Source: Candidatus Omnitrophota bacterium (GTDB taxonomy: Bacteria > Omnitrophota > Gorgyraeia > Gygaellales > Profunditerraquicolaceae). From it: 64,000 nt of DNA. Made by a program: the position numbers and the translations under genes. The notes beneath the pieces were generated by a model. That model made no database searches. It had not been told where the DNA came from and saw nothing but the letters and a program-made list of their open reading frames with translations. Shown piece after piece: positions 1 to 64,000 of the stretch; position 1 is the first letter of the stretch, and the number at the start of each line of letters is the position of its first letter. Location of the stretch: NCBI GenBank assembly GCA_025453395.1, contig JALOQK010000002.1, positions 410,509-474,508 on the forward strand, read 5' to 3'.

Positions 1-404
1 TAGCCGAATATGCCGGCACCCTTTTTAAGGCGGCTGAAACTTCTTAAACAATCCCCCAGCTTATCCCCATAAAAAACATTATCCCCTAAAATAAGGCACA
101 CACTGTCTTTGCCGATAAAATCCTCACCCATGATCAAGGAATGCGCTACGCCCCGGGGCTTATCCTGGACAGCGTAAGAAATATTGATCCCTAATTTGCT
201 TCCATCGCCAAGAAGATCACGAAACCTTGGAACATCTTCACGGGTAGAGATAAGAAGAATATCGCGTACCCCAGCAAGCATTAATACCGATAAAGGATAA
301 TAAACCATAGGCTTATCATAAACCGGTAAAAGCTGTTTACATACCGCGCGGGTAACCGGGTATAACCGCGTTGCCTTTCCGCCTGCCAAAATAATCCCTT
401 TCAT
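1..404 (-). CDS. rmlA: Glucose-1-phosphate thymidylyltransferase (RmlA/RfbA), N-terminal part; the gene runs off the window edge
   Basis: Manual reverse-strand translation gives [57 protein letters not shown]..., the canonical RmlA N-terminus with its G-x-G-T-R-L nucleotide-binding motif. A GGAG RBS lies upstream of the ATG at ~402-404. It is absent from the ORF track because it is truncated by the window. Confidence 0.8.
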
Positions 405-613
405 AAAATTCTCCTTTATAATCTAAAATTATTACCCTTAATTTTACGGAATGGACGATTTTTTGTCATAGTTGATTTTCTTAAATATGCCATAAATTCT
501 AAATATACCTGCACAGGGTCATCAAGAAGATAACTAATGCCTTGTGATACTTTTAGGGCACCATTCCTAATTTTACTTGAACGCATTTTTATTAAATTGT
601 TAATATTCCTAAA

Positions 614-1681
614 TTAAATTATCCTTTTTAGCTCGCGCTGGTTTTCGCGTATCCAGGAAAATGTATCTTCAAATATCTGCGCAAGATTTTTAACCGCTCT
701 CCAGCCTAAATCAGCTTCTACGCGGGAATTATCCGTAAGGTATATTTTAATATCTCCCGGGCGGTCTTTTAATATAGAGCCGATATTGACTTTATTCTCT
801 GTGATCCTGGCGCAAGCAGAAGTTAATTCACGCAAAGACACCGAACAGTTTTTACCGCCGCCGGCATTATATATTTTACCATTTACTTTGTTGAAATTAC
901 GCATCTCTAAATCAATAAGGCCAAACAAATCATCCACATGCAAAATATCGCGCACCTGTTTACCCTGACCGCCAAAACCGATATAATTTAAATTACGCTT
1001 AAAATAATGCGCCAGCATCCAAAATGTCACTACGCCCTGATCCGCTTTACCAAACTGTCCCGGCCCAGCAACAACTCCGCAACGGTTAATTACTCCTCTT
1101 ATGCCATACATCTTAATATATTCAGTCAAAATAAGTTCCGAAGAAAGTTTTGTCGCGCCATATAAGGTTTTCGCGCCATCAAGCGGAAAATCAATATCTA
1201 TACCTTGCGAAGAAAACCCTCGCGCCTTTTGTCCTGCCAGCCATTCAAAGCGGCTGTCAGATTCTTTGGCCTTAAGCGCGTTAATTGCCTCATAAGGGTA
1301 AACCCGGCTTGTGGAGAGAAAAATTATATCCGCTTTATCTCTTCGCGCAAGCTCTAAGCAATTAACTGTCCCAACAAGATTGGTATTAATGATATATTTT
1401 GGATTATCCCCAAAACCCGCCAATACCGAAGGCTCGGCAGAACATTCAATTAGAAGTCCGATTTTATCTTTTAAGGCTAAATCCTCCGGACAGCGGATAT
1501 CCCCATGCATAAACTCAACGCCATGCGATTTAAGTATCGGAACATTTATTTCGCTTCCCCGCCTCTTAAAATTATCCAAAGCAATGATCTTTACTTTAGG
1601 ATATTTATCTTTAAGGCGCAAAGCAAGGCTGCTTCCAATAAATCCGGATCCGCCTGTTATTAAAATAGTCGAATAGCGCAT
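614..1681 (-). CDS. NAD-dependent epimerase/dehydratase of the extended SDR family, CDP-paratose 2-epimerase-like
   Basis: N-terminal Rossmann motif TGGSGFIGS. The central region (YGATKLSSE...GKADQGVVTFWM...GKQVRDILHVDD) resembles the RfbE/CDP-tyvelose epimerase family. Confidence 0.7.
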   Translation of the reverse strand: MRYSTILITGGSGFIGSSLALRLKDKYPKVKIIALDNFKRRGSEINVPILKSHGVEFMHGDIRCPEDLALKDKIGLLIECSAEPSVLAGFGDNPKYIINTNLVGTVNCLELARRDKADIIFLSTSRVYPYEAINALKAKESDSRFEWLAGQKARGFSSQGIDIDFPLDGAKTLYGATKLSSELILTEYIKMYGIRGVINRCGVVAGPGQFGKADQGVVTFWMLAHYFKRNLNYIGFGGQGKQVRDILHVDDLFGLIDLEMRNFNKVNGKIYNAGGGKNCSVSLRELTSACARITENKVNIGSILKDRPGDIKIYLTDNSRVEADLGWRAVKNLAQIFEDTFSWIRENQRELKRII

Positions 1682-2078
1682 TTTCAGCTATCAGCTTTCA
1701 GCTATCAGCTTTCAGCAAAGCTTTAATCTCTTTATGAAACCATAAAGCATTGCCGAAAGCTCATCGCATTGTGAATACTTCATAAGAAGAACGCAAAGCT
1801 ATATTAAGAAATCTTTTAAATTCTAAATCAGAACCTGAACCGCTACCTTCAGCTATATTAAGCGCTATTGACACAGACGCTCTTCTTATTTGAGAAGTCA
1901 AACCATAACATTCTGATTCTGGAAATTTACTGGTTTTTAAATACACCTGTTCAATAAAATCCATTGCCTTAGACCATACTTGTAGCTTTTTAAATTTCTG
2001 TATTTCCATCTTTATTGTTGTCTTTGTTTTAGCTGACAGCTGAAGGCTGATGGCTGATAGCTGAAAACTATTTTTTTA
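1682..2078. mobile_element. Palindromic cassette element, copy A. ~36-bp terminal inverted repeats built from t(a/t)tcagc heptamers flank a four-helix-bundle gene.
   Basis: The left arm at 1683-1716 is ttcagctatcagctttcagctatcagctttcagc. The right arm at 2030-2075 is its imperfect reverse complement (~31/36 identity). The whole ~400 bp is ~95% identical to 34104-34495. Confidence 0.65.
1761..2009 (-). CDS. Four-helix-bundle protein of the 23S rRNA intervening-sequence protein / Avd-like family, carried inside the repeat cassette
   Basis: The 82-aa product MEIQKFKKLQVWSKAMDFIEQVYLKTSKFPESECYGLTSQIRRASVSIALNIAEGSGSGS... matches the conserved family pattern (EDLxVWqkA...fpkxExYgLtsQirRAavSIpsNIAEG). 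It looks C-terminally shortened relative to typical ~115-aa members. Confidence 0.75.
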   Translation of the reverse strand: MEIQKFKKLQVWSKAMDFIEQVYLKTSKFPESECYGLTSQIRRASVSIALNIAEGSGSGSDLEFKRFLNIALRSSYEVFTMR

Positions 2079-3137
2079 ATCCAATATTTCTTTCTGCTTA
2101 TCATATATCTGACGAATAGTATCTTCTATATTATACTTATACTCCCACTTAGGATAATGCGATTTAAACTTAGAGACATCGCTTATCCACCAAATATGAT
2201 CCCCAATGCGGTTACGCGGGACATATTCATACTTCATCTTATTACCGGTTGTTTCCTGGCAAATATCAATTGCCTCCAGGACCGAAACATTGGCAAATCT
2301 GCTGCCTCCTATATTATACACTTCCCCCTGCCGCGGGTCTTTAAAAAAATGATAAAAGGCATTGACCAGATCATAAGAATGGATATTATCCCTGACCTGT
2401 TTGCCCTTATAACCAAAAATAGTATAACTTCTTCCGGTAATATTACAGCGCACCAAATAGGATAAAAATCCATGCAATTGGGCTCCGGAATGCGCGGGCC
2501 CGGTCAAACATCCGCCGCGGAAAACAGCCGTGCGCATGCCAAAATACCTGCCATATTCCTGGACCAAAACATCAGCAGATACTTTTGATGCGCCAAACAA
2601 GCTATGCAGACAGTTGTCTATACTCATTGACTCATCTATCCCGTTATAATATTTATGATTCTTAGGCAGCTCATAGCGCGTAGGTAATTCAATTAATTCT
2701 AGGCTATTCGGACGGTCGCCATATACTTTATTGGTAGAAGTAAAAATAAATACCGCCTTTGGGCAAAAAACGCGGGACGCCTCAAGCATAACCAACGTCC
2801 CGTTGGCATTAACCGTGAAATCAACCTCTGGTTCGCGCGCTGCCCAATCATGGGACGGCTGGGCCGCCGCATGCACAACAAGGGCGATACCCTTGGCGTA
2901 TTTCTTAAAGATTTTATCTATCGCTTTTTGATCGCGTATATCCACAGAATAATGCGTATACCCCTTGCAGGACTTTTCCAGCCTCTTTTTATTCCAAAGA
3001 ATGCTCCCGTCAGCGCCAAAGAAATATTTGCGCATATTATTATCAATCCCCACCACATCAAACTTCAACTTAGAAAAAAACTCTACCGCCTCTGAGCCAA
3101 TCAAACCGCATGAACCCGTAATAACCACTACCGCCAC
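2076..3137 (-). CDS. NAD-dependent epimerase/dehydratase (extended SDR)
   Basis: N-terminal [10 protein letters not shown] Rossmann motif, catalytic Y in a YGASK context, and an epimerase-like C-terminus. It is a second paralogue of the 614-1681 type. Confidence 0.7.
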
Positions 3138-3148
3138 TTTTTCCTCCT

Positions 3149-3409
3149 CTATTGCTTTATCCTGTATTTAAAATACAACGCGATTATAATAAAGATCGAC
3201 ACCAAAGTAAAACCATTGGCGCAAATAATTATAGCATTTTTAAGATGCAGCCCATACAGCAACCACAAAAAAACCCCGGCCATAAATTCCAAAAGCGTGA
3301 TAAGGCTTAAGTCGCGGCTTGATTGAGTGCGCACTACTTTTACAATCTGCGGCAAAAAAGCCGCGCTTGTCAAAACCGCCGCGGAAATGCCTACAATATC
3401 CCAAAACAT
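3149..3409 (-). CDS. SemiSWEET / PQ-loop (MtN3-like) small sugar transporter
   Basis: 86 aa with three predicted TM helices and a conserved PQ motif (FLPQIVKV) in TM1, consistent with a single 3-TM SemiSWEET unit. Confidence 0.6.
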
Positions 3410-3410
3410 T

Positions 3411-4874
3411 TTACCTCCTGAAATCGAATAAGTGGCCGAATATTTTTCGAGCTGCCCTTAAATAATACCTGAAATCATCAAAATCCTTTACCGAAGAAAG
3501 CTTACGCAATAAGAACTCGGAATCAAAAGATATATTATACATCCCCCTGACCAATTGCGCTATTTTCTTATCTGGAATATTGGTTTTCATCACAGGATGC
3601 TTCATATCATAATCATTCCAATCCAGGGTATGCAAAAGCTTTTCTTCACAGCAACAGCGGAAAAGCTCTGTGCCCGGATATGGAATAACTATCGTGGCCT
3701 GCATAGTATGGGCGTAGCCCTTCTTTAACAGATACTTGCCCAAGTCTAAAGTTTTTTGCGCGTCCTGGTAACTTTCCCAGGGATAGCCAAACATTATAGT
3801 AATATGCGGGAAAAGGCCTGCGCGGGTTGCGCTCTTGCAATCTTCTATAACCTGCTCTAGCTTGACCTTTTTCTTAAGCCTGTCCAAGGTATTCTGATTA
3901 GCGGATTCCAAGCCAAATAAAAGCAGGCGAAACCCAGCGTCTTTCATCATAACAAAATCATTATAAGAAAGCGCGCCAAAACGCATATTACAATCTAAAT
4001 AAATCTTGCGGCTTTGGTATTGCCTGTTTATTGCAAGGCGGCAAAAATCATCCAACCAATCTCCTGCAGGGAAACATCCGGTATCATCCATTATCTCGCG
4101 GATACGATATTTTTCCACCAACTGGTCAATTTCTTCTATAACGTTATCTGCGCTTCTGGCGCGAAAGGTTGGATACAAAGTAGGCCACGAACAAAAGGTG
4201 CATTCATGATGCCAGCAATCCCTTCCGGACATAATGTAAGTGCCGGGAACAGCTTTAAAATTTCCGTTTTTATAAGCATAAAGCTTGTAATCCGTCAAAT
4301 CCCTGTCTATAAAAGGCAAACTGTTCAGGTCGTGGTCCAATTCAAACTTGCCGCTATTTAAAATACTGCCGTTCTCGCGATAGTATATCCCCGGTTGAAG
4401 AGATGTTTTATCAAGATTCTTGAGGCAATCACATAGGTTAAGAAGCAGAAAATCATAATCGCCGCCAGTCAAAACAAAATCTACCCCTGAGTTCTCAAAA
4501 GATTCTTCCGGAAGCGCTGTCACATGATCTCCGCATAATACAAGCTTAGGCGCAGTTTTTCTCCACGGAAAAGCCTTGATCTGATTTATAATTTCCCAAT
4601 GCTGCCTGATAACAGGGGTTTTAGTCTCAAAAAGAATCAAATCCGGCTGAACAGCCTCTAAGAAAGTAAAATAAGAACCTGTATCCAAGCCGCAGGCAAT
4701 GCTGTCATTCCAGATAACCTGGTGCCCTGCTCTATGCAACAAAGTTGCCGCTTGCGCGGGAACTACCGGATAAATAAAAGTCGGCTCTTTAAAATACTGG
4801 AACTGGCGGTTTTGCCCCAATGTGGGAAAACCGCATTTGTTCTGTAACGGCGGATAGGAAATAATTATCTTCAT
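3411..4874 (-). CDS. B12-binding-domain radical SAM protein (class B radical SAM), putative sugar C-methyltransferase or modifier
   Basis: N-terminal cobalamin-binding-like domain followed by a radical-SAM core. The Cys cluster reads C-W-H-H-E-C-T-F-C, i.e. Cx4Cx2C rather than the canonical Cx3Cx2C (verified on the DNA). Confidence 0.65.
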   Translation of the reverse strand: MKIIISYPPLQNKCGFPTLGQNRQFQYFKEPTFIYPVVPAQAATLLHRAGHQVIWNDSIACGLDTGSYFTFLEAVQPDLILFETKTPVIRQHWEIINQIKAFPWRKTAPKLVLCGDHVTALPEESFENSGVDFVLTGGDYDFLLLNLCDCLKNLDKTSLQPGIYYRENGSILNSGKFELDHDLNSLPFIDRDLTDYKLYAYKNGNFKAVPGTYIMSGRDCWHHECTFCSWPTLYPTFRARSADNVIEEIDQLVEKYRIREIMDDTGCFPAGDWLDDFCRLAINRQYQSRKIYLDCNMRFGALSYNDFVMMKDAGFRLLLFGLESANQNTLDRLKKKVKLEQVIEDCKSATRAGLFPHITIMFGYPWESYQDAQKTLDLGKYLLKKGYAHTMQATIVIPYPGTELFRCCCEEKLLHTLDWNDYDMKHPVMKTNIPDKKIAQLVRGMYNISFDSEFLLRKLSSVKDFDDFRYYLRAARKIFGHLFDFRR

Positions 4875-5839
4875 TTTGCTTCTCTTAAACTAGATGAAAA
4901 AAGCCCTTTTATGAAATATATGCCGTAACAAATATGGGTAGATATTATGCCTAAGAAAACCATAAGTATTAAATTTAACCTTCTCGAAGCTAAAATACTA
5001 AACACTGCGACAATGTGTAAATAGACTAATACCGGGATAAGATAAATGAATAAAAACTGATGGGAAAAAAGTGAAACCGCTGAGCCAAAAATAAGAAAAA
5101 CAACAAAAAGGCTTGGGATAAAATAGGCAAGCCTTAAGGAATTTCCCGGGTAACGCTTGACAAAATAACCTCTGTGCGTTGCATAACTTAATATCTGATG
5201 CAGATGCGCGGTAAAAAGCGGCCTTCTATGGTGATAGACTAATGCCCCAGGATCATATAATATCTTCTTGCCTAATCTTTGAGTGATATCCAGGCAAAGC
5301 TTTGTATCCTCTCCCGGCCAGAAATCCGTGTCAAAACCGCCTAATTCCTCCATGATTTCTTTTCTAACCAGGAAATTACAACTTGGATAATCATCAACAA
5401 AGAATTTTTTCTTAACTGGAATATAGCGGTAAACATATTTTCCGCTTACTGCAAGCGAAGAATACACCAGGCCGCTTGCTTTTTTAGGATAAGAATCTGA
5501 ATCAGGAGTAACTGCCGGCCCCCCTACCGCGGCAACATTCGGATCACTAAAATCAAGAACAGCGTTTTTAAGCCAATCTTTTGCCGGATACGCGTCATCG
5601 TCAAGAAAAGCCAATATCTCGCCCTTAGCGTGTTTTAATCCAATATCTCTTTTCTTCGCCGGGTTGGTATTTCCGGTGGGGATGATCTTGACGTTAACCA
5701 TAACAAAAGGCAAAACAAAGCTTTCGTCAGGCAGGATAATGATTTCATAATCCTTGAAATCCAATTGCCCGCACTTAACGACGCATTCTTCTAAATTCTT
5801 TTGCCAGGTTTTTACGGCGATAATAATGGATACGGTCAT
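4871..5839 (-). CDS. Family 2 glycosyltransferase with C-terminal transmembrane segments
   Basis: GT-A fold start (VSIIIAVKTW), DxD-like LDDDAY motif and a hydrophobic C-terminal tail. Confidence 0.7.
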   Translation of the reverse strand: MTVSIIIAVKTWQKNLEECVVKCGQLDFKDYEIIILPDESFVLPFVMVNVKIIPTGNTNPAKKRDIGLKHAKGEILAFLDDDAYPAKDWLKNAVLDFSDPNVAAVGGPAVTPDSDSYPKKASGLVYSSLAVSGKYVYRYIPVKKKFFVDDYPSCNFLVRKEIMEELGGFDTDFWPGEDTKLCLDITQRLGKKILYDPGALVYHHRRPLFTAHLHQILSYATHRGYFVKRYPGNSLRLAYFIPSLFVVFLIFGSAVSLFSHQFLFIYLIPVLVYLHIVAVFSILASRRLNLILMVFLGIISTHICYGIYFIKGLFSSSLREAK

Positions 5840-6569
5840 AGTATTTAAGAATTTTCATCCTGTAGAAAACCGCTAAGGTGTCCCACAGGGTTACCCAAAT
5901 TGATTCGGGATTAACTACCCCAAACTTTATCTGCGGGCTTACCACTATCGGAGCATCAGCGATCTTATAGCCTAAATGATGGATATTAACCAGTAATTCA
6001 ATATCAAAAGCAAATTTCTTGACTAGTAATCTGGGGAAAACGCGGCGCAAGACTTCTGTCTTGAAAAGTTTCAGGCCCGTCTGGGTATCGCGGCAAGGAA
6101 GGCCAAAAAGCATTTTCACCAAAGAATAATAAACACTGCTGACAAGCTTCCTATGCCAGGGATAATCCACTTTGGAATTAGGATGCATCTTTGAGCCAAT
6201 TACCACATCTGCGTTATCAAGGCGCATAATATCAAATAAGGTGTTTATCTGCGCCGGATGCAAATCCAGGTCAGCATCCAGGAAAACTGTGTAATCGCCC
6301 TTGACAAGACGGATCGCCTGCCTCAACGCCCTTCCTTTTCCGATATTACGGGGATTTTTCCTTACAATCACCTTGCCCGGATATTTAGGCGCGGCAAGGC
6401 TTGCCTGTTCAAAGGTATTATCAACAGAGCCGTCATCAACAACAATTAACTCCCAAGGGCATCCGGTATCCTGCATAGTGCGGCAAGTTTCTTCAATGCT
6501 TAAGGCAATGCGGCTGGCCTCATTAAAAGCCGGCATAATTACGGAAATTTTTTCTTTTATATCCTTCAT
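5775..6569 (-). CDS. Family 2 glycosyltransferase, polyprenyl-phosphate sugar synthase (GtrB/DPM1/ArnC-like)
   Basis: ISVIMPAFNEA...VVDDGSVDNT...DADL motifs typical of dolichyl/undecaprenyl-phosphate glycosyltransferases. Its 3' end overlaps the next gene by 65 nt. Confidence 0.75.
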   Translation of the reverse strand: MKDIKEKISVIMPAFNEASRIALSIEETCRTMQDTGCPWELIVVDDGSVDNTFEQASLAAPKYPGKVIVRKNPRNIGKGRALRQAIRLVKGDYTVFLDADLDLHPAQINTLFDIMRLDNADVVIGSKMHPNSKVDYPWHRKLVSSVYYSLVKMLFGLPCRDTQTGLKLFKTEVLRRVFPRLLVKKFAFDIELLVNIHHLGYKIADAPIVVSPQIKFGVVNPESIWVTLWDTLAVFYRMKILKYYDRIHYYRRKNLAKEFRRMRR

Positions 6570-7816
6570 CTGGGAATGCCTTTTTTAAAGCCTAAGAACA
6601 TGAAGATCAAGAAAAGCGCAAAAGAATTAACGCACATGATAAGCTGGACCTGAAAAAGAGCTGTATGGAATAAAGATATAAGCGCCAGTTGCAAAACAGC
6701 TGCTAAGAAGAAATACTTCAAGAAACGAAAATCGCTTATGGAAAGAAAATAATAAAATAATATTGAGCATAAGGTAAAGAAACTCATAGAAACGCTGAAC
6801 ATCCTGCCCAAAAATACCGCTTCCGGCATAGCCTTTCCGGTTAGGACTTTCAAAGTAAATACCGGGAATAGATTATAGAAAATGGCGGCGCATAAGACTA
6901 AAAATCCGGCATAAAGCAGGCCCCTTCTTAGAAAATGATGGGTTTGCATATTTTTGGAACTTAAGCTGCTTGTTTTAGGGAATATTACCGTTGCCACAGC
7001 CGCGGGAAGAAATAAAAAGATCTTACCCACCATCTGGTAGACCGCGTATATTCCGGACTCTTGCGCGGAAAAGAAATATTTTACAAGTATCATATCCGCG
7101 TTAATAAGCATCATATACACAAAAGAAGCCGCCATAACCGGAAAAATAAAGGTTATTTTCCTGTTAAAATCCACATCCTGCCGGACATAGGGGGCGAAAA
7201 TAATATTTCGCAATGGAATAACAGATAAAATAACAATTGCCGCGCTTGAAATCAAAAAAGCCATAAAAGCCCCCGGAATGCCCAGGCCTATTTTAATAAG
7301 AAAAACCGCGCAGGCAAGTTTTAAAATATGGCTTGCCGCTAATATAAAACTTAGCCATTTAAAAGCCTCGATCCCCTGCACTCCCCCAGAAACAACCGGG
7401 ACCACCCAAGACAAAGCAAATAATATCGCCAAAAGATAAGCAGAATAAGGTGAATCTATTTTTAATTTATCCAGCATAAAAACTGAAAAAACGTAAAATA
7501 ATACAAGACTTATTATGCCCATCCAGGTAGTCCGCCTGATAAATTCCTGAAGGAAATACCTTAATTTAGCAAGATCATTGCCAGAACGATAACTAGCGCA
7601 GAATTTAGCTGATACAACTTGGAGATTGGCTAAGGGGGCGGAAAGTATCATCACAAAAGAAAGAAGGGCGTTAAAAGAAGCAAAATCAATAGGGGTGAAT
7701 GAATGGGCTATAAATAGCTGGAAGAGCAAATTGCAGATATTGACCAAAGTAGCGCCAAAGAAAACAACAAGGATGTTTTTTAGGAAGTCATCACTTTGGT
7801 TTATTTTAGCTGTCAT
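6566..7816 (-). CDS. Polysaccharide biosynthesis / oligosaccharide flippase (Wzx, MOP superfamily)
   Basis: 416 aa, ~12 predicted TM helices, located inside a glycan-synthesis gene block. Confidence 0.65.
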   Translation of the reverse strand: MTAKINQSDDFLKNILVVFFGATLVNICNLLFQLFIAHSFTPIDFASFNALLSFVMILSAPLANLQVVSAKFCASYRSGNDLAKLRYFLQEFIRRTTWMGIISLVLFYVFSVFMLDKLKIDSPYSAYLLAILFALSWVVPVVSGGVQGIEAFKWLSFILAASHILKLACAVFLIKIGLGIPGAFMAFLISSAAIVILSVIPLRNIIFAPYVRQDVDFNRKITFIFPVMAASFVYMMLINADMILVKYFFSAQESGIYAVYQMVGKIFLFLPAAVATVIFPKTSSLSSKNMQTHHFLRRGLLYAGFLVLCAAIFYNLFPVFTLKVLTGKAMPEAVFLGRMFSVSMSFFTLCSILFYYFLSISDFRFLKYFFLAAVLQLALISLFHTALFQVQLIMCVNSFALFLIFMFLGFKKGIPR

Positions 7817-8991
7817 TAAGGCTTAATTTTAAGTTGCAGAAATTTGCGCTTGCCGGCTTTTAATACGCCAGCTTGCTTGATTAAAACATCATCTTTCTGG
7901 ATCTTTGTTTCGTTTAATGAAACTGCTCCTTGCTCGATAAGCCGGCGCGCTTCGTTGCGGCTTGACGCAAGGTTATTTTTCATTAAAATCTCTATAATAT
8001 TCTCCCCTTCAGGCAAGATAATATACACTGACAAGTCATCGGGTGTTTCCTTATTGGAAAACACACGCTGAAATTGCTCTTTTGAAGACAAAGCTGTATC
8101 CTTGCCATGATAATCCGCAACAATAGTTTGAGCAAGCACTAGCTTTGCCTCTTTGGGATGCATCTTTTTTACTTCTGCTAAATCAATATCAGTTAGAAGC
8201 GTGTAATACTTGAGCATCAATTCATCGGAAATAGACATTATTTTACCAAACATATCAAAAGGCTTTTCGCTTATGCCGATATAGTTTCCGTAAGACTTGC
8301 TCATCTTTTGCACGCCGTCGGTGCCCTCTAACAACGGCATAGTAATAACTACCTGCTGGGGCATGGAAAAATCATTCTGCATATCACGGCCCACCAAAAG
8401 ATTAAAGATCTGGTCTGTGCCGCCTAATTCCACATCCGCCTCTAACTTCACTGAATCATAACCTTGCAGAAGAGGATACATAAATTCCAATAAGCTTATA
8501 TCCTCTTTCTTGTCCATACGTTTCTTAAAATCAGCTCTGGCCAGCATTTGTGATACCGTAGCATGAGTAGTCAGGTTTAGAATATCCACAACCGGCATTT
8601 TTTCGAACCAGTGGCTGTTAAAAACAATCTTTGCCTTATCCATATCCAGGATCTTAGACACCTGCTTTTTGTAAGTGGCGGCATTAGCCAAAACCTCATC
8701 GCTTGTTAATTGCTTACGTACAGCGGATCTTCCGGTGGGGTCTCCGATACGCGCGGTAAAATCTCCGATCAGAAAATACACAACATGGCCTAAATCCTGA
8801 AATTGACGCAATTTCCTCAATAATACCGTATGGCCAATATGTATATCCGGGGCGGTAGGGTCAAAACCCGCCTTTATATTAAGCGGCTTCTTGTTCTTGA
8901 TGCTCTGCTCTATTTTCTTTACCAATTGCTCTTCGGAAATAATATTGACCGCCCCGCGTTTTATTACTTCCATCTGTTTTTTAACGTCCAT
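7816..8991 (-). CDS. tyrS: Tyrosine--tRNA ligase
   Basis: HIGH motif (PDIHIGHTV), KMSKS motif and a C-terminal S4-like domain. The start is trimmed to the internal MDVKKQ, which is preceded by GGGGGG and avoids overlap with rpsA. Confidence 0.9.
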   Translation of the reverse strand: MDVKKQMEVIKRGAVNIISEEQLVKKIEQSIKNKKPLNIKAGFDPTAPDIHIGHTVLLRKLRQFQDLGHVVYFLIGDFTARIGDPTGRSAVRKQLTSDEVLANAATYKKQVSKILDMDKAKIVFNSHWFEKMPVVDILNLTTHATVSQMLARADFKKRMDKKEDISLLEFMYPLLQGYDSVKLEADVELGGTDQIFNLLVGRDMQNDFSMPQQVVITMPLLEGTDGVQKMSKSYGNYIGISEKPFDMFGKIMSISDELMLKYYTLLTDIDLAEVKKMHPKEAKLVLAQTIVADYHGKDTALSSKEQFQRVFSNKETPDDLSVYIILPEGENIIEILMKNNLASSRNEARRLIEQGAVSLNETKIQKDDVLIKQAGVLKAGKRKFLQLKIKP

Positions 8992-9019
8992 ATCGGATCC
9001 CCCCGTAACAAACCTCTTT

Positions 9020-10567
9020 TTATAAGCTGGCTGATAAACCGATCTTGCCCTGCTCAATATCAACCTTAATTACTTTGACTTGAATCTTATCTTGAGGCTT
9101 CAAGGCGGCTGCTTTTTCCTTATCAATTTCACTGGAATAAACAAGCCCCTCAATATCCTCGTCCATCTTTACAAATACCCCAAAATCAGTGACACTTACC
9201 ACTTCAGCCTCTAAAACAGTATCCAACGGGTATTTGCTGGCTATCTGGCTCCAGGGATTTTCCTGAAGCTGTTTTATGCCTAAGGAGATCCTTCTGTTCT
9301 GGCTGTCCACAGAAATAATCACCACGTCAACTTTTTGAGCCTTCTTAAACACGTCTTGGGGGTGAGCAATTCTTTTGGTCCAAGACATATCAGAAATATG
9401 GATCATCCCTTCAAGATTGCCATCCAGCTCCACAAAAGCTCCGTATTCGGTAAAGCCCCTTATTTTTCCGCTTACCTTTGAGCCTACCGGATATTTGGTA
9501 TCCGCGTCAAGCCAGGGATTTTGTTCAAGCTGTTTTGTGCTCAAAGATATCCTGCGGGAATCTTTATCAAGGCTAATTACCTGCGCCTCAACCATGTCTC
9601 CAATAGCGAATAATTCCGAAGGATTATTCACTCTCTTAGTCCATGACAATTCAGAGATATGCACCAGGCCTTCTATGCCCTTTTCAAGCTCCAAGAATAC
9701 TCCATAAGGAAGAATGTTCACCACTTTTCCTTTAACCTTGGCGCCTACGGTATATTTATTCTCGATATCCGACCAGGGGTCAGGCAGGCGCTGTTTCAAG
9801 CCTAAAGACACCTTGGAAGATTCTTTATCCATATTAAGCACCATAACTTCTATCTTATCGCCTAACGCGACCACTTCAGAAGGATGGCTTATCTTTGACC
9901 ACGACATATCAGTTATATGCAAAAGCCCGTCTACTCCTCCCAAATCAATAAAGGCGCCAAAATCAGTAATCGCCTTTACTGTGCCGGCGTAGATACTGCC
10001 AATTTTTAGGCCTGTCCAAAGCTTCTCTTTCGCCTCTTCTCTTTCTTTCTGCATTGCTTCCTTGCGTGAAACAATCAGGCTTCTTCTTAAATTGTTGATC
10101 TTTACGATCTTAAACTTAAAGGTCTCGCCCAAAATATCCTTATCTGCCATGCCTTTAAAAGCAGACAAAGATGCCGGCAAGAAGCCTTCTATGCCGGTGA
10201 CATCCACAATAAAACCGCCTTTGACTTTCTTAACCGGCCGGCCATCTACCAAGTCGCCTTCCTGTGAATGTTTGATTACCTTGTCCCATCCATGTATGCG
10301 CATTGCCTTTTGGCGGGAAAGCACCAATACTCCCTTATCATCCTCAATTGACTCAACTAAGAAATCAAGCTCCGCTCCGACGCTTAATTCACTATGGTTA
10401 AATTCAATTATCGGGAGGATCCCTTCAGATTTAAAACCGATATCCACAACCGCTTCTTTTTGGGTAAAAGAAATTATCTTGCCTTTAACAATCTCGCCCT
10501 CTTTTACTATTTTTATGCTTTGATTGTACAACTCTTCCATTTCGCTTAATTTGCGCTGTTCTGCCAT
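9020..10567 (-). CDS. rpsA: 30S ribosomal protein S1
   Basis: 515 aa with multiple tandem S1 RNA-binding repeats (recurring GxV.G.V..I..FGAFV..G..GL.HIS). Confidence 0.9.
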   Translation of the reverse strand: MAEQRKLSEMEELYNQSIKIVKEGEIVKGKIISFTQKEAVVDIGFKSEGILPIIEFNHSELSVGAELDFLVESIEDDKGVLVLSRQKAMRIHGWDKVIKHSQEGDLVDGRPVKKVKGGFIVDVTGIEGFLPASLSAFKGMADKDILGETFKFKIVKINNLRRSLIVSRKEAMQKEREEAKEKLWTGLKIGSIYAGTVKAITDFGAFIDLGGVDGLLHITDMSWSKISHPSEVVALGDKIEVMVLNMDKESSKVSLGLKQRLPDPWSDIENKYTVGAKVKGKVVNILPYGVFLELEKGIEGLVHISELSWTKRVNNPSELFAIGDMVEAQVISLDKDSRRISLSTKQLEQNPWLDADTKYPVGSKVSGKIRGFTEYGAFVELDGNLEGMIHISDMSWTKRIAHPQDVFKKAQKVDVVIISVDSQNRRISLGIKQLQENPWSQIASKYPLDTVLEAEVVSVTDFGVFVKMDEDIEGLVYSSEIDKEKAAALKPQDKIQVKVIKVDIEQGKIGLSASL

Positions 10568-10700
10568 TTTAAAACTCCTTTTAAAATATCTTTTTTTTGT
10601 GTTTTATAGTTAACCCTTTAAAGCAAAGACGAAACACCTCCTTTGCCAAAAGATTTTACAGAATTTGCTGCTACTGAGAAATACAGGAAGGACTCACTTC

Positions 10701-11324
10701 TTATTTTATGCATGAAAGATGCCTTATATGTTCCATAAGCAAACTTGCGATCTGCTCGTAAGGCATCCCCCTTTCTATATGAATTTGCTTACCGAAATGT
10801 ATGCTTACTTTTCTATTAAAATCCATCTTAGCCCCTTTGGCCCAAGCACTGCCTGATCCTTCTATATATGCCGGAATTACTTTAGCATTGGATTTACTAG
10901 CTATAAAACCTACTCCCCCTAAAGCCTTTCCAAAAGTTCCCTCTGCCTGACGGGTTGCTTCCGGAAAAAGGCCTAAAGTTTTCTTTTGGCTTAATATGCG
11001 CAAGGCGCTTTTTAACGCCTTGATATCCGCGGAATTACGCTCCAGAGGCTGGACCTCCAGAGCGCGCAGGATCAAAGCAAATATTTTATTCTCAAATAAG
11101 GTATCGCGCGCTAAAAAATAAACCTTCTTGCCGGCGCCCACGCCTAAAATCAAAGGGTCAAGATAGCTTCTATGATTACAAGCCAAGATCACCGGGCCAG
11201 TTTTAGGAATATTCTCTCTGCCGTAAATCTTCAAGCCAAAACATAATTTCAGGAAGACAAAACACAAGAAGGCGCAAAAATGATAGAAAAGATCAATAAA
11301 ATATTGCCTTATATTAGAGGCCAC
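10701..11324 (-). CDS. plsC: 1-acyl-sn-glycerol-3-phosphate acyltransferase
   Basis: NHRSYLDP (HX4D acyltransferase motif) and FPEATR motif. Confidence 0.8.
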   Translation of the reverse strand: MASNIRQYFIDLFYHFCAFLCFVFLKLCFGLKIYGRENIPKTGPVILACNHRSYLDPLILGVGAGKKVYFLARDTLFENKIFALILRALEVQPLERNSADIKALKSALRILSQKKTLGLFPEATRQAEGTFGKALGGVGFIASKSNAKVIPAYIEGSGSAWAKGAKMDFNRKVSIHFGKQIHIERGMPYEQIASLLMEHIRHLSCIK

Positions 11325-12699
11325 TTATAATGTCCCTGCCTAAAGAAAGAAGTTTTTTCGCCCGGGATAGATCCTTTGCCTCCGCGTAAAGCCGCATAAT
11401 CGGCTCTGTGCCAGAGCCCCTGAACATCAACCAGCTTTGATCCTCGCAGATAAGCTTAACTCCGTCGCTGTCATTTACGGAAATGACCTTTTTGCCTAAA
11501 AGCTCTTTGGGCAGGCTTTCCTTTGCCGGATGCACGCGTTTCTCAAGATGCAAATCATCTCTTACATAAAAATACTTTCCGAACTGCTTCTCCATATCAT
11601 TCAATATTTTAAGTATATTTTTGTTTCTATAAACCATCATCTCAAGCAATAACAACCCCGCCATAGTCCCGTCGCGTTCCGGGATGTAATTTTTTACCCC
11701 CATACCGCCTGCCTCTTCGCCGCCGGCGACTATATCCTGCGTTTCCATAAGATGCGATATATATTTAAATCCCACGGGAGTTTCATAAATTTTTATCCCT
11801 AAGAATTTGGCGATATTATCCATCATCATCGTACCGCAGACGGTCTTAACCATGCCTCCGGACATTTTTCTATCCTGATTAAGATGCAGGGTCAGAAGCC
11901 CTAATATTTTCTGGGGATGAATAAATACCCCGCCCGGGGCGACACAGGCTATCCTATCGGCGTCGCCATCCAAGGCAATACCCAAATCAAACTTGCCCTT
12001 TTTAACCGCCTCTTTTAAAGCCGATAAATTTTCCTCAACCGGTTCAGGGCGGCTTCCGCCAAATGAGGGGTTAATGGTATTTCTTAAAAATTCTAACTTT
12101 ATCTTAGAGCCTTTGAGAACCTCTCCTATAAGGCTGTCACCCGAACCATGCATAGCATCAACCAAAACCTTAAATTTTTTATTCTTGATCTTCTTAAGAT
12201 CAATATAACCTCGCAAGAATTTAATATAAGCCCTGGTCAAATCCTCTACTTTAATCTTATCAAATAAATTTGGGTCCTCTTTAACCGGATTCCTGCCGAT
12301 AAAAGATTCCACTTCTTTGGTAACTTCAACATCTGCGGCCCCGCCTTTAGCGTTTTTAATTTTAAATCCATTATAGGAATACGGGTTGTGCGAAGCAGTG
12401 ATCATTATCCCCAAATCAAACTTTCGGGTTTTTACAGTAAAACTTAAAGTTGGAGTAGGAATAGGGCGGTCAGAAAGCAGCACTTCCATGCCGTTTGCGA
12501 CAAAAACCTGCGCGCAACATCTGGCAAATTCAGCGGACATAAAACGGGTATCGTATCCGATAGCTATTTTTCTGGGCGAGCCTAAATAATCACAGACTGC
12601 CTGTGAGAGCTTCTTTAAATTCTCAAAAGTGTAATCCTTGGCGATTATCGCCCTCCATCCATCGGTGCCGAACTTAATAGGAGTATTATTATCCTGCAT
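11314..12699 (-). CDS. Phosphomannomutase/phosphoglucomutase
   Basis: Active-site TASHNP phosphoserine loop, GDGDADR metal-binding loop and GGEEAGG sugar-binding loop. Confidence 0.8.
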   Translation of the reverse strand: MQDNNTPIKFGTDGWRAIIAKDYTFENLKKLSQAVCDYLGSPRKIAIGYDTRFMSAEFARCCAQVFVANGMEVLLSDRPIPTPTLSFTVKTRKFDLGIMITASHNPYSYNGFKIKNAKGGAADVEVTKEVESFIGRNPVKEDPNLFDKIKVEDLTRAYIKFLRGYIDLKKIKNKKFKVLVDAMHGSGDSLIGEVLKGSKIKLEFLRNTINPSFGGSRPEPVEENLSALKEAVKKGKFDLGIALDGDADRIACVAPGGVFIHPQKILGLLTLHLNQDRKMSGGMVKTVCGTMMMDNIAKFLGIKIYETPVGFKYISHLMETQDIVAGGEEAGGMGVKNYIPERDGTMAGLLLLEMMVYRNKNILKILNDMEKQFGKYFYVRDDLHLEKRVHPAKESLPKELLGKKVISVNDSDGVKLICEDQSWLMFRGSGTEPIMRLYAEAKDLSRAKKLLSLGRDIISGL

Positions 12700-13336
12700 T
12701 TCTTATCCTTTCTATAGCCTGTTTTGTATCAGCGGCATTAAAAATATATGAACCTGCGGCTAAGATATTCGCTCCTGCCTGTATAACAAGTTTCGCGGTC
12801 TGTTCGTTTATGCCCCCGTCAACAGCAATGTCCTGATCAAAGATTTCGCGCAAGGCGGCGATCTTAGGAACTGCCTGCGCGATAAAAGCCTGCCCGCCAA
12901 AACCCGGATTTACCGACATCACCAGCACAGAGTCCACAAAACCTAAAATCGGCTTGATCCTCTTTAAGGGCGTTGCCGGATTAAGAGAAACCCCGCATTT
13001 AATATTATTTGCCCTTAAAATACGGCTTATCTTTTTTATCCCCGAAGCAGATACCGTCTCAATATGCACGGTAATCATATCACTGCCGGCTTCCATAAAA
13101 GATTTTAAGAAAAACACTGGCCGCTCAATCATCAAATGCACATCAAGCGGCAATTTAGTCACTTTTCGCAATGACTTTACGACTTGCGGGCCAATGGTAA
13201 TATTAGGGACAAAATGGCCGTCCATAATATCTACATGGACCAGATCCGCTCCGGCAGCTTCAACCTTTTTTAATTCATCAGCTAAGCGGCTGAAATCCGC
13301 CGATAGTATTGAGGGGGCTATTTTAATTTTTCTCAT
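12689..13336 (-). CDS. rpe: Ribulose-phosphate 3-epimerase
   Basis: IAPSILSADF...HVDIMDGHFVPN signature. Confidence 0.9.
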   Translation of the reverse strand: MRKIKIAPSILSADFSRLADELKKVEAAGADLVHVDIMDGHFVPNITIGPQVVKSLRKVTKLPLDVHLMIERPVFFLKSFMEAGSDMITVHIETVSASGIKKISRILRANNIKCGVSLNPATPLKRIKPILGFVDSVLVMSVNPGFGGQAFIAQAVPKIAALREIFDQDIAVDGGINEQTAKLVIQAGANILAAGSYIFNAADTKQAIERIRNAG

Positions 13337-13899
13337 GAATATATTTTATTGGCCTTAATATAATCAAAAACCTGTTCCGGGACAAGATAACGGAAAGATT
13401 TTCCCTTACGGATGCAATCCCTTACTTCAAAAGCTGAAATATCAACTGATCTTATCGGCACAGTCCTTATATAATCCGGTATCTTCTCTAAAGGATACCC
13501 GGGACGGGTAGCAACCACAAACTTAACCATCCGGATAATATCTGACAGGTCTTTCCACTCATCCAGGTATTTTAAAAGATCCGATCCGGTAATAAAATAA
13601 AACCTATCCGAGCTGCAGCTTGCCATAAAATGCCTTATTGTATCAATGGTATAAGAAATACCTTTTTTCTTGATCTCAAAATCCGACACAGAAAAATGCT
13701 TATTCCCTTTTATCGCCAGCTTAAGCATTTGATACCTATGGAAAGCTGAGACAATGCCTTTCTTTTTCTTATGCGCCGGCAAATACGCCGGGACAAATAT
13801 AATCTTATCAAGCCCAAGCTTCTCGCGCGCCTCTTCCGCTAAAATTAAATGGCCCAAATGCACCGGGTTAAAAGTCCCGCCTAAGATACCTATACGCAT
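13333..13899 (-). CDS. nadD: Nicotinate-nucleotide adenylyltransferase
   Basis: GGTFNPVHLGHL (H/T-x-G-H) nucleotidyltransferase motif. Confidence 0.85.
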   Translation of the reverse strand: MRIGILGGTFNPVHLGHLILAEEAREKLGLDKIIFVPAYLPAHKKKKGIVSAFHRYQMLKLAIKGNKHFSVSDFEIKKKGISYTIDTIRHFMASCSSDRFYFITGSDLLKYLDEWKDLSDIIRMVKFVVATRPGYPLEKIPDYIRTVPIRSVDISAFEVRDCIRKGKSFRYLVPEQVFDYIKANKIYS

Positions 13900-14098
13900 A
13901 ATAGAAATTGAAAGTTTAAAATGAAAAATGCAAAATTAAAAACAAAAAATCAGAAAAAAGAACCTCAAATTAAAAAACACTAAACTCAAAGGAGTTAATC
14001 AATTTAATAACACGCAAAAAGCTGGTTTACTTCTAACTACTATATTCTCTTGTTTTTAATGCTTTTATTCTGAATTTTTAATTTTGATTTCTTAATTT

Positions 14099-15361
14099 TT
14101 AATTTCTTATTTGTCCGTTGCCATAAACCTGGTACTTATAGGAAGTCAATTCTTCCAGGGCCATGGGGCCGCGGGCGTGTATCTTATCGGTAGAAATGCC
14201 AATTTCCGCGCCCATGCCAAATTGATAACCGTCGGTAAAACGCGTAGAGGCATTAACATATACGCAGGCAGAATCAACTTCTTTCAAGAAAACTTCAGAA
14301 TTATTGTAATTATCGGTGATTATCGCATCCGAATGCCCGGAACCATAATGATTGATATGCTGTATGGCATCATAAAGGCTATCCACTACTTTTACTGACA
14401 AAATAAGCCCCAGGTATTCCGTATGGTAATCTTTATCTGTTGCTGATTTAACCTTAAGGTTACGCGCGATCCTGCGGGTTAGCGCGCATCCGCGGATCTG
14501 GACGCCGGCGTCAATTAATCTTTTAGCCATCCCCGGGATAAACCTTGCCGCCGCATCGCGATGCACAAGCATCGTCTCCATGGCATTGCAAACTCCCGGG
14601 CGCTGGACCTTGGCGTTAAAACAAATACTCTCTGCCATATTCAAATCTGCCTCTTCATCAACATAGACATGACAGATGCCCTTATAATGCTTAATAACCG
14701 GAATACGCGAAGTCTCTACTACTTTTTTGATCAGGCTTTCTCCTCCGCGCGGGATCACTAAATCAATCTGCCCGGCCGCTTTAAGAAGAATGTCCACTGC
14801 CCTTCTATCCGTAGTATCAACCATATTAACGCAGGAGGCCGGCAAATTGTGTTTTTCCAATGCGCGTTTCAGGCTTTTAAGAATCGCCGCGTTAGAACAA
14901 AAGGATTCGCTGCCGCCGCGCAAAATAACCGCGTTGCCGGATTTAAAACAAAGCCCCGCGCAATCAGAAGTAACATTAGGGCGGGATTCATAAATGATAA
15001 AAATAACCCCGATTGGGACACGCACCTTTTCTATCTTCAAACCATTGGGCCTATTTTCTGTCTTTAATACCTGGCCCACCGGGTCATCTAATTTTATCAG
15101 GGCTTCTAAGGAATCAACCATCTGGGCTATTCTTTTTTCATTTAAAGTCAAACGGTCAACCAAAGATGCCGGCATTTTCTTTTTAATCGCCATAGACATA
15201 TCTTTGGCGTTAGCAGATAAAATTAAATTCGTATCCTGCCTAAGGCAATCCGCCATATCTTTGAGCACACTATTCTTTTCTTCCGAGCTTAAAACCCCAA
15301 GCTTGCTTGAGGCCTGGCGCGAAAGTTTTAGCATTTGCTCGATCTTTTTATGCAAACTCAT
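14099..15361 (-). CDS. proA: Gamma-glutamyl phosphate reductase
   Basis: 420 aa aldehyde dehydrogenase-family protein with the typical ProA length and motifs. It is adjacent to proB. Confidence 0.9.
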   Translation of the reverse strand: MSLHKKIEQMLKLSRQASSKLGVLSSEEKNSVLKDMADCLRQDTNLILSANAKDMSMAIKKKMPASLVDRLTLNEKRIAQMVDSLEALIKLDDPVGQVLKTENRPNGLKIEKVRVPIGVIFIIYESRPNVTSDCAGLCFKSGNAVILRGGSESFCSNAAILKSLKRALEKHNLPASCVNMVDTTDRRAVDILLKAAGQIDLVIPRGGESLIKKVVETSRIPVIKHYKGICHVYVDEEADLNMAESICFNAKVQRPGVCNAMETMLVHRDAAARFIPGMAKRLIDAGVQIRGCALTRRIARNLKVKSATDKDYHTEYLGLILSVKVVDSLYDAIQHINHYGSGHSDAIITDNYNNSEVFLKEVDSACVYVNASTRFTDGYQFGMGAEIGISTDKIHARGPMALEELTSYKYQVYGNGQIRN

Positions 15362-16449
15362 TTTTCCCCTTGGGTAATAACCAGATTATCCCGATGGACC
15401 ACTTCACGGTTAAAACGCTTGCCCTTTACCTGGCATAAATCAATTGAAGAAACAGATGTCTTCCCTTTCGCAAGTTGTCCGCCTGCGCTGTCCATGATAG
15501 AAACAATATCATCCGGCTTGAAATCTCCCGCGCAAGATAAAACACCTACCGCAAGAAGGCTTTTATTATTTAAAAGCGCCTGTTTTGCCCCGTCATCAAC
15601 AATAATCTTTCCTTGCGGCTTGGCGCTAAAGGCAAGCCAATGTTTTCTTGCGGCAAAAAAATCTTTTTTAGGCGCGAAGAATGTCCCTTGGGCTTTTAAG
15701 GCATTCAAAATAGAATCATTCTTCCTGCCGTTAGTGATAACACACGGTATCCCTGAATCCACGCAGATACCCGCCGCATCAAGCTTAGTGACCATACCTC
15801 CAACACAGCGGGATTTATTCGTAGGACAAGCCAACGCGCGCACAGAAGGCGTAATTTCTTCTACTAAACCAACTACCGTCTTTTTATCTTTATCTAACAA
15901 GCCGTCCACGTCAGAAAGAATGACTAACAGGTCTGCCCCGACTAATCCGGCGACCAAGCTGGATAAGCGGTCATTATCGCCAAATTTAATTTCATCGGTT
16001 GCCACAGTGTCATTTTCATTAATAACCGGCACAACCCCTAATTTTAGCAAGCTTAAAAGGGTATTCTTGGCATTCAGATAACGTTCACGCTGGCTAACAT
16101 CATCCCAGGTAAGAAGCACCTGCGCGCAAACAAGCGAGTATTTCTTGAAATACTGGCTATAAAAATTCATCAGCTTATTCTGACCTATGGCAGCGCAGGC
16201 TTGTAAAATATGCAACTGTCTTGGACGGCTATCAAGCTTTAGCACTCCCATACCCATGGCAATAGCTCCAGAAGAAACAATAATAACTTCTTTTTTATCT
16301 TTTAAAAGCTCAGCTACTTGACGCGAGACAGCATGGATCCGCGCAACATCAAGCTTATTATCCTTAGAATACATAAGGCTTGAGCCGATTTTTACTACAA
16401 TGCGCTTATAATTGCTTTGAGATTGCTTCAAGAAACTCCTCCAGGCCAT
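15358..16449 (-). CDS. proB: Glutamate 5-kinase with C-terminal PUA domain
   Basis: IVVKIGSSLM amino-acid kinase start and a C-terminal PUA-like region. The ATG-predicted start overlaps obg by ~44 nt. Confidence 0.9.
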   Translation of the reverse strand: MAWRSFLKQSQSNYKRIVVKIGSSLMYSKDNKLDVARIHAVSRQVAELLKDKKEVIIVSSGAIAMGMGVLKLDSRPRQLHILQACAAIGQNKLMNFYSQYFKKYSLVCAQVLLTWDDVSQRERYLNAKNTLLSLLKLGVVPVINENDTVATDEIKFGDNDRLSSLVAGLVGADLLVILSDVDGLLDKDKKTVVGLVEEITPSVRALACPTNKSRCVGGMVTKLDAAGICVDSGIPCVITNGRKNDSILNALKAQGTFFAPKKDFFAARKHWLAFSAKPQGKIIVDDGAKQALLNNKSLLAVGVLSCAGDFKPDDIVSIMDSAGGQLAKGKTSVSSIDLCQVKGKRFNREVVHRDNLVITQGEK

Positions 16450-17359
16450 CTTTTTGTAAAGCTGAAATAGGATAAACTTTCTTCTTCAGCTTCTTTTTAA
16501 AAGACGCTAAATTCTCACGCGAAGATGGCAAATCCATTTTGTTGGCAACAACAATCTGCGGTTTTTTACCTAACTGCTTGTTATAGCTTTTTAATTCCGC
16601 GTTTATAATCTTATAATCGTCTAACGGATCGCGGCCCTCAACGCCTGACATATCTATTATATGCACCAATATCCGGGTGCGCTCTACATGCCTTAAGAAT
16701 TGGTCTCCCAGGCCCCTGCCCTCTGAAGAGCCCTGGATCAAACCCGGAATATCCGCAACAATAAAATTTTTATCCTTAAAATTAACCACCCCTAAAACAG
16801 GCGACTTAGTTGTGAAGTGATACGCCCCGATCTTGGAATTTGCCCGGGAAATAGCGCAAATAAGAGTAGATTTACCGGCGTTGGGAAAACCTACCAGGCC
16901 TACATCAGCGATTAACTTTAATTCTAAAGTCAGTTCCCGGCTTTGAGTTATTTCTCCGGGGCTGGCTTCATGCCTGTGATGATTGCCTAAACCGCCTTTG
17001 CCGCCTTTGGCAACAATTAAATCCTGGTTTGGCAGGCTTAAATCGCGCAAAACCAAGCCTGTATTAGCATCCTTAACCACTGTGCCAACAGGCACACGGA
17101 TAATTACCGGCGCGGCATCCCTGCCCCTCTTGTCATTTCCAGAGCCATGCTGGCCATGGGCCCCTATAAATTGCCTTTTATATTTAAAATCAAGCAGGGT
17201 CTGCAGGTTTCTATCGGTGCGGATAATTATGTCCGCGCCATTACCGCCGCCGCCTCCGTCGGGAACCCCTTCGCGGGTGTATTTATCGCGGTAGATACTA
17301 TTACAGCCTCTTCCGCCGTCACCGGCTTTAACCTGAATTTTAACGCTATCAACAAACAT
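16406..17359 (-). CDS. obg: GTPase Obg/CgtA
   Basis: Obg fold N-terminus (FVDSVKIQVKAGDGGRGC...GGGGGNGADII) plus a G domain (GFPNAGKST). Confidence 0.9.
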   Translation of the reverse strand: MFVDSVKIQVKAGDGGRGCNSIYRDKYTREGVPDGGGGGNGADIIIRTDRNLQTLLDFKYKRQFIGAHGQHGSGNDKRGRDAAPVIIRVPVGTVVKDANTGLVLRDLSLPNQDLIVAKGGKGGLGNHHRHEASPGEITQSRELTLELKLIADVGLVGFPNAGKSTLICAISRANSKIGAYHFTTKSPVLGVVNFKDKNFIVADIPGLIQGSSEGRGLGDQFLRHVERTRILVHIIDMSGVEGRDPLDDYKIINAELKSYNKQLGKKPQIVVANKMDLPSSRENLASFKKKLKKKVYPISALQKDGLEEFLEAISKQL

Positions 17360-17368
17360 CGTCTTTTC

Positions 17369-17680
17369 TTACGCTTTGATCTCTTCTACTTCAATAAGAG
17401 ACAGCTTCTGACGATGAGCTTTTTTCCAATGCGAAGATTTTCTGCGGCGGTATTTAAAAGATATCGCCTTGTCGGTTTTGACCTCTTTTAAAACTTTCGC
17501 TTTAACCGTTGCCCCTTTGACATAAGGAGTCCCAACCTCAATTTTATCCTCGTTTGACAATAAAAGGACCTTGTCTAAGCTATAAACCTGACCTGAAGCA
17601 ACCCCCTGCCTTTCCACTTCAAGGGTATCGCCTTTTTTCACCAAGTATTGTTTTGAGCCAACTTCAATAACAGCATACAT
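17369..17680 (-). CDS. rplU: 50S ribosomal protein L21
   Basis: MYAVIEVGSKQYLVKKGDTLEVE is the classic L21 N-terminus. Confidence 0.9.
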   Translation of the reverse strand: MYAVIEVGSKQYLVKKGDTLEVERQGVASGQVYSLDKVLLLSNEDKIEVGTPYVKGATVKAKVLKEVKTDKAISFKYRRRKSSHWKKAHRQKLSLIEVEEIKA

Positions 17681-17786
17681 TTGCGTACTCTCCTTTATTT
17701 AAGTTAAATAAGGTTAAATGAAGTTACAAATACCCCTCGAGATTAGATATTGAAACAAGATATTATATATTATAGCGGGCTTCGGG

Positions 17787-19235
17787 TCAAGAGGAAATCT
17801 TGGTATCTTCTAAGTGCAAGGAGGGATTAGAAACAAGGTTAATCTTAACATGGAACTTCTTTTCTAAGAAACGCACGTCTTCACGATTCTTTAAAAGCTC
17901 GTTGGTAACCTCCGGGTTAAGCGCCAAATCCACTTCTTTGACATCTTTTGTATTAGCAAGATAACGCCTAAGCTCTTTTAAGGCGTAGATAGAGGTGGTT
18001 GGAGCGGATTTAATCTTGCCCCTGCCTTTACAGTAAGGGCAGGCCTGAAAAGACAAAGCTTGAGCGGTATTATGCACCCTCTCGCGGGTCATTTCCACCA
18101 CCCCGAATTTAGATATCCCTAAAATATCATATTTAGCGCGGTCACCGCTTAAAGCGTTTTTTAAAGCCACAAGCACTTTTCTTCTGTGGTCTTCCTTTTC
18201 CATATCAATGAAATCAATGACAATAATGCCTCCTAAATCCCTTAAACGCAGCTGCCTGGCAACTTCCACGGCCGCGTCGCAATTAACCCTAAAGGCAGTC
18301 TCTTCCTGGCCGATATTCTTTGTAAACCCGCCGGAATTAACATCAATAACTACCAAGCCCTCTGTGGGCTCAATAATAAGATAGGCCTTAGATTTAAGGT
18401 AAACCCTGGATTCAAATATGCGGTTGATCTGCCGCTCTACATCTTTTTCTCCGAATAAATCCTGATTTTTATACAGATGGACCTTGCGGATAAGATAGCT
18501 CATGAAAGTCTTCATAAAGCGGATTATCCTGAAGAATTCCGGCTTAGAATCCACAATAAGCGAAGAGACATCATCAGTGAACGAATCCCTGATGGCCCGA
18601 AAAACCAGATCATACTCCTCGTAAACTAAAGACGGGGCTTTTTGAGAATTAATAATTTTCTCAATCCTGGACCAAAGCTTTAAAAGAAACTGCGCGTCGC
18701 GGGCTAATTCCTGCTTGGATTTGCCAACCGCGGCGGTGCGCACAATAAAACCGACATCTTTGGGTAACTTCTGCTCCTGCAGGATGTCTTTGAGCCTGCG
18801 GCGCTCCTTATCATCTTCAATTCTTCTTGAAATGCCGATCTGCCCTTGGCCAGGCATAAGAACTATGTATCTGCCGGCAATGCCGATATGGCAGGATAAC
18901 CGCGGGCCCTTAGTGCCAAACGACTCTTTAACCACCTGCACTAAGACTTCCTGCCCCTTCTTGATCTGTTTTTGCTGTTTAAAAGAATTGTTATCGGAGA
19001 ATTCAAAGGCCTCGTTTATTTCAGAAAGGTACAAGAATCCTTTTTTAGGTAAACCAATATCCACAAAGGCCGCCCCCACTGCCGGCACAACCGCGTCAAT
19101 AACCCCTTTATAAATATTGCCCACGATAGTCTTATCGCCGGGCCGCTCCATATAATATTCTTCAAGCTGGCCGTCAGCAACAATAGCTACTCTTTTTTCT
19201 CTTGGCTCAACATTAATCAATATTTCTTTTGGCAT
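17787..19235 (-). CDS. rng: Ribonuclease G/E family endoribonuclease
   Basis: N-terminal S1 domain followed by the RNase E/G catalytic core; 482 aa is the RNase G size. Confidence 0.85.
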   Translation of the reverse strand: MPKEILINVEPREKRVAIVADGQLEEYYMERPGDKTIVGNIYKGVIDAVVPAVGAAFVDIGLPKKGFLYLSEINEAFEFSDNNSFKQQKQIKKGQEVLVQVVKESFGTKGPRLSCHIGIAGRYIVLMPGQGQIGISRRIEDDKERRRLKDILQEQKLPKDVGFIVRTAAVGKSKQELARDAQFLLKLWSRIEKIINSQKAPSLVYEEYDLVFRAIRDSFTDDVSSLIVDSKPEFFRIIRFMKTFMSYLIRKVHLYKNQDLFGEKDVERQINRIFESRVYLKSKAYLIIEPTEGLVVIDVNSGGFTKNIGQEETAFRVNCDAAVEVARQLRLRDLGGIIVIDFIDMEKEDHRRKVLVALKNALSGDRAKYDILGISKFGVVEMTRERVHNTAQALSFQACPYCKGRGKIKSAPTTSIYALKELRRYLANTKDVKEVDLALNPEVTNELLKNREDVRFLEKKFHVKINLVSNPSLHLEDTKISS

Positions 19236-19249
19236 AATTTATTCTTGGC

Positions 19250-19552
19250 CTAAAAACTATTCGCGGCGGATTTAATGACAATTCCTTCAGGCAAGGCCTT
19301 TTGAAGAAGAGAACAAAAATCTTCCGGGGAAACAACCTGACGCAGCATAACAGTTGCTTCTTCGTTTTCACTTTCTAAGCCTAATTTCAAAGCCCTCTTT
19401 AAACTTAGCTTTATATGCGGGCTATACCCCTCTGTCATTTTTAAAAGTAGCCCCGTTCGACGCAAACCCCTAGCGAACAGGCGCATAAGATCCAAATGCG
19501 AAATATATTTAAGCACCCCTTTCTTGGCAAATATAAAATTTATCTTAAACAT
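19250..19552 (-). CDS. DUF2344 family protein (radical-SAM-linked, often encoded next to rne/rng)
   Basis: ISHLDLMRLFARGLRRTGL...YSPHIKLS matches the DUF2344/TIGR03936 signature. Confidence 0.55.
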   Translation of the reverse strand: MFKINFIFAKKGVLKYISHLDLMRLFARGLRRTGLLLKMTEGYSPHIKLSLKRALKLGLESENEEATVMLRQVVSPEDFCSLLQKALPEGIVIKSAANSF

Positions 19553-19561
19553 AAATTAGGT

Positions 19562-21304
19562 TTATTGATTTACTGCCTTTTTCTTATTTAAAACTTTTTC
19601 TTTTCGCGCTGCCTGCCGTAGCGCCTTCTGCATTTCTTCCTGCTGTTGTTCTTTTTTCCCGTTCCATAATTCATCCTGGAGCTGGGCAATCTTTTCCGCC
19701 GGATAGTCCGCATCATCAATTACGCGCGCGGTAATAAAAATCAAGAGGTCCACTTTTCCGGTATCATTGGTTTCTCTCTGGAATAGCTTTCCTATAAAGG
19801 GAAGCTTGTTTAAAAAAGGAACCCCTATGGTTTCTTTGGACTTAACATCCTTGAGAAGCCCGCCTATTACTACAGTTTCTCCGTTCTTAACCATAATCTG
19901 AGTCTGCGCTTCCCGAACATCGATAACGGGATAATTAACTGTACTCTGCCAATTACCGGAAATAGAAGTAGCAGAGACATTACTGGAAGAAGAAGTGATA
20001 CTGGGATGTATAAGCATATTTATATACCCAGCATCCCCCACCTGCGGGACTACATTAAGCCTGATGCCAATTTCCTGATAATAATCCAAGGTCTGGGTTT
20101 GGGTTGCGCCCTCGCCTGATGTCCCGGCAGTTACGGTGGAACTTAAGATAGGCGTATGATACCCTACCAAAATAGAGGCCTCCTGATTATCCAGTGTCAT
20201 AATCCGGGGGCTAGACAAAGTATTGGTGGCGGCATCATCTTCTAAGGCATGCACGATAAGTTGAAACTCTGTTCCGGTTAACTTCTTAAAAATAACATCA
20301 AGCCCCGCGGAATAAGGATTGCTAAGACTGGAAATTGTTGTAGACGGAGAAAAGATACTGGGAGTAAGGGTCGCCGCGGAACTTCTTCCGGCAATAGTCA
20401 TAGAATTTTTAGCATTTACATCTACCTCTCCCGGAGAAGCAGAACTAGCGCCGGTGGTGCCCGTGCCCCAGTCAAGCCCTAAATCTTTAAGTTTGTCTTT
20501 TTGCACTTCCATAATCTTGGCCTCAATCAAAACCTGTTTTGGCTTATTGTCAATCTTGGCCAAGAATTCCCTGATATTATCAACCGAACTAGAGGTATCT
20601 GTAATAACAAGTGTTTTTGATTTGATAGACTGCGGCAGGTCAACTTTAGTCGGGATAATCCCTCCGGCAGCGTTACGCTCAACCGCGATAGTTTCCTGGC
20701 TTGTCCCTGCCTCGCCCTCACGCTTTAGGCCTTCGCCGCCAACTGTTTCACGGCCAATTTTAAATGAGCCGAATTGCCACCCCTTAGATCCTTTGGTATA
20801 AAAAATTGAGATCCTGCCCCTGGGAGACAACATCGGGATAAGCACCTTCTGCGCGTCTTGGGCATCAAGGTATTTTAAATTAAAGACCTCGGTCCTTAAT
20901 GGCTCATCAGCCTGAATCTTAGAAATATTTTCCAATTTTGTAACCAGAATTATATTGCCCTGCCTTTGATAGGCATAACCATAAGTCTTTAAGATTACAT
21001 CCAAGGCTTTTTCCCACGGCACATCCACCAGCCTAATGCTGATATTTCCGATAACATCAGGAGTAGAAACAATATTTGTGCCGGCTTTTAAAGCGATTAT
21101 CTTAAGCACATTATTGATATCCGCGTCGGTAAAATCCAACGTCACAAGTTCCGAGGTATCCAACGCCTTCTTTTCGATAGATTCCACTTGCAAAGGAGGG
21201 TTGCTTTGGGCAAACGAAAACCCAAACGGGTAAGAAGCTGCCAAGAAAAAAGCCATGGCTGCCCGCGACAAAGAACTTGCTTTGCACAATTTAAACTTTT
21301 TCAT
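19562..21304 (-). CDS. pilQ: Type IV pilus secretin PilQ
   Basis: Signal peptide, N-terminal periplasmic domains and a C-terminal secretin domain (VVIGGLLKDVKSKETIGVPFL...IFITARVI). It sits downstream of pilMNOP. Confidence 0.85.
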   Translation of the reverse strand: MKKFKLCKASSLSRAAMAFFLAASYPFGFSFAQSNPPLQVESIEKKALDTSELVTLDFTDADINNVLKIIALKAGTNIVSTPDVIGNISIRLVDVPWEKALDVILKTYGYAYQRQGNIILVTKLENISKIQADEPLRTEVFNLKYLDAQDAQKVLIPMLSPRGRISIFYTKGSKGWQFGSFKIGRETVGGEGLKREGEAGTSQETIAVERNAAGGIIPTKVDLPQSIKSKTLVITDTSSSVDNIREFLAKIDNKPKQVLIEAKIMEVQKDKLKDLGLDWGTGTTGASSASPGEVDVNAKNSMTIAGRSSAATLTPSIFSPSTTISSLSNPYSAGLDVIFKKLTGTEFQLIVHALEDDAATNTLSSPRIMTLDNQEASILVGYHTPILSSTVTAGTSGEGATQTQTLDYYQEIGIRLNVVPQVGDAGYINMLIHPSITSSSSNVSATSISGNWQSTVNYPVIDVREAQTQIMVKNGETVVIGGLLKDVKSKETIGVPFLNKLPFIGKLFQRETNDTGKVDLLIFITARVIDDADYPAEKIAQLQDELWNGKKEQQQEEMQKALRQAARKEKVLNKKKAVNQ

Positions 21305-21705
21305 TCTTCCCCCTTCTTATAGATAATTTCCGTGGTTTGCCCGTCTTTGATTAGGACAATTTTATCCTGCTCTATTTTTAAAACCTGATAATCTTCAACA
21401 AAATCGCCGATTTGCACAACCGCCCCTCCGATCAGAGCGTAAGAAACTCCTCTGGGGTCGTAGCTTATCCCCTCAAGGACAAAAATATCCTGTTGCTTCC
21501 TGCTGCCGTTTTGCTCTAAATTAACGAATTTCCCGTCCTTTGTCACAAGCGGAATAAAGGGATTACGCCTATCTTTAACAGGAGGCGTATTCGGTTTTTG
21601 CTCTGCAGGAATCGCGTTCTGTTTTTGTTCTTCGGCTAACACAGCTACAGAATAAAAAGCCAAAAAACAAAACAAACAAAAATATAAACCGATGTGTTTT
21701 CTCAT
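21301..21705 (-). CDS. pilP: Pilus assembly protein PilP-like
   Basis: Signal peptide or lipoprotein-like N-terminus and a small beta-rich protein between pilO and pilQ. The call rests on position and size. Confidence 0.5.
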   Translation of the reverse strand: MRKHIGLYFCLFCFLAFYSVAVLAEEQKQNAIPAEQKPNTPPVKDRRNPFIPLVTKDGKFVNLEQNGSRKQQDIFVLEGISYDPRGVSYALIGGAVVQIGDFVEDYQVLKIEQDKIVLIKDGQTTEIIYKKGEE

Positions 21706-21709
21706 AGTC

Positions 21710-22276
21710 CTAAATCTTTATATATGTCTTAAAGCTAAGTTTAATGTTTTGGATCAATGGCGTTGCCTCTACTGACTGGATTGATATATCATTGAGCCTT
21801 AAAAAGATATCCTTGCTCTCCATGTCCGAGAGAAAACGCATAAAATTATAATACGAGCCAAAAATATCCAGGCTTATCATTACCCCTAAAATAGTGCTTT
21901 TACTCTTTGGATTATAAGCTTCCCGGGAAGTGCGTATCTGCATAACCCGAAGCTGATATTTATTCGCCACGTCTGAAATATCTTTTAAAACAGCTGGTAC
22001 GTCTTCTTCAGTGATCAATCTTTGTGTTTTCTGGGGAGTTTGAGCTTTTTTCTTAAACTCCTGCATAAGTCTTATGTCCGCCTCCAGCTTCACAATGTCG
22101 GATTTAGCCTGACTTATCTTATTCTTTGCATCCGCGATTGACCTAAACTGCGCGGAAAGAAGAAATTGATAATCAACAACCAATATCACAAGGCAAATAA
22201 TCCCGATAAGCGCCAATTTCTGCATATCAGAATTTATGCGATTAAAATATTTCTCCGTTATATCCTTATATGTCAT
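21710..22276 (-). CDS. pilO: Type IV pilus assembly protein PilO
   Basis: Single N-terminal TM helix then coiled coil, ~190 aa, in the third position of a pilMNOPQ operon. Confidence 0.6.
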   Translation of the reverse strand: MTYKDITEKYFNRINSDMQKLALIGIICLVILVVDYQFLLSAQFRSIADAKNKISQAKSDIVKLEADIRLMQEFKKKAQTPQKTQRLITEEDVPAVLKDISDVANKYQLRVMQIRTSREAYNPKSKSTILGVMISLDIFGSYYNFMRFLSDMESKDIFLRLNDISIQSVEATPLIQNIKLSFKTYIKI

Positions 22277-22836
22277 TTAAGTTTCCCTGAAATCGTAAAA
22301 TCCACGATATCATAACTGGATATTTGCCTGCGCTGCATAGCGCCAAGCTCAATATTCGTAAAAGCGCTCATAAAATCGGCGTCCTCTTTGATCTTTGTTA
22401 AAAATTCATTGATAAGAGAAACTTCATCCTTGTCCAGAGAAACAACCGAAGCCTTAAGGATAAATGTATCTTGCGAAACAGATATATCCGTAAACCATAC
22501 CCCGGATGGCAAACTTAACCCCAGACGGTCAAGCTTTCCCGCCCAAAGCGAGTATTTACCGGCTACCGCCTGAAGCGCATTTGTATCCATATTTTTTGAA
22601 TCAAATTCTTTCTTGAAGTCTTCATAAGATTTCCTGTCTTTTTCCAGCATCTTCCATTTATTCTGCAGGGTGAATAAATTCCCGCTTATAAAAATCTGCA
22701 CGCAAAAGAAAATAACGTGCACAAAAATAAGTATCCCGATGATAAGCGGGATTATATACAGAAAAGACTGGATATTAAGCAGGCTTTTCTTTCTATTAAG
22801 CTTTAATTCTTCCGGAAGCAAATCAATTTCTATCAT
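22273..22836 (-). CDS. pilN: Type IV pilus assembly protein PilN
   Basis: Short cytoplasmic N-terminus (IEIDLLPEE), one TM helix and a periplasmic domain, encoded directly after pilM. Confidence 0.6.
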   Translation of the reverse strand: MIEIDLLPEELKLNRKKSLLNIQSFLYIIPLIIGILIFVHVIFFCVQIFISGNLFTLQNKWKMLEKDRKSYEDFKKEFDSKNMDTNALQAVAGKYSLWAGKLDRLGLSLPSGVWFTDISVSQDTFILKASVVSLDKDEVSLINEFLTKIKEDADFMSAFTNIELGAMQRRQISSYDIVDFTISGKLK

Positions 22837-22840
22837 ATTT

Positions 22841-23875
22841 TTATCCGCGCAATGCCAAGCCTACTGCCACAGCCAATTGGCCAGACAAAGATTTTAACTT
22901 TTTTGCATCTAAACCGTCGGCAATAAGTATCCGCTTTAAAGGATCCCAGCCTGATATCTCAATATCCAACAAGCCCGATAACGATTGCGGCAACCCCTCT
23001 AATAAAGCGGTGCCGCCGCTTAAGAATATTTTTTCAACATTTAACGCGCTTTGGCTCTCATAGTAATCAAAAGAAACCCTGATTTCCGTGGCCAGGCTAG
23101 CCAAAACAGGCTCAACGGCAAGTTTTATCTGCTCTATCTTATCATCCGGCGGGGAAACTTTTATTTTTTCAGCAGATGAAAAATCAAGCGAAAGATTTTC
23201 TGCGATCCTATGGGTAAAATTATTCCCGGCAATGGAGATATCACGGCTTAATACAGGAACACCTTCCTCTAGTATGCTTAAGGTAGAATAAGACGCCCCG
23301 ATGTTTAAAAGGGCCACAGTCTTAGGAAGATTGCTTTTTTCTGCTTTAACCTCATTAAAAATAAAAGCGTTTACTACGGCCAAAGCATCGTGGTCCATAA
23401 AGCTTGGGATTAAATTATTCTCGGTGGCTAATTTTACGCGCTGGCTTGTATAATCTTTCTTGGAAGCCGCCACCGCCACAAACATATTGTTATTGGCAGT
23501 ATCATTTTTCAGTATCGCCGCGTCAAGATTTACCTCTTGCGCCGGAAACGGTATATACTTCTGGGCTTCAAATTTTATGGATTTACGCAATTCATCTTCG
23601 GTCATTTTGGGCAGGGTTACATAGCGCACCGTAGTAGATGAGCCGCAAAGAGAAAGATTAACGAATTTTGTATCATTAAAAAAATGAAAAATGGGTTTTA
23701 GGGTTTCCTGTGGGTCTGCTCTTACGGGAACATTATCAAAACCGCATAGCTCTAACAGATTATTCTTGAAAGAAAACTTTACCAGCTTAACGAAACTGGT
23801 TCCCGAGTCCAAACCAATAGATATTCGGGGCTTGATAAAAATTTTTTTTAAATCCAAGACATTAAGTTCTGCCAT
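22841..23875 (-). CDS. pilM: Type IV pilus assembly protein PilM (actin-like ATPase fold)
   Basis: IGLDSGTSFVKLV N-terminal phosphate-1-like motif, ~345 aa. Confidence 0.8.
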   Translation of the reverse strand: MAELNVLDLKKIFIKPRISIGLDSGTSFVKLVKFSFKNNLLELCGFDNVPVRADPQETLKPIFHFFNDTKFVNLSLCGSSTTVRYVTLPKMTEDELRKSIKFEAQKYIPFPAQEVNLDAAILKNDTANNNMFVAVAASKKDYTSQRVKLATENNLIPSFMDHDALAVVNAFIFNEVKAEKSNLPKTVALLNIGASYSTLSILEEGVPVLSRDISIAGNNFTHRIAENLSLDFSSAEKIKVSPPDDKIEQIKLAVEPVLASLATEIRVSFDYYESQSALNVEKIFLSGGTALLEGLPQSLSGLLDIEISGWDPLKRILIADGLDAKKLKSLSGQLAVAVGLALRG

Positions 23876-23889
23876 AAAGAATTAGGTGC

Positions 23890-24144
23890 TTAATTAACCA
23901 GCGGCCCCATAACAGGAGGTTCTTGAACAACGGCCTGGGAATCCGCATCTTTCTTTTTATCTTTATAGATAATCCGCTGCCTATTGGCAGGGACACTATT
24001 TTGCGTTTGCTCAATAACAGTTACATTTTTATTAGAAACTGGGGAGGATTTCTGGGGGCCTTGATTAAACCAACCTATTATCGCTACCGTTACTAAATAT
24101 ATAACCACAATTCCAGCCGCAAATATTATAATCTGCTTCTTCAA
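23890..24144 (-). CDS. Small single-pass membrane protein, hypothetical
   Basis: N-terminal TM helix (IIIFAAGIVVIYLVTVAIIGW) and a polar C-terminus. It lies between the PilX-like gene and pilM. Confidence 0.35.
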   Translation of the reverse strand: MKKQIIIFAAGIVVIYLVTVAIIGWFNQGPQKSSPVSNKNVTVIEQTQNSVPANRQRIIYKDKKKDADSQAVVQEPPVMGPLVN

Positions 24145-24248
24145 ACTTCCTCCTAAAGTATTTGATATAATATTATACTATATTTTAAAGGATTTGCTAC
24201 AACAATTTTCTAGCGTATTCTTTAATTTTGACTTTTGACTTTTTACTT

Positions 24249-25964
24249 TTAAATCCCCATGTCGTGCCATGTTAACCGGCTATCCAATTTCCCATCATCA
24301 AAAACCGCGAAATTGGTCATATACGGAAAATAGGGCGGGGTTGTGCCGTTCAACATGCGCGCGTCATAGATAAAATTCCTGCCATAGCCAGTCAACTGGC
24401 CTGAACCCTGGCTAAAGGTGCCGAATGCCCCATAGAAATCCGTAATTGTGCCGCCTAATAAGGTAACATTGCCGCGGGGAGAGCCCTTATTATAATCATC
24501 AACCGTAAATATCCCATTATGCGCCATGACTACCCCGTGCATCACTAAATTATTAGGCGCAGTCTTGGCGATAATCACATCCCCTCCCCAGGAAAGTATC
24601 CCTAAAACATTGTTATACCCGGTAGCATTTAAAGTAGGAGTAGTATTATAATTCTGGTAAGTAATATTATTGGTAATGTTGATGTCACGCTCGCTTGAAA
24701 CAGTAACCTTGGTATTGCCCTCTACTACCCCGGCAAGGCTGGCGATATCATCATTCACATAGATGAGCACGCCCTCATGGCTTACCCCATCGGGTATTCC
24801 GGTATAAACTTTAGTATTACTGCCGTCAACAACGGTTGTGGTATTGGCCGTATAATTCAAAGTAATTACCTTAGTGGTGCCGGAACGGGTAATAGTATAA
24901 ACCGGGCCGGCCGCTCCAACCGACATAACAATTGTAGGATTGTCATTGCTTTGCCCCTGGTTGCCCCGCACATAAATTCCTCCGGTAACCGCTGTGCCGT
25001 TATTGGGGACAAATATCCCGTTAGTATTATCAGGCATTCCGCCTAAGGCTTGAGTCTTAAGTTGGGTTTGAGTAATTGAAGGCGATAGATTAATTATCCC
25101 GAATCCCCGCGTAAATCCTGCATTAAAAATAGGCTTATCCCGCATGACATCCACGCCGGCAACCATAACCGAATTATAATCCGCGTCTTTTGATACGGGG
25201 TTTCCCAGATTATAAAACTGCGCCTTAGTCTGGTGTTGGGTAACTAATTCCGAGAAGGTAGCGCTGGGATCATTGGCAAAACTAAAACGGTCATTAGTAG
25301 AAACAGGCCCGTTGAAATTTGTATCCGCGGTAAACCAGACAGTTGTGCCTGAAGGAGTAGAGTGATGCGAAGTAAAAAGCGCGAATTTAGCGAAGTTATC
25401 GCGGCGGATGGTTATCTTAAATTCTCCTTCCGAAAGCATAACCTGCCTGGTAACTGACGGATTAGTATTTGTAATATTGCCTTGCGAAATAACAGAATAT
25501 TTATAAGGAAATTCAAATATATCCAGAGTAGCGTTAATAGTAGGCGCGCCATTAGCCTGGACTGAAATAACCGCGGAATAATTTCCTTGAATAATGCCGT
25601 CCAAAGAAGAATTCGCGATAGTTAAAGTCGCAACCCCGGAATTCACCGAGAAAGGCGTCCCGGCATTAGGATAGGCGAAAGCGGATAAAACCCCTAAAGG
25701 GTTTGTGGCATAAGCGCTAAAGGTTGACGAAGTAGTAACTTTTGCTATGCGGGAGTTTATATCAATTCGGATGCGCCGGCGCAATTCGCTTACGGCATGA
25801 TTTGCTCCAGCCTCGGCAAGGCTTAACGCCTGAATAGTATATAAATTCCTGTCCGCGGAGCGTTTCTCAGTAAAAACACCGCTAAAATAAGCTCCTACGA
25901 CAATAAGAAGCACCGCCATAACCATCAAAGAAACAGCTAAAACCATTCCTCTATTGTTATTCAT
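24249..25964 (-). CDS. PilX-N-domain large pilus-associated protein (putative minor pilin or tip adhesin)
   Basis: N-terminal hydrophobic helix plus ...ALSLAEAGANHAVSEL... resembles the PilX N-terminal domain. The remainder is an Asn/Thr/Gly/Ser-rich, beta-like region of ~500 aa. Confidence 0.5.
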   Translation of the reverse strand: MNNNRGMVLAVSLMVMAVLLIVVGAYFSGVFTEKRSADRNLYTIQALSLAEAGANHAVSELRRRIRIDINSRIAKVTTSSTFSAYATNPLGVLSAFAYPNAGTPFSVNSGVATLTIANSSLDGIIQGNYSAVISVQANGAPTINATLDIFEFPYKYSVISQGNITNTNPSVTRQVMLSEGEFKITIRRDNFAKFALFTSHHSTPSGTTVWFTADTNFNGPVSTNDRFSFANDPSATFSELVTQHQTKAQFYNLGNPVSKDADYNSVMVAGVDVMRDKPIFNAGFTRGFGIINLSPSITQTQLKTQALGGMPDNTNGIFVPNNGTAVTGGIYVRGNQGQSNDNPTIVMSVGAAGPVYTITRSGTTKVITLNYTANTTTVVDGSNTKVYTGIPDGVSHEGVLIYVNDDIASLAGVVEGNTKVTVSSERDINITNNITYQNYNTTPTLNATGYNNVLGILSWGGDVIIAKTAPNNLVMHGVVMAHNGIFTVDDYNKGSPRGNVTLLGGTITDFYGAFGTFSQGSGQLTGYGRNFIYDARMLNGTTPPYFPYMTNFAVFDDGKLDSRLTWHDMGI

Positions 25965-25981
25965 CAGCCACCCCTCACTTT

Positions 25982-26584
25982 CTAAAACTCTCCCGCTGGA
26001 GGTTCAGATACGCTTACACTTGAATCAAGATTAGAATTGCGATTGCGTAAAGTAACTTCGGAATCTAAAGAAAAATCATTCTGGTTATGAGTAGTTACGC
26101 TTAACTTTACCACAGGACAAGTTACATCAACCGTAGTACAAGTATATGAAGTGCAATTTGCGCAGCCGCCGTTAAAACTTATGCTGGAAACGCCATTAGC
26201 CACGATTACCGCAGGGTTACTGCCTTCCTTTTTTAACAACCTGGTAGTATCCGTGGGGTCAAGCTTAAAAGTAATTTTATTCAACTGGGTTATTGCGCCT
26301 GAACCATTAAAAACAGGGGCGTAAAAATCAATCCTTTGGTTAGAATCGCTAATTACAGCAGAATAAGTAACGCCCCCTATCAGCCATTGAGCGTTAGCTT
26401 GGCGTAAAATACGGCCAACCTCATTGGTGAGTTTGCGCGCTTGAGCTTGAGAAGTTAAATTCCCCTGCTGGCGTTTCCAACTATTATTGGAATTCGTCAA
26501 CAACGCAAGAACCGCAGTAAATAAAACCAGAAATACCGCTAAAGAAATCACTAACTCAACCAAAGTAAAACTCTTCTTGTTCAT
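25982..26584 (-). CDS. Prepilin-type N-terminal cleavage/methylation domain protein (minor pilin, PilW-like)
   Basis: KSFTLVELVISLAVF prepilin leader/cleavage consensus. The start is trimmed to the internal MNKKSF. Confidence 0.65.
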   Translation of the reverse strand: MNKKSFTLVELVISLAVFLVLFTAVLALLTNSNNSWKRQQGNLTSQAQARKLTNEVGRILRQANAQWLIGGVTYSAVISDSNQRIDFYAPVFNGSGAITQLNKITFKLDPTDTTRLLKKEGSNPAVIVANGVSSISFNGGCANCTSYTCTTVDVTCPVVKLSVTTHNQNDFSLDSEVTLRNRNSNLDSSVSVSEPPAGEF

Positions 26585-26597
26585 TTCTCTCCTTGTG

Positions 26598-27047
26598 CTA
26601 CCTGGACACAAAAGTAATTATCTCAACCGGAGAATCTAAAAACCCGTTGCCATTAGTATCTTCGCTGGACTGCCACTGTCCGTCAAGATTAGTATCTTCT
26701 CCAATGATTCTTCCGCCCTTTGAAACAAAAGATACGGTAATTCTTACTTCTTTTAAATCCGCGTATTCTGTGGCAACAACCTCTACGGCTCCACGCGCGG
26801 TACCAGCTGGAAAACCCGCAACACTAAAACCATCCGTGTCAGTAACAACATTATTAAAATCCATATTCTTTAAGCTTTCCAACTGGGCTTGAGCAGCGTT
26901 ACTTGCCAAAGTGATCTGCCGGATTAAATCCCCCAAAGTCATAAAATTGACATAAAGTAAAAGCATGCCGCTTAAAACAAAGGCCAGCAAAAATCCGCTT
27001 AGCATAGTCTCAATTAAAGTAAATCCATTTTTATTCTTCAAGCGCAT
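26598..27047 (-). CDS. Prepilin-type minor pilin (PilV-like)
   Basis: NGFTLIETMLSGFLLAFVL prepilin motif (G|FTLIE). Confidence 0.65.
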   Translation of the reverse strand: MRLKNKNGFTLIETMLSGFLLAFVLSGMLLLYVNFMTLGDLIRQITLASNAAQAQLESLKNMDFNNVVTDTDGFSVAGFPAGTARGAVEVVATEYADLKEVRITVSFVSKGGRIIGEDTNLDGQWQSSEDTNGNGFLDSPVEIITFVSR

Positions 27048-27056
27048 ACGCCCTCT

Positions 27057-27479
27057 TTATTTCCCAGCCTTAAAACAATTTTCCTGACTAAAAACTCCTG
27101 CCGTAGTAACTGCGTATTTTTTTCTACCGGTAAAATTACAGCGTGCCGGAGCACTAACACAACTATAGCCTGTAGGATCTGTGCGCGGGCATTCCAACAG
27201 ATACCCCCTAAGCGCGCCCTGCGCCGAATAATCTTTATCTAAATATGGCGGTTGTGCCTTTAAAAGCATATCCAAAGACTCTGGATAGGCGCCTAAATGG
27301 TCTTTGGCATAATTCTCCAGCGCCGCGGACACTAATTTTAAAGATGATAAAGCCTCTGATTCATTCTGAGTCAGCATCGACTCCAAAAACTGCCCGATAA
27401 AAATACGCAAGAAAAGAGCAATTACTGCCACAACTATCATTATTGCCACTAAACTTTGCGCTTTCTTATTATCCACCAT
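27057..27479 (-). CDS. Pilin-like membrane-anchored protein without a canonical prepilin cleavage motif
   Basis: N-terminal hydrophobic helix (LVAIMIVVAVIALFL) then a ~100-aa Cys-containing domain. It sits between the minor pilins and the major pilin. Confidence 0.35.
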   Translation of the reverse strand: MVDNKKAQSLVAIMIVVAVIALFLRIFIGQFLESMLTQNESEALSSLKLVSAALENYAKDHLGAYPESLDMLLKAQPPYLDKDYSAQGALRGYLLECPRTDPTGYSCVSAPARCNFTGRKKYAVTTAGVFSQENCFKAGK

Positions 27480-27555
27480 TATACCTTTCTTAGAAATAAG
27501 GCGAAGACACTTTATGTATCTTCGCCTATTTCGTATTACCTGAACAAACTAATTG

Positions 27556-28017
27556 CTATTGCCCTACCTGTGCAGCAGCGGTGGAACATACATCTCCAGT
27601 CGTAGCCACAGCACCAGCAGTAGAACCTCTCATAATCCCGGTGTGATCAATACAGAAATACCTGTTACCAGTTGTACCCGGAGTACTCGGATCAGCAGTC
27701 GCAGTAAAAGTATTGATAGCATCCGTTCCTGCTGTAACAGCATACACATATCCGTTCTTAGTTGTGCCGACAAAACCAGTAATAAAAGCTGGGTTTGCCC
27801 CTGTCAAAGCAGCAAGGTTTGGCGGATATACAGGAGAAACCTGTGCTGTACGATAGGTCTCTGCGGCTGTCGCCACTGCCCTTAAACCAGCAATAGCGTT
27901 TGATTCATTAGCAGTTAACCTAGTTCTTAACAAACCCGGTATAGCGATTGTTGCCAATAAGGCTATGATAGCGACAACAATCATGATTTCCACAAGCGTA
28001 AAACCTTTTCTGTTCAT
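27556..28017 (-). CDS. pilA: Type IV major pilin (PilA/PilE-like)
   Basis: MNRKGFTLVEIMIVVAIIALLATIAIPGLLRTRLTANES is a canonical class III signal and alpha1 helix. The Thr/Ala/Gly-rich variable region ends in a C-terminal Cys pair. Confidence 0.8.
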   Translation of the reverse strand: MNRKGFTLVEIMIVVAIIALLATIAIPGLLRTRLTANESNAIAGLRAVATAAETYRTAQVSPVYPPNLAALTGANPAFITGFVGTTKNGYVYAVTAGTDAINTFTATADPSTPGTTGNRYFCIDHTGIMRGSTAGAVATTGDVCSTAAAQVGQ

Positions 28018-28509
28018 GTGAAATCCCCCTTCCTAAGGTATAATTAACAACCTTTTTGTTTCGCGCTCTTTGGAAGGTAATCCCCTCTTTCCGGTTACTA
28101 TTCTTTACTATAATGATTTCTCTTATTGTAACCTTAAGAGCCAATTACCCTTAGCGCCCGTTGTCCACCTTAAAATAATTATCTCACCCCCTTTCTTTTT
28201 GTCAAGTAAAAAATATGAAGCCCTTCCTATTCAAATCTTATGGCGGAATCCCGACCCCTAACATTCACCTAATTCGGCTAGGGCGTCGGGATAAATAAAA
28301 ACGCCCTAAACACTTGATTTTAGGGCGCAAAATTATTTAAATATTTAAGCACTTTTTTGGCAACGCAGCCCTCCGACTGTGGACATCGGAGCTGTCGCTT
28401 TGCGCCCTAACATTACTGTTAGTTTGCCCTTTTCAATAAGGATGCTAAACCTCTTATTTAAAATATAGCACAAAAAAAGGCCATTTTCAAAGAAATCTTT
28501 TAATGTTCC

Positions 28510-28968
28510 TTACTGGCCTAATTGCTTAGCAGTATTTGTGCAAGTTGTCCCAGCTGTAAAAACGCTAGCGGTAGCGCCTCTCATAATTCCGGTATGATCA
28601 ATACAAAAATACCTGATGCCGGTTATCCCATAGGCATCCGGTCTAGCAGTAGCGCTAAATGTATTTACCGGATCACTCCCACAAGCAACATCAAAAACAT
28701 AACCGGATTTAGTAGCGCTTGTAAAACCGGTAACAAAGGGAGGAACGCTTCCTATTAAATCAGTCAATGCCGCAGGATATGAAGGAGAAACCTGCGCTGC
28801 TCTGTAGGATTCCGCACCCGTAGCGATTGATCTTAAACCAGAAATAGCCTTAGATTCATTAGCCATAAGCCTGGTCCTTAATAAAGAAGGTATGGAAATC
28901 GTAGCTAATAAGGCAATGATAGCAACCACAACCATAATCTCTACTAAGGTAAAACCGCGAAATCTCAC
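28510..28968 (-). CDS. pilA: Type IV major pilin, second paralogue
   Basis: MRFRGFTLVEIMVVVAIIALLATISIPSLLRTRLMANES. It shares the conserved C-terminal ...RYFCIDHTGIMRG...GQ with the 27556-28017 paralogue, and the middle region diverges. Confidence 0.8.
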   Translation of the reverse strand: MRFRGFTLVEIMVVVAIIALLATISIPSLLRTRLMANESKAISGLRSIATGAESYRAAQVSPSYPAALTDLIGSVPPFVTGFTSATKSGYVFDVACGSDPVNTFSATARPDAYGITGIRYFCIDHTGIMRGATASVFTAGTTCTNTAKQLGQ

Positions 28969-29093
28969 TATCCCTCCTTTTTAATATGTAGTTATTATTA
29001 CATTTATAAATAAACCTGTCAAGAGCGTCTACTTTATACGCAATAATCTGAAATAGGTTTACATATTTATCGCGATATGCTAAACTAACCGGA

Positions 29094-31421
29094 ATGAAAA
29101 ACCGAGCAACTCTCTTTTATCTGCTAAGTATTTTCATAATTACAATTGCACCTTTTGCCGTTATTCTCTCTGGGAAACCTGATTTTGTTATTGGCATAGC
29201 TAATCATGATGTAGCTGAATTAGAGATCCCCTTACGCAGCCTGCAATTTAGCTACCTCTTAAAAGGCATTATCACGCAATGGAACCCCTATTTATTTTCT
29301 GGCATCCCAGCTGCTGTAGACTGCGCCTTCTACCCACTTAATATAGTACATCTTTTTTTAAATATCCCCACAGCCATAAACCTGTTAATAATGGCCCATT
29401 TATTTCTTGGGGCCTTATTTATGTTTTTCTTCCTTAAGAAAATCACAAAGGAAGACTTCTCTGCTTTTATTGGGGCGCTTATTTTCTCACTTTCCTCTAT
29501 TTTCATTACCCGCATCTTTGCTGGCCACTTATCAGTACTTATCAATTTAGCATGGTTACCCTGTTTATTTTTATTAACCGAGAAATCAATCACAAATAGA
29601 AAAGCTATTTATTATTTACTGTTGACATTGGTATGGGCAATAAGTATTATTGGAGGACATATACAATTTAGCTTTATAACCGCTTTTGGAATTTTTATCT
29701 ACACAATCAACCTGCTTATTAAAGAAAAAACGTCCGGAAAACTTAATGCGCTCTTAAGAGTATTTCTCATACCACTTGCGTTTGGAATAGGAATTGCTGC
29801 TTTTAAAATATTTCTTCTTAAAGAGCAATCAACTGACTCCCTGCGAATAGATAACAACTTGTGGAATTTTTCTTTCAGTATGCCTCCAGAGAATATCGCC
29901 GGCCTGTTTTCTCCGGGGTTCTTTGGCTGGCCCCAAGAAATATACTGGGGCAAATGGAATCCATGGGAAAGCTCTATATATATAGGTATGCTTCCTCTTT
30001 TTCTTACTTTCTTTGCCTTTGCTAATAAAGATAGGCATGCCCGAATTATGGGTATTATCTCTATTGTATCCCTGATATTAGCCATGGGGCCGTATTTGCC
30101 TTTTTACTCCAAGATATTTAAATACCTTTTAGGTGTAAACATATTCCGCTCACAAGGAAGATTCCTTTGTTTAACCGCGTTCTCATTATCCACTTTAGCA
30201 TCCATTGGATGTAAAAAACTTCTTGAGACACCTGAAGATTCGGTACACAAAGTAAAAACTAAGCTTTATATTATCTTTATCGCCATGGTTGCGATTATTT
30301 CTTTTTTCCTTGTCATAAGTTTAAAATACACATCATGGCATGAGATGTGGAGAATATTAAATACTTACGAGAAACTCTCCAGCGCCTTTAGCGATAACAT
30401 CCACTGCTTTTTCAATTTTATCTGGGGCAGAGACATTTTTCAGGAAAGTCTAACCCGAAGCGTTATATTAAGTATACTATCGTTGAGTGCGATAATTCTT
30501 CTCTTACGCAAAAGCGTACCAAGATACTTTACAAAAACCCTTTTTAGTATTCTTATTCTTGTTGATCTGTTAGCTTTTTCCTCTAAATATTACAAAGTTT
30601 TCTCTTACCGAGATTTACGCGCTCCACAAGAAGCGTTTAATTTCTTAAAGAAGAATACCGGACAGAACCGGATATTAGTTCTAGACGGAATAAATCTTAA
30701 TTCCGGCATGCTTAGCAATATACCCAGCATGGGGGGATATTACACTCTTCTTCCCAAGCACTATAACCGCTTTATTAATTTTACTCAAAATCAGGATTTA
30801 GATTCACCTCTTGCTCTAGACAATATCCAAAAGTTTCCACCTCTTTTTGCTCTTGTCAACCTTAAATACATCATAAGCTCTAAACCGGATTTAAAAGGAT
30901 TGACTAAAACTTACTCATCGGGTCCGTTAAACATATTTGAGACAAATTATAAACTACCTAAGGCATTTATCGCGCATAAAGCAATTGTCAAAGATACTAC
31001 AGAAGAGATCTTAAACGCGCTTAATACTACCGGGTTTAATTTTAGAGAAACGGTGATCATAGAAAAAACTATTCCCGAAATGAATACGCTAAAGGAAAGC
31101 CTCTCCCCTGAAACGCTTCCAGAAATTGTTTCTTACGATGCGGATAAAATCATTATAAAGGCAAGCCTCCATGAACCGGGAATTCTTGTTTTATGCGACA
31201 ACTATAACCCAAACTGGCAAGCTCAAGTAAACGGTATTCCCGCTAAAGTATTCCCAGTAGATTACATTTTGCGCGCGGTTTTCCTCCCAAAAGGAGAACA
31301 TACGGTCATTTTTACATATAAACCATTGTCTTTTAGAATCGGAATATCTATTTCTGCTCTATTCTTAATAATCTGGATTATTACCTTAGCAAGGATTATT
31401 TTATGCGAAAAAAAGCATTAA
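29094..31421 (+). CDS. YfhO-family polytopic membrane glycosyltransferase (GT-C fold)
   Basis: 775 aa with many TM helices. The WNPYLFSGIPAAVDCAFYPLN motif matches the conserved YfhO signature (WNPY.FGG.P..A.PQ...YPLN). A large C-terminal extracytoplasmic domain follows. Confidence 0.65.
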   Translation: MKNRATLFYLLSIFIITIAPFAVILSGKPDFVIGIANHDVAELEIPLRSLQFSYLLKGIITQWNPYLFSGIPAAVDCAFYPLNIVHLFLNIPTAINLLIMAHLFLGALFMFFFLKKITKEDFSAFIGALIFSLSSIFITRIFAGHLSVLINLAWLPCLFLLTEKSITNRKAIYYLLLTLVWAISIIGGHIQFSFITAFGIFIYTINLLIKEKTSGKLNALLRVFLIPLAFGIGIAAFKIFLLKEQSTDSLRIDNNLWNFSFSMPPENIAGLFSPGFFGWPQEIYWGKWNPWESSIYIGMLPLFLTFFAFANKDRHARIMGIISIVSLILAMGPYLPFYSKIFKYLLGVNIFRSQGRFLCLTAFSLSTLASIGCKKLLETPEDSVHKVKTKLYIIFIAMVAIISFFLVISLKYTSWHEMWRILNTYEKLSSAFSDNIHCFFNFIWGRDIFQESLTRSVILSILSLSAIILLLRKSVPRYFTKTLFSILILVDLLAFSSKYYKVFSYRDLRAPQEAFNFLKKNTGQNRILVLDGINLNSGMLSNIPSMGGYYTLLPKHYNRFINFTQNQDLDSPLALDNIQKFPPLFALVNLKYIISSKPDLKGLTKTYSSGPLNIFETNYKLPKAFIAHKAIVKDTTEEILNALNTTGFNFRETVIIEKTIPEMNTLKESLSPETLPEIVSYDADKIIIKASLHEPGILVLCDNYNPNWQAQVNGIPAKVFPVDYILRAVFLPKGEHTVIFTYKPLSFRIGISISALFLIIWIITLARIILCEKKH

Positions 31422-33175
31422 TATTTATTATTATACTCTGCGCTGTTTTACCATATCTAAACACTTTAAATGCCAACTTTGTCTGGGATGACGAAGTACA
31501 ACTTGTGCAAAACCCATACATGCAATCTTTTAAATACTTAAAAGATTTCTTTACGCATGATTTTTGGCACGTAGGCATTAACAAACTAGACACCGCTTAC
31601 TACCGGCCGCTTTTTGCCGCCAATCTTATGAGTCAATACGTTCTCTGGGGCAAAAATCCCTTTGGGTACCACCTAATCAACATCCTTTTACATTGCCTAA
31701 TAACCTTGTTAATTTTCAAAATCTTACTTTTGTTAACATCCGACGAAATAATATCTTTTACCGCAAGCCTTATTTTTGCTGTCCATCCAATTCACACAGA
31801 ATCTGTTTCTTTTATAGCTGCAATTGTGGACCTGCAGACTTTTATTTTCATGCTTCTTACTTTCCTCTGTTATATTCTATACCAAAGAAACAGCCGTAAA
31901 ATATTACTTGTGACTGGAGCTGTTTCTTTTGTTGCCGGGCTATTAACCAAAGAAATGGCTGTGATAACACCGTTTCTTATTCTCATAAAGGATGTTTTTA
32001 TCCCGAAAGAAAACAACAAAAAACAAAACATTGTAGCGTATTTTATCTTCTTCTTGATACTCGCAGCATATTTAATGTTTCGCGTTCATCTTTTTGGCAT
32101 AAAACCAAACGATGGGAATCTAGTGTCTTCAAATTTTATCCCCGGGAATACCCCCTATTGGAGATTTCTTACTGTACCTGCGATTATCGCCCGTTACATA
32201 GGGCTTCTTTTTATCCCATACAACATGACTGCAGATTATTTATTTAAAGCCAATAACTCTATTTGGAATATCTATGTTATCTCGGGAATGCTTATTATTT
32301 TACTTTGCATATTCGTAATTATTTTTTTGCGTAAGAAACAGGCGCTGTTATCATTTGCCATCGCATGGTTTGCATTAACCATCCTGCCGGTAAGTAATAT
32401 TTTCCCCCAGGGAAATATCTTTGCAGAGCGTTTCCTCTATATCCCATCACTTGGATTTTGCATCCTAATGGCAGTTGTTTTCTCTTATTTTCCAAAGAGG
32501 CCTCTGGTAACCTGTTTGTTTTACTGCTGGATAATAAGTATGGGCCGCTTAACATGGGAAAGAAATATCGTTTGGAAAAATGATTTAAATTTGTGGATAG
32601 ATACTGTTTCCAAAGTACCCAATAGCCCCAGGGCACATCTAAATCTTGCCGAACAATATTTTCTATATGGAAAAACAAATGAAGCAATATTAGAATTGGA
32701 TACTGCAATAAAGATTTTACCTAATTATAAACAAGCCTATAACGGCTTAGGCCTTGTATTGTATAAGACAGGCGATATAAATGCAGCTATTGCTGCCTAC
32801 CAAAAAGCCATAGCTATTGATCCTAAATATAACGAAGCCTACAACAATATGGCGGCGGCATTAATCGAAAATAAACAATACAAAGAAGCTATAAACGCCC
32901 TAGAAATTGCCATAAACTATAATCCCTATTTAACTTTTGCTTATTACAATCTGGGACAAGCATATGACAAATTAGGAATACCGGATAAGGCAATTGCTGC
33001 TTACGAAAAGTTTATTGCAATAAAGCCTGAATACGCAGTAATATATGCGGATATGGGCAGGCTTTATTACCAAGAAGGCAATACTAAAAAAGCTAAAGAA
33101 TGCTGCCTTAAAGCGCTTGAGCTTGCTCCGGGACACATGCCAGCGCAAGAAATAATAGATAAAATCAGGGATTAG
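31403..33175 (+). CDS. TMTC-like GT-C glycosyltransferase with C-terminal TPR repeats (protein O-mannosyltransferase-like)
   Basis: FVWDDE acidic motif in the first extracytoplasmic loop and ~11 TM helices. At least 5 C-terminal TPR units follow ([32 protein letters not shown]...). Confidence 0.6.
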
Positions 33176-34103
33176 ACTGAAACCAGTGGATGGTTGTTTC
33201 CAAGCCTTCTTGGAGTTTGATTTTTGGCTGCCAACCAAGCAGGCGCCTGGCGCGGGAGATATCGGGTTTTCTTTGTTTGGGGTCATCTTGGGGAAGCGGC
33301 TTATAGATAATCTTGCTTTTAGAATTGGTAATCTTAAGGACCAAATCCGCCAATTCCATAATAGTAAACTCTCCGGGATTGCCTAAATTAACCGGGTCAT
33401 GGAACTTTTTCCCCATTAGGCGGACAATCCCATCCACCAAATCCGAAACATAACAGAAACTGCGGGTTTGCGCGCCCTTTCCATACACAGTCAAAGGTTT
33501 ATTATTCAACGCCTGATAAATAAAATTCGGGACCACCCTGCCATCATTAATTCTCATAAATTCGCCGTAGGTATTGAAAATACGAATTATCCTTGTATCT
33601 ACTTTGTGCGTTCTGTGGTAAGCCATAGTCATTGCTTCGGCAAAACGTTTTGCCTCATCATAGCATCCGCGGATGCCCACGCTATTTACATTTCCCCAGT
33701 AACTTTCCGGTTGAGGATGGACTAATGGATCCCCGTAAACTTCAGAAGTAGATGCCAATAAGAATCCGGCTTTGTTTTTCATCGCCACGCCTAAAGCATT
33801 ATGCGTGCCTAAAGCTCCGGCCTTTAAGGTCTGTATGGGGTGTTTTAGATAATCATCGGGAGATGCGCAAGAAGCAAAATGCAGGACAAAATCCACCTTT
33901 TCCTTTATAGATATGTACTTACTAACATCATGTTTTACAAAACAAAAATGTTTATTTTTGATAATCCCCTCTATATTATCCAAGGAACCGGTAATTAAAT
34001 TATCCATACAAATAACCTGCCAACCGTCTTTAAGCAAACGGTCGCATAAATGCGAGCCGATAAACCCCGCTCCGCCAGTAACAAGAACTTTAGAATAACG
34101 CAT
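33165..34103 (-). CDS. uxs: UDP-glucuronate decarboxylase (UDP-xylose synthase)
   Basis: [13 protein letters not shown]...[34 protein letters not shown] is a near-canonical UXS signature. Confidence 0.85.
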
Positions 34104-34495
34104 TTTCAGCTATCAGCTTTCAGCTATCAGCTTTCAGCAAAGCTTTAATCTCTTTATGAAACCATAAAGCATTGCCGAAAGCTCATCGCATTGTGAACTT
34201 CTCATAAGAAGAACGTAAAGCAATATTAAGAAACCTTTTAAACTCTAAATCAGAACCTGAACCACTGCCTTCAGCTATATTAAGCGCTATTGACACGGCC
34301 GCTCTTCTAACTTGAGAAGTCAAACCATAACATTCTGATTGCGGGAATTTACTGGTTTTTAAATACACCCGTTCAATAAAATCCATTGCCTTAGACCATA
34401 CTTGTAGCTTTTTAAACTTTTGTATTTCCATTTTTATTATTGTCTTTGTTTTTAGCTGACGGCTGAAGGCTGACGGCTGATAGCTGAAAATATTC
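34104..34495. mobile_element. Palindromic cassette element, copy B (~95% identical to 1682-2078). Heptamer TIRs flank a four-helix-bundle gene.
   Basis: Left arm ~34104-34137 and right arm ~34450-34490. The right arm is read through by the upstream epimerase ORF. Confidence 0.65.
34183..34431 (-). CDS. Four-helix-bundle protein (23S rRNA IVS protein / Avd-like family), copy B
   Basis: 82 aa, 75 of 82 residues identical to the 1761-2009 product. Confidence 0.75.
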   Translation of the reverse strand: MEIQKFKKLQVWSKAMDFIERVYLKTSKFPQSECYGLTSQVRRAAVSIALNIAEGSGSGSDLEFKRFLNIALRSSYEKFTMR

Positions 34496-35425
34496 TACCG
34501 TTATTTTTAACCCCTCCGTGAAATTGACTTGCGGCTTAAAACCCAGTAACTTCTTGCTCAATGTCAAATCTGCTTTAGTGCGAAAAACATCGCCTTGGCG
34601 TTTGGGCAAAAATACAGGTTTTATCTTTTTGCCAAGTATTTTATTAAGAATACTGGCTAACTCTAAAACAGAATAATCCCTGCCCCCTGCCACATTAAAA
34701 ACTCCGGATTTAACTTTCCCCTTTAAGGCGCAACTTGCGGCCAATAAATTAGCTTGGACCGCATTGGCCACAAAAGTAAAATCCCGCGATTGCCTGCCGG
34801 TGCCATAAATTGGCATAGCGTTATCACGCAAAAGACAGTCAATGAATTTTGGCACTACTACCGCGTATTCATCATCAAGCGACTGCCGGGGCCCAAAAAC
34901 ATTAAAATAGCGTAAAGATACCGCCGGCACCCCATAATGCAAACTAAAAATCTTGCAATAATATTCCCCTGCAAGCTTACTTAATGCATAAGGCGAAATA
35001 GGCCCGGGGAAAAAAGATTCCTTCTCTGGAAACTTGCTGACATCGCCATACACAGAGCTTGAAGAGGCAAAAACAAACGCTTTCACGTTGTTTTCCCGTG
35101 AAGCCTCTAACATATTAAGAATCCCGCCTATATTTACCTTATTATACACATCAGGATTCTTCATGGACTTAGGCACGCTTCTCAAAGCCGCCTGATGAAA
35201 AACCACATCTACCCCTGAAACAGCCTTGCGGCAGGTATCTCTATCGCAAATATCGCCTTTTATTATCTTAACTTTACCGGATACCCCGGACAAATTATCA
35301 AGCTTGCCGCTTGAGAAATTATCCAAAACCCGCACTTGGCAATTATTTTTTACAAGCGCATCAACAATGTGCGAGCCGATAAACCCGGCGCCACCAGTAA
35401 CCAGTACTTTCTTATTAAAAAACAT
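34412..35425 (-). CDS. NAD-dependent epimerase/dehydratase, UDP-GlcNAc/UDP-Glc 4-epimerase family (WbpP/GalE-like)
   Basis: [26 protein letters not shown] and SSSSVYGD motifs. The last ~24 codons (QLSAVSLQPSAKNKDNNKNGNTKV) are encoded by the repeat arm, so the native C-terminus is probably shorter. Confidence 0.75.
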   Translation of the reverse strand: MFFNKKVLVTGGAGFIGSHIVDALVKNNCQVRVLDNFSSGKLDNLSGVSGKVKIIKGDICDRDTCRKAVSGVDVVFHQAALRSVPKSMKNPDVYNKVNIGGILNMLEASRENNVKAFVFASSSSVYGDVSKFPEKESFFPGPISPYALSKLAGEYYCKIFSLHYGVPAVSLRYFNVFGPRQSLDDEYAVVVPKFIDCLLRDNAMPIYGTGRQSRDFTFVANAVQANLLAASCALKGKVKSGVFNVAGGRDYSVLELASILNKILGKKIKPVFLPKRQGDVFRTKADLTLSKKLLGFKPQVNFTEGLKITVEYFQLSAVSLQPSAKNKDNNKNGNTKV

Positions 35426-35640
35426 TTAGAAAATATCCTTTTATTATCAAATAACCAAACACCAAATCTCAAACACCAAACAAATCCCAATAATCAATTA
35501 CCAATTTACCAAACAAGTTTGGTTTTTGGTGTTTGGTTTTTGGTTATTATTTGGTTATTTAACATTTGGTTATTGGTTATTTCCTACTTTTACCTTGTAA
35601 TTTTTACTTTTGCCTTTTTACTTTTGACTTTTTACTTTCT
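35426..35640. repeat. Long strand-skewed imperfect palindrome (CA-rich arm / TG-rich arm, ccaaacacc units) followed by ttttacttttg direct repeats
   Basis: accaaacaccaaatctcaaacaccaaac...tttggtttttggtgtttggtttttgg forms an inverted repeat of ~60 nt arms. It ends in tttttacttttgcctttttacttttgactttttacttt. Confidence 0.6.
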
Positions 35641-36940
35641 ATAGCCTCTCTACCTTATCACTCTTCACGCCCTTATACACATTTCGCGCGTCAAAAATAA
35701 AACGGCTGTTTTCCAGCAAGAATTTATAATCAACATTGGAATGATCAGTGCCAATGATAACGCAATCAAAACTAGATAAATTACTCTTGGTTAATTCTAT
35801 AGACTTAAGGTCAATATTATTGACTTTTAAATACGGGATCAGGGGATCATAATAAGAAACTTTGGCTTTATGTTTCTTAAGGCTATCTATAATATCCAAG
35901 GACGGAGACTTACGCAGGTCCTTTATATCTTTTTTATAAGTAACGCCTACAACTAAAATATTCGCCTTCCCAATATTAACACCTTTAACCTTTAAACTAT
36001 GCCCCGCGCGGCTAACCACATAATCAGGCATATTAGAGGTTACATCCGACGCTAATTTAATGAACCGCGAGCTAAAACCGTGGTGCTTAGCTTTCCAATA
36101 CAAATATAACGGATCCTTCCCAATACAATGTCCGCCCACCCCCGGCCCCGGATAAAAAGGCATAAATCCAAAAGGCTTGGTGGACGCCGCCTCCACAATC
36201 TCCCAGATATCCATCTTCATCTTATGCGCCATCATGGCGATTTCATCAATTAAGCCGATATTGATCAGGCGAAAAGTATTTTCTAAAAGCTTTACGGTCT
36301 CTGCCACGCGCGCGGAAGAAACCGGAACAACCTGCTCAATAATATTGGAGTAAACAAGCTGGCCCATTTTAGTTGCGGTATCGCTTAAGCCGCCTATGAC
36401 CTTAGGGATCTTGGGAAGCGGGTATTTAATGTTACCCGGGTCTATTCTTTCAGGAGAAAAACAAAGGAAGAAATCCCTATCATGCACAAGAGCCTGCTTA
36501 TTAAAAATAGGCAAAATCACCTCTTGCGTTGTCCCGGGATAAGTGGTACTTTCCAGAATAACTAAAGCCCCCTTCTTAATATTCTTTGAAATCTGGCCAA
36601 CCGCGCTTTTGATATAAGAAATATCCGGGGTATATTTATTTTTTAAGGGCGTTGGGACACAGATAAGTATTACATCCGCATCCTTAACTGCGGAGAAATT
36701 ATCATAACCATGAAAACGCCCGGTGCCTATGACGCTTTTTAATTCCTCTGTGGTAACATCCGTAATATAGGACCTTTTTTCTTTGATCCCGGCTAAGCGG
36801 TCCTTATCAAGCTCAACGCCAGAAACAAAAAATCCATTCTTGGCAAATTCAATTGCCAAAGGAAGCCCCACATAACCAAGCCCCACCACCGCGATTTTCG
36901 CTTCTTTTAAACTTAATCTCTTGGAAAATGAATCAAACAT
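35639..36940 (-). CDS. Nucleotide-sugar dehydrogenase (UDP-N-acetyl-D-mannosamine/glucosamine dehydrogenase family, WecC/WbpA-like)
   Basis: IAVVGLGYVGLPLA N-terminal NAD fold, 433 aa, placed next to ugd. Confidence 0.75.
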   Translation of the reverse strand: MFDSFSKRLSLKEAKIAVVGLGYVGLPLAIEFAKNGFFVSGVELDKDRLAGIKEKRSYITDVTTEELKSVIGTGRFHGYDNFSAVKDADVILICVPTPLKNKYTPDISYIKSAVGQISKNIKKGALVILESTTYPGTTQEVILPIFNKQALVHDRDFFLCFSPERIDPGNIKYPLPKIPKVIGGLSDTATKMGQLVYSNIIEQVVPVSSARVAETVKLLENTFRLINIGLIDEIAMMAHKMKMDIWEIVEAASTKPFGFMPFYPGPGVGGHCIGKDPLYLYWKAKHHGFSSRFIKLASDVTSNMPDYVVSRAGHSLKVKGVNIGKANILVVGVTYKKDIKDLRKSPSLDIIDSLKKHKAKVSYYDPLIPYLKVNNIDLKSIELTKSNLSSFDCVIIGTDHSNVDYKFLLENSRFIFDARNVYKGVKSDKVERL

Positions 36941-38237
36941 GCTTTCCTCTTCCTATGCCTATATATGAAAACCCATTCTGCTTGATTATCTGGGGATCAT
37001 AGATATTGCGCCCATCCACAATAAGCGGCCTTTTCATTATTTTTCTTATTCTCTTGAAATCAAGCTCTTTAAATTCCGGCCATTCAGTAGCTAAGATCAG
37101 GCAGTCGCTTGCCTTGGCTACAGAATAAATATCATCAACAAAAACCACGCCTTTTAATTGTTTACTCAAATGTTTTCTTCCCACGCACGGATCATATACT
37201 TTGATCTTGGCCCCTTCCAAAAGAAGCATCTTAATAATATCTACTGCCGGAGAATTACGGATGTCATCAGTATTCGGTTTAAATGATAAGCCTAAAACCC
37301 CGATATTTTTATCTTTGACAATCCATAGTTTCTGCTTTATTTTATCCAAAAAGAAATCTTTTTGAGTTATATTGATATTCTTTACCTCTCTTAAAAGAGC
37401 AAAATCATATCCCAGCTTTTCCGATATCCTTAAAAAAGCGTCAAGGTCCTTAGGAAAACATGACCCACCGTAGCCGATACCGGCGTTAAGAAATGCCTGG
37501 CCGATTCTTTTATCAAGGCCCATGCCTAAAGCAACTTCAGTAACATCTGCGCCTACTTTATCGCAGATACGCGAAATAGCATTAATAAAAGAAATCTTGG
37601 CAGCTAAAAATGAATTGGAAGCGTGCTTTATCAATTCCGCGGACTTTATATCCGTAACTACGATCGGGGCGTTTAACGGCTTATAAAGGCCAGATAAAAT
37701 GTTTTCCGCTTTCTTTGATTCTACGCCGATAACGATCCTATCCGGATGCATAAAATCATGGATCGCCTGCCCCTCTTTTAGAAACTCCGGGTTAGAAGCT
37801 ACGTCAAATTTTATCTTTTTGCGAACATAAGTTTGAATAGTGTGTTTTACCCACTGCCCAGTTTCCACAGGGACAGTTGACTTTTCAACTACTAATTTAT
37901 AACCATCCATATTGCGCGCGATATTTCTGGCCACATCTTCAATGCCGGTTAGGTCCGCTTCGCCATTTTCTAAAGAAGGCGTGCCTACCGCAAGAAATAT
38001 AACTTCGGAGCGCCTAACCGCGTCTTTTATGTTAGAGGTAAATACTAAACGTTTTTTACGCGCATTGGCCAAAATAAGCTCTTCTAACCCCGGCTCATAA
38101 ATAGGAATCTTGCCCTTTTTAAGCAAAGCTATCTTATGCGCGTTATTATCCGCGCAAATCACACAATTGCCTAATTCCGCGAAACACGCTCCGGTAACTA
38201 ACCCTACATAGCCTGAACCAATAATTGTTATATTCAT
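36933..38237 (-). CDS. ugd: UDP-glucose 6-dehydrogenase
   Basis: MNITIIGSGYVGLVTGACFAELGN start with a catalytic Cys region (GGSCFPKD). Confidence 0.85.
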   Translation of the reverse strand: MNITIIGSGYVGLVTGACFAELGNCVICADNNAHKIALLKKGKIPIYEPGLEELILANARKKRLVFTSNIKDAVRRSEVIFLAVGTPSLENGEADLTGIEDVARNIARNMDGYKLVVEKSTVPVETGQWVKHTIQTYVRKKIKFDVASNPEFLKEGQAIHDFMHPDRIVIGVESKKAENILSGLYKPLNAPIVVTDIKSAELIKHASNSFLAAKISFINAISRICDKVGADVTEVALGMGLDKRIGQAFLNAGIGYGGSCFPKDLDAFLRISEKLGYDFALLREVKNINITQKDFFLDKIKQKLWIVKDKNIGVLGLSFKPNTDDIRNSPAVDIIKMLLLEGAKIKVYDPCVGRKHLSKQLKGVVFVDDIYSVAKASDCLILATEWPEFKELDFKRIRKIMKRPLIVDGRNIYDPQIIKQNGFSYIGIGRGKHV

Positions 38238-38257
38238 ACCTTGCCTTCTCTAGCGAA

Positions 38258-40453
38258 TTAATTGTTTAATGACTGGGAACCTGTTTTGGGCTGGTGATAA
38301 CTCTGGTCAAGATTAAACTGCATTTCCGGAAAAGCCTTAAGCCTAAAAGCAATCCAGATACTTTGGCCGTTGCCTTTTGTTGTATTATAAATAAGCTCTG
38401 TCTCCCAGCAATGTAAATCCCTGATAATAGAATACTCCTGCTCCCGCAATCCTCTGCCGGTGGCGGCGGTATTGCTGAATTCAAAACGCTCATAAACACT
38501 GAATTTCCATTTAGGAGTAAGCCTCCATTGCGTGCTAAAAGTTAAATCCTTGCTGTCTTTTCTATGGTACCTCTGGCCGATTCCAATGCTTCGCTCCGGG
38601 GCAAAATTAAAACTTAAATCTGTGTTTATATCGGTAAGCTTATGCTGGTCCCGTGCCAGGGTGGTTTCATTGCTTAATGAAACCCAAGAATAAGGCAAGA
38701 GATCCAGATCAAATAGAAAATCGCCCAATGTCCCGCCTTCTTTATTGCTAGAAGACCTGAAAGTATAGGTATTTCTTACCCGCAAATCGGCTATATCCAC
38801 GCTTTTGCCGGCGCGCTTGGTCTGCAGCTTATTAGACAGCTCCAAAGAAGCGCTGTTGTTCAACTTCAGGGCGTCTATTTCATCTATCTGCTTAAGGCGG
38901 CTTTGGCTAACAGTAGGCTTAAAATTAAAATTATAAGAAACTGTGGGAGAAATAATATGCCTTAAACCGTTGATATCTAATTTCAAAAAATTAGTCTTAA
39001 CGTTAAAAAGCCGGTAGAATTTAGTGCTCATATCTGTTCCGGTATAAAATATAGAGCGCGGAGAAACCGAAGAGCCATTAACATCCTTATCATAATAGGT
39101 AATCCGCTCGCCCACAAAAGGGGCAAGCTTAAAAATGGAAAATCTAAAAGGAACGGATATCTGGTTGTAGGTATCAAATCTGGCCATATCCAAATAAGCG
39201 AAACCGCCTGTTACGCTAGCATCAGGGACTTTTTTGTTATAGTTAGCAAGGGAACTTAAGTTTTCAAAATATACAGGGCTATCCGCGAATATGGGAGTAT
39301 TCACTTTAGTGTATTTTAACTCCGGCAGCTTTTCCAAATCTGAATACCAGCCGTTTATTCTTTTTTGCACTAATAAATCCAGTGAAGAATTATCCATCAC
39401 ATGGCGCAGGGAAAAATAAGTAGACGGCTGCGCGTCTTTTTCATATTCACGGTAAAAATAGTCTTTCAGAAAATCATACTTATCGCCGTATAATTTACGC
39501 TTCGTATCTTTTTCTTTGAAATACTGCGCGAACATACTTGTGCGGTCAGTGATATCCCACTTATGCCGGTAACGTATAAGGTAACGCTCGAATTCATGGG
39601 AAGAATTAGAATCTGCTGCGGATATGCTATTTGAATTATCGCGTTCATGCGTATAGTAAACTTTAAAATCGCCCTTGCCAAAATCCAAAGAATCAAAATT
39701 AACCAGGTACCCCGGGGCAACCCCCAGTTTCTGGCGGTAATCCAAAAGAAGATTTCCCGTAACATTAGCAGTTAAGTCATGCCGCCACGCGGTCAACAAA
39801 TAAGCTCCCCAATTTTTCCTGATCCCCGGCGAGACCTGCACATGCATAAGCGGGTCCTTTAAACTCTGGGTTAAACTGGGCAGATATAAAATCGGTATTT
39901 GCGCCTTTTGCCCGAAAAAAAACAGATTATCCTTGGTCTCAACCCGTTCACCTACAAGAAAATCCATTTTCTTTGCCGCGATACGGTAATGCGGATGGTC
40001 AAAATTACAGGTAGTCAGATACGTGCGCAAAGCGCGCATCTGGACACTGCTTAAGCGGTTGATCTTCTGGCTCCTGCCAAAATAAGGATTGGCGCGAAAA
40101 TCAGCATCATAGATAACCCCGATGCCGCTATCAAGATTATAAGTCATCTTTTGCGCTTCTATGACACCTTGCGCGTCTTCTAAGCGCACTTTACCCTCGG
40201 CAACAGCATCACGGGTTTGAGTATCCACGCTTATTTTCTGGCAAAACAGCTTTGTCCCTTTATAAACAATCCTAACATTGCCAACGGCCAAAACATTTCT
40301 ATTGTCAGTAGAATATTCTACGGTATCGGCGTTGATATTAACTCCGGAAGGCTTCAAGGGCAGGATGTCTTCTTGCGCGAAAGAAAAACCAATAAAAGCA
40401 GTTATAAAATATAAGTTTATAAAGAAAGCGCGAAATAGATATTTTTTATTCAC
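38258..40453 (-). CDS. lptD: LPS-assembly protein LptD (OstA family)
   Basis: N-terminal OstA/LptA-like beta-jellyroll region (NADTVEYSTDNRNVLAVGNVRIVYKGTKLFCQKISVDTQTRDAVAEGKVRLED) and a large C-terminal beta-barrel. The start is set to an in-frame GTG, giving the signal-peptide-like MNKKYLFRAFFINLYFITAFIGFSFAQ and avoiding a 50-nt overlap with tal. Confidence 0.7.
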   Translation of the reverse strand: MNKKYLFRAFFINLYFITAFIGFSFAQEDILPLKPSGVNINADTVEYSTDNRNVLAVGNVRIVYKGTKLFCQKISVDTQTRDAVAEGKVRLEDAQGVIEAQKMTYNLDSGIGVIYDADFRANPYFGRSQKINRLSSVQMRALRTYLTTCNFDHPHYRIAAKKMDFLVGERVETKDNLFFFGQKAQIPILYLPSLTQSLKDPLMHVQVSPGIRKNWGAYLLTAWRHDLTANVTGNLLLDYRQKLGVAPGYLVNFDSLDFGKGDFKVYYTHERDNSNSISAADSNSSHEFERYLIRYRHKWDITDRTSMFAQYFKEKDTKRKLYGDKYDFLKDYFYREYEKDAQPSTYFSLRHVMDNSSLDLLVQKRINGWYSDLEKLPELKYTKVNTPIFADSPVYFENLSSLANYNKKVPDASVTGGFAYLDMARFDTYNQISVPFRFSIFKLAPFVGERITYYDKDVNGSSVSPRSIFYTGTDMSTKFYRLFNVKTNFLKLDINGLRHIISPTVSYNFNFKPTVSQSRLKQIDEIDALKLNNSASLELSNKLQTKRAGKSVDIADLRVRNTYTFRSSSNKEGGTLGDFLFDLDLLPYSWVSLSNETTLARDQHKLTDINTDLSFNFAPERSIGIGQRYHRKDSKDLTFSTQWRLTPKWKFSVYERFEFSNTAATGRGLREQEYSIIRDLHCWETELIYNTTKGNGQSIWIAFRLKAFPEMQFNLDQSYHQPKTGSQSLNN

Positions 40454-40457
40454 GAGT

Positions 40458-41105
40458 TTAACTTTTGGGGATTTTTTTATAATCTTCCAGAAAACGTTTG
40501 ACTCCAATATCAGTAAGCGGATGCTTGATCAACTGTTCAATTACCGCAAAAGGGATAGTTGCGATATCCGCCCCTTCTTTGGCGGCGTTTACCACATGCA
40601 TGGGATTGCGCACTGAGGCAACGATAATCTGCGTTTTAAACCCATAATTGGAATAAATCTGTTTTATGTCGCGGATCAGATCCATGCCTTCCAAACTTAT
40701 ATCATCAAGCCTGCCGATAAAAGGCGATATATAGGTAGCGTTGCATTTAGCGGTTAAAAGCGCCTGCGATGGAGAGAAACATAAAGTAACATTGGTCTTA
40801 ATAGATTCTGCGGACAAGATCTTGACCGCCTTTAAGCCGTCTTTGATAAGAGGTATTTTTACCACGATGTTCGGGGCGATCTTAGCCAGCACGCGCGCTT
40901 CTTTGAGCATTTCTTCAGTAGTCAGGCCAACAACTTCAGCGCTTACCGGCCCGGAAACACAGGCGCATATTTCTTTTAGAATCTGCATTGCCGGACGATT
41001 CTCCCGGGCAACAAGAGTAGGATTAGTAGTAACCCCGTCAATAACTCCCAGCTCTTGCGCCTGCTTTATTTCCTCAATGTTAGCTGTATCAATAAAGATC
41101 TTCAA
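40458..41105 (-). CDS. tal: Transaldolase / fructose-6-phosphate aldolase (short Tal/Fsa type)
   Basis: [14 protein letters not shown]...GVTTNPTL signature. It uses a TTG start preceded by a GGAGGG RBS. Confidence 0.85.
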
Positions 41106-41180
41106 TTTGTCCCTCCGGTATATATATGGCGATAATGAAAAGTATTCTATACTAAAGCAGCGGGCTTTTCAAGCAATATA

Positions 41181-41291
41181 TCAGCTTTCAGCCATCAGCC
41201 TTCAGCTTTCAGCAAAAACAAAAATACAATAAGGAAATACCCTGTTTAGTATTTATTATTTTTCTTTTAGCTGATGACTGATAGCTGATAG
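41181..41291. repeat. Empty member of the heptamer-palindrome element family: two inverted arms around a ~55-bp ORF-less core
   Basis: atcagctttcagccatcagccttcagctttcagc ... agctgatgactgatagctgatagctga. It is intergenic between tal and a GGDEF gene. Confidence 0.6.
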
Positions 41292-41295
41292 CTGA

Positions 41296-42297
41296 TTAAC
41301 CCTGACAAACATATATTCGGTTACGCCCAGACTGTTTGGCTTTGTAAAGCGCCTGATCCGCCTTATCAATTAGTTCCTCCTGCGTCCGGCCGTGATCCGG
41401 GAAGAAAGACAAACCAATGCTTATGGTGGCTTTTAGCGTCTCATCATAGGCCTTAACCATGCCCTGTTCAATTGCCTGCCTTATACGTTCAGCCACAAAG
41501 ATGGCTTCTTCCATCTTGGTTTGGGGAAGAAGCAGGATAAATTCCTCTCCGCCAAAACGGCCCAAAAGATCAACCTGACGGCTGTTCTCCTTTATGGAAT
41601 TGCAGATATGCCGCAATATCTGATCCCCAACCAAATGCCCGTAACGGTCATTGCAATTCTTGAAGTGGTCCACATCGATCATCAGTATTGCGAATGTCAA
41701 ACCAAACCTTAATGAACGTTCCAACTCTTGAGCAAACCTTTCCAGATAATAACGCCGGTTAAAAATACCGGTTAGGCTATCAACAATAGACAACTCCTGC
41801 ACCTTAAGGTATAAAAACGCGCGTTTTAAAACAAGCATGAACTGATGCGTTAATATATCAAACTTCTCGCGGTCTTTTTCAGACAAACCCTTGATCAGCA
41901 AATATCCTGCGGCAGGCGAGCCTTTTTGCAGGATAAAAGGGATAACTTCATACCCCAGGACATCTTTTAGATTAGCCGTCTGCCGGACAAACCTGCAGTC
42001 CTGAAAATCTATGTGGCGCTCAATCTCTTCGCGAAAGACCATAAAAAGCTTATCCTCATCAAGATATTTACTGATTTCTTTGGTGATGGTATAAAGTTCC
42101 ATGGTATCAGAGGCATCCCTCTCTATCAAGGCGACCTGCGCTTCAAGCTCTTTATTTTGAGCGTATAGATCATGATAATGCTGCTGCATCTGCTTAGAGC
42201 TTAGAGAAAATTTGAATAATCTTTCCCTGAACCAAAACCTCAAATAGAAAAAACAATATAAAATAAGCGATATAAGTACGGCTATTTTCATAAACAA
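41296..42297 (-). CDS. Diguanylate cyclase (GGDEF) with N-terminal TM and coiled-coil
   Basis: RFGGEEF active-site motif and a predicted RxxD I-site region. Confidence 0.85.
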   Translation of the reverse strand: MFMKIAVLISLILYCFFYLRFWFRERLFKFSLSSKQMQQHYHDLYAQNKELEAQVALIERDASDTMELYTITKEISKYLDEDKLFMVFREEIERHIDFQDCRFVRQTANLKDVLGYEVIPFILQKGSPAAGYLLIKGLSEKDREKFDILTHQFMLVLKRAFLYLKVQELSIVDSLTGIFNRRYYLERFAQELERSLRFGLTFAILMIDVDHFKNCNDRYGHLVGDQILRHICNSIKENSRQVDLLGRFGGEEFILLLPQTKMEEAIFVAERIRQAIEQGMVKAYDETLKATISIGLSFFPDHGRTQEELIDKADQALYKAKQSGRNRIYVCQG

Positions 42298-43568
42298 ACC
42301 ACCCTGTTTCTGCCTTTATCTTTGGCCTTATACAGCATCATGTCCGCCTTCAACATCAACTCTTCTTCGTTAGAAGCGTCATCAGGAAAACACGCAGCCC
42401 CTATTGAAACAGTAACACTGGTTTTTTTGCGGCGCAGCTCAATCTGTATCTGCTCAACTTCTTTGCGCATTTTCTCAGCTATCTGCTTAACTTCCGGTTT
42501 TGACATAGTAGGGATAAAAATACAAAACTCTTCTCCGCCAAAACGGCTTGCCACTGCGTCATGGCCCTTTAAGACCCCTAAAATGCATCTGGACAGCTCT
42601 CTTAAAACTATATCGCCGGCAGTATGGCCAAATTTATCGTTATAAGACTTAAAATAATCTATATCAAGCATTATAACCGAAAGGGCATGTTTTTTAGCCA
42701 AACAGCGGGCATATTCCTCTTTTAAACACTGCAAGAAATGCCCTTTGGTGTAAAGCTGCGTTAAACCATCACGCAAAGCCAGCTCTTCAGTATGCTCAAA
42801 CAACTCGCTATTTTCTAAGGCTACCGCCCCCAACTCTGATAGAGTAACCAGAAATCTTAAATCATCTTGTGAAAAACAGGACTGCTGGGAGCTTTCTAAC
42901 CTTAACGCGCCTATAAACCTGTTATTGGCGATAAGCGGCGCGATGATAACTGAAGATATACCCCTTGTCCTCTCGCTTTCTATCGCCTCAACATCAAAAC
43001 GAAAATCACTTTTAACGTCTCCAATCAAAAGAGGCGTCATATGCCTTAATACCCAAATATCAAAGATGTCACCCTGTTTCTGCTTGATCACCAGATGCCG
43101 GTCTTCTTTCTTGGTTTTGAAAATAGCCAGATTCTGCGTCTTCTGATCTATAAGATACAGTATGCAGCTGCCCCTGCTATTTCCTATTAAATGAAAGGCG
43201 ATTTCCGTCAAACAGTTAGCAGTGGTTTCCAAATCCAGGCTCTGGTTGATATCCTGCACTATCTCTTTAAGCTGGTTGTAACGGCCTATTTTTTCTTTTA
43301 GAGAAGAACGTATTGCCTGATAATGGCGGTTTTGCGCGGTAATAAGGTTGATTTTTTCTTCGCTGCGGCTTATGGCAAGCTTAAAGTTATCTTTATTGCT
43401 TAAGTAGGCCATAAAGGAAAGATAGCCTATCAAGCCGATAATAAAGTAAAACAAAAATATGATTTTTAAAGAGGAGCTGTTAAGCGGAGAGAAAAGAACA
43501 AGCGGAATTCCGATATAGGCAAACGGCAAAAGGTAATTATAGAAACCTGCGCTATTATTCTTGGGCAC
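42288..43568 (-). CDS. Membrane-anchored GAF-GGDEF diguanylate cyclase
   Basis: Two N-terminal TM helices, a GAF-like sensory domain and a C-terminal GGDEF domain (RFGGEEF). Confidence 0.8.
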   Translation of the reverse strand: MPKNNSAGFYNYLLPFAYIGIPLVLFSPLNSSSLKIIFLFYFIIGLIGYLSFMAYLSNKDNFKLAISRSEEKINLITAQNRHYQAIRSSLKEKIGRYNQLKEIVQDINQSLDLETTANCLTEIAFHLIGNSRGSCILYLIDQKTQNLAIFKTKKEDRHLVIKQKQGDIFDIWVLRHMTPLLIGDVKSDFRFDVEAIESERTRGISSVIIAPLIANNRFIGALRLESSQQSCFSQDDLRFLVTLSELGAVALENSELFEHTEELALRDGLTQLYTKGHFLQCLKEEYARCLAKKHALSVIMLDIDYFKSYNDKFGHTAGDIVLRELSRCILGVLKGHDAVASRFGGEEFCIFIPTMSKPEVKQIAEKMRKEVEQIQIELRRKKTSVTVSIGAACFPDDASNEEELMLKADMMLYKAKDKGRNRVVCL

Positions 43569-43610
43569 GATTTATTTTAACACTAAGATTAGCAAAGAAT
43601 CAAGAAAAGA

Positions 43611-44744
43611 TTAGGCTATAGCCTCTTCGGTGTCTTTGGCAAAAAAATGCACCTTGCTCATGTCAAAAACAACATCTATGTCCTGATTTACCCGCGGCCG
43701 ATTGTGGGAGGCGACCCGGGCGATAAAGGTATGCTTTCCGGTATTAAGGTGCAAATACACTTCCGAGCCCATAGGCTCAACTACCTCACAAGTAACCCTA
43801 ACAATATTCTCCGCAGGCGCCTCTGAAACAAAAAGCTTGTCATAGATATCTTCGGATCTTATTCCTAACACAACCTCTTTTCCGCTGTAAGCAATAATCC
43901 TACTATACATATCTTCCACTATCTTGACTTTAATAATCCCCTCGTCAAAATAAAATTTTCCATCTTTCTTAATAATCTTTCCGTTGATGAAATTCATTGG
44001 CGGGGAGCCGATAAAACCTGCCACGAACTTATTTTTCGGCTGGTCATAAATGGTGATCGGATCAGCCACCTGCTGGATCACTCCTTCTTTCATAACCGCG
44101 ATCCTATCCCCCATAGTCATGGCCTCAATCTGATCATGGGTAACGTAAATAATCGTAGTCTGTAAACGAATATGCAATTTATGTATTTCGGTGCGCATAT
44201 TAACGCGAAGCTTCGCGTCAAGGTTGCTTAAGGGTTCATCAAAAAGAAAAACAAGCGGCTTTCTGACAATCGCCCTGCCTACAGCTACACGTTGACGCTC
44301 TCCGCCTGAAAGCTCGCGCGGCTTACGGCCCAAAAGATGTTTTAAGCCCAATATCTGCGCGGCATCATTTACGCGCTGGATAATCTCCTGCTTGGGATAA
44401 TGCCTTAACTTCAGCCCAAACGCCATATTCTCAAAAACAGTCATATGAGGATAAAGGGCGTAATTCTGAAAAACCATAGCGATATCCCGGTCTTTTGCCG
44501 GCACATCGTTGACCATTTTATCGCCGATATAAATACTGCCTTCGCTTATTTCTTCCAGGCCGGCGATCATCCTTAAGGTAGTGGATTTGCCGCAGCCGGA
44601 AGGCCCCACTATAATCATAAACTCTTTATTCTCTATACTTAAGTTTATCCGCTCAACGGCCCTGGTGCCGTTGGGATAGATTTTGGATATATTATTTAAG
44701 CTTACCTGCGCCATTTCATCCTCATTATTAACAAAAATATTCAA
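43611..44744 (-). CDS. ABC transporter ATP-binding protein of the MalK/UgpC sugar-importer type with C-terminal TOBE domain
   Basis: Walker A GPSGCGKST, Q-loop, signature LSGGERQRV and Walker B FLFDEPLSNLD. The ~140-aa C-terminal regulatory domain is also present. Confidence 0.8.
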   Translation of the reverse strand: MNIFVNNEDEMAQVSLNNISKIYPNGTRAVERINLSIENKEFMIIVGPSGCGKSTTLRMIAGLEEISEGSIYIGDKMVNDVPAKDRDIAMVFQNYALYPHMTVFENMAFGLKLRHYPKQEIIQRVNDAAQILGLKHLLGRKPRELSGGERQRVAVGRAIVRKPLVFLFDEPLSNLDAKLRVNMRTEIHKLHIRLQTTIIYVTHDQIEAMTMGDRIAVMKEGVIQQVADPITIYDQPKNKFVAGFIGSPPMNFINGKIIKKDGKFYFDEGIIKVKIVEDMYSRIIAYSGKEVVLGIRSEDIYDKLFVSEAPAENIVRVTCEVVEPMGSEVYLHLNTGKHTFIARVASHNRPRVNQDIDVVFDMSKVHFFAKDTEEAIA

Positions 44745-45567
44745 GCAGACGGCTTAATGACTGTTTCATATCCTTACGGTTGACAATCATATCAATCATG
44801 CCGTGCTCTAAAAGAAATTCTGAACGTTGAAATCCTGGGGGAAGTTTCTGGCGAATAGTCTGCTCAATGACCCTGGGGCCGGTAAATCCGATCAAAGCCT
44901 TTGGTTCAGCAACCGTAATATCCCCCAAGGCGGCAAAAGAAGCCATAACTCCTGCCATAGTAGGGTTGGTCAAAACAGATATAAACAATAATTTGGCTTT
45001 ATGGTGATAGGAAAGAGCAGCCGATGTTTTTGCCATCTGCATGAGGCTGAACATCCCCTCATACATCCTCGCCCCGCCGCCTGAACCAGAAACGATAATA
45101 ACTGGAAGCTTCTTTTTGGTCGCGCTTTCTATAGCCCGGGTTATTTTCTCTCCCACCACAGAGCCCATTGAGCCCATAATAAAACGCGAATCTGTTGCCG
45201 CGATAACAACTTTCCTATTATCCAAAAGCCCTTCCCCTGTGACAGCAGCATCTTTTAATCCGGTTGCATCCTGATCCTGCTTGAGTTTTTCCTTGTATGT
45301 CTTTGGCCCCTTAAAATCCAAAGGGTCAGATGATAGCATATCTTTATCGTATTCCTCAAAGGTGGGCTTATCGATTAAAAGATTCACTCTTTCATAAGCG
45401 CCTAAAACAAAATGAAAATTACATTTGGGGCAGACTTTAAGATTTTCTTCTAAGGTCTTATTGTAAAGCGGCTGGGAACACTCTTCGCACTTGGTCCAAA
45501 GACCCTCAGGGATCTCTTTCTTCTTCACTCGCACAATTGTGTACTTTGGTTTTCCAAATAGCGCCAT
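44728..45567 (-). CDS. accD: Acetyl-CoA carboxylase carboxyltransferase beta subunit
   Basis: N-terminal C4 zinc ribbon (CEECSQ...CPKCNFH) followed by a carboxyltransferase domain. Confidence 0.85.
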   Translation of the reverse strand: MALFGKPKYTIVRVKKKEIPEGLWTKCEECSQPLYNKTLEENLKVCPKCNFHFVLGAYERVNLLIDKPTFEEYDKDMLSSDPLDFKGPKTYKEKLKQDQDATGLKDAAVTGEGLLDNRKVVIAATDSRFIMGSMGSVVGEKITRAIESATKKKLPVIIVSGSGGGARMYEGMFSLMQMAKTSAALSYHHKAKLLFISVLTNPTMAGVMASFAALGDITVAEPKALIGFTGPRVIEQTIRQKLPPGFQRSEFLLEHGMIDMIVNRKDMKQSLSRLLEYFC

Positions 45568-45582
45568 ATTTACCTCATAACC

Positions 45583-46857
45583 CTAAAACTTATTGATCAC
45601 CAAACCTGAAAGTACTTTTGGATAAAAATAGGTTGATTTTGAAGGCATCCTTTCGCCTCTTAAGGCAACATTGATGATCTCTTCCATCTTCGCAGGGTTT
45701 AAAATAAAAACTATTCCCCCTGGCTCTTTATCAAGCTTGCGCATCAATTCCTGCGCATCGTGATGAAAGATTATTTTACTTTTATCCTCTATATCCATGC
45801 CTAAGGCCTTATTTAAAACAAGGTAATTAAATATGCATACCCCCAGCCTTCTATATTCTTTGGGCTTATCCGCAATTACCTTATCTAAAATCTTAATATT
45901 TTTCAATCTCAACAGCCAGAATTTCTTGTCTATATACATGCCGATGACCTGCTCGTTCATAGCGGCCTTCTGCATAAGAAAGGTAAAACGCGCAGAATCC
46001 TTAACCTCTTCTACATCAAAATTTTCTCTTAAAAGCTCTTTAAAGGACTCAAAGTTAAACCCCGATGGCAGATGGACAAAGCGATGAATAGGAAGAATAC
46101 TTAACCCCCGCGCGTCGGTATTAGTAAAATAAGTCATCAGGTAATTAAACCCTTCGGCCCCGTCCAAAGAACCCAATTTCTTGCGCATGTGCTCCCGATA
46201 AAGGCAGGCCACTTCATAACGATGGTGCCCGTCGGCAATAAATATTTCTTCGTCCTGCATCTTAGATTGTATGCTCTTTAATAATTCCGGTTCGTCCACT
46301 CTCCAGATCTTATGCTTAACGCTGTCAGGGTCAACAACCTGCATAGAGCACGGCAAATTCTTTATATAAGACGAAAACACCTGGCGGATAACTCGTTTCT
46401 TGTCGGGGAATATGGCAAAAATCGGGCTTAAATTGGCATGCACCTTAGAAAGTAATTTAAAGCGGTCTTCTTTGGGCTCGCAACGGGTATATTCATGCTT
46501 GAATACGGGGGATGATTTATCCTCTAACTCTAAAAGCGAGATAAAACCAAAACGGGTCTTCTTTTCTCCTAGAATATTATATTCCTGGCTATAAAAATAT
46601 ATTGCGGGTTTGGCATCTTTGGTCAGGATATCCTGCTTTATCCAATCCTGAAACATCCTTCCCGCGCGCGCGTATTTATCATCATCCGGGATATCCTTGC
46701 CTAAAAGCAAATGGATTAAATTATAGGGGCTTTGTTTATGGTAAAATTCCTGCTGTTTCTGGGAAATAACGTCATACGGAGGGCAAGTAACCCGAGATAA
46801 ATCTGCTACCTTATTCTGGTTATAGACTAAAGCGCTAAAGGGTTTTATTTTTGCCAT
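45583..46857 (-). CDS. DUF1015-family conserved protein
   Basis: 424 aa. The N-terminal IKPFSALVY...CPPYDVIS pattern resembles DUF1015; no catalytic motifs are recognisable. Confidence 0.45.
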   Translation of the reverse strand: MAKIKPFSALVYNQNKVADLSRVTCPPYDVISQKQQEFYHKQSPYNLIHLLLGKDIPDDDKYARAGRMFQDWIKQDILTKDAKPAIYFYSQEYNILGEKKTRFGFISLLELEDKSSPVFKHEYTRCEPKEDRFKLLSKVHANLSPIFAIFPDKKRVIRQVFSSYIKNLPCSMQVVDPDSVKHKIWRVDEPELLKSIQSKMQDEEIFIADGHHRYEVACLYREHMRKKLGSLDGAEGFNYLMTYFTNTDARGLSILPIHRFVHLPSGFNFESFKELLRENFDVEEVKDSARFTFLMQKAAMNEQVIGMYIDKKFWLLRLKNIKILDKVIADKPKEYRRLGVCIFNYLVLNKALGMDIEDKSKIIFHHDAQELMRKLDKEPGGIVFILNPAKMEEIINVALRGERMPSKSTYFYPKVLSGLVINKF

Positions 46858-46862
46858 ATATT

Positions 46863-47120
46863 TTACTGGTGATGCTTACAAGAAGCGCATCCATCTTTAC
46901 TTTTTGGACAGGTTTCCGGGACAGGCGCCTTGGAAGGGCTCTTTTTGTAATCTGTGGCATAAAAACCTGACCCTTTAAAAATAATCCCTGAACCGCTTCC
47001 GATAAGCCGGCGCAGTTTTTTCTTGCATTTAGGGCAAGACTTGAGTGGCGCTTCAGTCATCTTCTGGACAACCTCAAAACGATGCGCGCAAGACAAGCAT
47101 TCATATTCATAAGTAGGCAT
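46863..47120 (-). CDS. FmdB-family zinc-ribbon protein
   Basis: MPTYEYECLSCAHRFEV...CPKC is the characteristic FmdB/CxxC-x17-CxxC zinc ribbon. Confidence 0.7.
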   Translation of the reverse strand: MPTYEYECLSCAHRFEVVQKMTEAPLKSCPKCKKKLRRLIGSGSGIIFKGSGFYATDYKKSPSKAPVPETCPKSKDGCASCKHHQ

Positions 47121-47129
47121 TAATTACTC

Positions 47130-48284
47130 CTATCTAAAAGTCTTTCGTATCCTATCTGTAAAACTGTCTTTGCCGGTGCCTTCCGGTGAAACGCGGGCGA
47201 ATTCTTCCATTGCCTTTCTTTGTTCCTGATTTAAATTTCTGGGTATTTCCACGTCAACCTTGACTAATTGATCGCCGATTTCTCTTGTATGCACGTCTGG
47301 CATGCCTTTTTCTTTAAGCCTGAATACGCTTGCGGATTGCGTTCCGGCAGGGATCTTCATAGAAACTTTGCCAGAAAGAGTAGGCACTTCTACTTGCGCG
47401 CCTAAAACAGCTTTTGCAAGGCTGACCTTGATTTCTGTGATAAGGTCGTTTCCATGGCGCTCTAAGAACGGATGGGCAGATACTTCTATCGCCACATACA
47501 AATCCCCTCTGCCAGCTGTCCCGTATTCACCTTCCTGCCTGATCCTAAGATTAGACCCCGTATCTACGCCCGCGGGGATCTTGACTTTTATTTTACGGGT
47601 AACTTTAACCCTGCCTTGGCCCTTGCATTCCGGACAGGCAGATTGGATAACACTTCCTTCACCTGAACAGGCAGTACAGGTTTGCGCCACCTGAAAGAAG
47701 CCATTAGAGGCAATTATTCTACCACTGCCCCGGCATTTAGAGCAAGTATTTTTCTTGCTTCCGGGCTTAGCCCCTGTGCCAGAACAAACTGCGCATACTT
47801 CGTAACGGGGCAGATTAATCGTCTTTTCAACACCCTGATAAGCCTCTTCCAGGGTTATATTTACGGCGATCTCTAAATCTCGTCCTCTGCGGCTGCGGTT
47901 GCCGCGCCGGCCTTGGGAGCCAAAAATATCAAACCCTAGGTCACTAAAGACTTCCTCAAATAGTCCTCCCCCAACCCCAAAATCACCCATCCCCTGAAAA
48001 ACACTGTTAAAATCCGCGCCCTTAAAGATATCCTCATAAGCGTATTTCTGGTCAATGCCTGAATGCCCATATTGATCATATAAGGCGCGCTTATTGGCGT
48101 CAGAAAGAATAGCATAAGCTTCGGAGATCTCTTTAAATTTCTCCTCGGCTTCTTTTTTCTGCTCTTGAGGCACACGGTCAGGATGAAAGCGCAAGGCCAT
48201 CTGACGGTACGCGTTCTTTACCTCATCCAGGCTTGCGCCTTTTTTGATCCCCAGGATCTCGTAATAATCACGTTTGGTAGACAT
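47130..48284 (-). CDS. dnaJ: Chaperone DnaJ
   Basis: J domain (DYYEILG...HPD), G/F region, four CxxCxGxG zinc-finger repeats and a C-terminal domain. Confidence 0.9.
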   Translation of the reverse strand: MSTKRDYYEILGIKKGASLDEVKNAYRQMALRFHPDRVPQEQKKEAEEKFKEISEAYAILSDANKRALYDQYGHSGIDQKYAYEDIFKGADFNSVFQGMGDFGVGGGLFEEVFSDLGFDIFGSQGRRGNRSRRGRDLEIAVNITLEEAYQGVEKTINLPRYEVCAVCSGTGAKPGSKKNTCSKCRGSGRIIASNGFFQVAQTCTACSGEGSVIQSACPECKGQGRVKVTRKIKVKIPAGVDTGSNLRIRQEGEYGTAGRGDLYVAIEVSAHPFLERHGNDLITEIKVSLAKAVLGAQVEVPTLSGKVSMKIPAGTQSASVFRLKEKGMPDVHTREIGDQLVKVDVEIPRNLNQEQRKAMEEFARVSPEGTGKDSFTDRIRKTFR

Positions 48285-48372
48285 AGAAGCGTAAAGGTTA
48301 AAGCGAAAAGCGTAAAACCAAAATTTAAAATTTTAAATTGTAGTTTTGCGCTTTACGCTTTTAGTTTTTAGT
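48285..48372. repeat. AT-rich palindromic element (family 2) in the dnaK-dnaJ intergenic space
   Basis: aaagcgaaaagcgtaaaaccaaaatttaaaa / ttttaaattgtagttttgcgctttacgctttt inverted arms. It is ~85% identical to the arm at 57340-57385. Confidence 0.6.
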
Positions 48373-50259
48373 TTACTTTTTATCATCCTCTTCTTTGAAC
48401 TCTGCGTCAATCACATCTTCCTTTTTTTCTTCTTTTTTCGGTTCCTCTGTCGCCGGCCCTCTATCTTCTGACTTCTGGCCTGCGTCTTGCGCCTTCTGCT
48501 GCTTCTGCGAAGCCTGCTTATAAACCTCTTCAGCCAGTTTATGCGAAGCCTTGCTTAAATCGTCCATGGTCTTCTTAATACGCTGCACATCCTTTTCTTT
48601 GATCGCGTTCTTAACATCATTAGCCTTCGCTTCAATATCCGCTTTTTCCTCCTGGCTTATTTTGTCTCCGAAATCGCGAAGTGAGCGTTCTGTGGCATAG
48701 ACAAAATTATCCGCCTGGTTAGTCACTTCCACAAGTTCCTTTTTCTTAACATCATCAGCGGCGAATTTCTCCGCGTCTTTAACCATCTTATCAATTTCTT
48801 CTTTGGAGAGCTTCTTAGGCGCTGTAATGCGCACAGATTGCTCTTTCCCTGTGCCGAGGTCCTTGGCTGAAACATGCACAATGCCATTGGCGTCAATATC
48901 AAAAGTAACCTCTATTTGAGGAACGCCTCTTGGAGCGGGAGGAATACCTACCAGATCAAACCTGCCCAGCTCTACATTATCATCAGCCATGGGCCTTTCG
49001 CCCTGCAAAACCCTAATAGTTACCGCAGTTTGATTGTCCGCGGCAGTAGAAAATGTTTGGCCTTTTCTGGTAGGAACAGTAGTATTTCTCTCAATAAGTT
49101 TAGTACTTACTCCACCCAATGTTTCAATGCCCAAAGATAGCGGAGTAACGTCCAGCAATAATACATCTTTGACTTCGCCTTTCATAATTGCCGCCTGGAT
49201 TGCCGCTCCCATTGCCACGCATTCCATAGGGTCAACCCCGCGCTCAATTTTCTTGCCGATGTAATCCTCAACAAATTTCTGCACAATAGGCATGCGCGTG
49301 GGCCCGCCGACCATAATCACGCGATCAACATCAGAAGCCTTAAGCTTGGCATCAGAAAGCGCCTGTTCCATAGGATGTTTGCAACGATCAATAATAGGAG
49401 ATACCAAGTCTTCAAGCTTAGCGCGGGTTATAGACATCGTCAAATGCTTAGGCCCCGCGGCATCAGCAGTAATAAACGGCAGATTTATATCAGTTGAAAC
49501 TGTGGAAGAAAGCTCCACTTTTGCCTTTTCTGCTGCTTCACGTAATCTCTGCACTGCCATTTTGTCATTACGCAAATCAATTCCGGATTCACGCTTAAAC
49601 TGGTCCATGATATGGTTAATCAAAACGTTATCCATATCAGTTCCGCCCAACTGCGTATCCCCGGATGTTGACTTTACCTCAAAGACGCCTTGCGCCATTT
49701 CCATAATAGTAACGTCAAGGGTACCGCCGCCTAAATCAAAGACCATTATTTTCTGTTCCTTTTGGGATTTTTCCAAGCCATAAGCCAAACACGCTGCCGT
49801 AGGTTCATTGATTATGCGCAAGACTTTCAATCCGGCGATCTCCCCTGCGTCTTTAGTGGCAGTACGCTGGTTATCATCAAAATAAGCCGGGCAAGTAATA
49901 ACCACCTCTTCAACTTTATCGCCCAGATAGGCTTCGGCGTCCTGTTTTACTTTCTGCAGGATAAACGCGGAAATCTGCTGCGGCGAATACTCTTTGCCAA
50001 ATGCCTTAAAATGATAGTCGCTTCCCATCTTACGCTTGGCAGCCTGAATAGTCCCTTCAGGATTGATTGCCGCTTGACGACGCGCTGGCTCGCCGACAAG
50101 GCGCTGTCCGTCTTTGGTAAAAGCCACATAAGACGGAAACGCCTTGCCTGATGCCACCCCTGCTCCTTCCGCAGAAGGAATAATTACCGGCCTACCGCCT
50201 TCCATCACCGCTGCAGCTGAATTCGAAGTACCTAAATCAATACCGATTACTTTTGCCAT
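48373..50259 (-). CDS. dnaK: Chaperone DnaK (Hsp70)
   Basis: [14 protein letters not shown]... with all Hsp70 signatures. The start is set at MAKVIG, 7 codons inside the ORF-track start. Confidence 0.95.
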
Positions 50260-50383
50260 ATCAATACCCTCCTTGAGCACATAAAGTTTTTGTCCAGCGA
50301 AAATCCGACGAGTGCATTAAAATCTCATGCTCTTTGAAATTTTAATGCATTTTACGAGTCGGAGTAAATTAAAACATAGCCTA

Positions 50384-50914
50384 CTATTCATTGCTTCTTT
50401 TAGAAACCTTAACTTTCGTAGTTCTTATTACCCTATCATTCATCAAATAGCCCTTCTGCATTTCCTCTAAAACCGTGTGCTCCGGCAAATCCTTATTTTC
50501 TTCCTGCATAAGCGCTTCATGCAAATGCGGATCAAAAACTTTTCCTTCTGCTTCAATAGGTTTGACTCCATAGCTTTTCAATAATTCATACAAATGCGCC
50601 AAAATCATTTCTACGCCTTTGACAAAATTCGTAACCTCAGGATGCTGTTTCTGCTCTGTGGCTACCGTGCGCTCCAAGTCATCAAGGATGTTTAATAAAT
50701 CCACGATCAGGCCTTCATTAGCAAACTTGGCAAATTCCTGCTTTTCTTTGTCCATGCGCTTGCGGGTATTCTCAAAATCCGCCTGCAAACGCAAGATCCG
50801 GTCAGAATAATCCTTGGCTTGTTCTTTTAAGGCCAGGTACTCTTCTTCGGGAATGGTAATTTCCCGCTTCTTTTCTTCTTTGTGCTCTTTCTTTTCCTGA
50901 TTACTCATAATCAT
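50384..50914 (-). CDS. grpE: Nucleotide exchange factor GrpE
   Basis: RLQADFENTRKR...coiled-coil and a GrpE C-terminal beta domain. Confidence 0.9.
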   Translation of the reverse strand: MIMSNQEKKEHKEEKKREITIPEEEYLALKEQAKDYSDRILRLQADFENTRKRMDKEKQEFAKFANEGLIVDLLNILDDLERTVATEQKQHPEVTNFVKGVEMILAHLYELLKSYGVKPIEAEGKVFDPHLHEALMQEENKDLPEHTVLEEMQKGYLMNDRVIRTTKVKVSKRSNE

Positions 50915-51653
50915 TTAGCTCCTCTAGGGCATCGGATAAAGAATCTGAAATATACTCCAAGGCAGGGATAATATGATTATATTCCATGCGCATGGGGCCC
51001 AAAACCGCGATTTTCCCCAAAGTCTTCTTGCCGGCCGAATAATTGGAAATAACAATCGCGCATCTTTCTACCTCCGGACAGCCTAGTTCATCGCCTATAT
51101 AAATCTTGACCTTATCATCAAAATCACGATTAATTATATTGAAGAAGCGTTGCTTATCTTCAATTAAACGGACAATATTTCTTATCTGCCCGGCATCCTG
51201 AAATTCCGGCTGTTCCAGCATAGAGCTTATGCCCTTATAAAACAGCCTTTTGTCTTGGTTGATAACCGAAGCTATGCCGGCGTAATGCGTAACAGCGCTT
51301 AAGACATCGGTTGTCGCCTCTAACAGATCTTCGAGCTTCTGCAGCTTTTTCTTATATTCGTTGCCAATACGCTCTTTTTCGCCGTCTAAAAGCTGCATCT
51401 GCTGAATCAGTATATCCACGTAATACCGATACCCCTTAACCGTAGGGATTCTTCCTCCGGAAGTATAGGGATGCGTTAAATAACCTTCGTCCTCTAACTG
51501 CTTAAAGATATTGCGTATGGTAGCGGAACTAAGCTCAAAATTGCGGGCAAGATCATCCGAAGATACTGGCTGTGCCTTCTTGATATAAAGGTTTATCACC
51601 TGTGCCAGAACCGCTTTCTTCCTGTTTTCAAAATCTATGTTTTTATTCATCAT
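50901..51653 (-). CDS. hrcA: Heat-inducible transcription repressor HrcA (short form)
   Basis: N-terminal winged-helix (RKKAVLAQVINLYIKKAQPVSSDDLA...SSATIRNIFKQLEDEGYLTHPYTSGGRIPT). A CIRCE element lies directly upstream. Confidence 0.85.
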   Translation of the reverse strand: MMNKNIDFENRKKAVLAQVINLYIKKAQPVSSDDLARNFELSSATIRNIFKQLEDEGYLTHPYTSGGRIPTVKGYRYYVDILIQQMQLLDGEKERIGNEYKKKLQKLEDLLEATTDVLSAVTHYAGIASVINQDKRLFYKGISSMLEQPEFQDAGQIRNIVRLIEDKQRFFNIINRDFDDKVKIYIGDELGCPEVERCAIVISNYSAGKKTLGKIAVLGPMRMEYNHIIPALEYISDSLSDALEELNDYE

Positions 51654-51661
51654 AGTTTAAA

Positions 51662-51688
51662 TTAGCACTCTTTATCTAAGATTGCTAA
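51662..51688. promoter_or_regulatory. CIRCE operator (HrcA binding site)
   Basis: TTAGCACTC-tttatctaa-GATTGCTAA has one mismatch to the consensus TTAGCACTC-N9-GAGTGCTAA. It lies 9 nt upstream of the hrcA start. Confidence 0.8.
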
Positions 51689-51694
51689 CGGGTA

Positions 51695-51722
51695 ATTCTA
51701 ACATAAATCACCCCTTTGTCAA
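51695..51722 (-). promoter_or_regulatory. Sigma-70-like promoter of the hrcA-grpE-dnaK-dnaJ operon
   Basis: On the minus strand TTGACA-N16-TAGAAT lies immediately upstream of CIRCE. Confidence 0.5.
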
Positions 51723-51733
51723 TAGGCACTTCC

Positions 51734-53935
51734 TTATCGAATTACAAATTTTAGCCCCTGGTCCGCCTGCACATCCACGATAATTTTCTTTGCCAAATAA
51801 GTTTTATGCTCTAAAATCTTTAAGGCCAAGGGATCCTGAATATATCTATTTATCGCGCGCTTCAGCGGCCGGGCGCCAAAATTAATGTCAAACCCTTGTT
51901 CTAAAAGAAATTCTTTGGCCTTACTTGTAACCTCTAAAGTAATCCCAAGGCTCAACATCTTTTCATAAAGCGGCTCTAACTGCAGATCCACGATCTTTAA
52001 CAATTCAGCTTGCCTTAAGGAATTAAAAACCACAATATCATCTAAACGGTTGATAAATTCCGGACGAAAGAATTTGCGCACCTCTTCCATAAGTTTATCT
52101 TTTAGAAATACAGCGTTGTCTGCGGCTTTCTGGGCCTGCTGTTGAATAATATCCTGCCCAATATTAGAGGTCATAATAACTACGGTATTTCTAAAATTAA
52201 CTACCTGCCCATGGCCATCCGTAAGCCTGCCGTCGTCCAAGACCTGCAAAAGAATATTAAAAACATCCGGGTGCGCCTTTTCAATTTCATCAAGAAGGAT
52301 CACCGCATACGGCCTTCTTCTTATTTTCTCGGTCAATTGCCCGCCTTCATCATAGCCTACATACCCGGGAGGAGCTCCGATAAGCCGCGACACGCTGTGT
52401 TTTTCCATATATTCAGACATATCTATACGGATAAGCGCGTCATTATCGTCAAATAAAAATCCTGCCAACTCCTGCGCCAGCTTTGTTTTGCCTACGCCTG
52501 TGGGCCCTAAGAAAATAAAAGAGCCTATGGGCCTGCGCTCATCCGCTAAACCGCTTTGCGAACGCCGGATAGCCGCGGCAATAGTTTCTACTGCCTGATC
52601 CTGGCCGATAACGCTGGATTTAAGGCGCTGTTCCATTTTGAGCAATTTCTCTGCGTCTTGCTCCTTAAGTTTGGCAAGAGCGATACCAGTTGACTCAGAA
52701 ACCACATTAGCAATATCATCGTCATCAACCTCTTGCCTTAACATAGGGCTGCCCTCGGAAATCTTTTCTAATTCATCGTTTTTCTTATTTAACTGTGCGC
52801 CCAGATCCACCAACTCTCCATATTTAATCCGCGCGGCCTTTTCCAAGTCCCCGGTTTTTTCAGCAGAATGAGCCTGATTCTTTAATTGTTCGATTTTCTC
52901 TTTAATATTCTGGATACTGACAATCACCGCCTTTTCCTTTTCCCATCTTTTTTTCTTTTCCTCAAGCTCTATCTTTAAAATTGACAAATCCTGCTCAATT
53001 TTATTCAATCGGTCCTGCGAATCCTTTTCTATTTCTTTTTTCAAGGCCTGCCTCTGGATTTCAAGCTGCAGGATTTTTCTCTGCAGGTTATCCACCTGCG
53101 CAGGCATACTGTCTATTTCAATACGCAGGCGGCTGGCGGCTTCATCAATCAGATCCACAGCTTTATCCGGCAAATGCCGCTGATTAATGTAGCGCGCTGA
53201 CAACTTAGCCGCAGCAATTAATGCCGAATCTTTAATGCGCACCCCATGATGCACCTCATATTTCTCTTTAAGCCCGCGTAAAATCGCAATTGTATCGTGG
53301 ACACTTGGCTCTTCCAGGAATACCGTCTGGAACCTGCGCTCAAGCGCGCGGTCTTTTTCAATATACTGCCTGTATTCATCAAGAGTAGTCGCTCCGATAC
53401 AACGTAACTGCCCCCGGGCAAGCATGGGCTTTAGCATATTAGAAGCGTCAATGGCCCCTTCTGCCGCACCTGCTCCCACAATAGTATGCAGTTCGTCAAT
53501 AAAAAGAATTATTTCCTTGTCCTTTTCCTGTATTTCTTTTAAAACTGCCTTGAGCCTGTCTTCAAATTCGCCGCGGAATTTTGCTCCGGCAATAAGGCTT
53601 CCCAGATCCAAAGAAACAATCCTCTTGTTTTTTAAACCCTCCGGGACATCATTAGAAACGATCCTCTGGGCTAAACCTTCAACTACCGCGGTTTTGCCCA
53701 CTCCCGCCTCTCCGATTAAAACCGGATTATTTTTTGTCCGGCGGGAAAGAACCTGCATTAACCGCCTTATTTGAGAATCCCTGCCAATTACCGGATCAAG
53801 TTTCATCTGCCGGGCAAGCGCGGTAATATCCTGCCCATACTTTTCCAGGGCGCTTGATCCTTCTTGGGAGTTCTGCTCTTGTTCAATTCTAAAATCCTCC
53901 TGGCCCATCTTAAATTCTCCTTTCACCATTAGCAC
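51734..53935 (-). CDS. clpB: ATP-dependent chaperone ClpB lacking the N-terminal domain
   Basis: Two AAA+ modules ([17 protein letters not shown]; [15 protein letters not shown]) separated by a long coiled-coil M-domain. At 733 aa it is much shorter than the ~860 aa of canonical ClpB, and it begins at the NBD1 linker region. Confidence 0.85.
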
Positions 53936-53978
53936 TCTGATATATTGAGTGCTAACATAAAAATAAAAAAAATTTACC

Positions 53979-54236
53979 CTAAACTTCTTTTTCCAAAATA
54001 ATTTTTATTCCGTGGATATTCACTTTTTTCTCCTCCATGAGATAATGCACGTACTCTAATCGGCGCATATCCTTTAAAGAATAAAGCCTGCTTTTCTTAC
54101 CTACTCTTTTGGGCTTAACCACTCCTGCCTTATCCAACTGCCTTAAAGTCCATACCGGTAAATCCACCAATTTGCTCACAATGCTTATTACATAAACTGG
54201 TTCATCCGGGCTTATCTGAATATCAAACAAAGGCAT
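53979..54236 (-). CDS. hspR: MerR-family heat-shock regulator HspR-like (DNA-binding domain only)
   Basis: PVYVISIVSKLVDLPVWTLRQLDKAGVVKPKRVGKKSRLYSLKDMRRLEYVHYL closely follows the HspR N-terminus pattern (PVYVIS.a..L.g....TLRqYDrlGLv.P.R..g..R.YS..D). It is encoded immediately upstream of clpB. Confidence 0.65.
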   Translation of the reverse strand: MPLFDIQISPDEPVYVISIVSKLVDLPVWTLRQLDKAGVVKPKRVGKKSRLYSLKDMRRLEYVHYLMEEKKVNIHGIKIILEKEV

Positions 54237-54283
54237 GAAATTCTCCTGATTTCGGCGTGCCTATGGGGTTTACTCCGAAATAA

Positions 54284-54302
54284 CACTTTGCTCTGCAAAG
54301 TG
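54284..54302. promoter_or_regulatory. Perfect 8-3-8 palindrome upstream of the hspR-like gene, a candidate operator
   Basis: CACTTTGC-tct-GCAAAGTG sits ~50 nt upstream of the hspR-like start. It is not the Streptomyces HAIR consensus sequence. Confidence 0.35.
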
Positions 54303-54360
54303 CTTTCTAGTTTATTTACAATAAGAGAATAGCACAACCCAACTATTCTGTCAAGCAAAA

Positions 54361-55671
54361 TTAATTATTTTTGTTAGATATTCTAACAGTTATCCCCATC
54401 TTCTTATCCAACAACAGCTTATCTGCTAATACTTTAGTCGTAACCAGCTTGATCTCTACGCTTTTATTAAGGTATTTAATCTGTTCAACCTTGCCCATTT
54501 TGTAAATCATATTCACCAAATCCATTCTCCCCTGCGCAAGGGTTAAATCTAACTTCACCATCCTTGCGCTAAACACCTGGGTGATTTTTTCTAATAATTT
54601 ATCTATATTCTTACTCGTCAAAGCAGAAATTGCCACAGAATCCGCATAAGTGCTCAACAGATTATCTAAATACTGCTGATCAGGCACAAGGTCAATTTTG
54701 TTTAATACGGTGATAGTTTTCTTGTCTTCTAATTCCAATTGCTTCAAAACATCTAATACCGCCAGATACAATTGTTCGCTTTTGTGATGGCTTGCGTCCA
54801 AAACGTGCAAAAGCAAGTCCGCCTCAATGGCCTCTTCCAAGGTGCCATGAAATGCCTGGATTAAATGATGCGGCAGATTATAAAGAAAACCCACGGTATC
54901 TGAAATAATTATCTGCTCTTTATTCAAAAGGGAGAGGTTGCGCGATAAAGGATCAAGGGTTGTAAAAAGGCTGTTCTGGACCTTCTGCCCGGCAAAAGTT
55001 AAAGTATTAAGAAGCGTTGATTTACCGGCATTAGTATAACCCACAATCGCCACAACCGGAATGTCATTTTCTTTTCTTTTCTTGCGCGCAACTTGCCGAT
55101 GCAAAGACAATCGCGCCAGCTGCTCCTTTAGTTTATCAATTCTTGCGCGCACGCATCTTCGGTCTGTTTCAAGCTTCTGTTCACCGGGGCCGCGCGTACC
55201 AATGCCTGCACCCAGCCGCGACAACCAGGGGTCACTGCCCACAAGCCGCGGCAGAAGATATTCCAATTGCGCCAACTCCACTTGCGTTTTTCCTTCCATG
55301 CTCTTGGCATGCCTGGCAAAAATATCCAAGATAAGCTGGGTGCGGTCAATTACTTTCTTGTCCAACACCTCTTCAAGATTGCGCTGTTGGGTGCCGGACA
55401 AATCCACATTAAAAATTACCGTCTGAACGTCATATTCAGATGCCAAAGCTTTCAATTCTTCGGCTTTGCCCTTACCTATATATAGATTGGGGGTGATTTG
55501 TTTTAGCATGCAGGGGATCGTATCTACCGGCTCTGCGGAAGCTGTATCCGCAAGCTCTTCTAACTCAAGCGCCATATCCTCAAGCGCCCAGCCAGATTCA
55601 TCATCATATTCTTTTACTACGATTAACAATGCTCTTTCTTTCATTACCCTAACTTTCCAATCTGTTGGCAA
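54361..55671 (-). CDS. hflX: GTPase HflX
   Basis: HflX N-terminal domain followed by a G domain ([17 protein letters not shown]). Confidence 0.9.
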
Positions 55672-56575
55672 TAAGCTTAGAGATAGCGGACGGCTTATCC
55701 TTTGCCTTGATTTCTATCCAACATAAACGCTTATCTTTTCTAAACCAAGTCAGCTGGCGCTTAGCATATAAACGGGTATTATGCTTAATCCGCTCTAAAG
55801 CTTCTTCCAATAAACACTCATCCTTTAAGTAAGAACCAATTTCAGAGATTCCTATGGCAAAGCTGGCGGTTCGGCTTGTTTTCTTCTTTAATAAATCCTT
55901 CACTTCTTTTAATAATCCCGACTTTTGCATTTTATTTACCCGCTTATCAATGCGAGAATACAAATCTTTCCTGTCCATATTAAGACAAAAGGCTTTAATA
56001 TCATAACTATCCGCCAAGCCGCTTCTTTGTTTCTGCAAAAAAGATATTTTCTTGCCCGTACCCAGAAAAACTTCCAGTGCCCGTATAACCCGCTTCAGGT
56101 CATGGGGATGGATCTTAGCTGCCGCCTCTTTATCGGTTTTTAGCAATATCTGATACAAATATTCTTTGCCCTTGTCTTGGGAAAGCTTATATAGCCGGGA
56201 ACGGATTTTTTCCTGCTCTGGAATTTTAACTTCAAAAATGCCGTCCAGCAAAATAGACATATAAAGCCCTGTGCCGCCAACAAGAATCGGGGTTTTTCCG
56301 CGCGAAAAAATATCAATTATTGCCGCATTGGCTTGTTTACGGTACCGCGAAACATCATATTCACAAGTTACCGGAACTTGTTCAAATAAATGATGCTTGA
56401 CTTGCCTCTTAAATTTATCTTCAGGAGCAGAATTCAAAATATTCATTCCCTGGTAGACTTGCATGGAATCACAACAGACAATCTCGCCGTTTATTTTCTT
56501 TGCCAGGCAATAAGCGACCGCGCTTTTACCCGAAGCTGTAGGCCCAACAATAAAAATAATTCTTTTTTTCAGCAA
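55649..56575 (-). CDS. miaA: tRNA dimethylallyltransferase
   Basis: [16 protein letters not shown]-loop with a MiaA core. Confidence 0.9.
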
Positions 56576-56622
56576 AGCATTCCTCTCATACTAAAACCAA
56601 AAGATTTTGGCATAAACATCTA

Positions 56623-57411
56623 CTATGGGAAAATTTTGGTAGGTAAACCCTGGCCAGATAGTTTTTTCTCTACGACTTGGGCTTCTTGCAGCGAATTCAA
56701 CTTGCCCACGCGCACTTTATAAACCGGCTTGCCGGAATTCTCTGACTGAACAAGATAGGAATCAAACCCCTGATTATATAACCTATCCTTTAGCTCTAAA
56801 GCGTTATTTTTCTCACTAAATGCGCCCACTTGGACACAATAGAATTCTTTGGGGCAGACTTCTTCGGGCTTAAGCTGAAAACAACTGAAACTGGGGTCCT
56901 TTAATTTAGCTAAATAATTCTGCGATTTAACAGTATCGCCTTTTTTTAACGCGCATTGGCTTAAACGGTAATAAATCTGGTCCAACACTACCGAAAACTC
57001 GCTATCTGTAATAGTGCCCTCGTAGATACCCTGCGCCTTGGTATAGTCCTCTCTCAAGAAAAACGTATCCCCTAATCCTATTTTAGCCTTAGTTTTGAAT
57101 TTGCTGTCCTGAAATTCATTGATCACTATCTCGAAAATATCTGACGCGCGCAGATAATTTGCGTCTTTAAGATAACTAATCCCTAAAAGATAATATAACT
57201 CATCCATGCCCTTTTCATCATGTTTGGTATCCCCCAGCAGGATCTCCCCCTCTATGATAGCCGCCTTATAATCATGCCTTAAGATATCAACCTTGATCTT
57301 CTCTAAATCCAAAGCATAAACGCGTGATACAAACGAAAAACTCAAAGCGAAAAATGTAAAACCAAAACTTAAAATTAAAAATTTAACCGCTTTTTCTCTT
57401 TGTCTTTTCAT
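56623..57411 (-). CDS. TPR-like / SPOR-domain periplasmic protein (septal peptidoglycan-binding)
   Basis: Signal peptide and a TPR-like helical region. The C-terminal SPOR domain reads YCVQVGAFSEKNNALELKDRLYNQGFDSYLV...YKVRVGKLNSLQEA. Confidence 0.6.
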   Translation of the reverse strand: MKRQREKAVKFLILSFGFTFFALSFSFVSRVYALDLEKIKVDILRHDYKAAIIEGEILLGDTKHDEKGMDELYYLLGISYLKDANYLRASDIFEIVINEFQDSKFKTKAKIGLGDTFFLREDYTKAQGIYEGTITDSEFSVVLDQIYYRLSQCALKKGDTVKSQNYLAKLKDPSFSCFQLKPEEVCPKEFYCVQVGAFSEKNNALELKDRLYNQGFDSYLVQSENSGKPVYKVRVGKLNSLQEAQVVEKKLSGQGLPTKIFP

Positions 57412-57475
57412 GTTTACATTTTAACTTTTAAACTTTAGCTTTACGTTTTTCGTTTTGCGCTTTAAGCTTAACTGA
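57340..57475. repeat. AT-rich palindromic element (family 2) overlapping the start of the SPOR-domain gene
   Basis: The caaagcgaaaaatgtaaaaccaaaacttaaaattaaaaatttaa arm lies inside the signal-peptide coding region. The complementary T-rich arm (tttacattttaac...tttttcgttttgcgcttt) lies in the 5' UTR. Confidence 0.55.
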
Positions 57476-58789
57476 TATTTTCTTCTGTAGCTCCAATATT
57501 AAACCGTGCCTTCTTTCTTTTTCCGCTTTTGGCACATCATCCGGCATATTCGCGGCTTGCGTATGCGGCCGGGGCGAATACTTAAAGATAAAACCGGCGT
57601 TAAATTCAACTTCTTTTATTAAATCGTAAGTATCTTGAAAATCTTTTTCTGTCTCACCCGGAAATCCTACAATAATATCCGTAGTCAGGGCCCCATTAGG
57701 AACTATTTTACGATATTGCGCCGCTAAATCCAAATAGAATCTTCTGGTATATTGGCGGTTCATTAACTTTAAAATCCGGTCAGAGCCTGATTGCACCGGA
57801 AGATGCAGATATTTCTTAAGTTTGCCGCATTCTGCCATCGCCTTAAAAAGCTCAATACTTGTATCTTTAGGGTGAGAAGTAATAAAACCAAACTCCTTTA
57901 AGCCTTTAACCGCATTGACTGTTTTTAATAAATCCACAAAACTGATTTCTATATCTTTATTTGGAATTTGGGATTTGGAATCTGAGATTTGGGATTTGTA
58001 AGAGTTTACGTTCTGCCCCAGCAAGGTAACGCTTGTGATTCCTAGGGCAACCGCCTCGTTTATTTCTTGCAAGATATCTTCTTTTCTTCTGTGGCGTAGT
58101 GCTTTGCGAGTATAAGGCACGACACAGTATGAGCAAAAGTTAGAACAGCCTTCGGAAATAACAATAAAGGCATGATTTTTATCTTCAAAAAATCCGGTAT
58201 GATAAATCTGCTCCGGCCTGTTTTCGCCGTCTGTCTCCCAAATCTTGCTTTCAAAAAAGCTTTTTGCTTTTAGTTTTTCGCCTTTAGCTGAAGGCTGACA
58301 GCTGACAGCTGACAGCTGACTGATTATTTCTGGGATTTTTGCGATATCCGCCGGCCCGACCACAAAATCCACCTCCGGCGACCTCTCAAACACCGCTTCT
58401 TTATAATTCTGCGCCATACATCCAACAAGCCCTATTATAGGTTTATTTTTCTCACTTTTTCCTTTTTCCTTTTTACTTTTTAGTTTTGTGATCCTCCCAA
58501 TTTCACTCCACACCTTCTCCTCGGCGTGCTGGCGCACAGAACAGGTATTAAGAATAACCACATTTGCTTCTTCCGCCAAACCAGTTATCGTATATCCTGC
58601 CTTCTGCAAAATCCCGGAAATCACCTCGGAATCCCGTAGATTCATCTGACAACCAAAAGTTTTGATAAAAACTTTTGGTTGCCGTGTCCGCGCTGCGCAG
58701 GGTAAAGTTTGCAAAACTTTACCCTGCACGTTTGCAGCCGGACCACTTTGGCGCCCGGACCTATTTCTACTTCTTCTTTGCTCTTCCAT
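57428..58789 (-). CDS. miaB: MiaB-like tRNA methylthiotransferase without a recognisable TRAM domain, carrying several repeat-derived in-frame inserts
   Basis: MTTase N-domain KVFIKTFGCQMNLRDSEV...ILNTCSVRQHAEEKV and radical-SAM core (CSNFCSYC). It ends where the TRAM domain would start. The N-terminal 38 aa are encoded by a palindrome-rich stretch. Inserts KLKSKKEKGKSEKNK, QLSAVSCQPSAKGEK and YKSQISDSKSQIPN are encoded by repeat DNA. Confidence 0.7.
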   Translation of the reverse strand: MEEQRRSRNRSGRQSGPAANVQGKVLQTLPCAARTRQPKVFIKTFGCQMNLRDSEVISGILQKAGYTITGLAEEANVVILNTCSVRQHAEEKVWSEIGRITKLKSKKEKGKSEKNKPIIGLVGCMAQNYKEAVFERSPEVDFVVGPADIAKIPEIISQLSAVSCQPSAKGEKLKAKSFFESKIWETDGENRPEQIYHTGFFEDKNHAFIVISEGCSNFCSYCVVPYTRKALRHRRKEDILQEINEAVALGITSVTLLGQNVNSYKSQISDSKSQIPNKDIEISFVDLLKTVNAVKGLKEFGFITSHPKDTSIELFKAMAECGKLKKYLHLPVQSGSDRILKLMNRQYTRRFYLDLAAQYRKIVPNGALTTDIIVGFPGETEKDFQDTYDLIKEVEFNAGFIFKYSPRPHTQAANMPDDVPKAEKERRHGLILELQKKISVKLKAQNEKRKAKV

Positions 58790-59099
58790 GATTTTTTCTT
58801 ATCTCCAACACCTTATCAAGGCGCATGCCACCTACCAATAATTCTTTTTGTTTTCTGGTAAATTCCTTAATCGTCTTCTCTAATTTAAACGCCGGCTTAA
58901 ATTGCTTATATTGCTTATTCCACACCAGCTTCACGGGCCTTCTGTCGCGCGTATATTTGGCGCCTTTACCCTTGTTGTGTAATTCTATACGCTTTTCTAA
59001 ATTAGGCGTATAACCTGTATAAAACGTCCCATCCCCACACTCCACCATATACACCCAAAACTTCCCGCTTCTTTTAAATTTCTTTCTACTACTTATCAT
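58767..59099 (-). CDS. GIY-YIG nuclease-family protein (UPF0213/YhbQ-like)
   Basis: FWVYMVECGDGTFYTGYTPNLEKRIELHNKGKGAKYTR is a canonical stand-alone GIY-YIG domain. Confidence 0.8.
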   Translation of the reverse strand: MISSRKKFKRSGKFWVYMVECGDGTFYTGYTPNLEKRIELHNKGKGAKYTRDRRPVKLVWNKQYKQFKPAFKLEKTIKEFTRKQKELLVGGMRLDKVLEIRKNHGRAKKK

Positions 59100-59178
59100 A
59101 ACCTTCGCTTCTTTTTGCCTAAAATGTCACATACATTCACAGGTCTGCCTGCGGCAGACAGGCAGGCGCCCCTATTAT

Positions 59179-59940
59179 TTACTTCTCCGCCACCACAAGC
59201 ATTTCAAAATCTTCGGTAGTCAATTTGTCATTTCTTGAATAAGCCCCAAGCTTGGAGCCGAAGATATCGATCTTTTTGAATCCAAGCGTCTTTAAAAGCC
59301 ATGTTATCTCACTGGGTACATAATAACGCTCGTTGCACTTAAGCTCCTTTTTATTACCGGAATCGTCTTCAAAAACAGCGGTGTTATGGTCGCGGAAAGT
59401 CATCAGGTCAAAAGAGCAGTCCTTGCACTGAGATTGGCCTTCTTTCTGAGCTAACTCATAGAATTCCTTGACCGAATGGAAAAGCGGGAATAATCCGTTT
59501 AATGCGGTGAAAACAAGCTTCCCCTGACCGTTCAAAGCTCTGGCCGCGCTCTTAAGGATCGCGAAATTCATTTCATCCGTTTCCATAAGAGAAAACCCGC
59601 CTTCGCAGAGCATAATGGCTAGATCAAATTCACCCTCAAACGGAAGGCCTCGCGCGTCATACTTCTGGAAATTAATTGTCAGCCCTGCCGCTTTGGCTTT
59701 CTCCCGCGCTCCCGCAAGCTGTGACTCGGAAAGATCAACGCCTGTCACTTTATACCCTCTTTTGGTCAGTTCGATAGCGTGGCGGCCGGTGCCGCAACCA
59801 ATGTCGATTATCTTTAAAGATTTATTGCGGCTAATCTCCTGTTCAATAAAATCGCACTCGCCCGCAGTGCCCTGAACAAAAGGCTCGTTATCATATTTGC
59901 GAGCGTAATTCTCGAATAATGCTTCGTACCATTGTTTCAT
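59179..59940 (-). CDS. Class I SAM-dependent methyltransferase
   Basis: Motif I IIDIGCGTGRHA, post-I acidic residue and motif II. Confidence 0.75.
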   Translation of the reverse strand: MKQWYEALFENYARKYDNEPFVQGTAGECDFIEQEISRNKSLKIIDIGCGTGRHAIELTKRGYKVTGVDLSESQLAGAREKAKAAGLTINFQKYDARGLPFEGEFDLAIMLCEGGFSLMETDEMNFAILKSAARALNGQGKLVFTALNGLFPLFHSVKEFYELAQKEGQSQCKDCSFDLMTFRDHNTAVFEDDSGNKKELKCNERYYVPSEITWLLKTLGFKKIDIFGSKLGAYSRNDKLTTEDFEMLVVAEK

Positions 59941-60063
59941 TTTAATCCTTTCTTACAATTTAATTAGAACTTTCATTTTAAGGGAACTGGCCTTATGACA
60001 ATATTCCTGCTTACACAACTTAAAAATATTTTTCCTATTCATTTAACACAGCGCAATAATAAA

Positions 60064-60486
60064 CTAACGTAAAATAATAAGCAACGTGCCAATGGTAATC
60101 AACCCCACCCCCGCCCATTGATAAGCTCCTAAGCGTTCCCCTAAGAACATAACAGAAAGAATTACCGCGAACACCAGGCTTAGCTTATCAATTGGGGAAA
60201 CAATGGAAGCCGGGCCGGTTTGAAGCGCGCGAAAATAACAAATCCATGATAAACCCGTAGCAAAGGCCGAAAGAATGAGAAATATCATGCTGTGCCTGTC
60301 TATTAATAAAGGATTCCTCCACTCGCGGCGCACGCCAATCAAGACCCCTAAAAACAAAATAATCACAACCGTCCTTATAAAAGTAGCCAGATTAGAAGAG
60401 ATGTTCTTAACCCCTACTTTCGCCAACACCGCGGTCAGCCCTGCGAAAAAAGCTGAACCCACAGCGTATATTTTCCAATCCAACAT
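60064..60486 (-). CDS. EamA-domain small transporter (DMT superfamily, single 4-5 TM unit)
   Basis: 140 aa, hydrophobic throughout, with an EamA-like pattern. Confidence 0.6.
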   Translation of the reverse strand: MLDWKIYAVGSAFFAGLTAVLAKVGVKNISSNLATFIRTVVIILFLGVLIGVRREWRNPLLIDRHSMIFLILSAFATGLSWICYFRALQTGPASIVSPIDKLSLVFAVILSVMFLGERLGAYQWAGVGLITIGTLLIILR

Positions 60487-60514
60487 AATTGCCCCCCCTT
60501 TTTTTTATCGCGTT

Positions 60515-61990
60515 TTAAGAAGAAGGCAATATCCTAAATAAATGCTCATTATAGAAATATTGCGCTACTTCTTTCCCATACCAACTCTCATTGCGCCGCA
60601 TCCCCATAGGCTTGACATAAAAATGCTCCTGAAGAATGCTTTTTAAGATAAAACACGGGTCATAGCCCAGGGCCGTAGAAGTAAGATACACCGGATACCC
60701 TGCTCTATTTAAAACAATTATTTTACCAAAAAAATCATCCCATTGCGCCTGATCACAGTTTACCGGCGGAAGAAGATATTTTCTTTTTGTGTAAAGCTTT
60801 AAAAATATATGCTCATCTTGTATGATAATAATACTGTCTGGTTCGGTAGCCGATTCTACAAAAAGCGCGAAATCTTTTTGGTAATTATTAACGTGGCGTG
60901 AATATAAGATATTCTTTGCCGGCATAAGCATGGTCAGGCAAACAAATAACATTGCCGTGGCGCAGATTATATTCTTCTTGAAGACAAAGCATATTGCCTG
61001 GGAAGAAAAATAAAACATAAAAAATGACGCTGGGATAAGATAACGCGGGCTAAAGGTTTGCATATTCACAAGCAACATAAAAGAAACCGCAAAAGCAACA
61101 AAAAATAAAACCGCCTCTTCTTTTTTTTCTTTCAAGAAGCCAAGAAAAACTCCCAATACCGCCCAGATTACCGCCATATACGCCCAATGCCACAAGGCTT
61201 GCCAGCCTTGCCTGAATCTTGCCAAACTAAAGCCAGAAAACACCTCCATGCTATCTGACTGAACGTTTATCCCGATGGCAGAAGAAAACACATTAAGATA
61301 CGCCCGGCAATTGGGCACCAAAAGCGCTAACAGGATAACTATCGCAAAAGAGAAAAAGATAATCCCCAGAAACCTGGCGCCAAAAATCAAAATTTGCTTT
61401 AAAAACCCCTCATGCCTTTTCTTGAAAACAATATTCACGTAATAAGCGAAAAATCCGGCAAAAATAATCATGTTTTCATTTCTTGAAGCAATAGCTAATC
61501 CGGTAAAAAATGCGCATAGCCAAAAAGTATTGCTTAGAAAATAAAACAAACTAAACACTAAAAACAACTGCCCTAACGCATGGTCAATCCTGCCATAAGT
61601 AGTTACCGAGAAAAACGGCGCAAAGCAACTTGTTAATAACGCCCAGGATAAAGCAGAAGAGTCTGCGATTGTCTTACGAAAACACAGGTATATTACTACA
61701 GCTGTTAGGGCGGATATAAAAGAGGTAGAAAAAAACAGGACATCCTGATAGGCGGCCCATGGAAATAAAGCATCCCTGATAAACCCCAAACTTATTATAA
61801 AGAAAGACACAAAAGGAAAACTTGCCGCGTGCGGATAGGCCAGTTTATCCTGCATTACTAAGATAAACTCCGCAGTGTCATAATGAAACGGGCCCTTGCT
61901 TAATAAAAGAAACCGCGGGATAAAGCTAAAGGCAAAAATAAAAAATGCCCAAGCCCAAACCCCTATTTTACTATTTTTTGCGTTCCACAT
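60515..61990 (-). CDS. Polytopic membrane protein, possible GT-C-type (ArnT/PMT-like) glycosyltransferase
   Basis: ~12 predicted TM helices, 491 aa, and an acidic residue pair in the first loop (HYDTAEF). There is no strong family motif. Confidence 0.4.
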   Translation of the reverse strand: MWNAKNSKIGVWAWAFFIFAFSFIPRFLLLSKGPFHYDTAEFILVMQDKLAYPHAASFPFVSFFIISLGFIRDALFPWAAYQDVLFFSTSFISALTAVVIYLCFRKTIADSSALSWALLTSCFAPFFSVTTYGRIDHALGQLFLVFSLFYFLSNTFWLCAFFTGLAIASRNENMIIFAGFFAYYVNIVFKKRHEGFLKQILIFGARFLGIIFFSFAIVILLALLVPNCRAYLNVFSSAIGINVQSDSMEVFSGFSLARFRQGWQALWHWAYMAVIWAVLGVFLGFLKEKKEEAVLFFVAFAVSFMLLVNMQTFSPRYLIPASFFMFYFSSQAICFVFKKNIICATAMLFVCLTMLMPAKNILYSRHVNNYQKDFALFVESATEPDSIIIIQDEHIFLKLYTKRKYLLPPVNCDQAQWDDFFGKIIVLNRAGYPVYLTSTALGYDPCFILKSILQEHFYVKPMGMRRNESWYGKEVAQYFYNEHLFRILPSS

Positions 61991-62690
61991 GGCACAAATA
62001 AGATGCGCAACATAAACGATTTAATATAAATATCCGCTCAACTAAAGGCTCAATCTTTTTTAATAGATTAGCTGCCCAATCCGGGCAAAAAAAAGGCACT
62101 AAACCAATGTAATCATGTTTTAGGATTTTAGCTGCGGATAGCCCGACCCATCTGCGGATAACAAATGGCGGGTAAGATTTCTCATTATGCGCTCGATGAT
62201 AACTGGAGAAACGCTCAATTATTTTTAAGAAAGGATTATACCCATTAGGATCAAGGATAATAACTTCCGAGGCTACTCGCAGCGCCTCTTTTAAGGCCTG
62301 TCCGGGATTGCAGATGTGGTGCAAAATACCCCGCATATAAACAATATCAAACGCATTATCTTTAAATGGGAGCCTATCTACAGAACATAGCGCAAAATTT
62401 ATATTTGTATCTGAATTTTTTGCGCGTGCCGATGAAATTGCCTCAAAAGCAAGATCCACACCATAAACCCTCAAGGCTTTACCCCGCTGGCATAATTCAA
62501 CAGTATAAGTTGCGTCTCCGCAGCCAACATCAAGCACCCGCTTACCTGCGAAATCAGCCATTTTAAAAGCTGCATCACTTAAATGGGCATTGGAAAGGCG
62601 GCTGCTTAGCGATGGATTAGTAGTATAGCGATAGCCATTATTTTCCTTAATGTCTATGCGAAAAGAATTTATAGCGCTTTTATTTTGCAT
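61971..62690 (-). CDS. Class I SAM-dependent methyltransferase
   Basis: VLDVGCGDATYT motif I. Confidence 0.75.
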   Translation of the reverse strand: MQNKSAINSFRIDIKENNGYRYTTNPSLSSRLSNAHLSDAAFKMADFAGKRVLDVGCGDATYTVELCQRGKALRVYGVDLAFEAISSARAKNSDTNINFALCSVDRLPFKDNAFDIVYMRGILHHICNPGQALKEALRVASEVIILDPNGYNPFLKIIERFSSYHRAHNEKSYPPFVIRRWVGLSAAKILKHDYIGLVPFFCPDWAANLLKKIEPLVERIFILNRLCCASYLCHVERKK

Positions 62691-63756
62691 TTGGAAACAA
62701 CCTCTGTATCGCCTGATAAACTATTGCCGCCAAAATAAGATTTCCGTCACCGTTTAAATGGCATTCATCGTAGAAAAGTGTTTTATAACTGTCTTTAAAA
62801 AACTGCCTTAAGTCAAGAACTATGACATTCGGATTACCATTATATTTCTGCTGTAATATGTTCGCGTAAATTCCATGCTGGTATTTGTGCATTTGGGAAA
62901 GTATTTCTCCGACATTCTCATCGCGAAATCCCGTACCGAATTGCTTCAAATAAAAATTAGGAACAATGTAGGGCTCCAAGATAACGATCACCTTAATATT
63001 ATGCTTTAAACAATAATCAATGGAATCCAGCTCTTTCTCCAGGAAAACTTGAAGCCTTTTTTCGTTCTCCATGTAAACATCCTGGACCGAGCCCTGATTA
63101 AGCTTATACCGCTTGTAATCAAAACCCAAAAATAAATCTCCTCCTTTACCCATTTTTTCCTTAATAAAAGAGGTTACAAACCTATAAGTGCAGCGAAAGT
63201 TAATCTTAATAAAGCTAACAGTATACCGCACTATTGGGTTATCAGGATAGGGGTTAAATGCCTGATAGTAATCTTTCGGGGCAAGATATTCATAGCGGTT
63301 GTCATTTATTTTTTTGACCACAACCGGTAAATCATTATAGCCATCATGGATAACCACGCAATTAGGATCGTATTGCGGTAAAACAGATTTTATGAAATAA
63401 TTCGTGGTTACCGCTGATACCCCGGAAATACCGAAATTATAAATACTTGCCGGCTTTTTTTCTTTAAAACAGATGTCCTGTAAAAGAGTGGGGTAGCTAT
63501 ACTCGTAAGGCATGTTATTGCCATTGGTAGTTGAGCCGCCAAGGCAGAAAACCCTCGGAGGCATGGCATTCTTATACGGCATCGGGCTTCTTAAGAAACA
63601 GGCAGCGTGATATAAAATACTGGGCCTTAAGGTATAGTAAAACTTCGCCGTATCATTATACATAAAGCGGAAATAAGTCTCTATGCCGAATAATAAACCG
63701 AAAACTAAGGACACCCCAAATCCCATGGCCAATAAATTAGCAGTTATCTTTTTCAC
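62680..63756 (-). CDS. Membrane-anchored hypothetical protein, possibly an SGNH-like hydrolase fold with a degenerate motif
   Basis: N-terminal TM helix. VFCLGGSTTNG resembles SGNH block I but lacks the Asp/Ser pattern. Confidence 0.3.
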   Translation of the reverse strand: MKKITANLLAMGFGVSLVFGLLFGIETYFRFMYNDTAKFYYTLRPSILYHAACFLRSPMPYKNAMPPRVFCLGGSTTNGNNMPYEYSYPTLLQDICFKEKKPASIYNFGISGVSAVTTNYFIKSVLPQYDPNCVVIHDGYNDLPVVVKKINDNRYEYLAPKDYYQAFNPYPDNPIVRYTVSFIKINFRCTYRFVTSFIKEKMGKGGDLFLGFDYKRYKLNQGSVQDVYMENEKRLQVFLEKELDSIDYCLKHNIKVIVILEPYIVPNFYLKQFGTGFRDENVGEILSQMHKYQHGIYANILQQKYNGNPNVIVLDLRQFFKDSYKTLFYDECHLNGDGNLILAAIVYQAIQRLFPNAK

Positions 63757-63830
63757 CTATTCTCCTGTTGTTGTTTTAATACTTGCAAACTAAATGAAAA
63801 ATCACTATAATTACTACTTAAGGAGGCCAT

Positions 63831-64000
63831 ATGGAACAAAAACATAAACGCAAGAAAATCTGGGAAATCTCTTATGCCATCAAATTTTTAAACGTTGCCT
63901 TGGGCCTGATGATACTGTTGGTCGCTAGCGGTTTCTTCTTTTTTAGCGTGGCAGTAAAACAGGCAGAACTAAGCCAAGCGCGCCCATTTTCGCTTCAGAT
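63831..64000 (+). CDS. Hypothetical small membrane protein, 5' part only; the gene continues beyond the window
   Basis: A strong AAGGAGG RBS lies 6 nt upstream of the ATG. The product MEQKHKRKKIWEISYAIKFLNVALGLMILLVASGFFFFSV... has a TM helix. It is absent from the ORF track because it is truncated. Confidence 0.5.
   Translation, partial: MEQKHKRKKIWEISYAIKFLNVALGLMILLVASGFFFFSVAVKQAELSQARPFSLQ

Follow-up and report, generated by a model that had tools for sequence, protein, structure and literature searches.

Heptamer repeat arrays in internal loops of a MiaB-like tRNA-modification gene of Omnitrophota

The locus described here raises the question of how an array of seven-nucleotide repeats, belonging to a family usually found at gene junctions, came to lie in frame inside a gene for a tRNA-modification enzyme, and what has kept it there. 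An initial annotation of the 64,000-nt stretch of Omnitrophota DNA that was analysed (the window) had described this array as the solo arm of a heptamer element inserted into a miaB-like coding region, which also held two other repeat-derived inserts and, at its 5' end, two perfect hairpins.

The ORF (57428..58789, minus strand) comprises 453 codons from its first ATG in the ORF list, and its product contains a UPF0004 domain (PF00919, E = 3e-31, residues 39-145) and a radical SAM domain (PF04055, E = 1e-28) in Pfam. It scored 397.1 bits against the NCBIfam MiaB equivalog TIGR01574, for which the cut-off is 355.3, and residues 36-444 could be aligned to the solved MiaB structure 7MJV. In alignment A1, Cys83, Cys124, Cys215, Cys219 and Cys222 are invariant, the last three forming the CxxxCxxC motif, and Cys47 is nearly so. 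The TRAM domain was said by the initial annotation to be missing, and this was indeed found to be the case, i.e., Pfam returned only UPF0004 and Radical_SAM with no match to TRAM (PF01938), and the NCBIfam match covered profile positions 1-381 of 437. Since TRAM was found in none of the best 120 homologues listed, its loss is a trait of the clade rather than local damage; the miaB stop codon lies only 16 nt from the next gene. The assignment is further supported by the proximity of miaA, encoding IPP transferase (55649..56575, minus strand; PF01715, E = 1.5e-77), two genes downstream of miaB, and the gene order miaB - SPOR/TPR - miaA - hflX is also found in orthologous loci. Overall, the ORF has the features of MiaB except TRAM, and its product is predicted to form ms2i6A37.

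The array in question (site 2; 58286..58323, minus strand) occupies the linker that joins the UPF0004 domain to the radical SAM domain, and consists of five heptamer units and a partial unit. On the coding strand the units are TCAGCTG (three times), TCAGCCT and TCAGCTA, i.e., five copies of TCAGC(T/C)N that are translated as QLSAVSCQPSAK and, with the partial unit, as SQLSAVSCQPSAK; the plus-strand sequence, agctgaaggctgacagctgacagctgacagctgactga at 58286-58323, had been placed within 58270-58322 by the initial annotation. Tandem Repeats Finder delimited it as 58286-58320 (period 7, 5.0 copies, 89% matches), and CAGCTGACAGCTGA, with up to two mismatches, occurred 17 times in the window against 0.20 expected, a number equalled in 0 of 100 shuffles. 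That the arm is translated within the coding sequence was borne out: in the miaB frame it reads ...SQLSAVSCQPSAKGEKLKAK... (residues 158-176). In this region, every frame of the plus strand is closed by stops whereas none of the reverse strand is, the reverse-complement unit giving the 7-residue-periodic peptide LSAVSCQ in every frame, and it is because of this asymmetry that the array can sit in a gene at all. AlphaFold assigned pLDDT values below 50 to residues 164-180, and the insert corresponds to a gap of 8+3 residues relative to 7MJV. The miaB array is in its sole translatable orientation and forms a disordered segment that connects the two catalytic domains. Its unit has a palindromic CAGCTG core, and the array can fold back on itself, the fold of the solo array being weak (z = -1.96); with no partner arm and no enclosed ORF, it does not qualify as an IVS-like PF05635 cassette of the kind described below. 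Adjacent to it is an A-rich array (58258..58289, minus strand; coding-strand units GAAAAAC, TAAAAGC and AAAAAGC; peptide GEKLKAK), seen on the plus strand as GCTTTTN with period 7 and 4.6 copies (Tandem Repeats Finder) and shared only with L001, as judged from alignment A1 and the L001 DNA. This GCTTTTN array and the 3' tail array were absent from the inserts listed by the initial annotation.

The family to which the site 2 array belongs has the forward unit AGCTGAN, which carries stops in three frames, and the reverse unit TCAGC(T/C)N. Six intergenic arms in the window and the miaB array each contain five units of TCAGC(T/C)N, in agreement with the earlier proposal that the stretch in miaB and the inverted arms around the small ORFs are of one heptamer family. 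One such cassette (1684..2064, minus strand), with two inverted five-unit arms at 1684-1716 and 2030-2064, encloses a truncated PF05635 four-helix-bundle ORF (1761..2009), and 1 nt separates the end of its forward arm from the ATG of the epimerase 614..1681. A second copy of the cassette (34106..34487, minus strand) is ~94% identical, the similarity stopping at the outer edges of the arms; its forward arm (34106-34138) likewise ends 1 nt before an epimerase ATG (33165..34103), and the epimerase ORF 34412..35425 continues into its reverse arm, which supplies the tail of the protein, the Pfam domain of this ORF ending at residue 308 of 337. This ORF terminates in ...FQLSAVSLQPSAKNKDNNKNGNTKV, the same peptide as in miaB, as had been noted from the outset. 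An inverted pair without an ORF between its arms is located at 41181..41296 (minus strand; RNA fold z = -7.7). The notion of a single "heptamer element" did not hold, since inverted pairs of heptamer arrays with different units occur at several gene junctions, and 11 of the 15 period-7 arrays in the window are intergenic or at gene ends. In other genomes, CTGA-core arrays flank PF05635 genes in two further Omnitrophota loci (L170 and L171, with array-to-start gaps of 6 and 4 nt, respectively) and in L172; the PF05635 gene was bracketed by arrays in 6 of 6 cases examined, and no PF05635 ORF adjoined miaB in any locus examined. These results document that the family usually resides at gene junctions, in this genome as in other Omnitrophota, and as inverted pairs that form long hairpins.

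Two further arrays occupy internal loops of the same gene. Site 1 (58442..58487, minus strand), an A-rich insert previously placed at ~58440-58500, encodes the peptide KLKSKKEKGKSEKNK (residues 102-116) in the UPF0004 loop between Cys83 and Cys124; its coding-strand units are CTAAAAA, GTAAAAA, GGAAAAA, GGAAAAA and GTGAGAA, reported by Tandem Repeats Finder as ACTTTTT with period 7 and 4.9 copies. Site 3 (57959..57998, minus strand), previously placed at ~57965-58000, encodes KSQISDSKSQIPN (residues 265-277) in the radical SAM barrel loop after the LLGQNVNSY strand; its units are AAATCCC, AAATCTC, AGATTCC, AAATCCC and AAATTCC (ATTTGGG, period 7, 5.7 copies). The initial annotation had asked whether the inserts fall in loops, and they do: at site 1, residues 107-113 have pLDDT values below 50 and 7 residues are unmatched as a gap relative to 7MJV, and at site 3, an 8-residue gap coincides with a loop (269-279; pLDDT ~52) flanked by strands 265-268 and 280-283. 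Arrays of GTAAAAA/GTCAAAA similar to site 1 follow stop codons at 24226-24250 and 35601-35638. The site 3 unit ATTTGGGATTTGGG, with up to three mismatches, was no commoner in the window outside miaB than expected by chance, and looser CCAAA/TTTGG arrays at 35454-35582 were the only resemblance to it there. The site 3 unit is complementary over 9 nt to the KIWET-coding segment, an observation that was discarded as post hoc, the KIWET codons being variable among orthologues. At the 3' end, inverted heptamer arrays form a junction hairpin (57340..57472, minus strand; RNA fold z = -2.2), one arm of which encodes the heptamer-periodic C-terminal tail of MiaB, VKLKAQNEKRKAKV (57431-57472), and the other the signal-peptide-like N-terminus of the downstream SPOR/TPR gene; orthologous miaB genes end in arrays as well, e.g., L001 at 11263-11298 and L173 at 3589-3619.

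The 5' end of the gene is structured in a different manner. It had been suggested that the two hairpins found here might be 5'-UTR structure and not coding sequence, which proved applicable to one of them at most. Hairpin I1 (58650..58681, minus strand; perfect 14-bp stem, 4-nt loop) is coding, since it specifies QPKVFIKTFGC, with which the domain opens and which comprises its conserved first strand and first cluster cysteine (Cys47); KVFIKTFGCQMN at this position is conserved in alignment A1 and the sequence is nearly identical in L167. Hairpin I2 (58697-58727, minus strand; perfect 14-bp stem, 3-nt loop) lies within 58686..58744 and is enclosed by a basal stem in which 58686-58696 pairs with 58734-58743, the 5' hairpin region having an RNA fold z of -6.9. 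In L167, both I2 and the basal stem are preserved; the loop differs, indels of 5+1+2+1 nt alter the reading frame, and one pair has changed in a compensatory fashion (CTGC/GCAG to CCGC/GCGG). The ORF is open from the upstream ATG in both genomes. The region 58686-58744 is a conserved structured leader or an N-terminal extension. A search of Rfam with 56500-60000 (E <= 1) returned nothing relevant, and the hairpin sequence GCAGGGTAAAGTTT had no second copy in the window and is therefore not an interspersed repeat here. Candidate starts of miaB are the ATG at 58789, a GTG at codon 22 and a TTG at codon 27, and the PGAP start at M49 would cut off Cys47. Annotated starts of the type MN(V/L)RDSEV were considered as marks of a real truncated form; in L006, an upstream GTG gives back, on our reading, a normal N-terminus, and at least some of these starts would therefore be annotation artefacts.

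Orthologous genes offered a measure of how old the site 2 array is. It was found in the same register and in the same linker in L001, L002 and L004, which are 67-73% identical and conserved in synteny, the array-bearing orthologues coming from four different metagenomes. On this comparison the array is old, and not the recent event that is implied in calling it an "inserted" solo arm. The TCAGC cores are invariant across the orthologues even at synonymous positions. Where residues are identical, the codons in the array are identical in 8/8, 9/10 and 10/10 cases (p = 0.002, 0.007 and 0.0007) as opposed to 45-47% in the rest of the gene, and identity at third positions reaches 0.86-1.0 within the array, the gene-wide values being 0.43-0.47; at synonymous sites, the conservation of the array exceeds that of the catalytic motifs. 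The variable columns, 4 of 4, fall at heptamer positions 6-7 (p = 0.0034); they represent codon positions 1, 2, 2 and 3, and alter the amino acid (C/F/L and P/L). The invariance of the cores therefore suggests some constraint or conversion acting on the miaB copy. In L001, L002 and L004, no other member of the TCAGC(T/C)N family was seen within the 10-15 kb examined, and a local donor for conversion is thus not documented there. At site 3, L173 has a perfect (AAATCCC)x5.5 array of the same register and length, matching at 35/39 nt as against 68% gene-wide. The initial annotation would have given way to inserts conserved as ordinary protein sequence lacking DNA repeat character; the site 2 insert is conserved, yet has kept its full repeat character.

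On a larger scale, the same three loops are hypervariable across the best 120 TRAM-less Omnitrophota MiaB proteins listed, in which they are filled with 7-residue-periodic or palindrome-derived peptides. In these 120 orthologues, residue self-identity at lag 7 was 0.13-0.16 at the three sites, compared to ~0.06 for other lags or the background, and a 4-mer was common to two different sites in 15 of the 120 proteins, compared to 4.7 +/- 2.0 after shuffling of the site peptides. At the DNA level, scans of genome and metagenome contigs for orthologous loci listed mostly MiaB of other phyla, which served as controls, and yielded at least ~13 Omnitrophota loci. Period-7 arrays in the interior of coding sequences numbered 10 in 14 miaB genes (17 kb) as opposed to 2 in 179 other ORFs (182 kb), an enrichment of ~50-fold (binomial p = 1e-9) in a sample that consists of miaB neighborhoods and one window with a crude ORF map. 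Two more loci, L169 and L173, contributed four further miaB arrays and no array in any other coding sequence, whereas the controls, 146 loci of other phyla (2.0 Mb), contained 6 arrays, one of them within a miaB. In L006, all six GGGGACAGTCCCC palindromes (6/6) fall in the three miaB sites. The arrays are non-essential, since P0071 and P0117 have minimal loops at these positions. A miaB paralogue in L168 is broken, its frame shifting at site 1 and again within the arrays of site 3; the best 120 orthologues listed are all in frame. Among eight clusters of sequences at least 90% identical, there was a single internal indel, an in-frame one of 8 residues in the site 1 repeat, and no other internal length variation was seen. 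These sequence comparisons show loops that are occupied time and again by whichever short repeat or palindrome the genome in question has, and miaB is a long-standing hot spot for heptamer repeats rather than a site of recent insertion.

What, then, accounts for the arrays in this gene? The explanation we favor, and hold to be somewhat more probable than all others together, is that repeats of the junction type are tolerated in disordered loops and kept by constraint or homogenization at the nucleotide level. Slipped-strand or template-switch copying would generate the arrays and drive their turnover, and they would spread among nearby permissive sites of the one gene, selection purging only those versions that bear stops or have lengths that are not a multiple of three. 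The core may be conserved by way of a trans-acting factor that reads the whole family, or the miaB copy may be homogenized against the junction copies; to MiaB catalysis itself, the array would contribute nothing specific. Among the considerations that speak against this explanation are that an array carried along passively would be expected to diverge at its synonymous sites, while the cores are invariant, and that tolerance alone leaves unexplained why ~180 neighboring genes, many of them with loops or tails, are nearly free of arrays. Slippage as the source of the arrays can point to only one length difference among sequences at least 90% identical, and the lack of a local donor near L001, L002 and L004 and the make-up of the hot-spot sample, both given above, weigh on the same side.

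Of the rival explanations, the one that survives best is that miaB itself makes functional use of the array as a cis-acting element, at the RNA or DNA level, kept by selection on expression. It could be a putative binding site for the factor that reads the junction arrays, a self-complementary CAGCUG hairpin at which ribosomes pause on reaching the domain boundary, or a site of processing. Such a role would account for TCAGC cores kept at synonymous sites in four species, for a five-unit length equal to that of the intergenic arms, for the concentration of arrays and hairpins in miaB, which also bears the conserved structured leader, and for a palindromic core in an array that folds on itself. 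However, many orthologues hold another repeat or almost nothing at site 2, the fold of the solo array is weak, and its orientation is the reverse of that used at junctions upstream of start codons; we therefore regard a cis-acting role as possible but rather doubtful.

A more ambitious proposal, which we consider unlikely, is that the arrays are operators of a phylum-wide post-transcriptional system into which miaB has been wired, or that they constitute a frameshift-sensing segment. As operators, five-unit AGCUGAN arrays would be read by a trans-acting factor, for which a pentameric four-helix-bundle protein (Avd-like, PF05635) would be the obvious candidate because arrays bracket its gene wherever examined, and the in-frame array together with the structured leader would put MiaB under PF05635-type control. 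As a sensor, an array readable in three frames could couple the synthesis of a frame-maintaining enzyme to the fidelity of decoding.

Less probable still is a contingency locus in which gain or loss of heptamers switches the enzyme, or one in which ribosomal frameshifting couples MiaB to decoding fidelity. The unit length that is not a multiple of three, the presence of three arrays in one gene, the L168 paralogue broken at site 1 and within site 3, and the in-frame 8-residue difference between close relatives are all in keeping with it, and ms2i6A37 is known to affect reading-frame maintenance. It is opposed by the shortness (~5 units) and imperfection of the arrays, by the intact frame of all of the best 120 orthologues listed, by the lack of further internal length variation in the eight clusters, and by the many sites that carry palindromes rather than tandem units. 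The original proposal, in which one arm of a mobile heptamer/four-helix-bundle cassette was recently inserted here in frame, draws on the match of unit and length to the cassette arms and on the cassette being a discrete repeated unit, with two copies of ~94% identity that diverge at the arm edges; it has become very improbable in view of the same array and register in orthologues from four metagenomes at 67-73% protein identity, and of the lack of a PF05635 ORF beside miaB in the loci examined. There is even less reason to believe in an ordinary protein-level linker motif, LSAVSxQPSAK, with an incidental repeat appearance at the DNA level: the peptide does recur in many orthologues, but codon identity at identical residues is far above the gene-wide rate, the variable positions are in phase with the heptamer and entail amino acid changes (C/F/L, P/L), copies of the DNA unit lie between genes elsewhere in the window, and AlphaFold gives the loop very low confidence. 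Lastly, an assembly artefact at the repeat, which the initial annotation had itself named as a possible undoing, can be dismissed almost entirely even though short-read metagenome assemblies may mis-join at repeats, since the 453-aa product (identical to P0121, P0001 being its residues 49-453) recurs unchanged in another public record, on a 197-kb JGI contig, and arrays at the same sites occur in many independent assemblies with the frame intact throughout.

The closest known relatives of these repeats are the TAACTGA heptamer direct repeats of Beggiatoaceae, Cyanobacteria and Bacteroidetes (MacGregor 2015, PMC4679880), which form sets of 2-6 tandem units closed in three frames in the forward direction, are mostly intergenic, and stop ~1 nt short of start codons that have no Shine-Dalgarno sequence. 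Their few in-ORF copies, in reverse orientation and encoding LSVISYQ, are at protein ends or in hypothetical proteins, with one inverted case (PMC4679880). The Omnitrophota arrays resemble them in having tandem 7-nt units, five in number, with a CTGA core and a closed forward direction, the miaB and epimerase-tail copies being in reverse; in encoding a 7-residue periodic peptide (LSAVSCQ); and in being mostly intergenic and ending 1-6 nt before a start codon. They differ in the unit, AGCTGAN, which shares the CTGA core only, in the host phylum, and in typically being inverted pairs that form hairpins. Moreover, the miaB copy is in an interior linker of a conserved enzyme, orthologous across species and conserved at synonymous sites, and one gene gathers three or more arrays; neither miaB nor four-helix-bundle genes are mentioned in PMC4679880. 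What is new here is, therefore, the presence of heptamer arrays in three internal loops of one conserved enzyme, the CTGA-core heptamer repeats themselves being of a known kind.

Other systems offer more limited parallels. Rickettsia palindromic elements are palindromic sequences of ~100-150 bp that are scattered over many unrelated genes. They are mentioned (PMC1779305, PMC10969869) as elements located in frame in protein-coding genes, and the likeness lies in non-coding-type repeats being tolerated in frame in surface regions of functional proteins, to which they add peptide segments; in contrast, the miaB inserts are heptamer arrays or short palindromes of 33-46 nt, concentrated at three fixed sites in one gene. 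With the contingency loci of slipped-strand phase variation, miaB shares short non-triplet tandem units in a coding sequence and, in L168, a paralogue broken at such arrays, but its arrays are short and imperfect, no variation in unit number was seen among close relatives, and the host is a housekeeping tRNA-modification gene instead of a surface or restriction gene. Intervening sequences of 23S rRNA carry a PF05635 four-helix-bundle ORF, of a family related to the Avd of diversity-generating retroelements (DGR; PMC10053308), and the window cassettes similarly have a small PF05635 ORF flanked by inverted repeats, which pair with each other as a long stem; they are, however, located between protein-coding genes of polysaccharide clusters, and their stems are heptamer arrays. 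As for the enzyme, the MiaB/RimO methylthiotransferases are defined by three domains, UPF0004, radical SAM and TRAM (PMC2952846; structures 7MJV and 4JC0). The product described here conforms in both catalytic domains, the six cluster cysteines, an equivalog score above cut-off and a nearby miaA, and departs in the absence of TRAM, in three loops that are 7-11 residues longer, and in its unusual structured 5' end.

Essential coding sequences are expected to be cleared of short repeats whose unit is not a triplet, yet such repeats are carried here in frame in a conserved tRNA-modification enzyme. The locus thus provides a natural and well-replicated case of non-coding repeats becoming protein sequence, as well as a case for concerted evolution or nucleic-acid-level selection inside genes, and it bears on the question of what reads the CTGA-core heptamer arrays described in Beggiatoaceae and Cyanobacteria. 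There are also practical consequences, in that gene callers shorten miaB, the PGAP start at M49 dropping a cluster ligand, and repeat-derived loops may mislead alignment and domain annotation in candidate phyla. Finally, the link between heptamer-array hairpins and the four-helix-bundle (Avd/IVS-protein) gene offers a testable candidate partner for the repeats.

The heptamer stretch inside the miaB ORF (57428..58789 on the minus strand, 453 codons, encoding a tRNA methylthiotransferase) is a genuine feature, and it exceeds its description in the initial annotation as an inserted solo arm. The array, agctgaaggctgacagctgacagctgacagctgactga on the plus strand at 58286-58323 (site 2), was scored by Tandem Repeats Finder as 5.0 copies of period 7 with 89% matches over 58286-58320. 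A two-unit probe allowing at most 2 mismatches had 17 matches in the window versus 0.2 expected, a number that no shuffled sequence reached. Sequence and translation bear out that it is read in-frame, as SQLSAVSCQPSAKGEKLKAK (residues 158-176). Its plus strand contains stop codons in all three frames, and its coding strand is open in all three and encodes one common periodic peptide. The two other repeat-derived in-frame inserts proposed for this gene were also recovered, as period-7 arrays at 57959-57998 (site 3, encoding KSQISDSKSQIPN) and 58442-58487 (site 1, encoding KLKSKKEKGKSEKNK), and the claim that a site 2-type peptide occurs in an epimerase tail held as well, ORF 34412..35425 ending in QLSAVSLQPSAK... 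past its Pfam domain. Two further repeats had escaped that description: a GCTTTTN array at 58258-58289, encoding GEKLKAK, and the 3' tail of miaB, VKLKAQNEKRKAKV, which has a heptamer period and base-pairs with the start of the following gene. A second public record contains an identical 453-residue product.

The host enzyme was correctly described as lacking a TRAM domain. Pfam recognized UPF0004 and Radical_SAM and nothing else, and the match to the NCBIfam MiaB equivalog (397 bits, cut-off 355) stopped at profile position 381 of 437, which documents the missing domain. None of the best 120 homologues listed (P0001-P0120) had a TRAM domain, while it was kept in the more distant Omnitrophota miaB genes of L011, L014 and L092 (L-numbers denote loci fetched from other genomes), in which no arrays were found; the clade as a whole is thus characterized by TRAM loss. 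The closest homologues among the matches listed were Candidatus Omnitrophota MAG proteins of 376-482 residues, with the one exception of P0005 (660 residues), a fusion of MiaB to the downstream SPOR-domain protein, presumably through loss of the stop codon at the junction, which is rich in repeats. In the window, 16 nt separate the miaB stop codon from the next gene, miaA lies two genes downstream, and the order miaB - SPOR/TPR gene - miaA - hflX was found in every orthologous locus fetched. Since each of the six cluster cysteines is invariant or almost invariant across the orthologue alignment, the enzyme looks functional, judging by its sequence.

All three inserts map to loops, a location that the initial annotation had put forward for checking. 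Against the solved MiaB structure 7MJV, sites 1-3 appeared as gaps of 7, 8+3 and 8 residues; in the AlphaFold model (mean pLDDT 75.7), residues 107-113 and 164-180 scored below 50, and the loop joining strands 265-268 and 280-283 scored about 52. It is at exactly these three sites that orthologues vary in length and sequence, as shown by aligning 26 orthologues and by the site peptides of 120. These peptides resemble translated repeats, e.g., SAVSCQPSAK, VTSHQSPVTS, VHHPSSIIH, STIDHRLST, FGVRSSE, GTVPKRRGQSPF/KGQSPKGGDSPLF, RITGYPDNRI and KVTVTKSDSHL, and residue self-identity at lag 7 was 0.13-0.16 at the three sites, compared with about 0.06 at other lags and in the remaining protein. Their repeat character was borne out in the DNA of orthologous loci, with CCGGATA-type units (L002), (GAAAACT)x3 (L004), inverted GGAGTTA/AAACTCC arrays (L087) and a period-8 array (L169) at site 1; (ATCAGCC)x5 (L001), (AGTTCGG)x4.5 (L169) and (AAATCCC)x5.5 (L173) at site 3; and paired GGGGACAGTCCCC palindromes at sites 1, 2 and 3 of L006.

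The site 2 array lies in register in the window, L001, L002 and L004, at 67-73% protein identity. Its units are TCAGCTG TCAGCTG TCAGCTG TCAGCCT TCAGCTA in the window, TCAGCTT TCAGCTG TCAGCTT TCAGCTG TCAGCTA in L001, GCAGCTG TCAGCTG TCAGCCT TCAGCCT TCAGCTA in L002, and AAAGCTT TCAGCTG TCAGCTT TCAGCCT TCAGCTA in L004. The TCAGC cores were invariant in these four sequences (0/20 variable columns), and all 4 variable columns fell at heptamer positions 6-7 (p = 0.0034). Since these columns correspond to codon positions 1, 2, 2 and 3, the variation alters the residue (C/F/L and P/L). Where residues were identical, so were the codons in 8/8, 9/10 and 10/10 cases within the array, versus 45-47% in the remaining gene (p = 0.002, 0.007 and 0.0007), and third-position identity was 0.86-1.0, versus 0.43-0.47 gene-wide, exceeding even that of the invariant catalytic motifs. 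Thus, the insert is conserved in related taxa, as the initial annotation had considered, but as a repeat and not as the ordinary protein sequence that would have spoken against its repeat origin. The site 3 array behaves similarly, sharing 35 of 39 nt between the window and L173, versus 68% gene-wide. The main rival explanation, namely that the site 2 array has a cis-function for miaB, fits this conservation of synonymous sites, but many orthologues have a different repeat or almost nothing at site 2.

The repeats cluster within one gene. The window is about 94% coding by a crude ORF map. Of its 15 period-7 arrays, 11 lie between genes or at their ends, and the only gene-interior ones are the three of miaB and that of the epimerase tail. 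Across 14 TRAM-less-clade loci (228 kb; 14 miaB genes and 179 other ORFs), 10 arrays interior to coding sequence were in miaB and 2 elsewhere (binomial p = 1e-9), which is roughly a 50-fold excess per kilobase in a sample made of miaB neighbourhoods and one window, with a crude ORF map and self-chosen thresholds. Of the two exceptions, one was the epimerase tail and the other was at the N-terminus of the gene adjoining miaB in L091. Perfect hairpins of at least 9 bp were likewise enriched in miaB (7 versus 17 elsewhere, p = 0.003; same loci). Three loci added later agree with the hot spot: all arrays were within miaB in L169, two were in miaB and two at junctions in L173, and in L168 they were confined to a second, broken miaB copy. 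In 146 loci of other phyla (2.0 Mb), six arrays were found, one of them inside a miaB. A control locus from a Prevotella MAG (L029) has a period-7 ACTCAAC-type array inside miaB, at 4064-4088. Units are also shared within the gene, as 15 of 120 proteins had a 4-mer common to two different sites, versus 4.7 +/- 2.0 when site peptides were shuffled among proteins, and the 15-kb L006 locus has all six of its GGGGACAGTCCCC copies within the three miaB sites. Loop tolerance alone is insufficient to account for the near absence of arrays in the roughly 180 other genes.

In eight clusters of at least 90% identity, the sole internal length difference was an indel of 8 residues, in-frame, within a repeat at site 1; hence, there was no sign of rapid phase variation among them. 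Frame-breaking length changes do happen at array sites, as in the second miaB copy of L168 (6636-7740), which runs in three reading frames, with frame changes at site 1 and within the arrays of site 3, and is 61-73% identical to the intact copy over three aligned segments. This copy would be a pseudogene or, with lower likelihood, a gene that depends on frameshifting.

The 5' end of miaB contains two perfect 14-bp hairpins (58650-58681 and 58697-58727), which had been suggested to be 5'-UTR structure, and this suggestion stood only in part. The hairpin at 58650-58681 is coding, since its product, QPKVFIKTFGC, covers the conserved initial strand together with the first cluster cysteine. The upstream one belongs to a structured element, a basal stem plus the 14-bp hairpin, at 58686-58744 and at 10040-10125 of L167 (60% identical), where a GIY-YIG gene likewise lies upstream and about 110 nt of the miaB 5' region are conserved in DNA. 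The L167 indels of 5, 1, 2 and 1 nt shift the local frame, and the basal stem has one compensatory change (CTGC/GCAG to CCGC/GCGG), a pattern of structural conservation; yet the ORF from the upstream ATG is open in both, and the indels add up to 9 nt. No ATG, GTG or TTG occurs between the upstream hairpin and KVF, and translation could begin at ATG 58789, at the GTG of codon 22 or at the TTG of codon 27. AlphaFold gave the first 35 residues a pLDDT of about 30, and no Rfam family was found for the 58686-58744 element. It may be a structured leader or a structured segment that is translated, or both at once, and may represent an unnamed cis-regulatory RNA. The PGAP start, M49, would remove Cys47. 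Annotated MN(V/L)RDSEV starts, found in the window protein (P0001) and 10 other orthologues, drop the first strand and cluster cysteine; an upstream GTG gives back a normal N-terminus in L006, and the unusual 5' ends have probably given rise to these starts as annotation artefacts. Immediately upstream of miaB lies a region that differs from genome to genome (window 58767-59940, L001, L004, L006, L167 and L169) and contains mobile or defence-type genes (GIY-YIG, serine recombinase with Phage_rep_O, AbiEi/AbiEii, SduA_C, HNH with NACHT). The miaB 5' end may be an integration hot spot.

Outside miaB, the site 2 unit occurs in three intergenic inverted pairs, 1684-1716 with 2030-2064, 34106-34138 with 34453-34487, and 41181-41213 with 41268-41296, all arms of which are five units long. 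The first two enclose an 82-codon truncated PF05635 (23S rRNA IVS / four-helix-bundle) ORF, versus about 121 codons in full-length relatives, in the order reverse arm, ORF, forward arm. These cassettes (1681-2068 and 34103-34491), both between epimerase genes, are about 94% identical over some 388 nt, the likeness ending at the outer arm edges; their arms pair in the predicted RNA fold (z = -4.5), and the forward arm ends 1 nt short of the ATG of the next gene, with no visible Shine-Dalgarno. Their layout is like that of a 23S rRNA intervening sequence, but they are located in polysaccharide operons. The region 41170-41305 has five-unit TCAGCNN inverted arms, about 55 nt apart, without an ORF (hairpin of -56 kcal/mol, z = -7.7). 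All six PF05635 genes examined were flanked by inverted heptamer arrays, namely the window copies and those at L170 2840-3460, L171 2840-3410, and L172 2840-3500 and 4160-4760 (L172 contributing two copies; L170 and L171 are assigned by name to Omnitrophota). In L170-L172, the units were CTGA-core in two, AGTCGTC/GACGACT in one and an unrelated CGAAATT in one, and the PF05635 stop codon lay within the forward array, with the ATG of the following gene 4-6 nt further on. An inverted pair of another, GCGTAAA-type unit lies at the dnaK-dnaJ junction of the window (48283-48380, z = -3.2), and no heptamer array was found at that junction in L168. In L173 the junction (10427-10483) has a GTATTGC-type pair, such that position is constant and the unit changed; the stems in both are 6-7 bp, broken at every seventh base. 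The intergenic stretch 35426-35638, flanked by a UDP-glucose dehydrogenase-like gene and an epimerase gene, consists almost wholly of heptamer arrays: after the stop codon come GTAAAAA/GTCAAAA units and then inverted AACCAAA/TTTGGTT arrays.

We infer that slippage or template switching would generate the arrays and drive their turnover, with local spread, and that selection would screen for an open frame and length and nothing else. The core could then be retained through recognition of the family by a trans-acting factor or through conversion against the junction copies. It is rather improbable that the arrays serve as operators in a post-transcriptional system, with the pentameric PF05635 proteins that they bracket as possible readers, an idea suggested by the five units per arm and by the PF05635 protein Xcc0516, an assembly of five four-helix bundles as cited in PMC10053308 (its reference 25).

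The closest published description is that of the TAACTGA direct repeats of Beggiatoaceae, Cyanobacteria and Bacteroidetes (MacGregor 2015, PMC4679880), which are mainly intergenic, with the commonest end point 1 nt ahead of a start codon. Their forward orientation is closed in all frames, and the few reverse copies within ORFs are translated as LSVISYQ. That paper mentions neither miaB nor four-helix-bundle genes, and no such heptamer repeats in Omnitrophota were found in the literature searched. The site 2 array is best filed under these CTGA-core heptamer repeats, as an orthologous, nucleotide-conserved, in-frame array within a housekeeping enzyme, and the three MiaB loops are best regarded as a clade-wide sink for short repeats.
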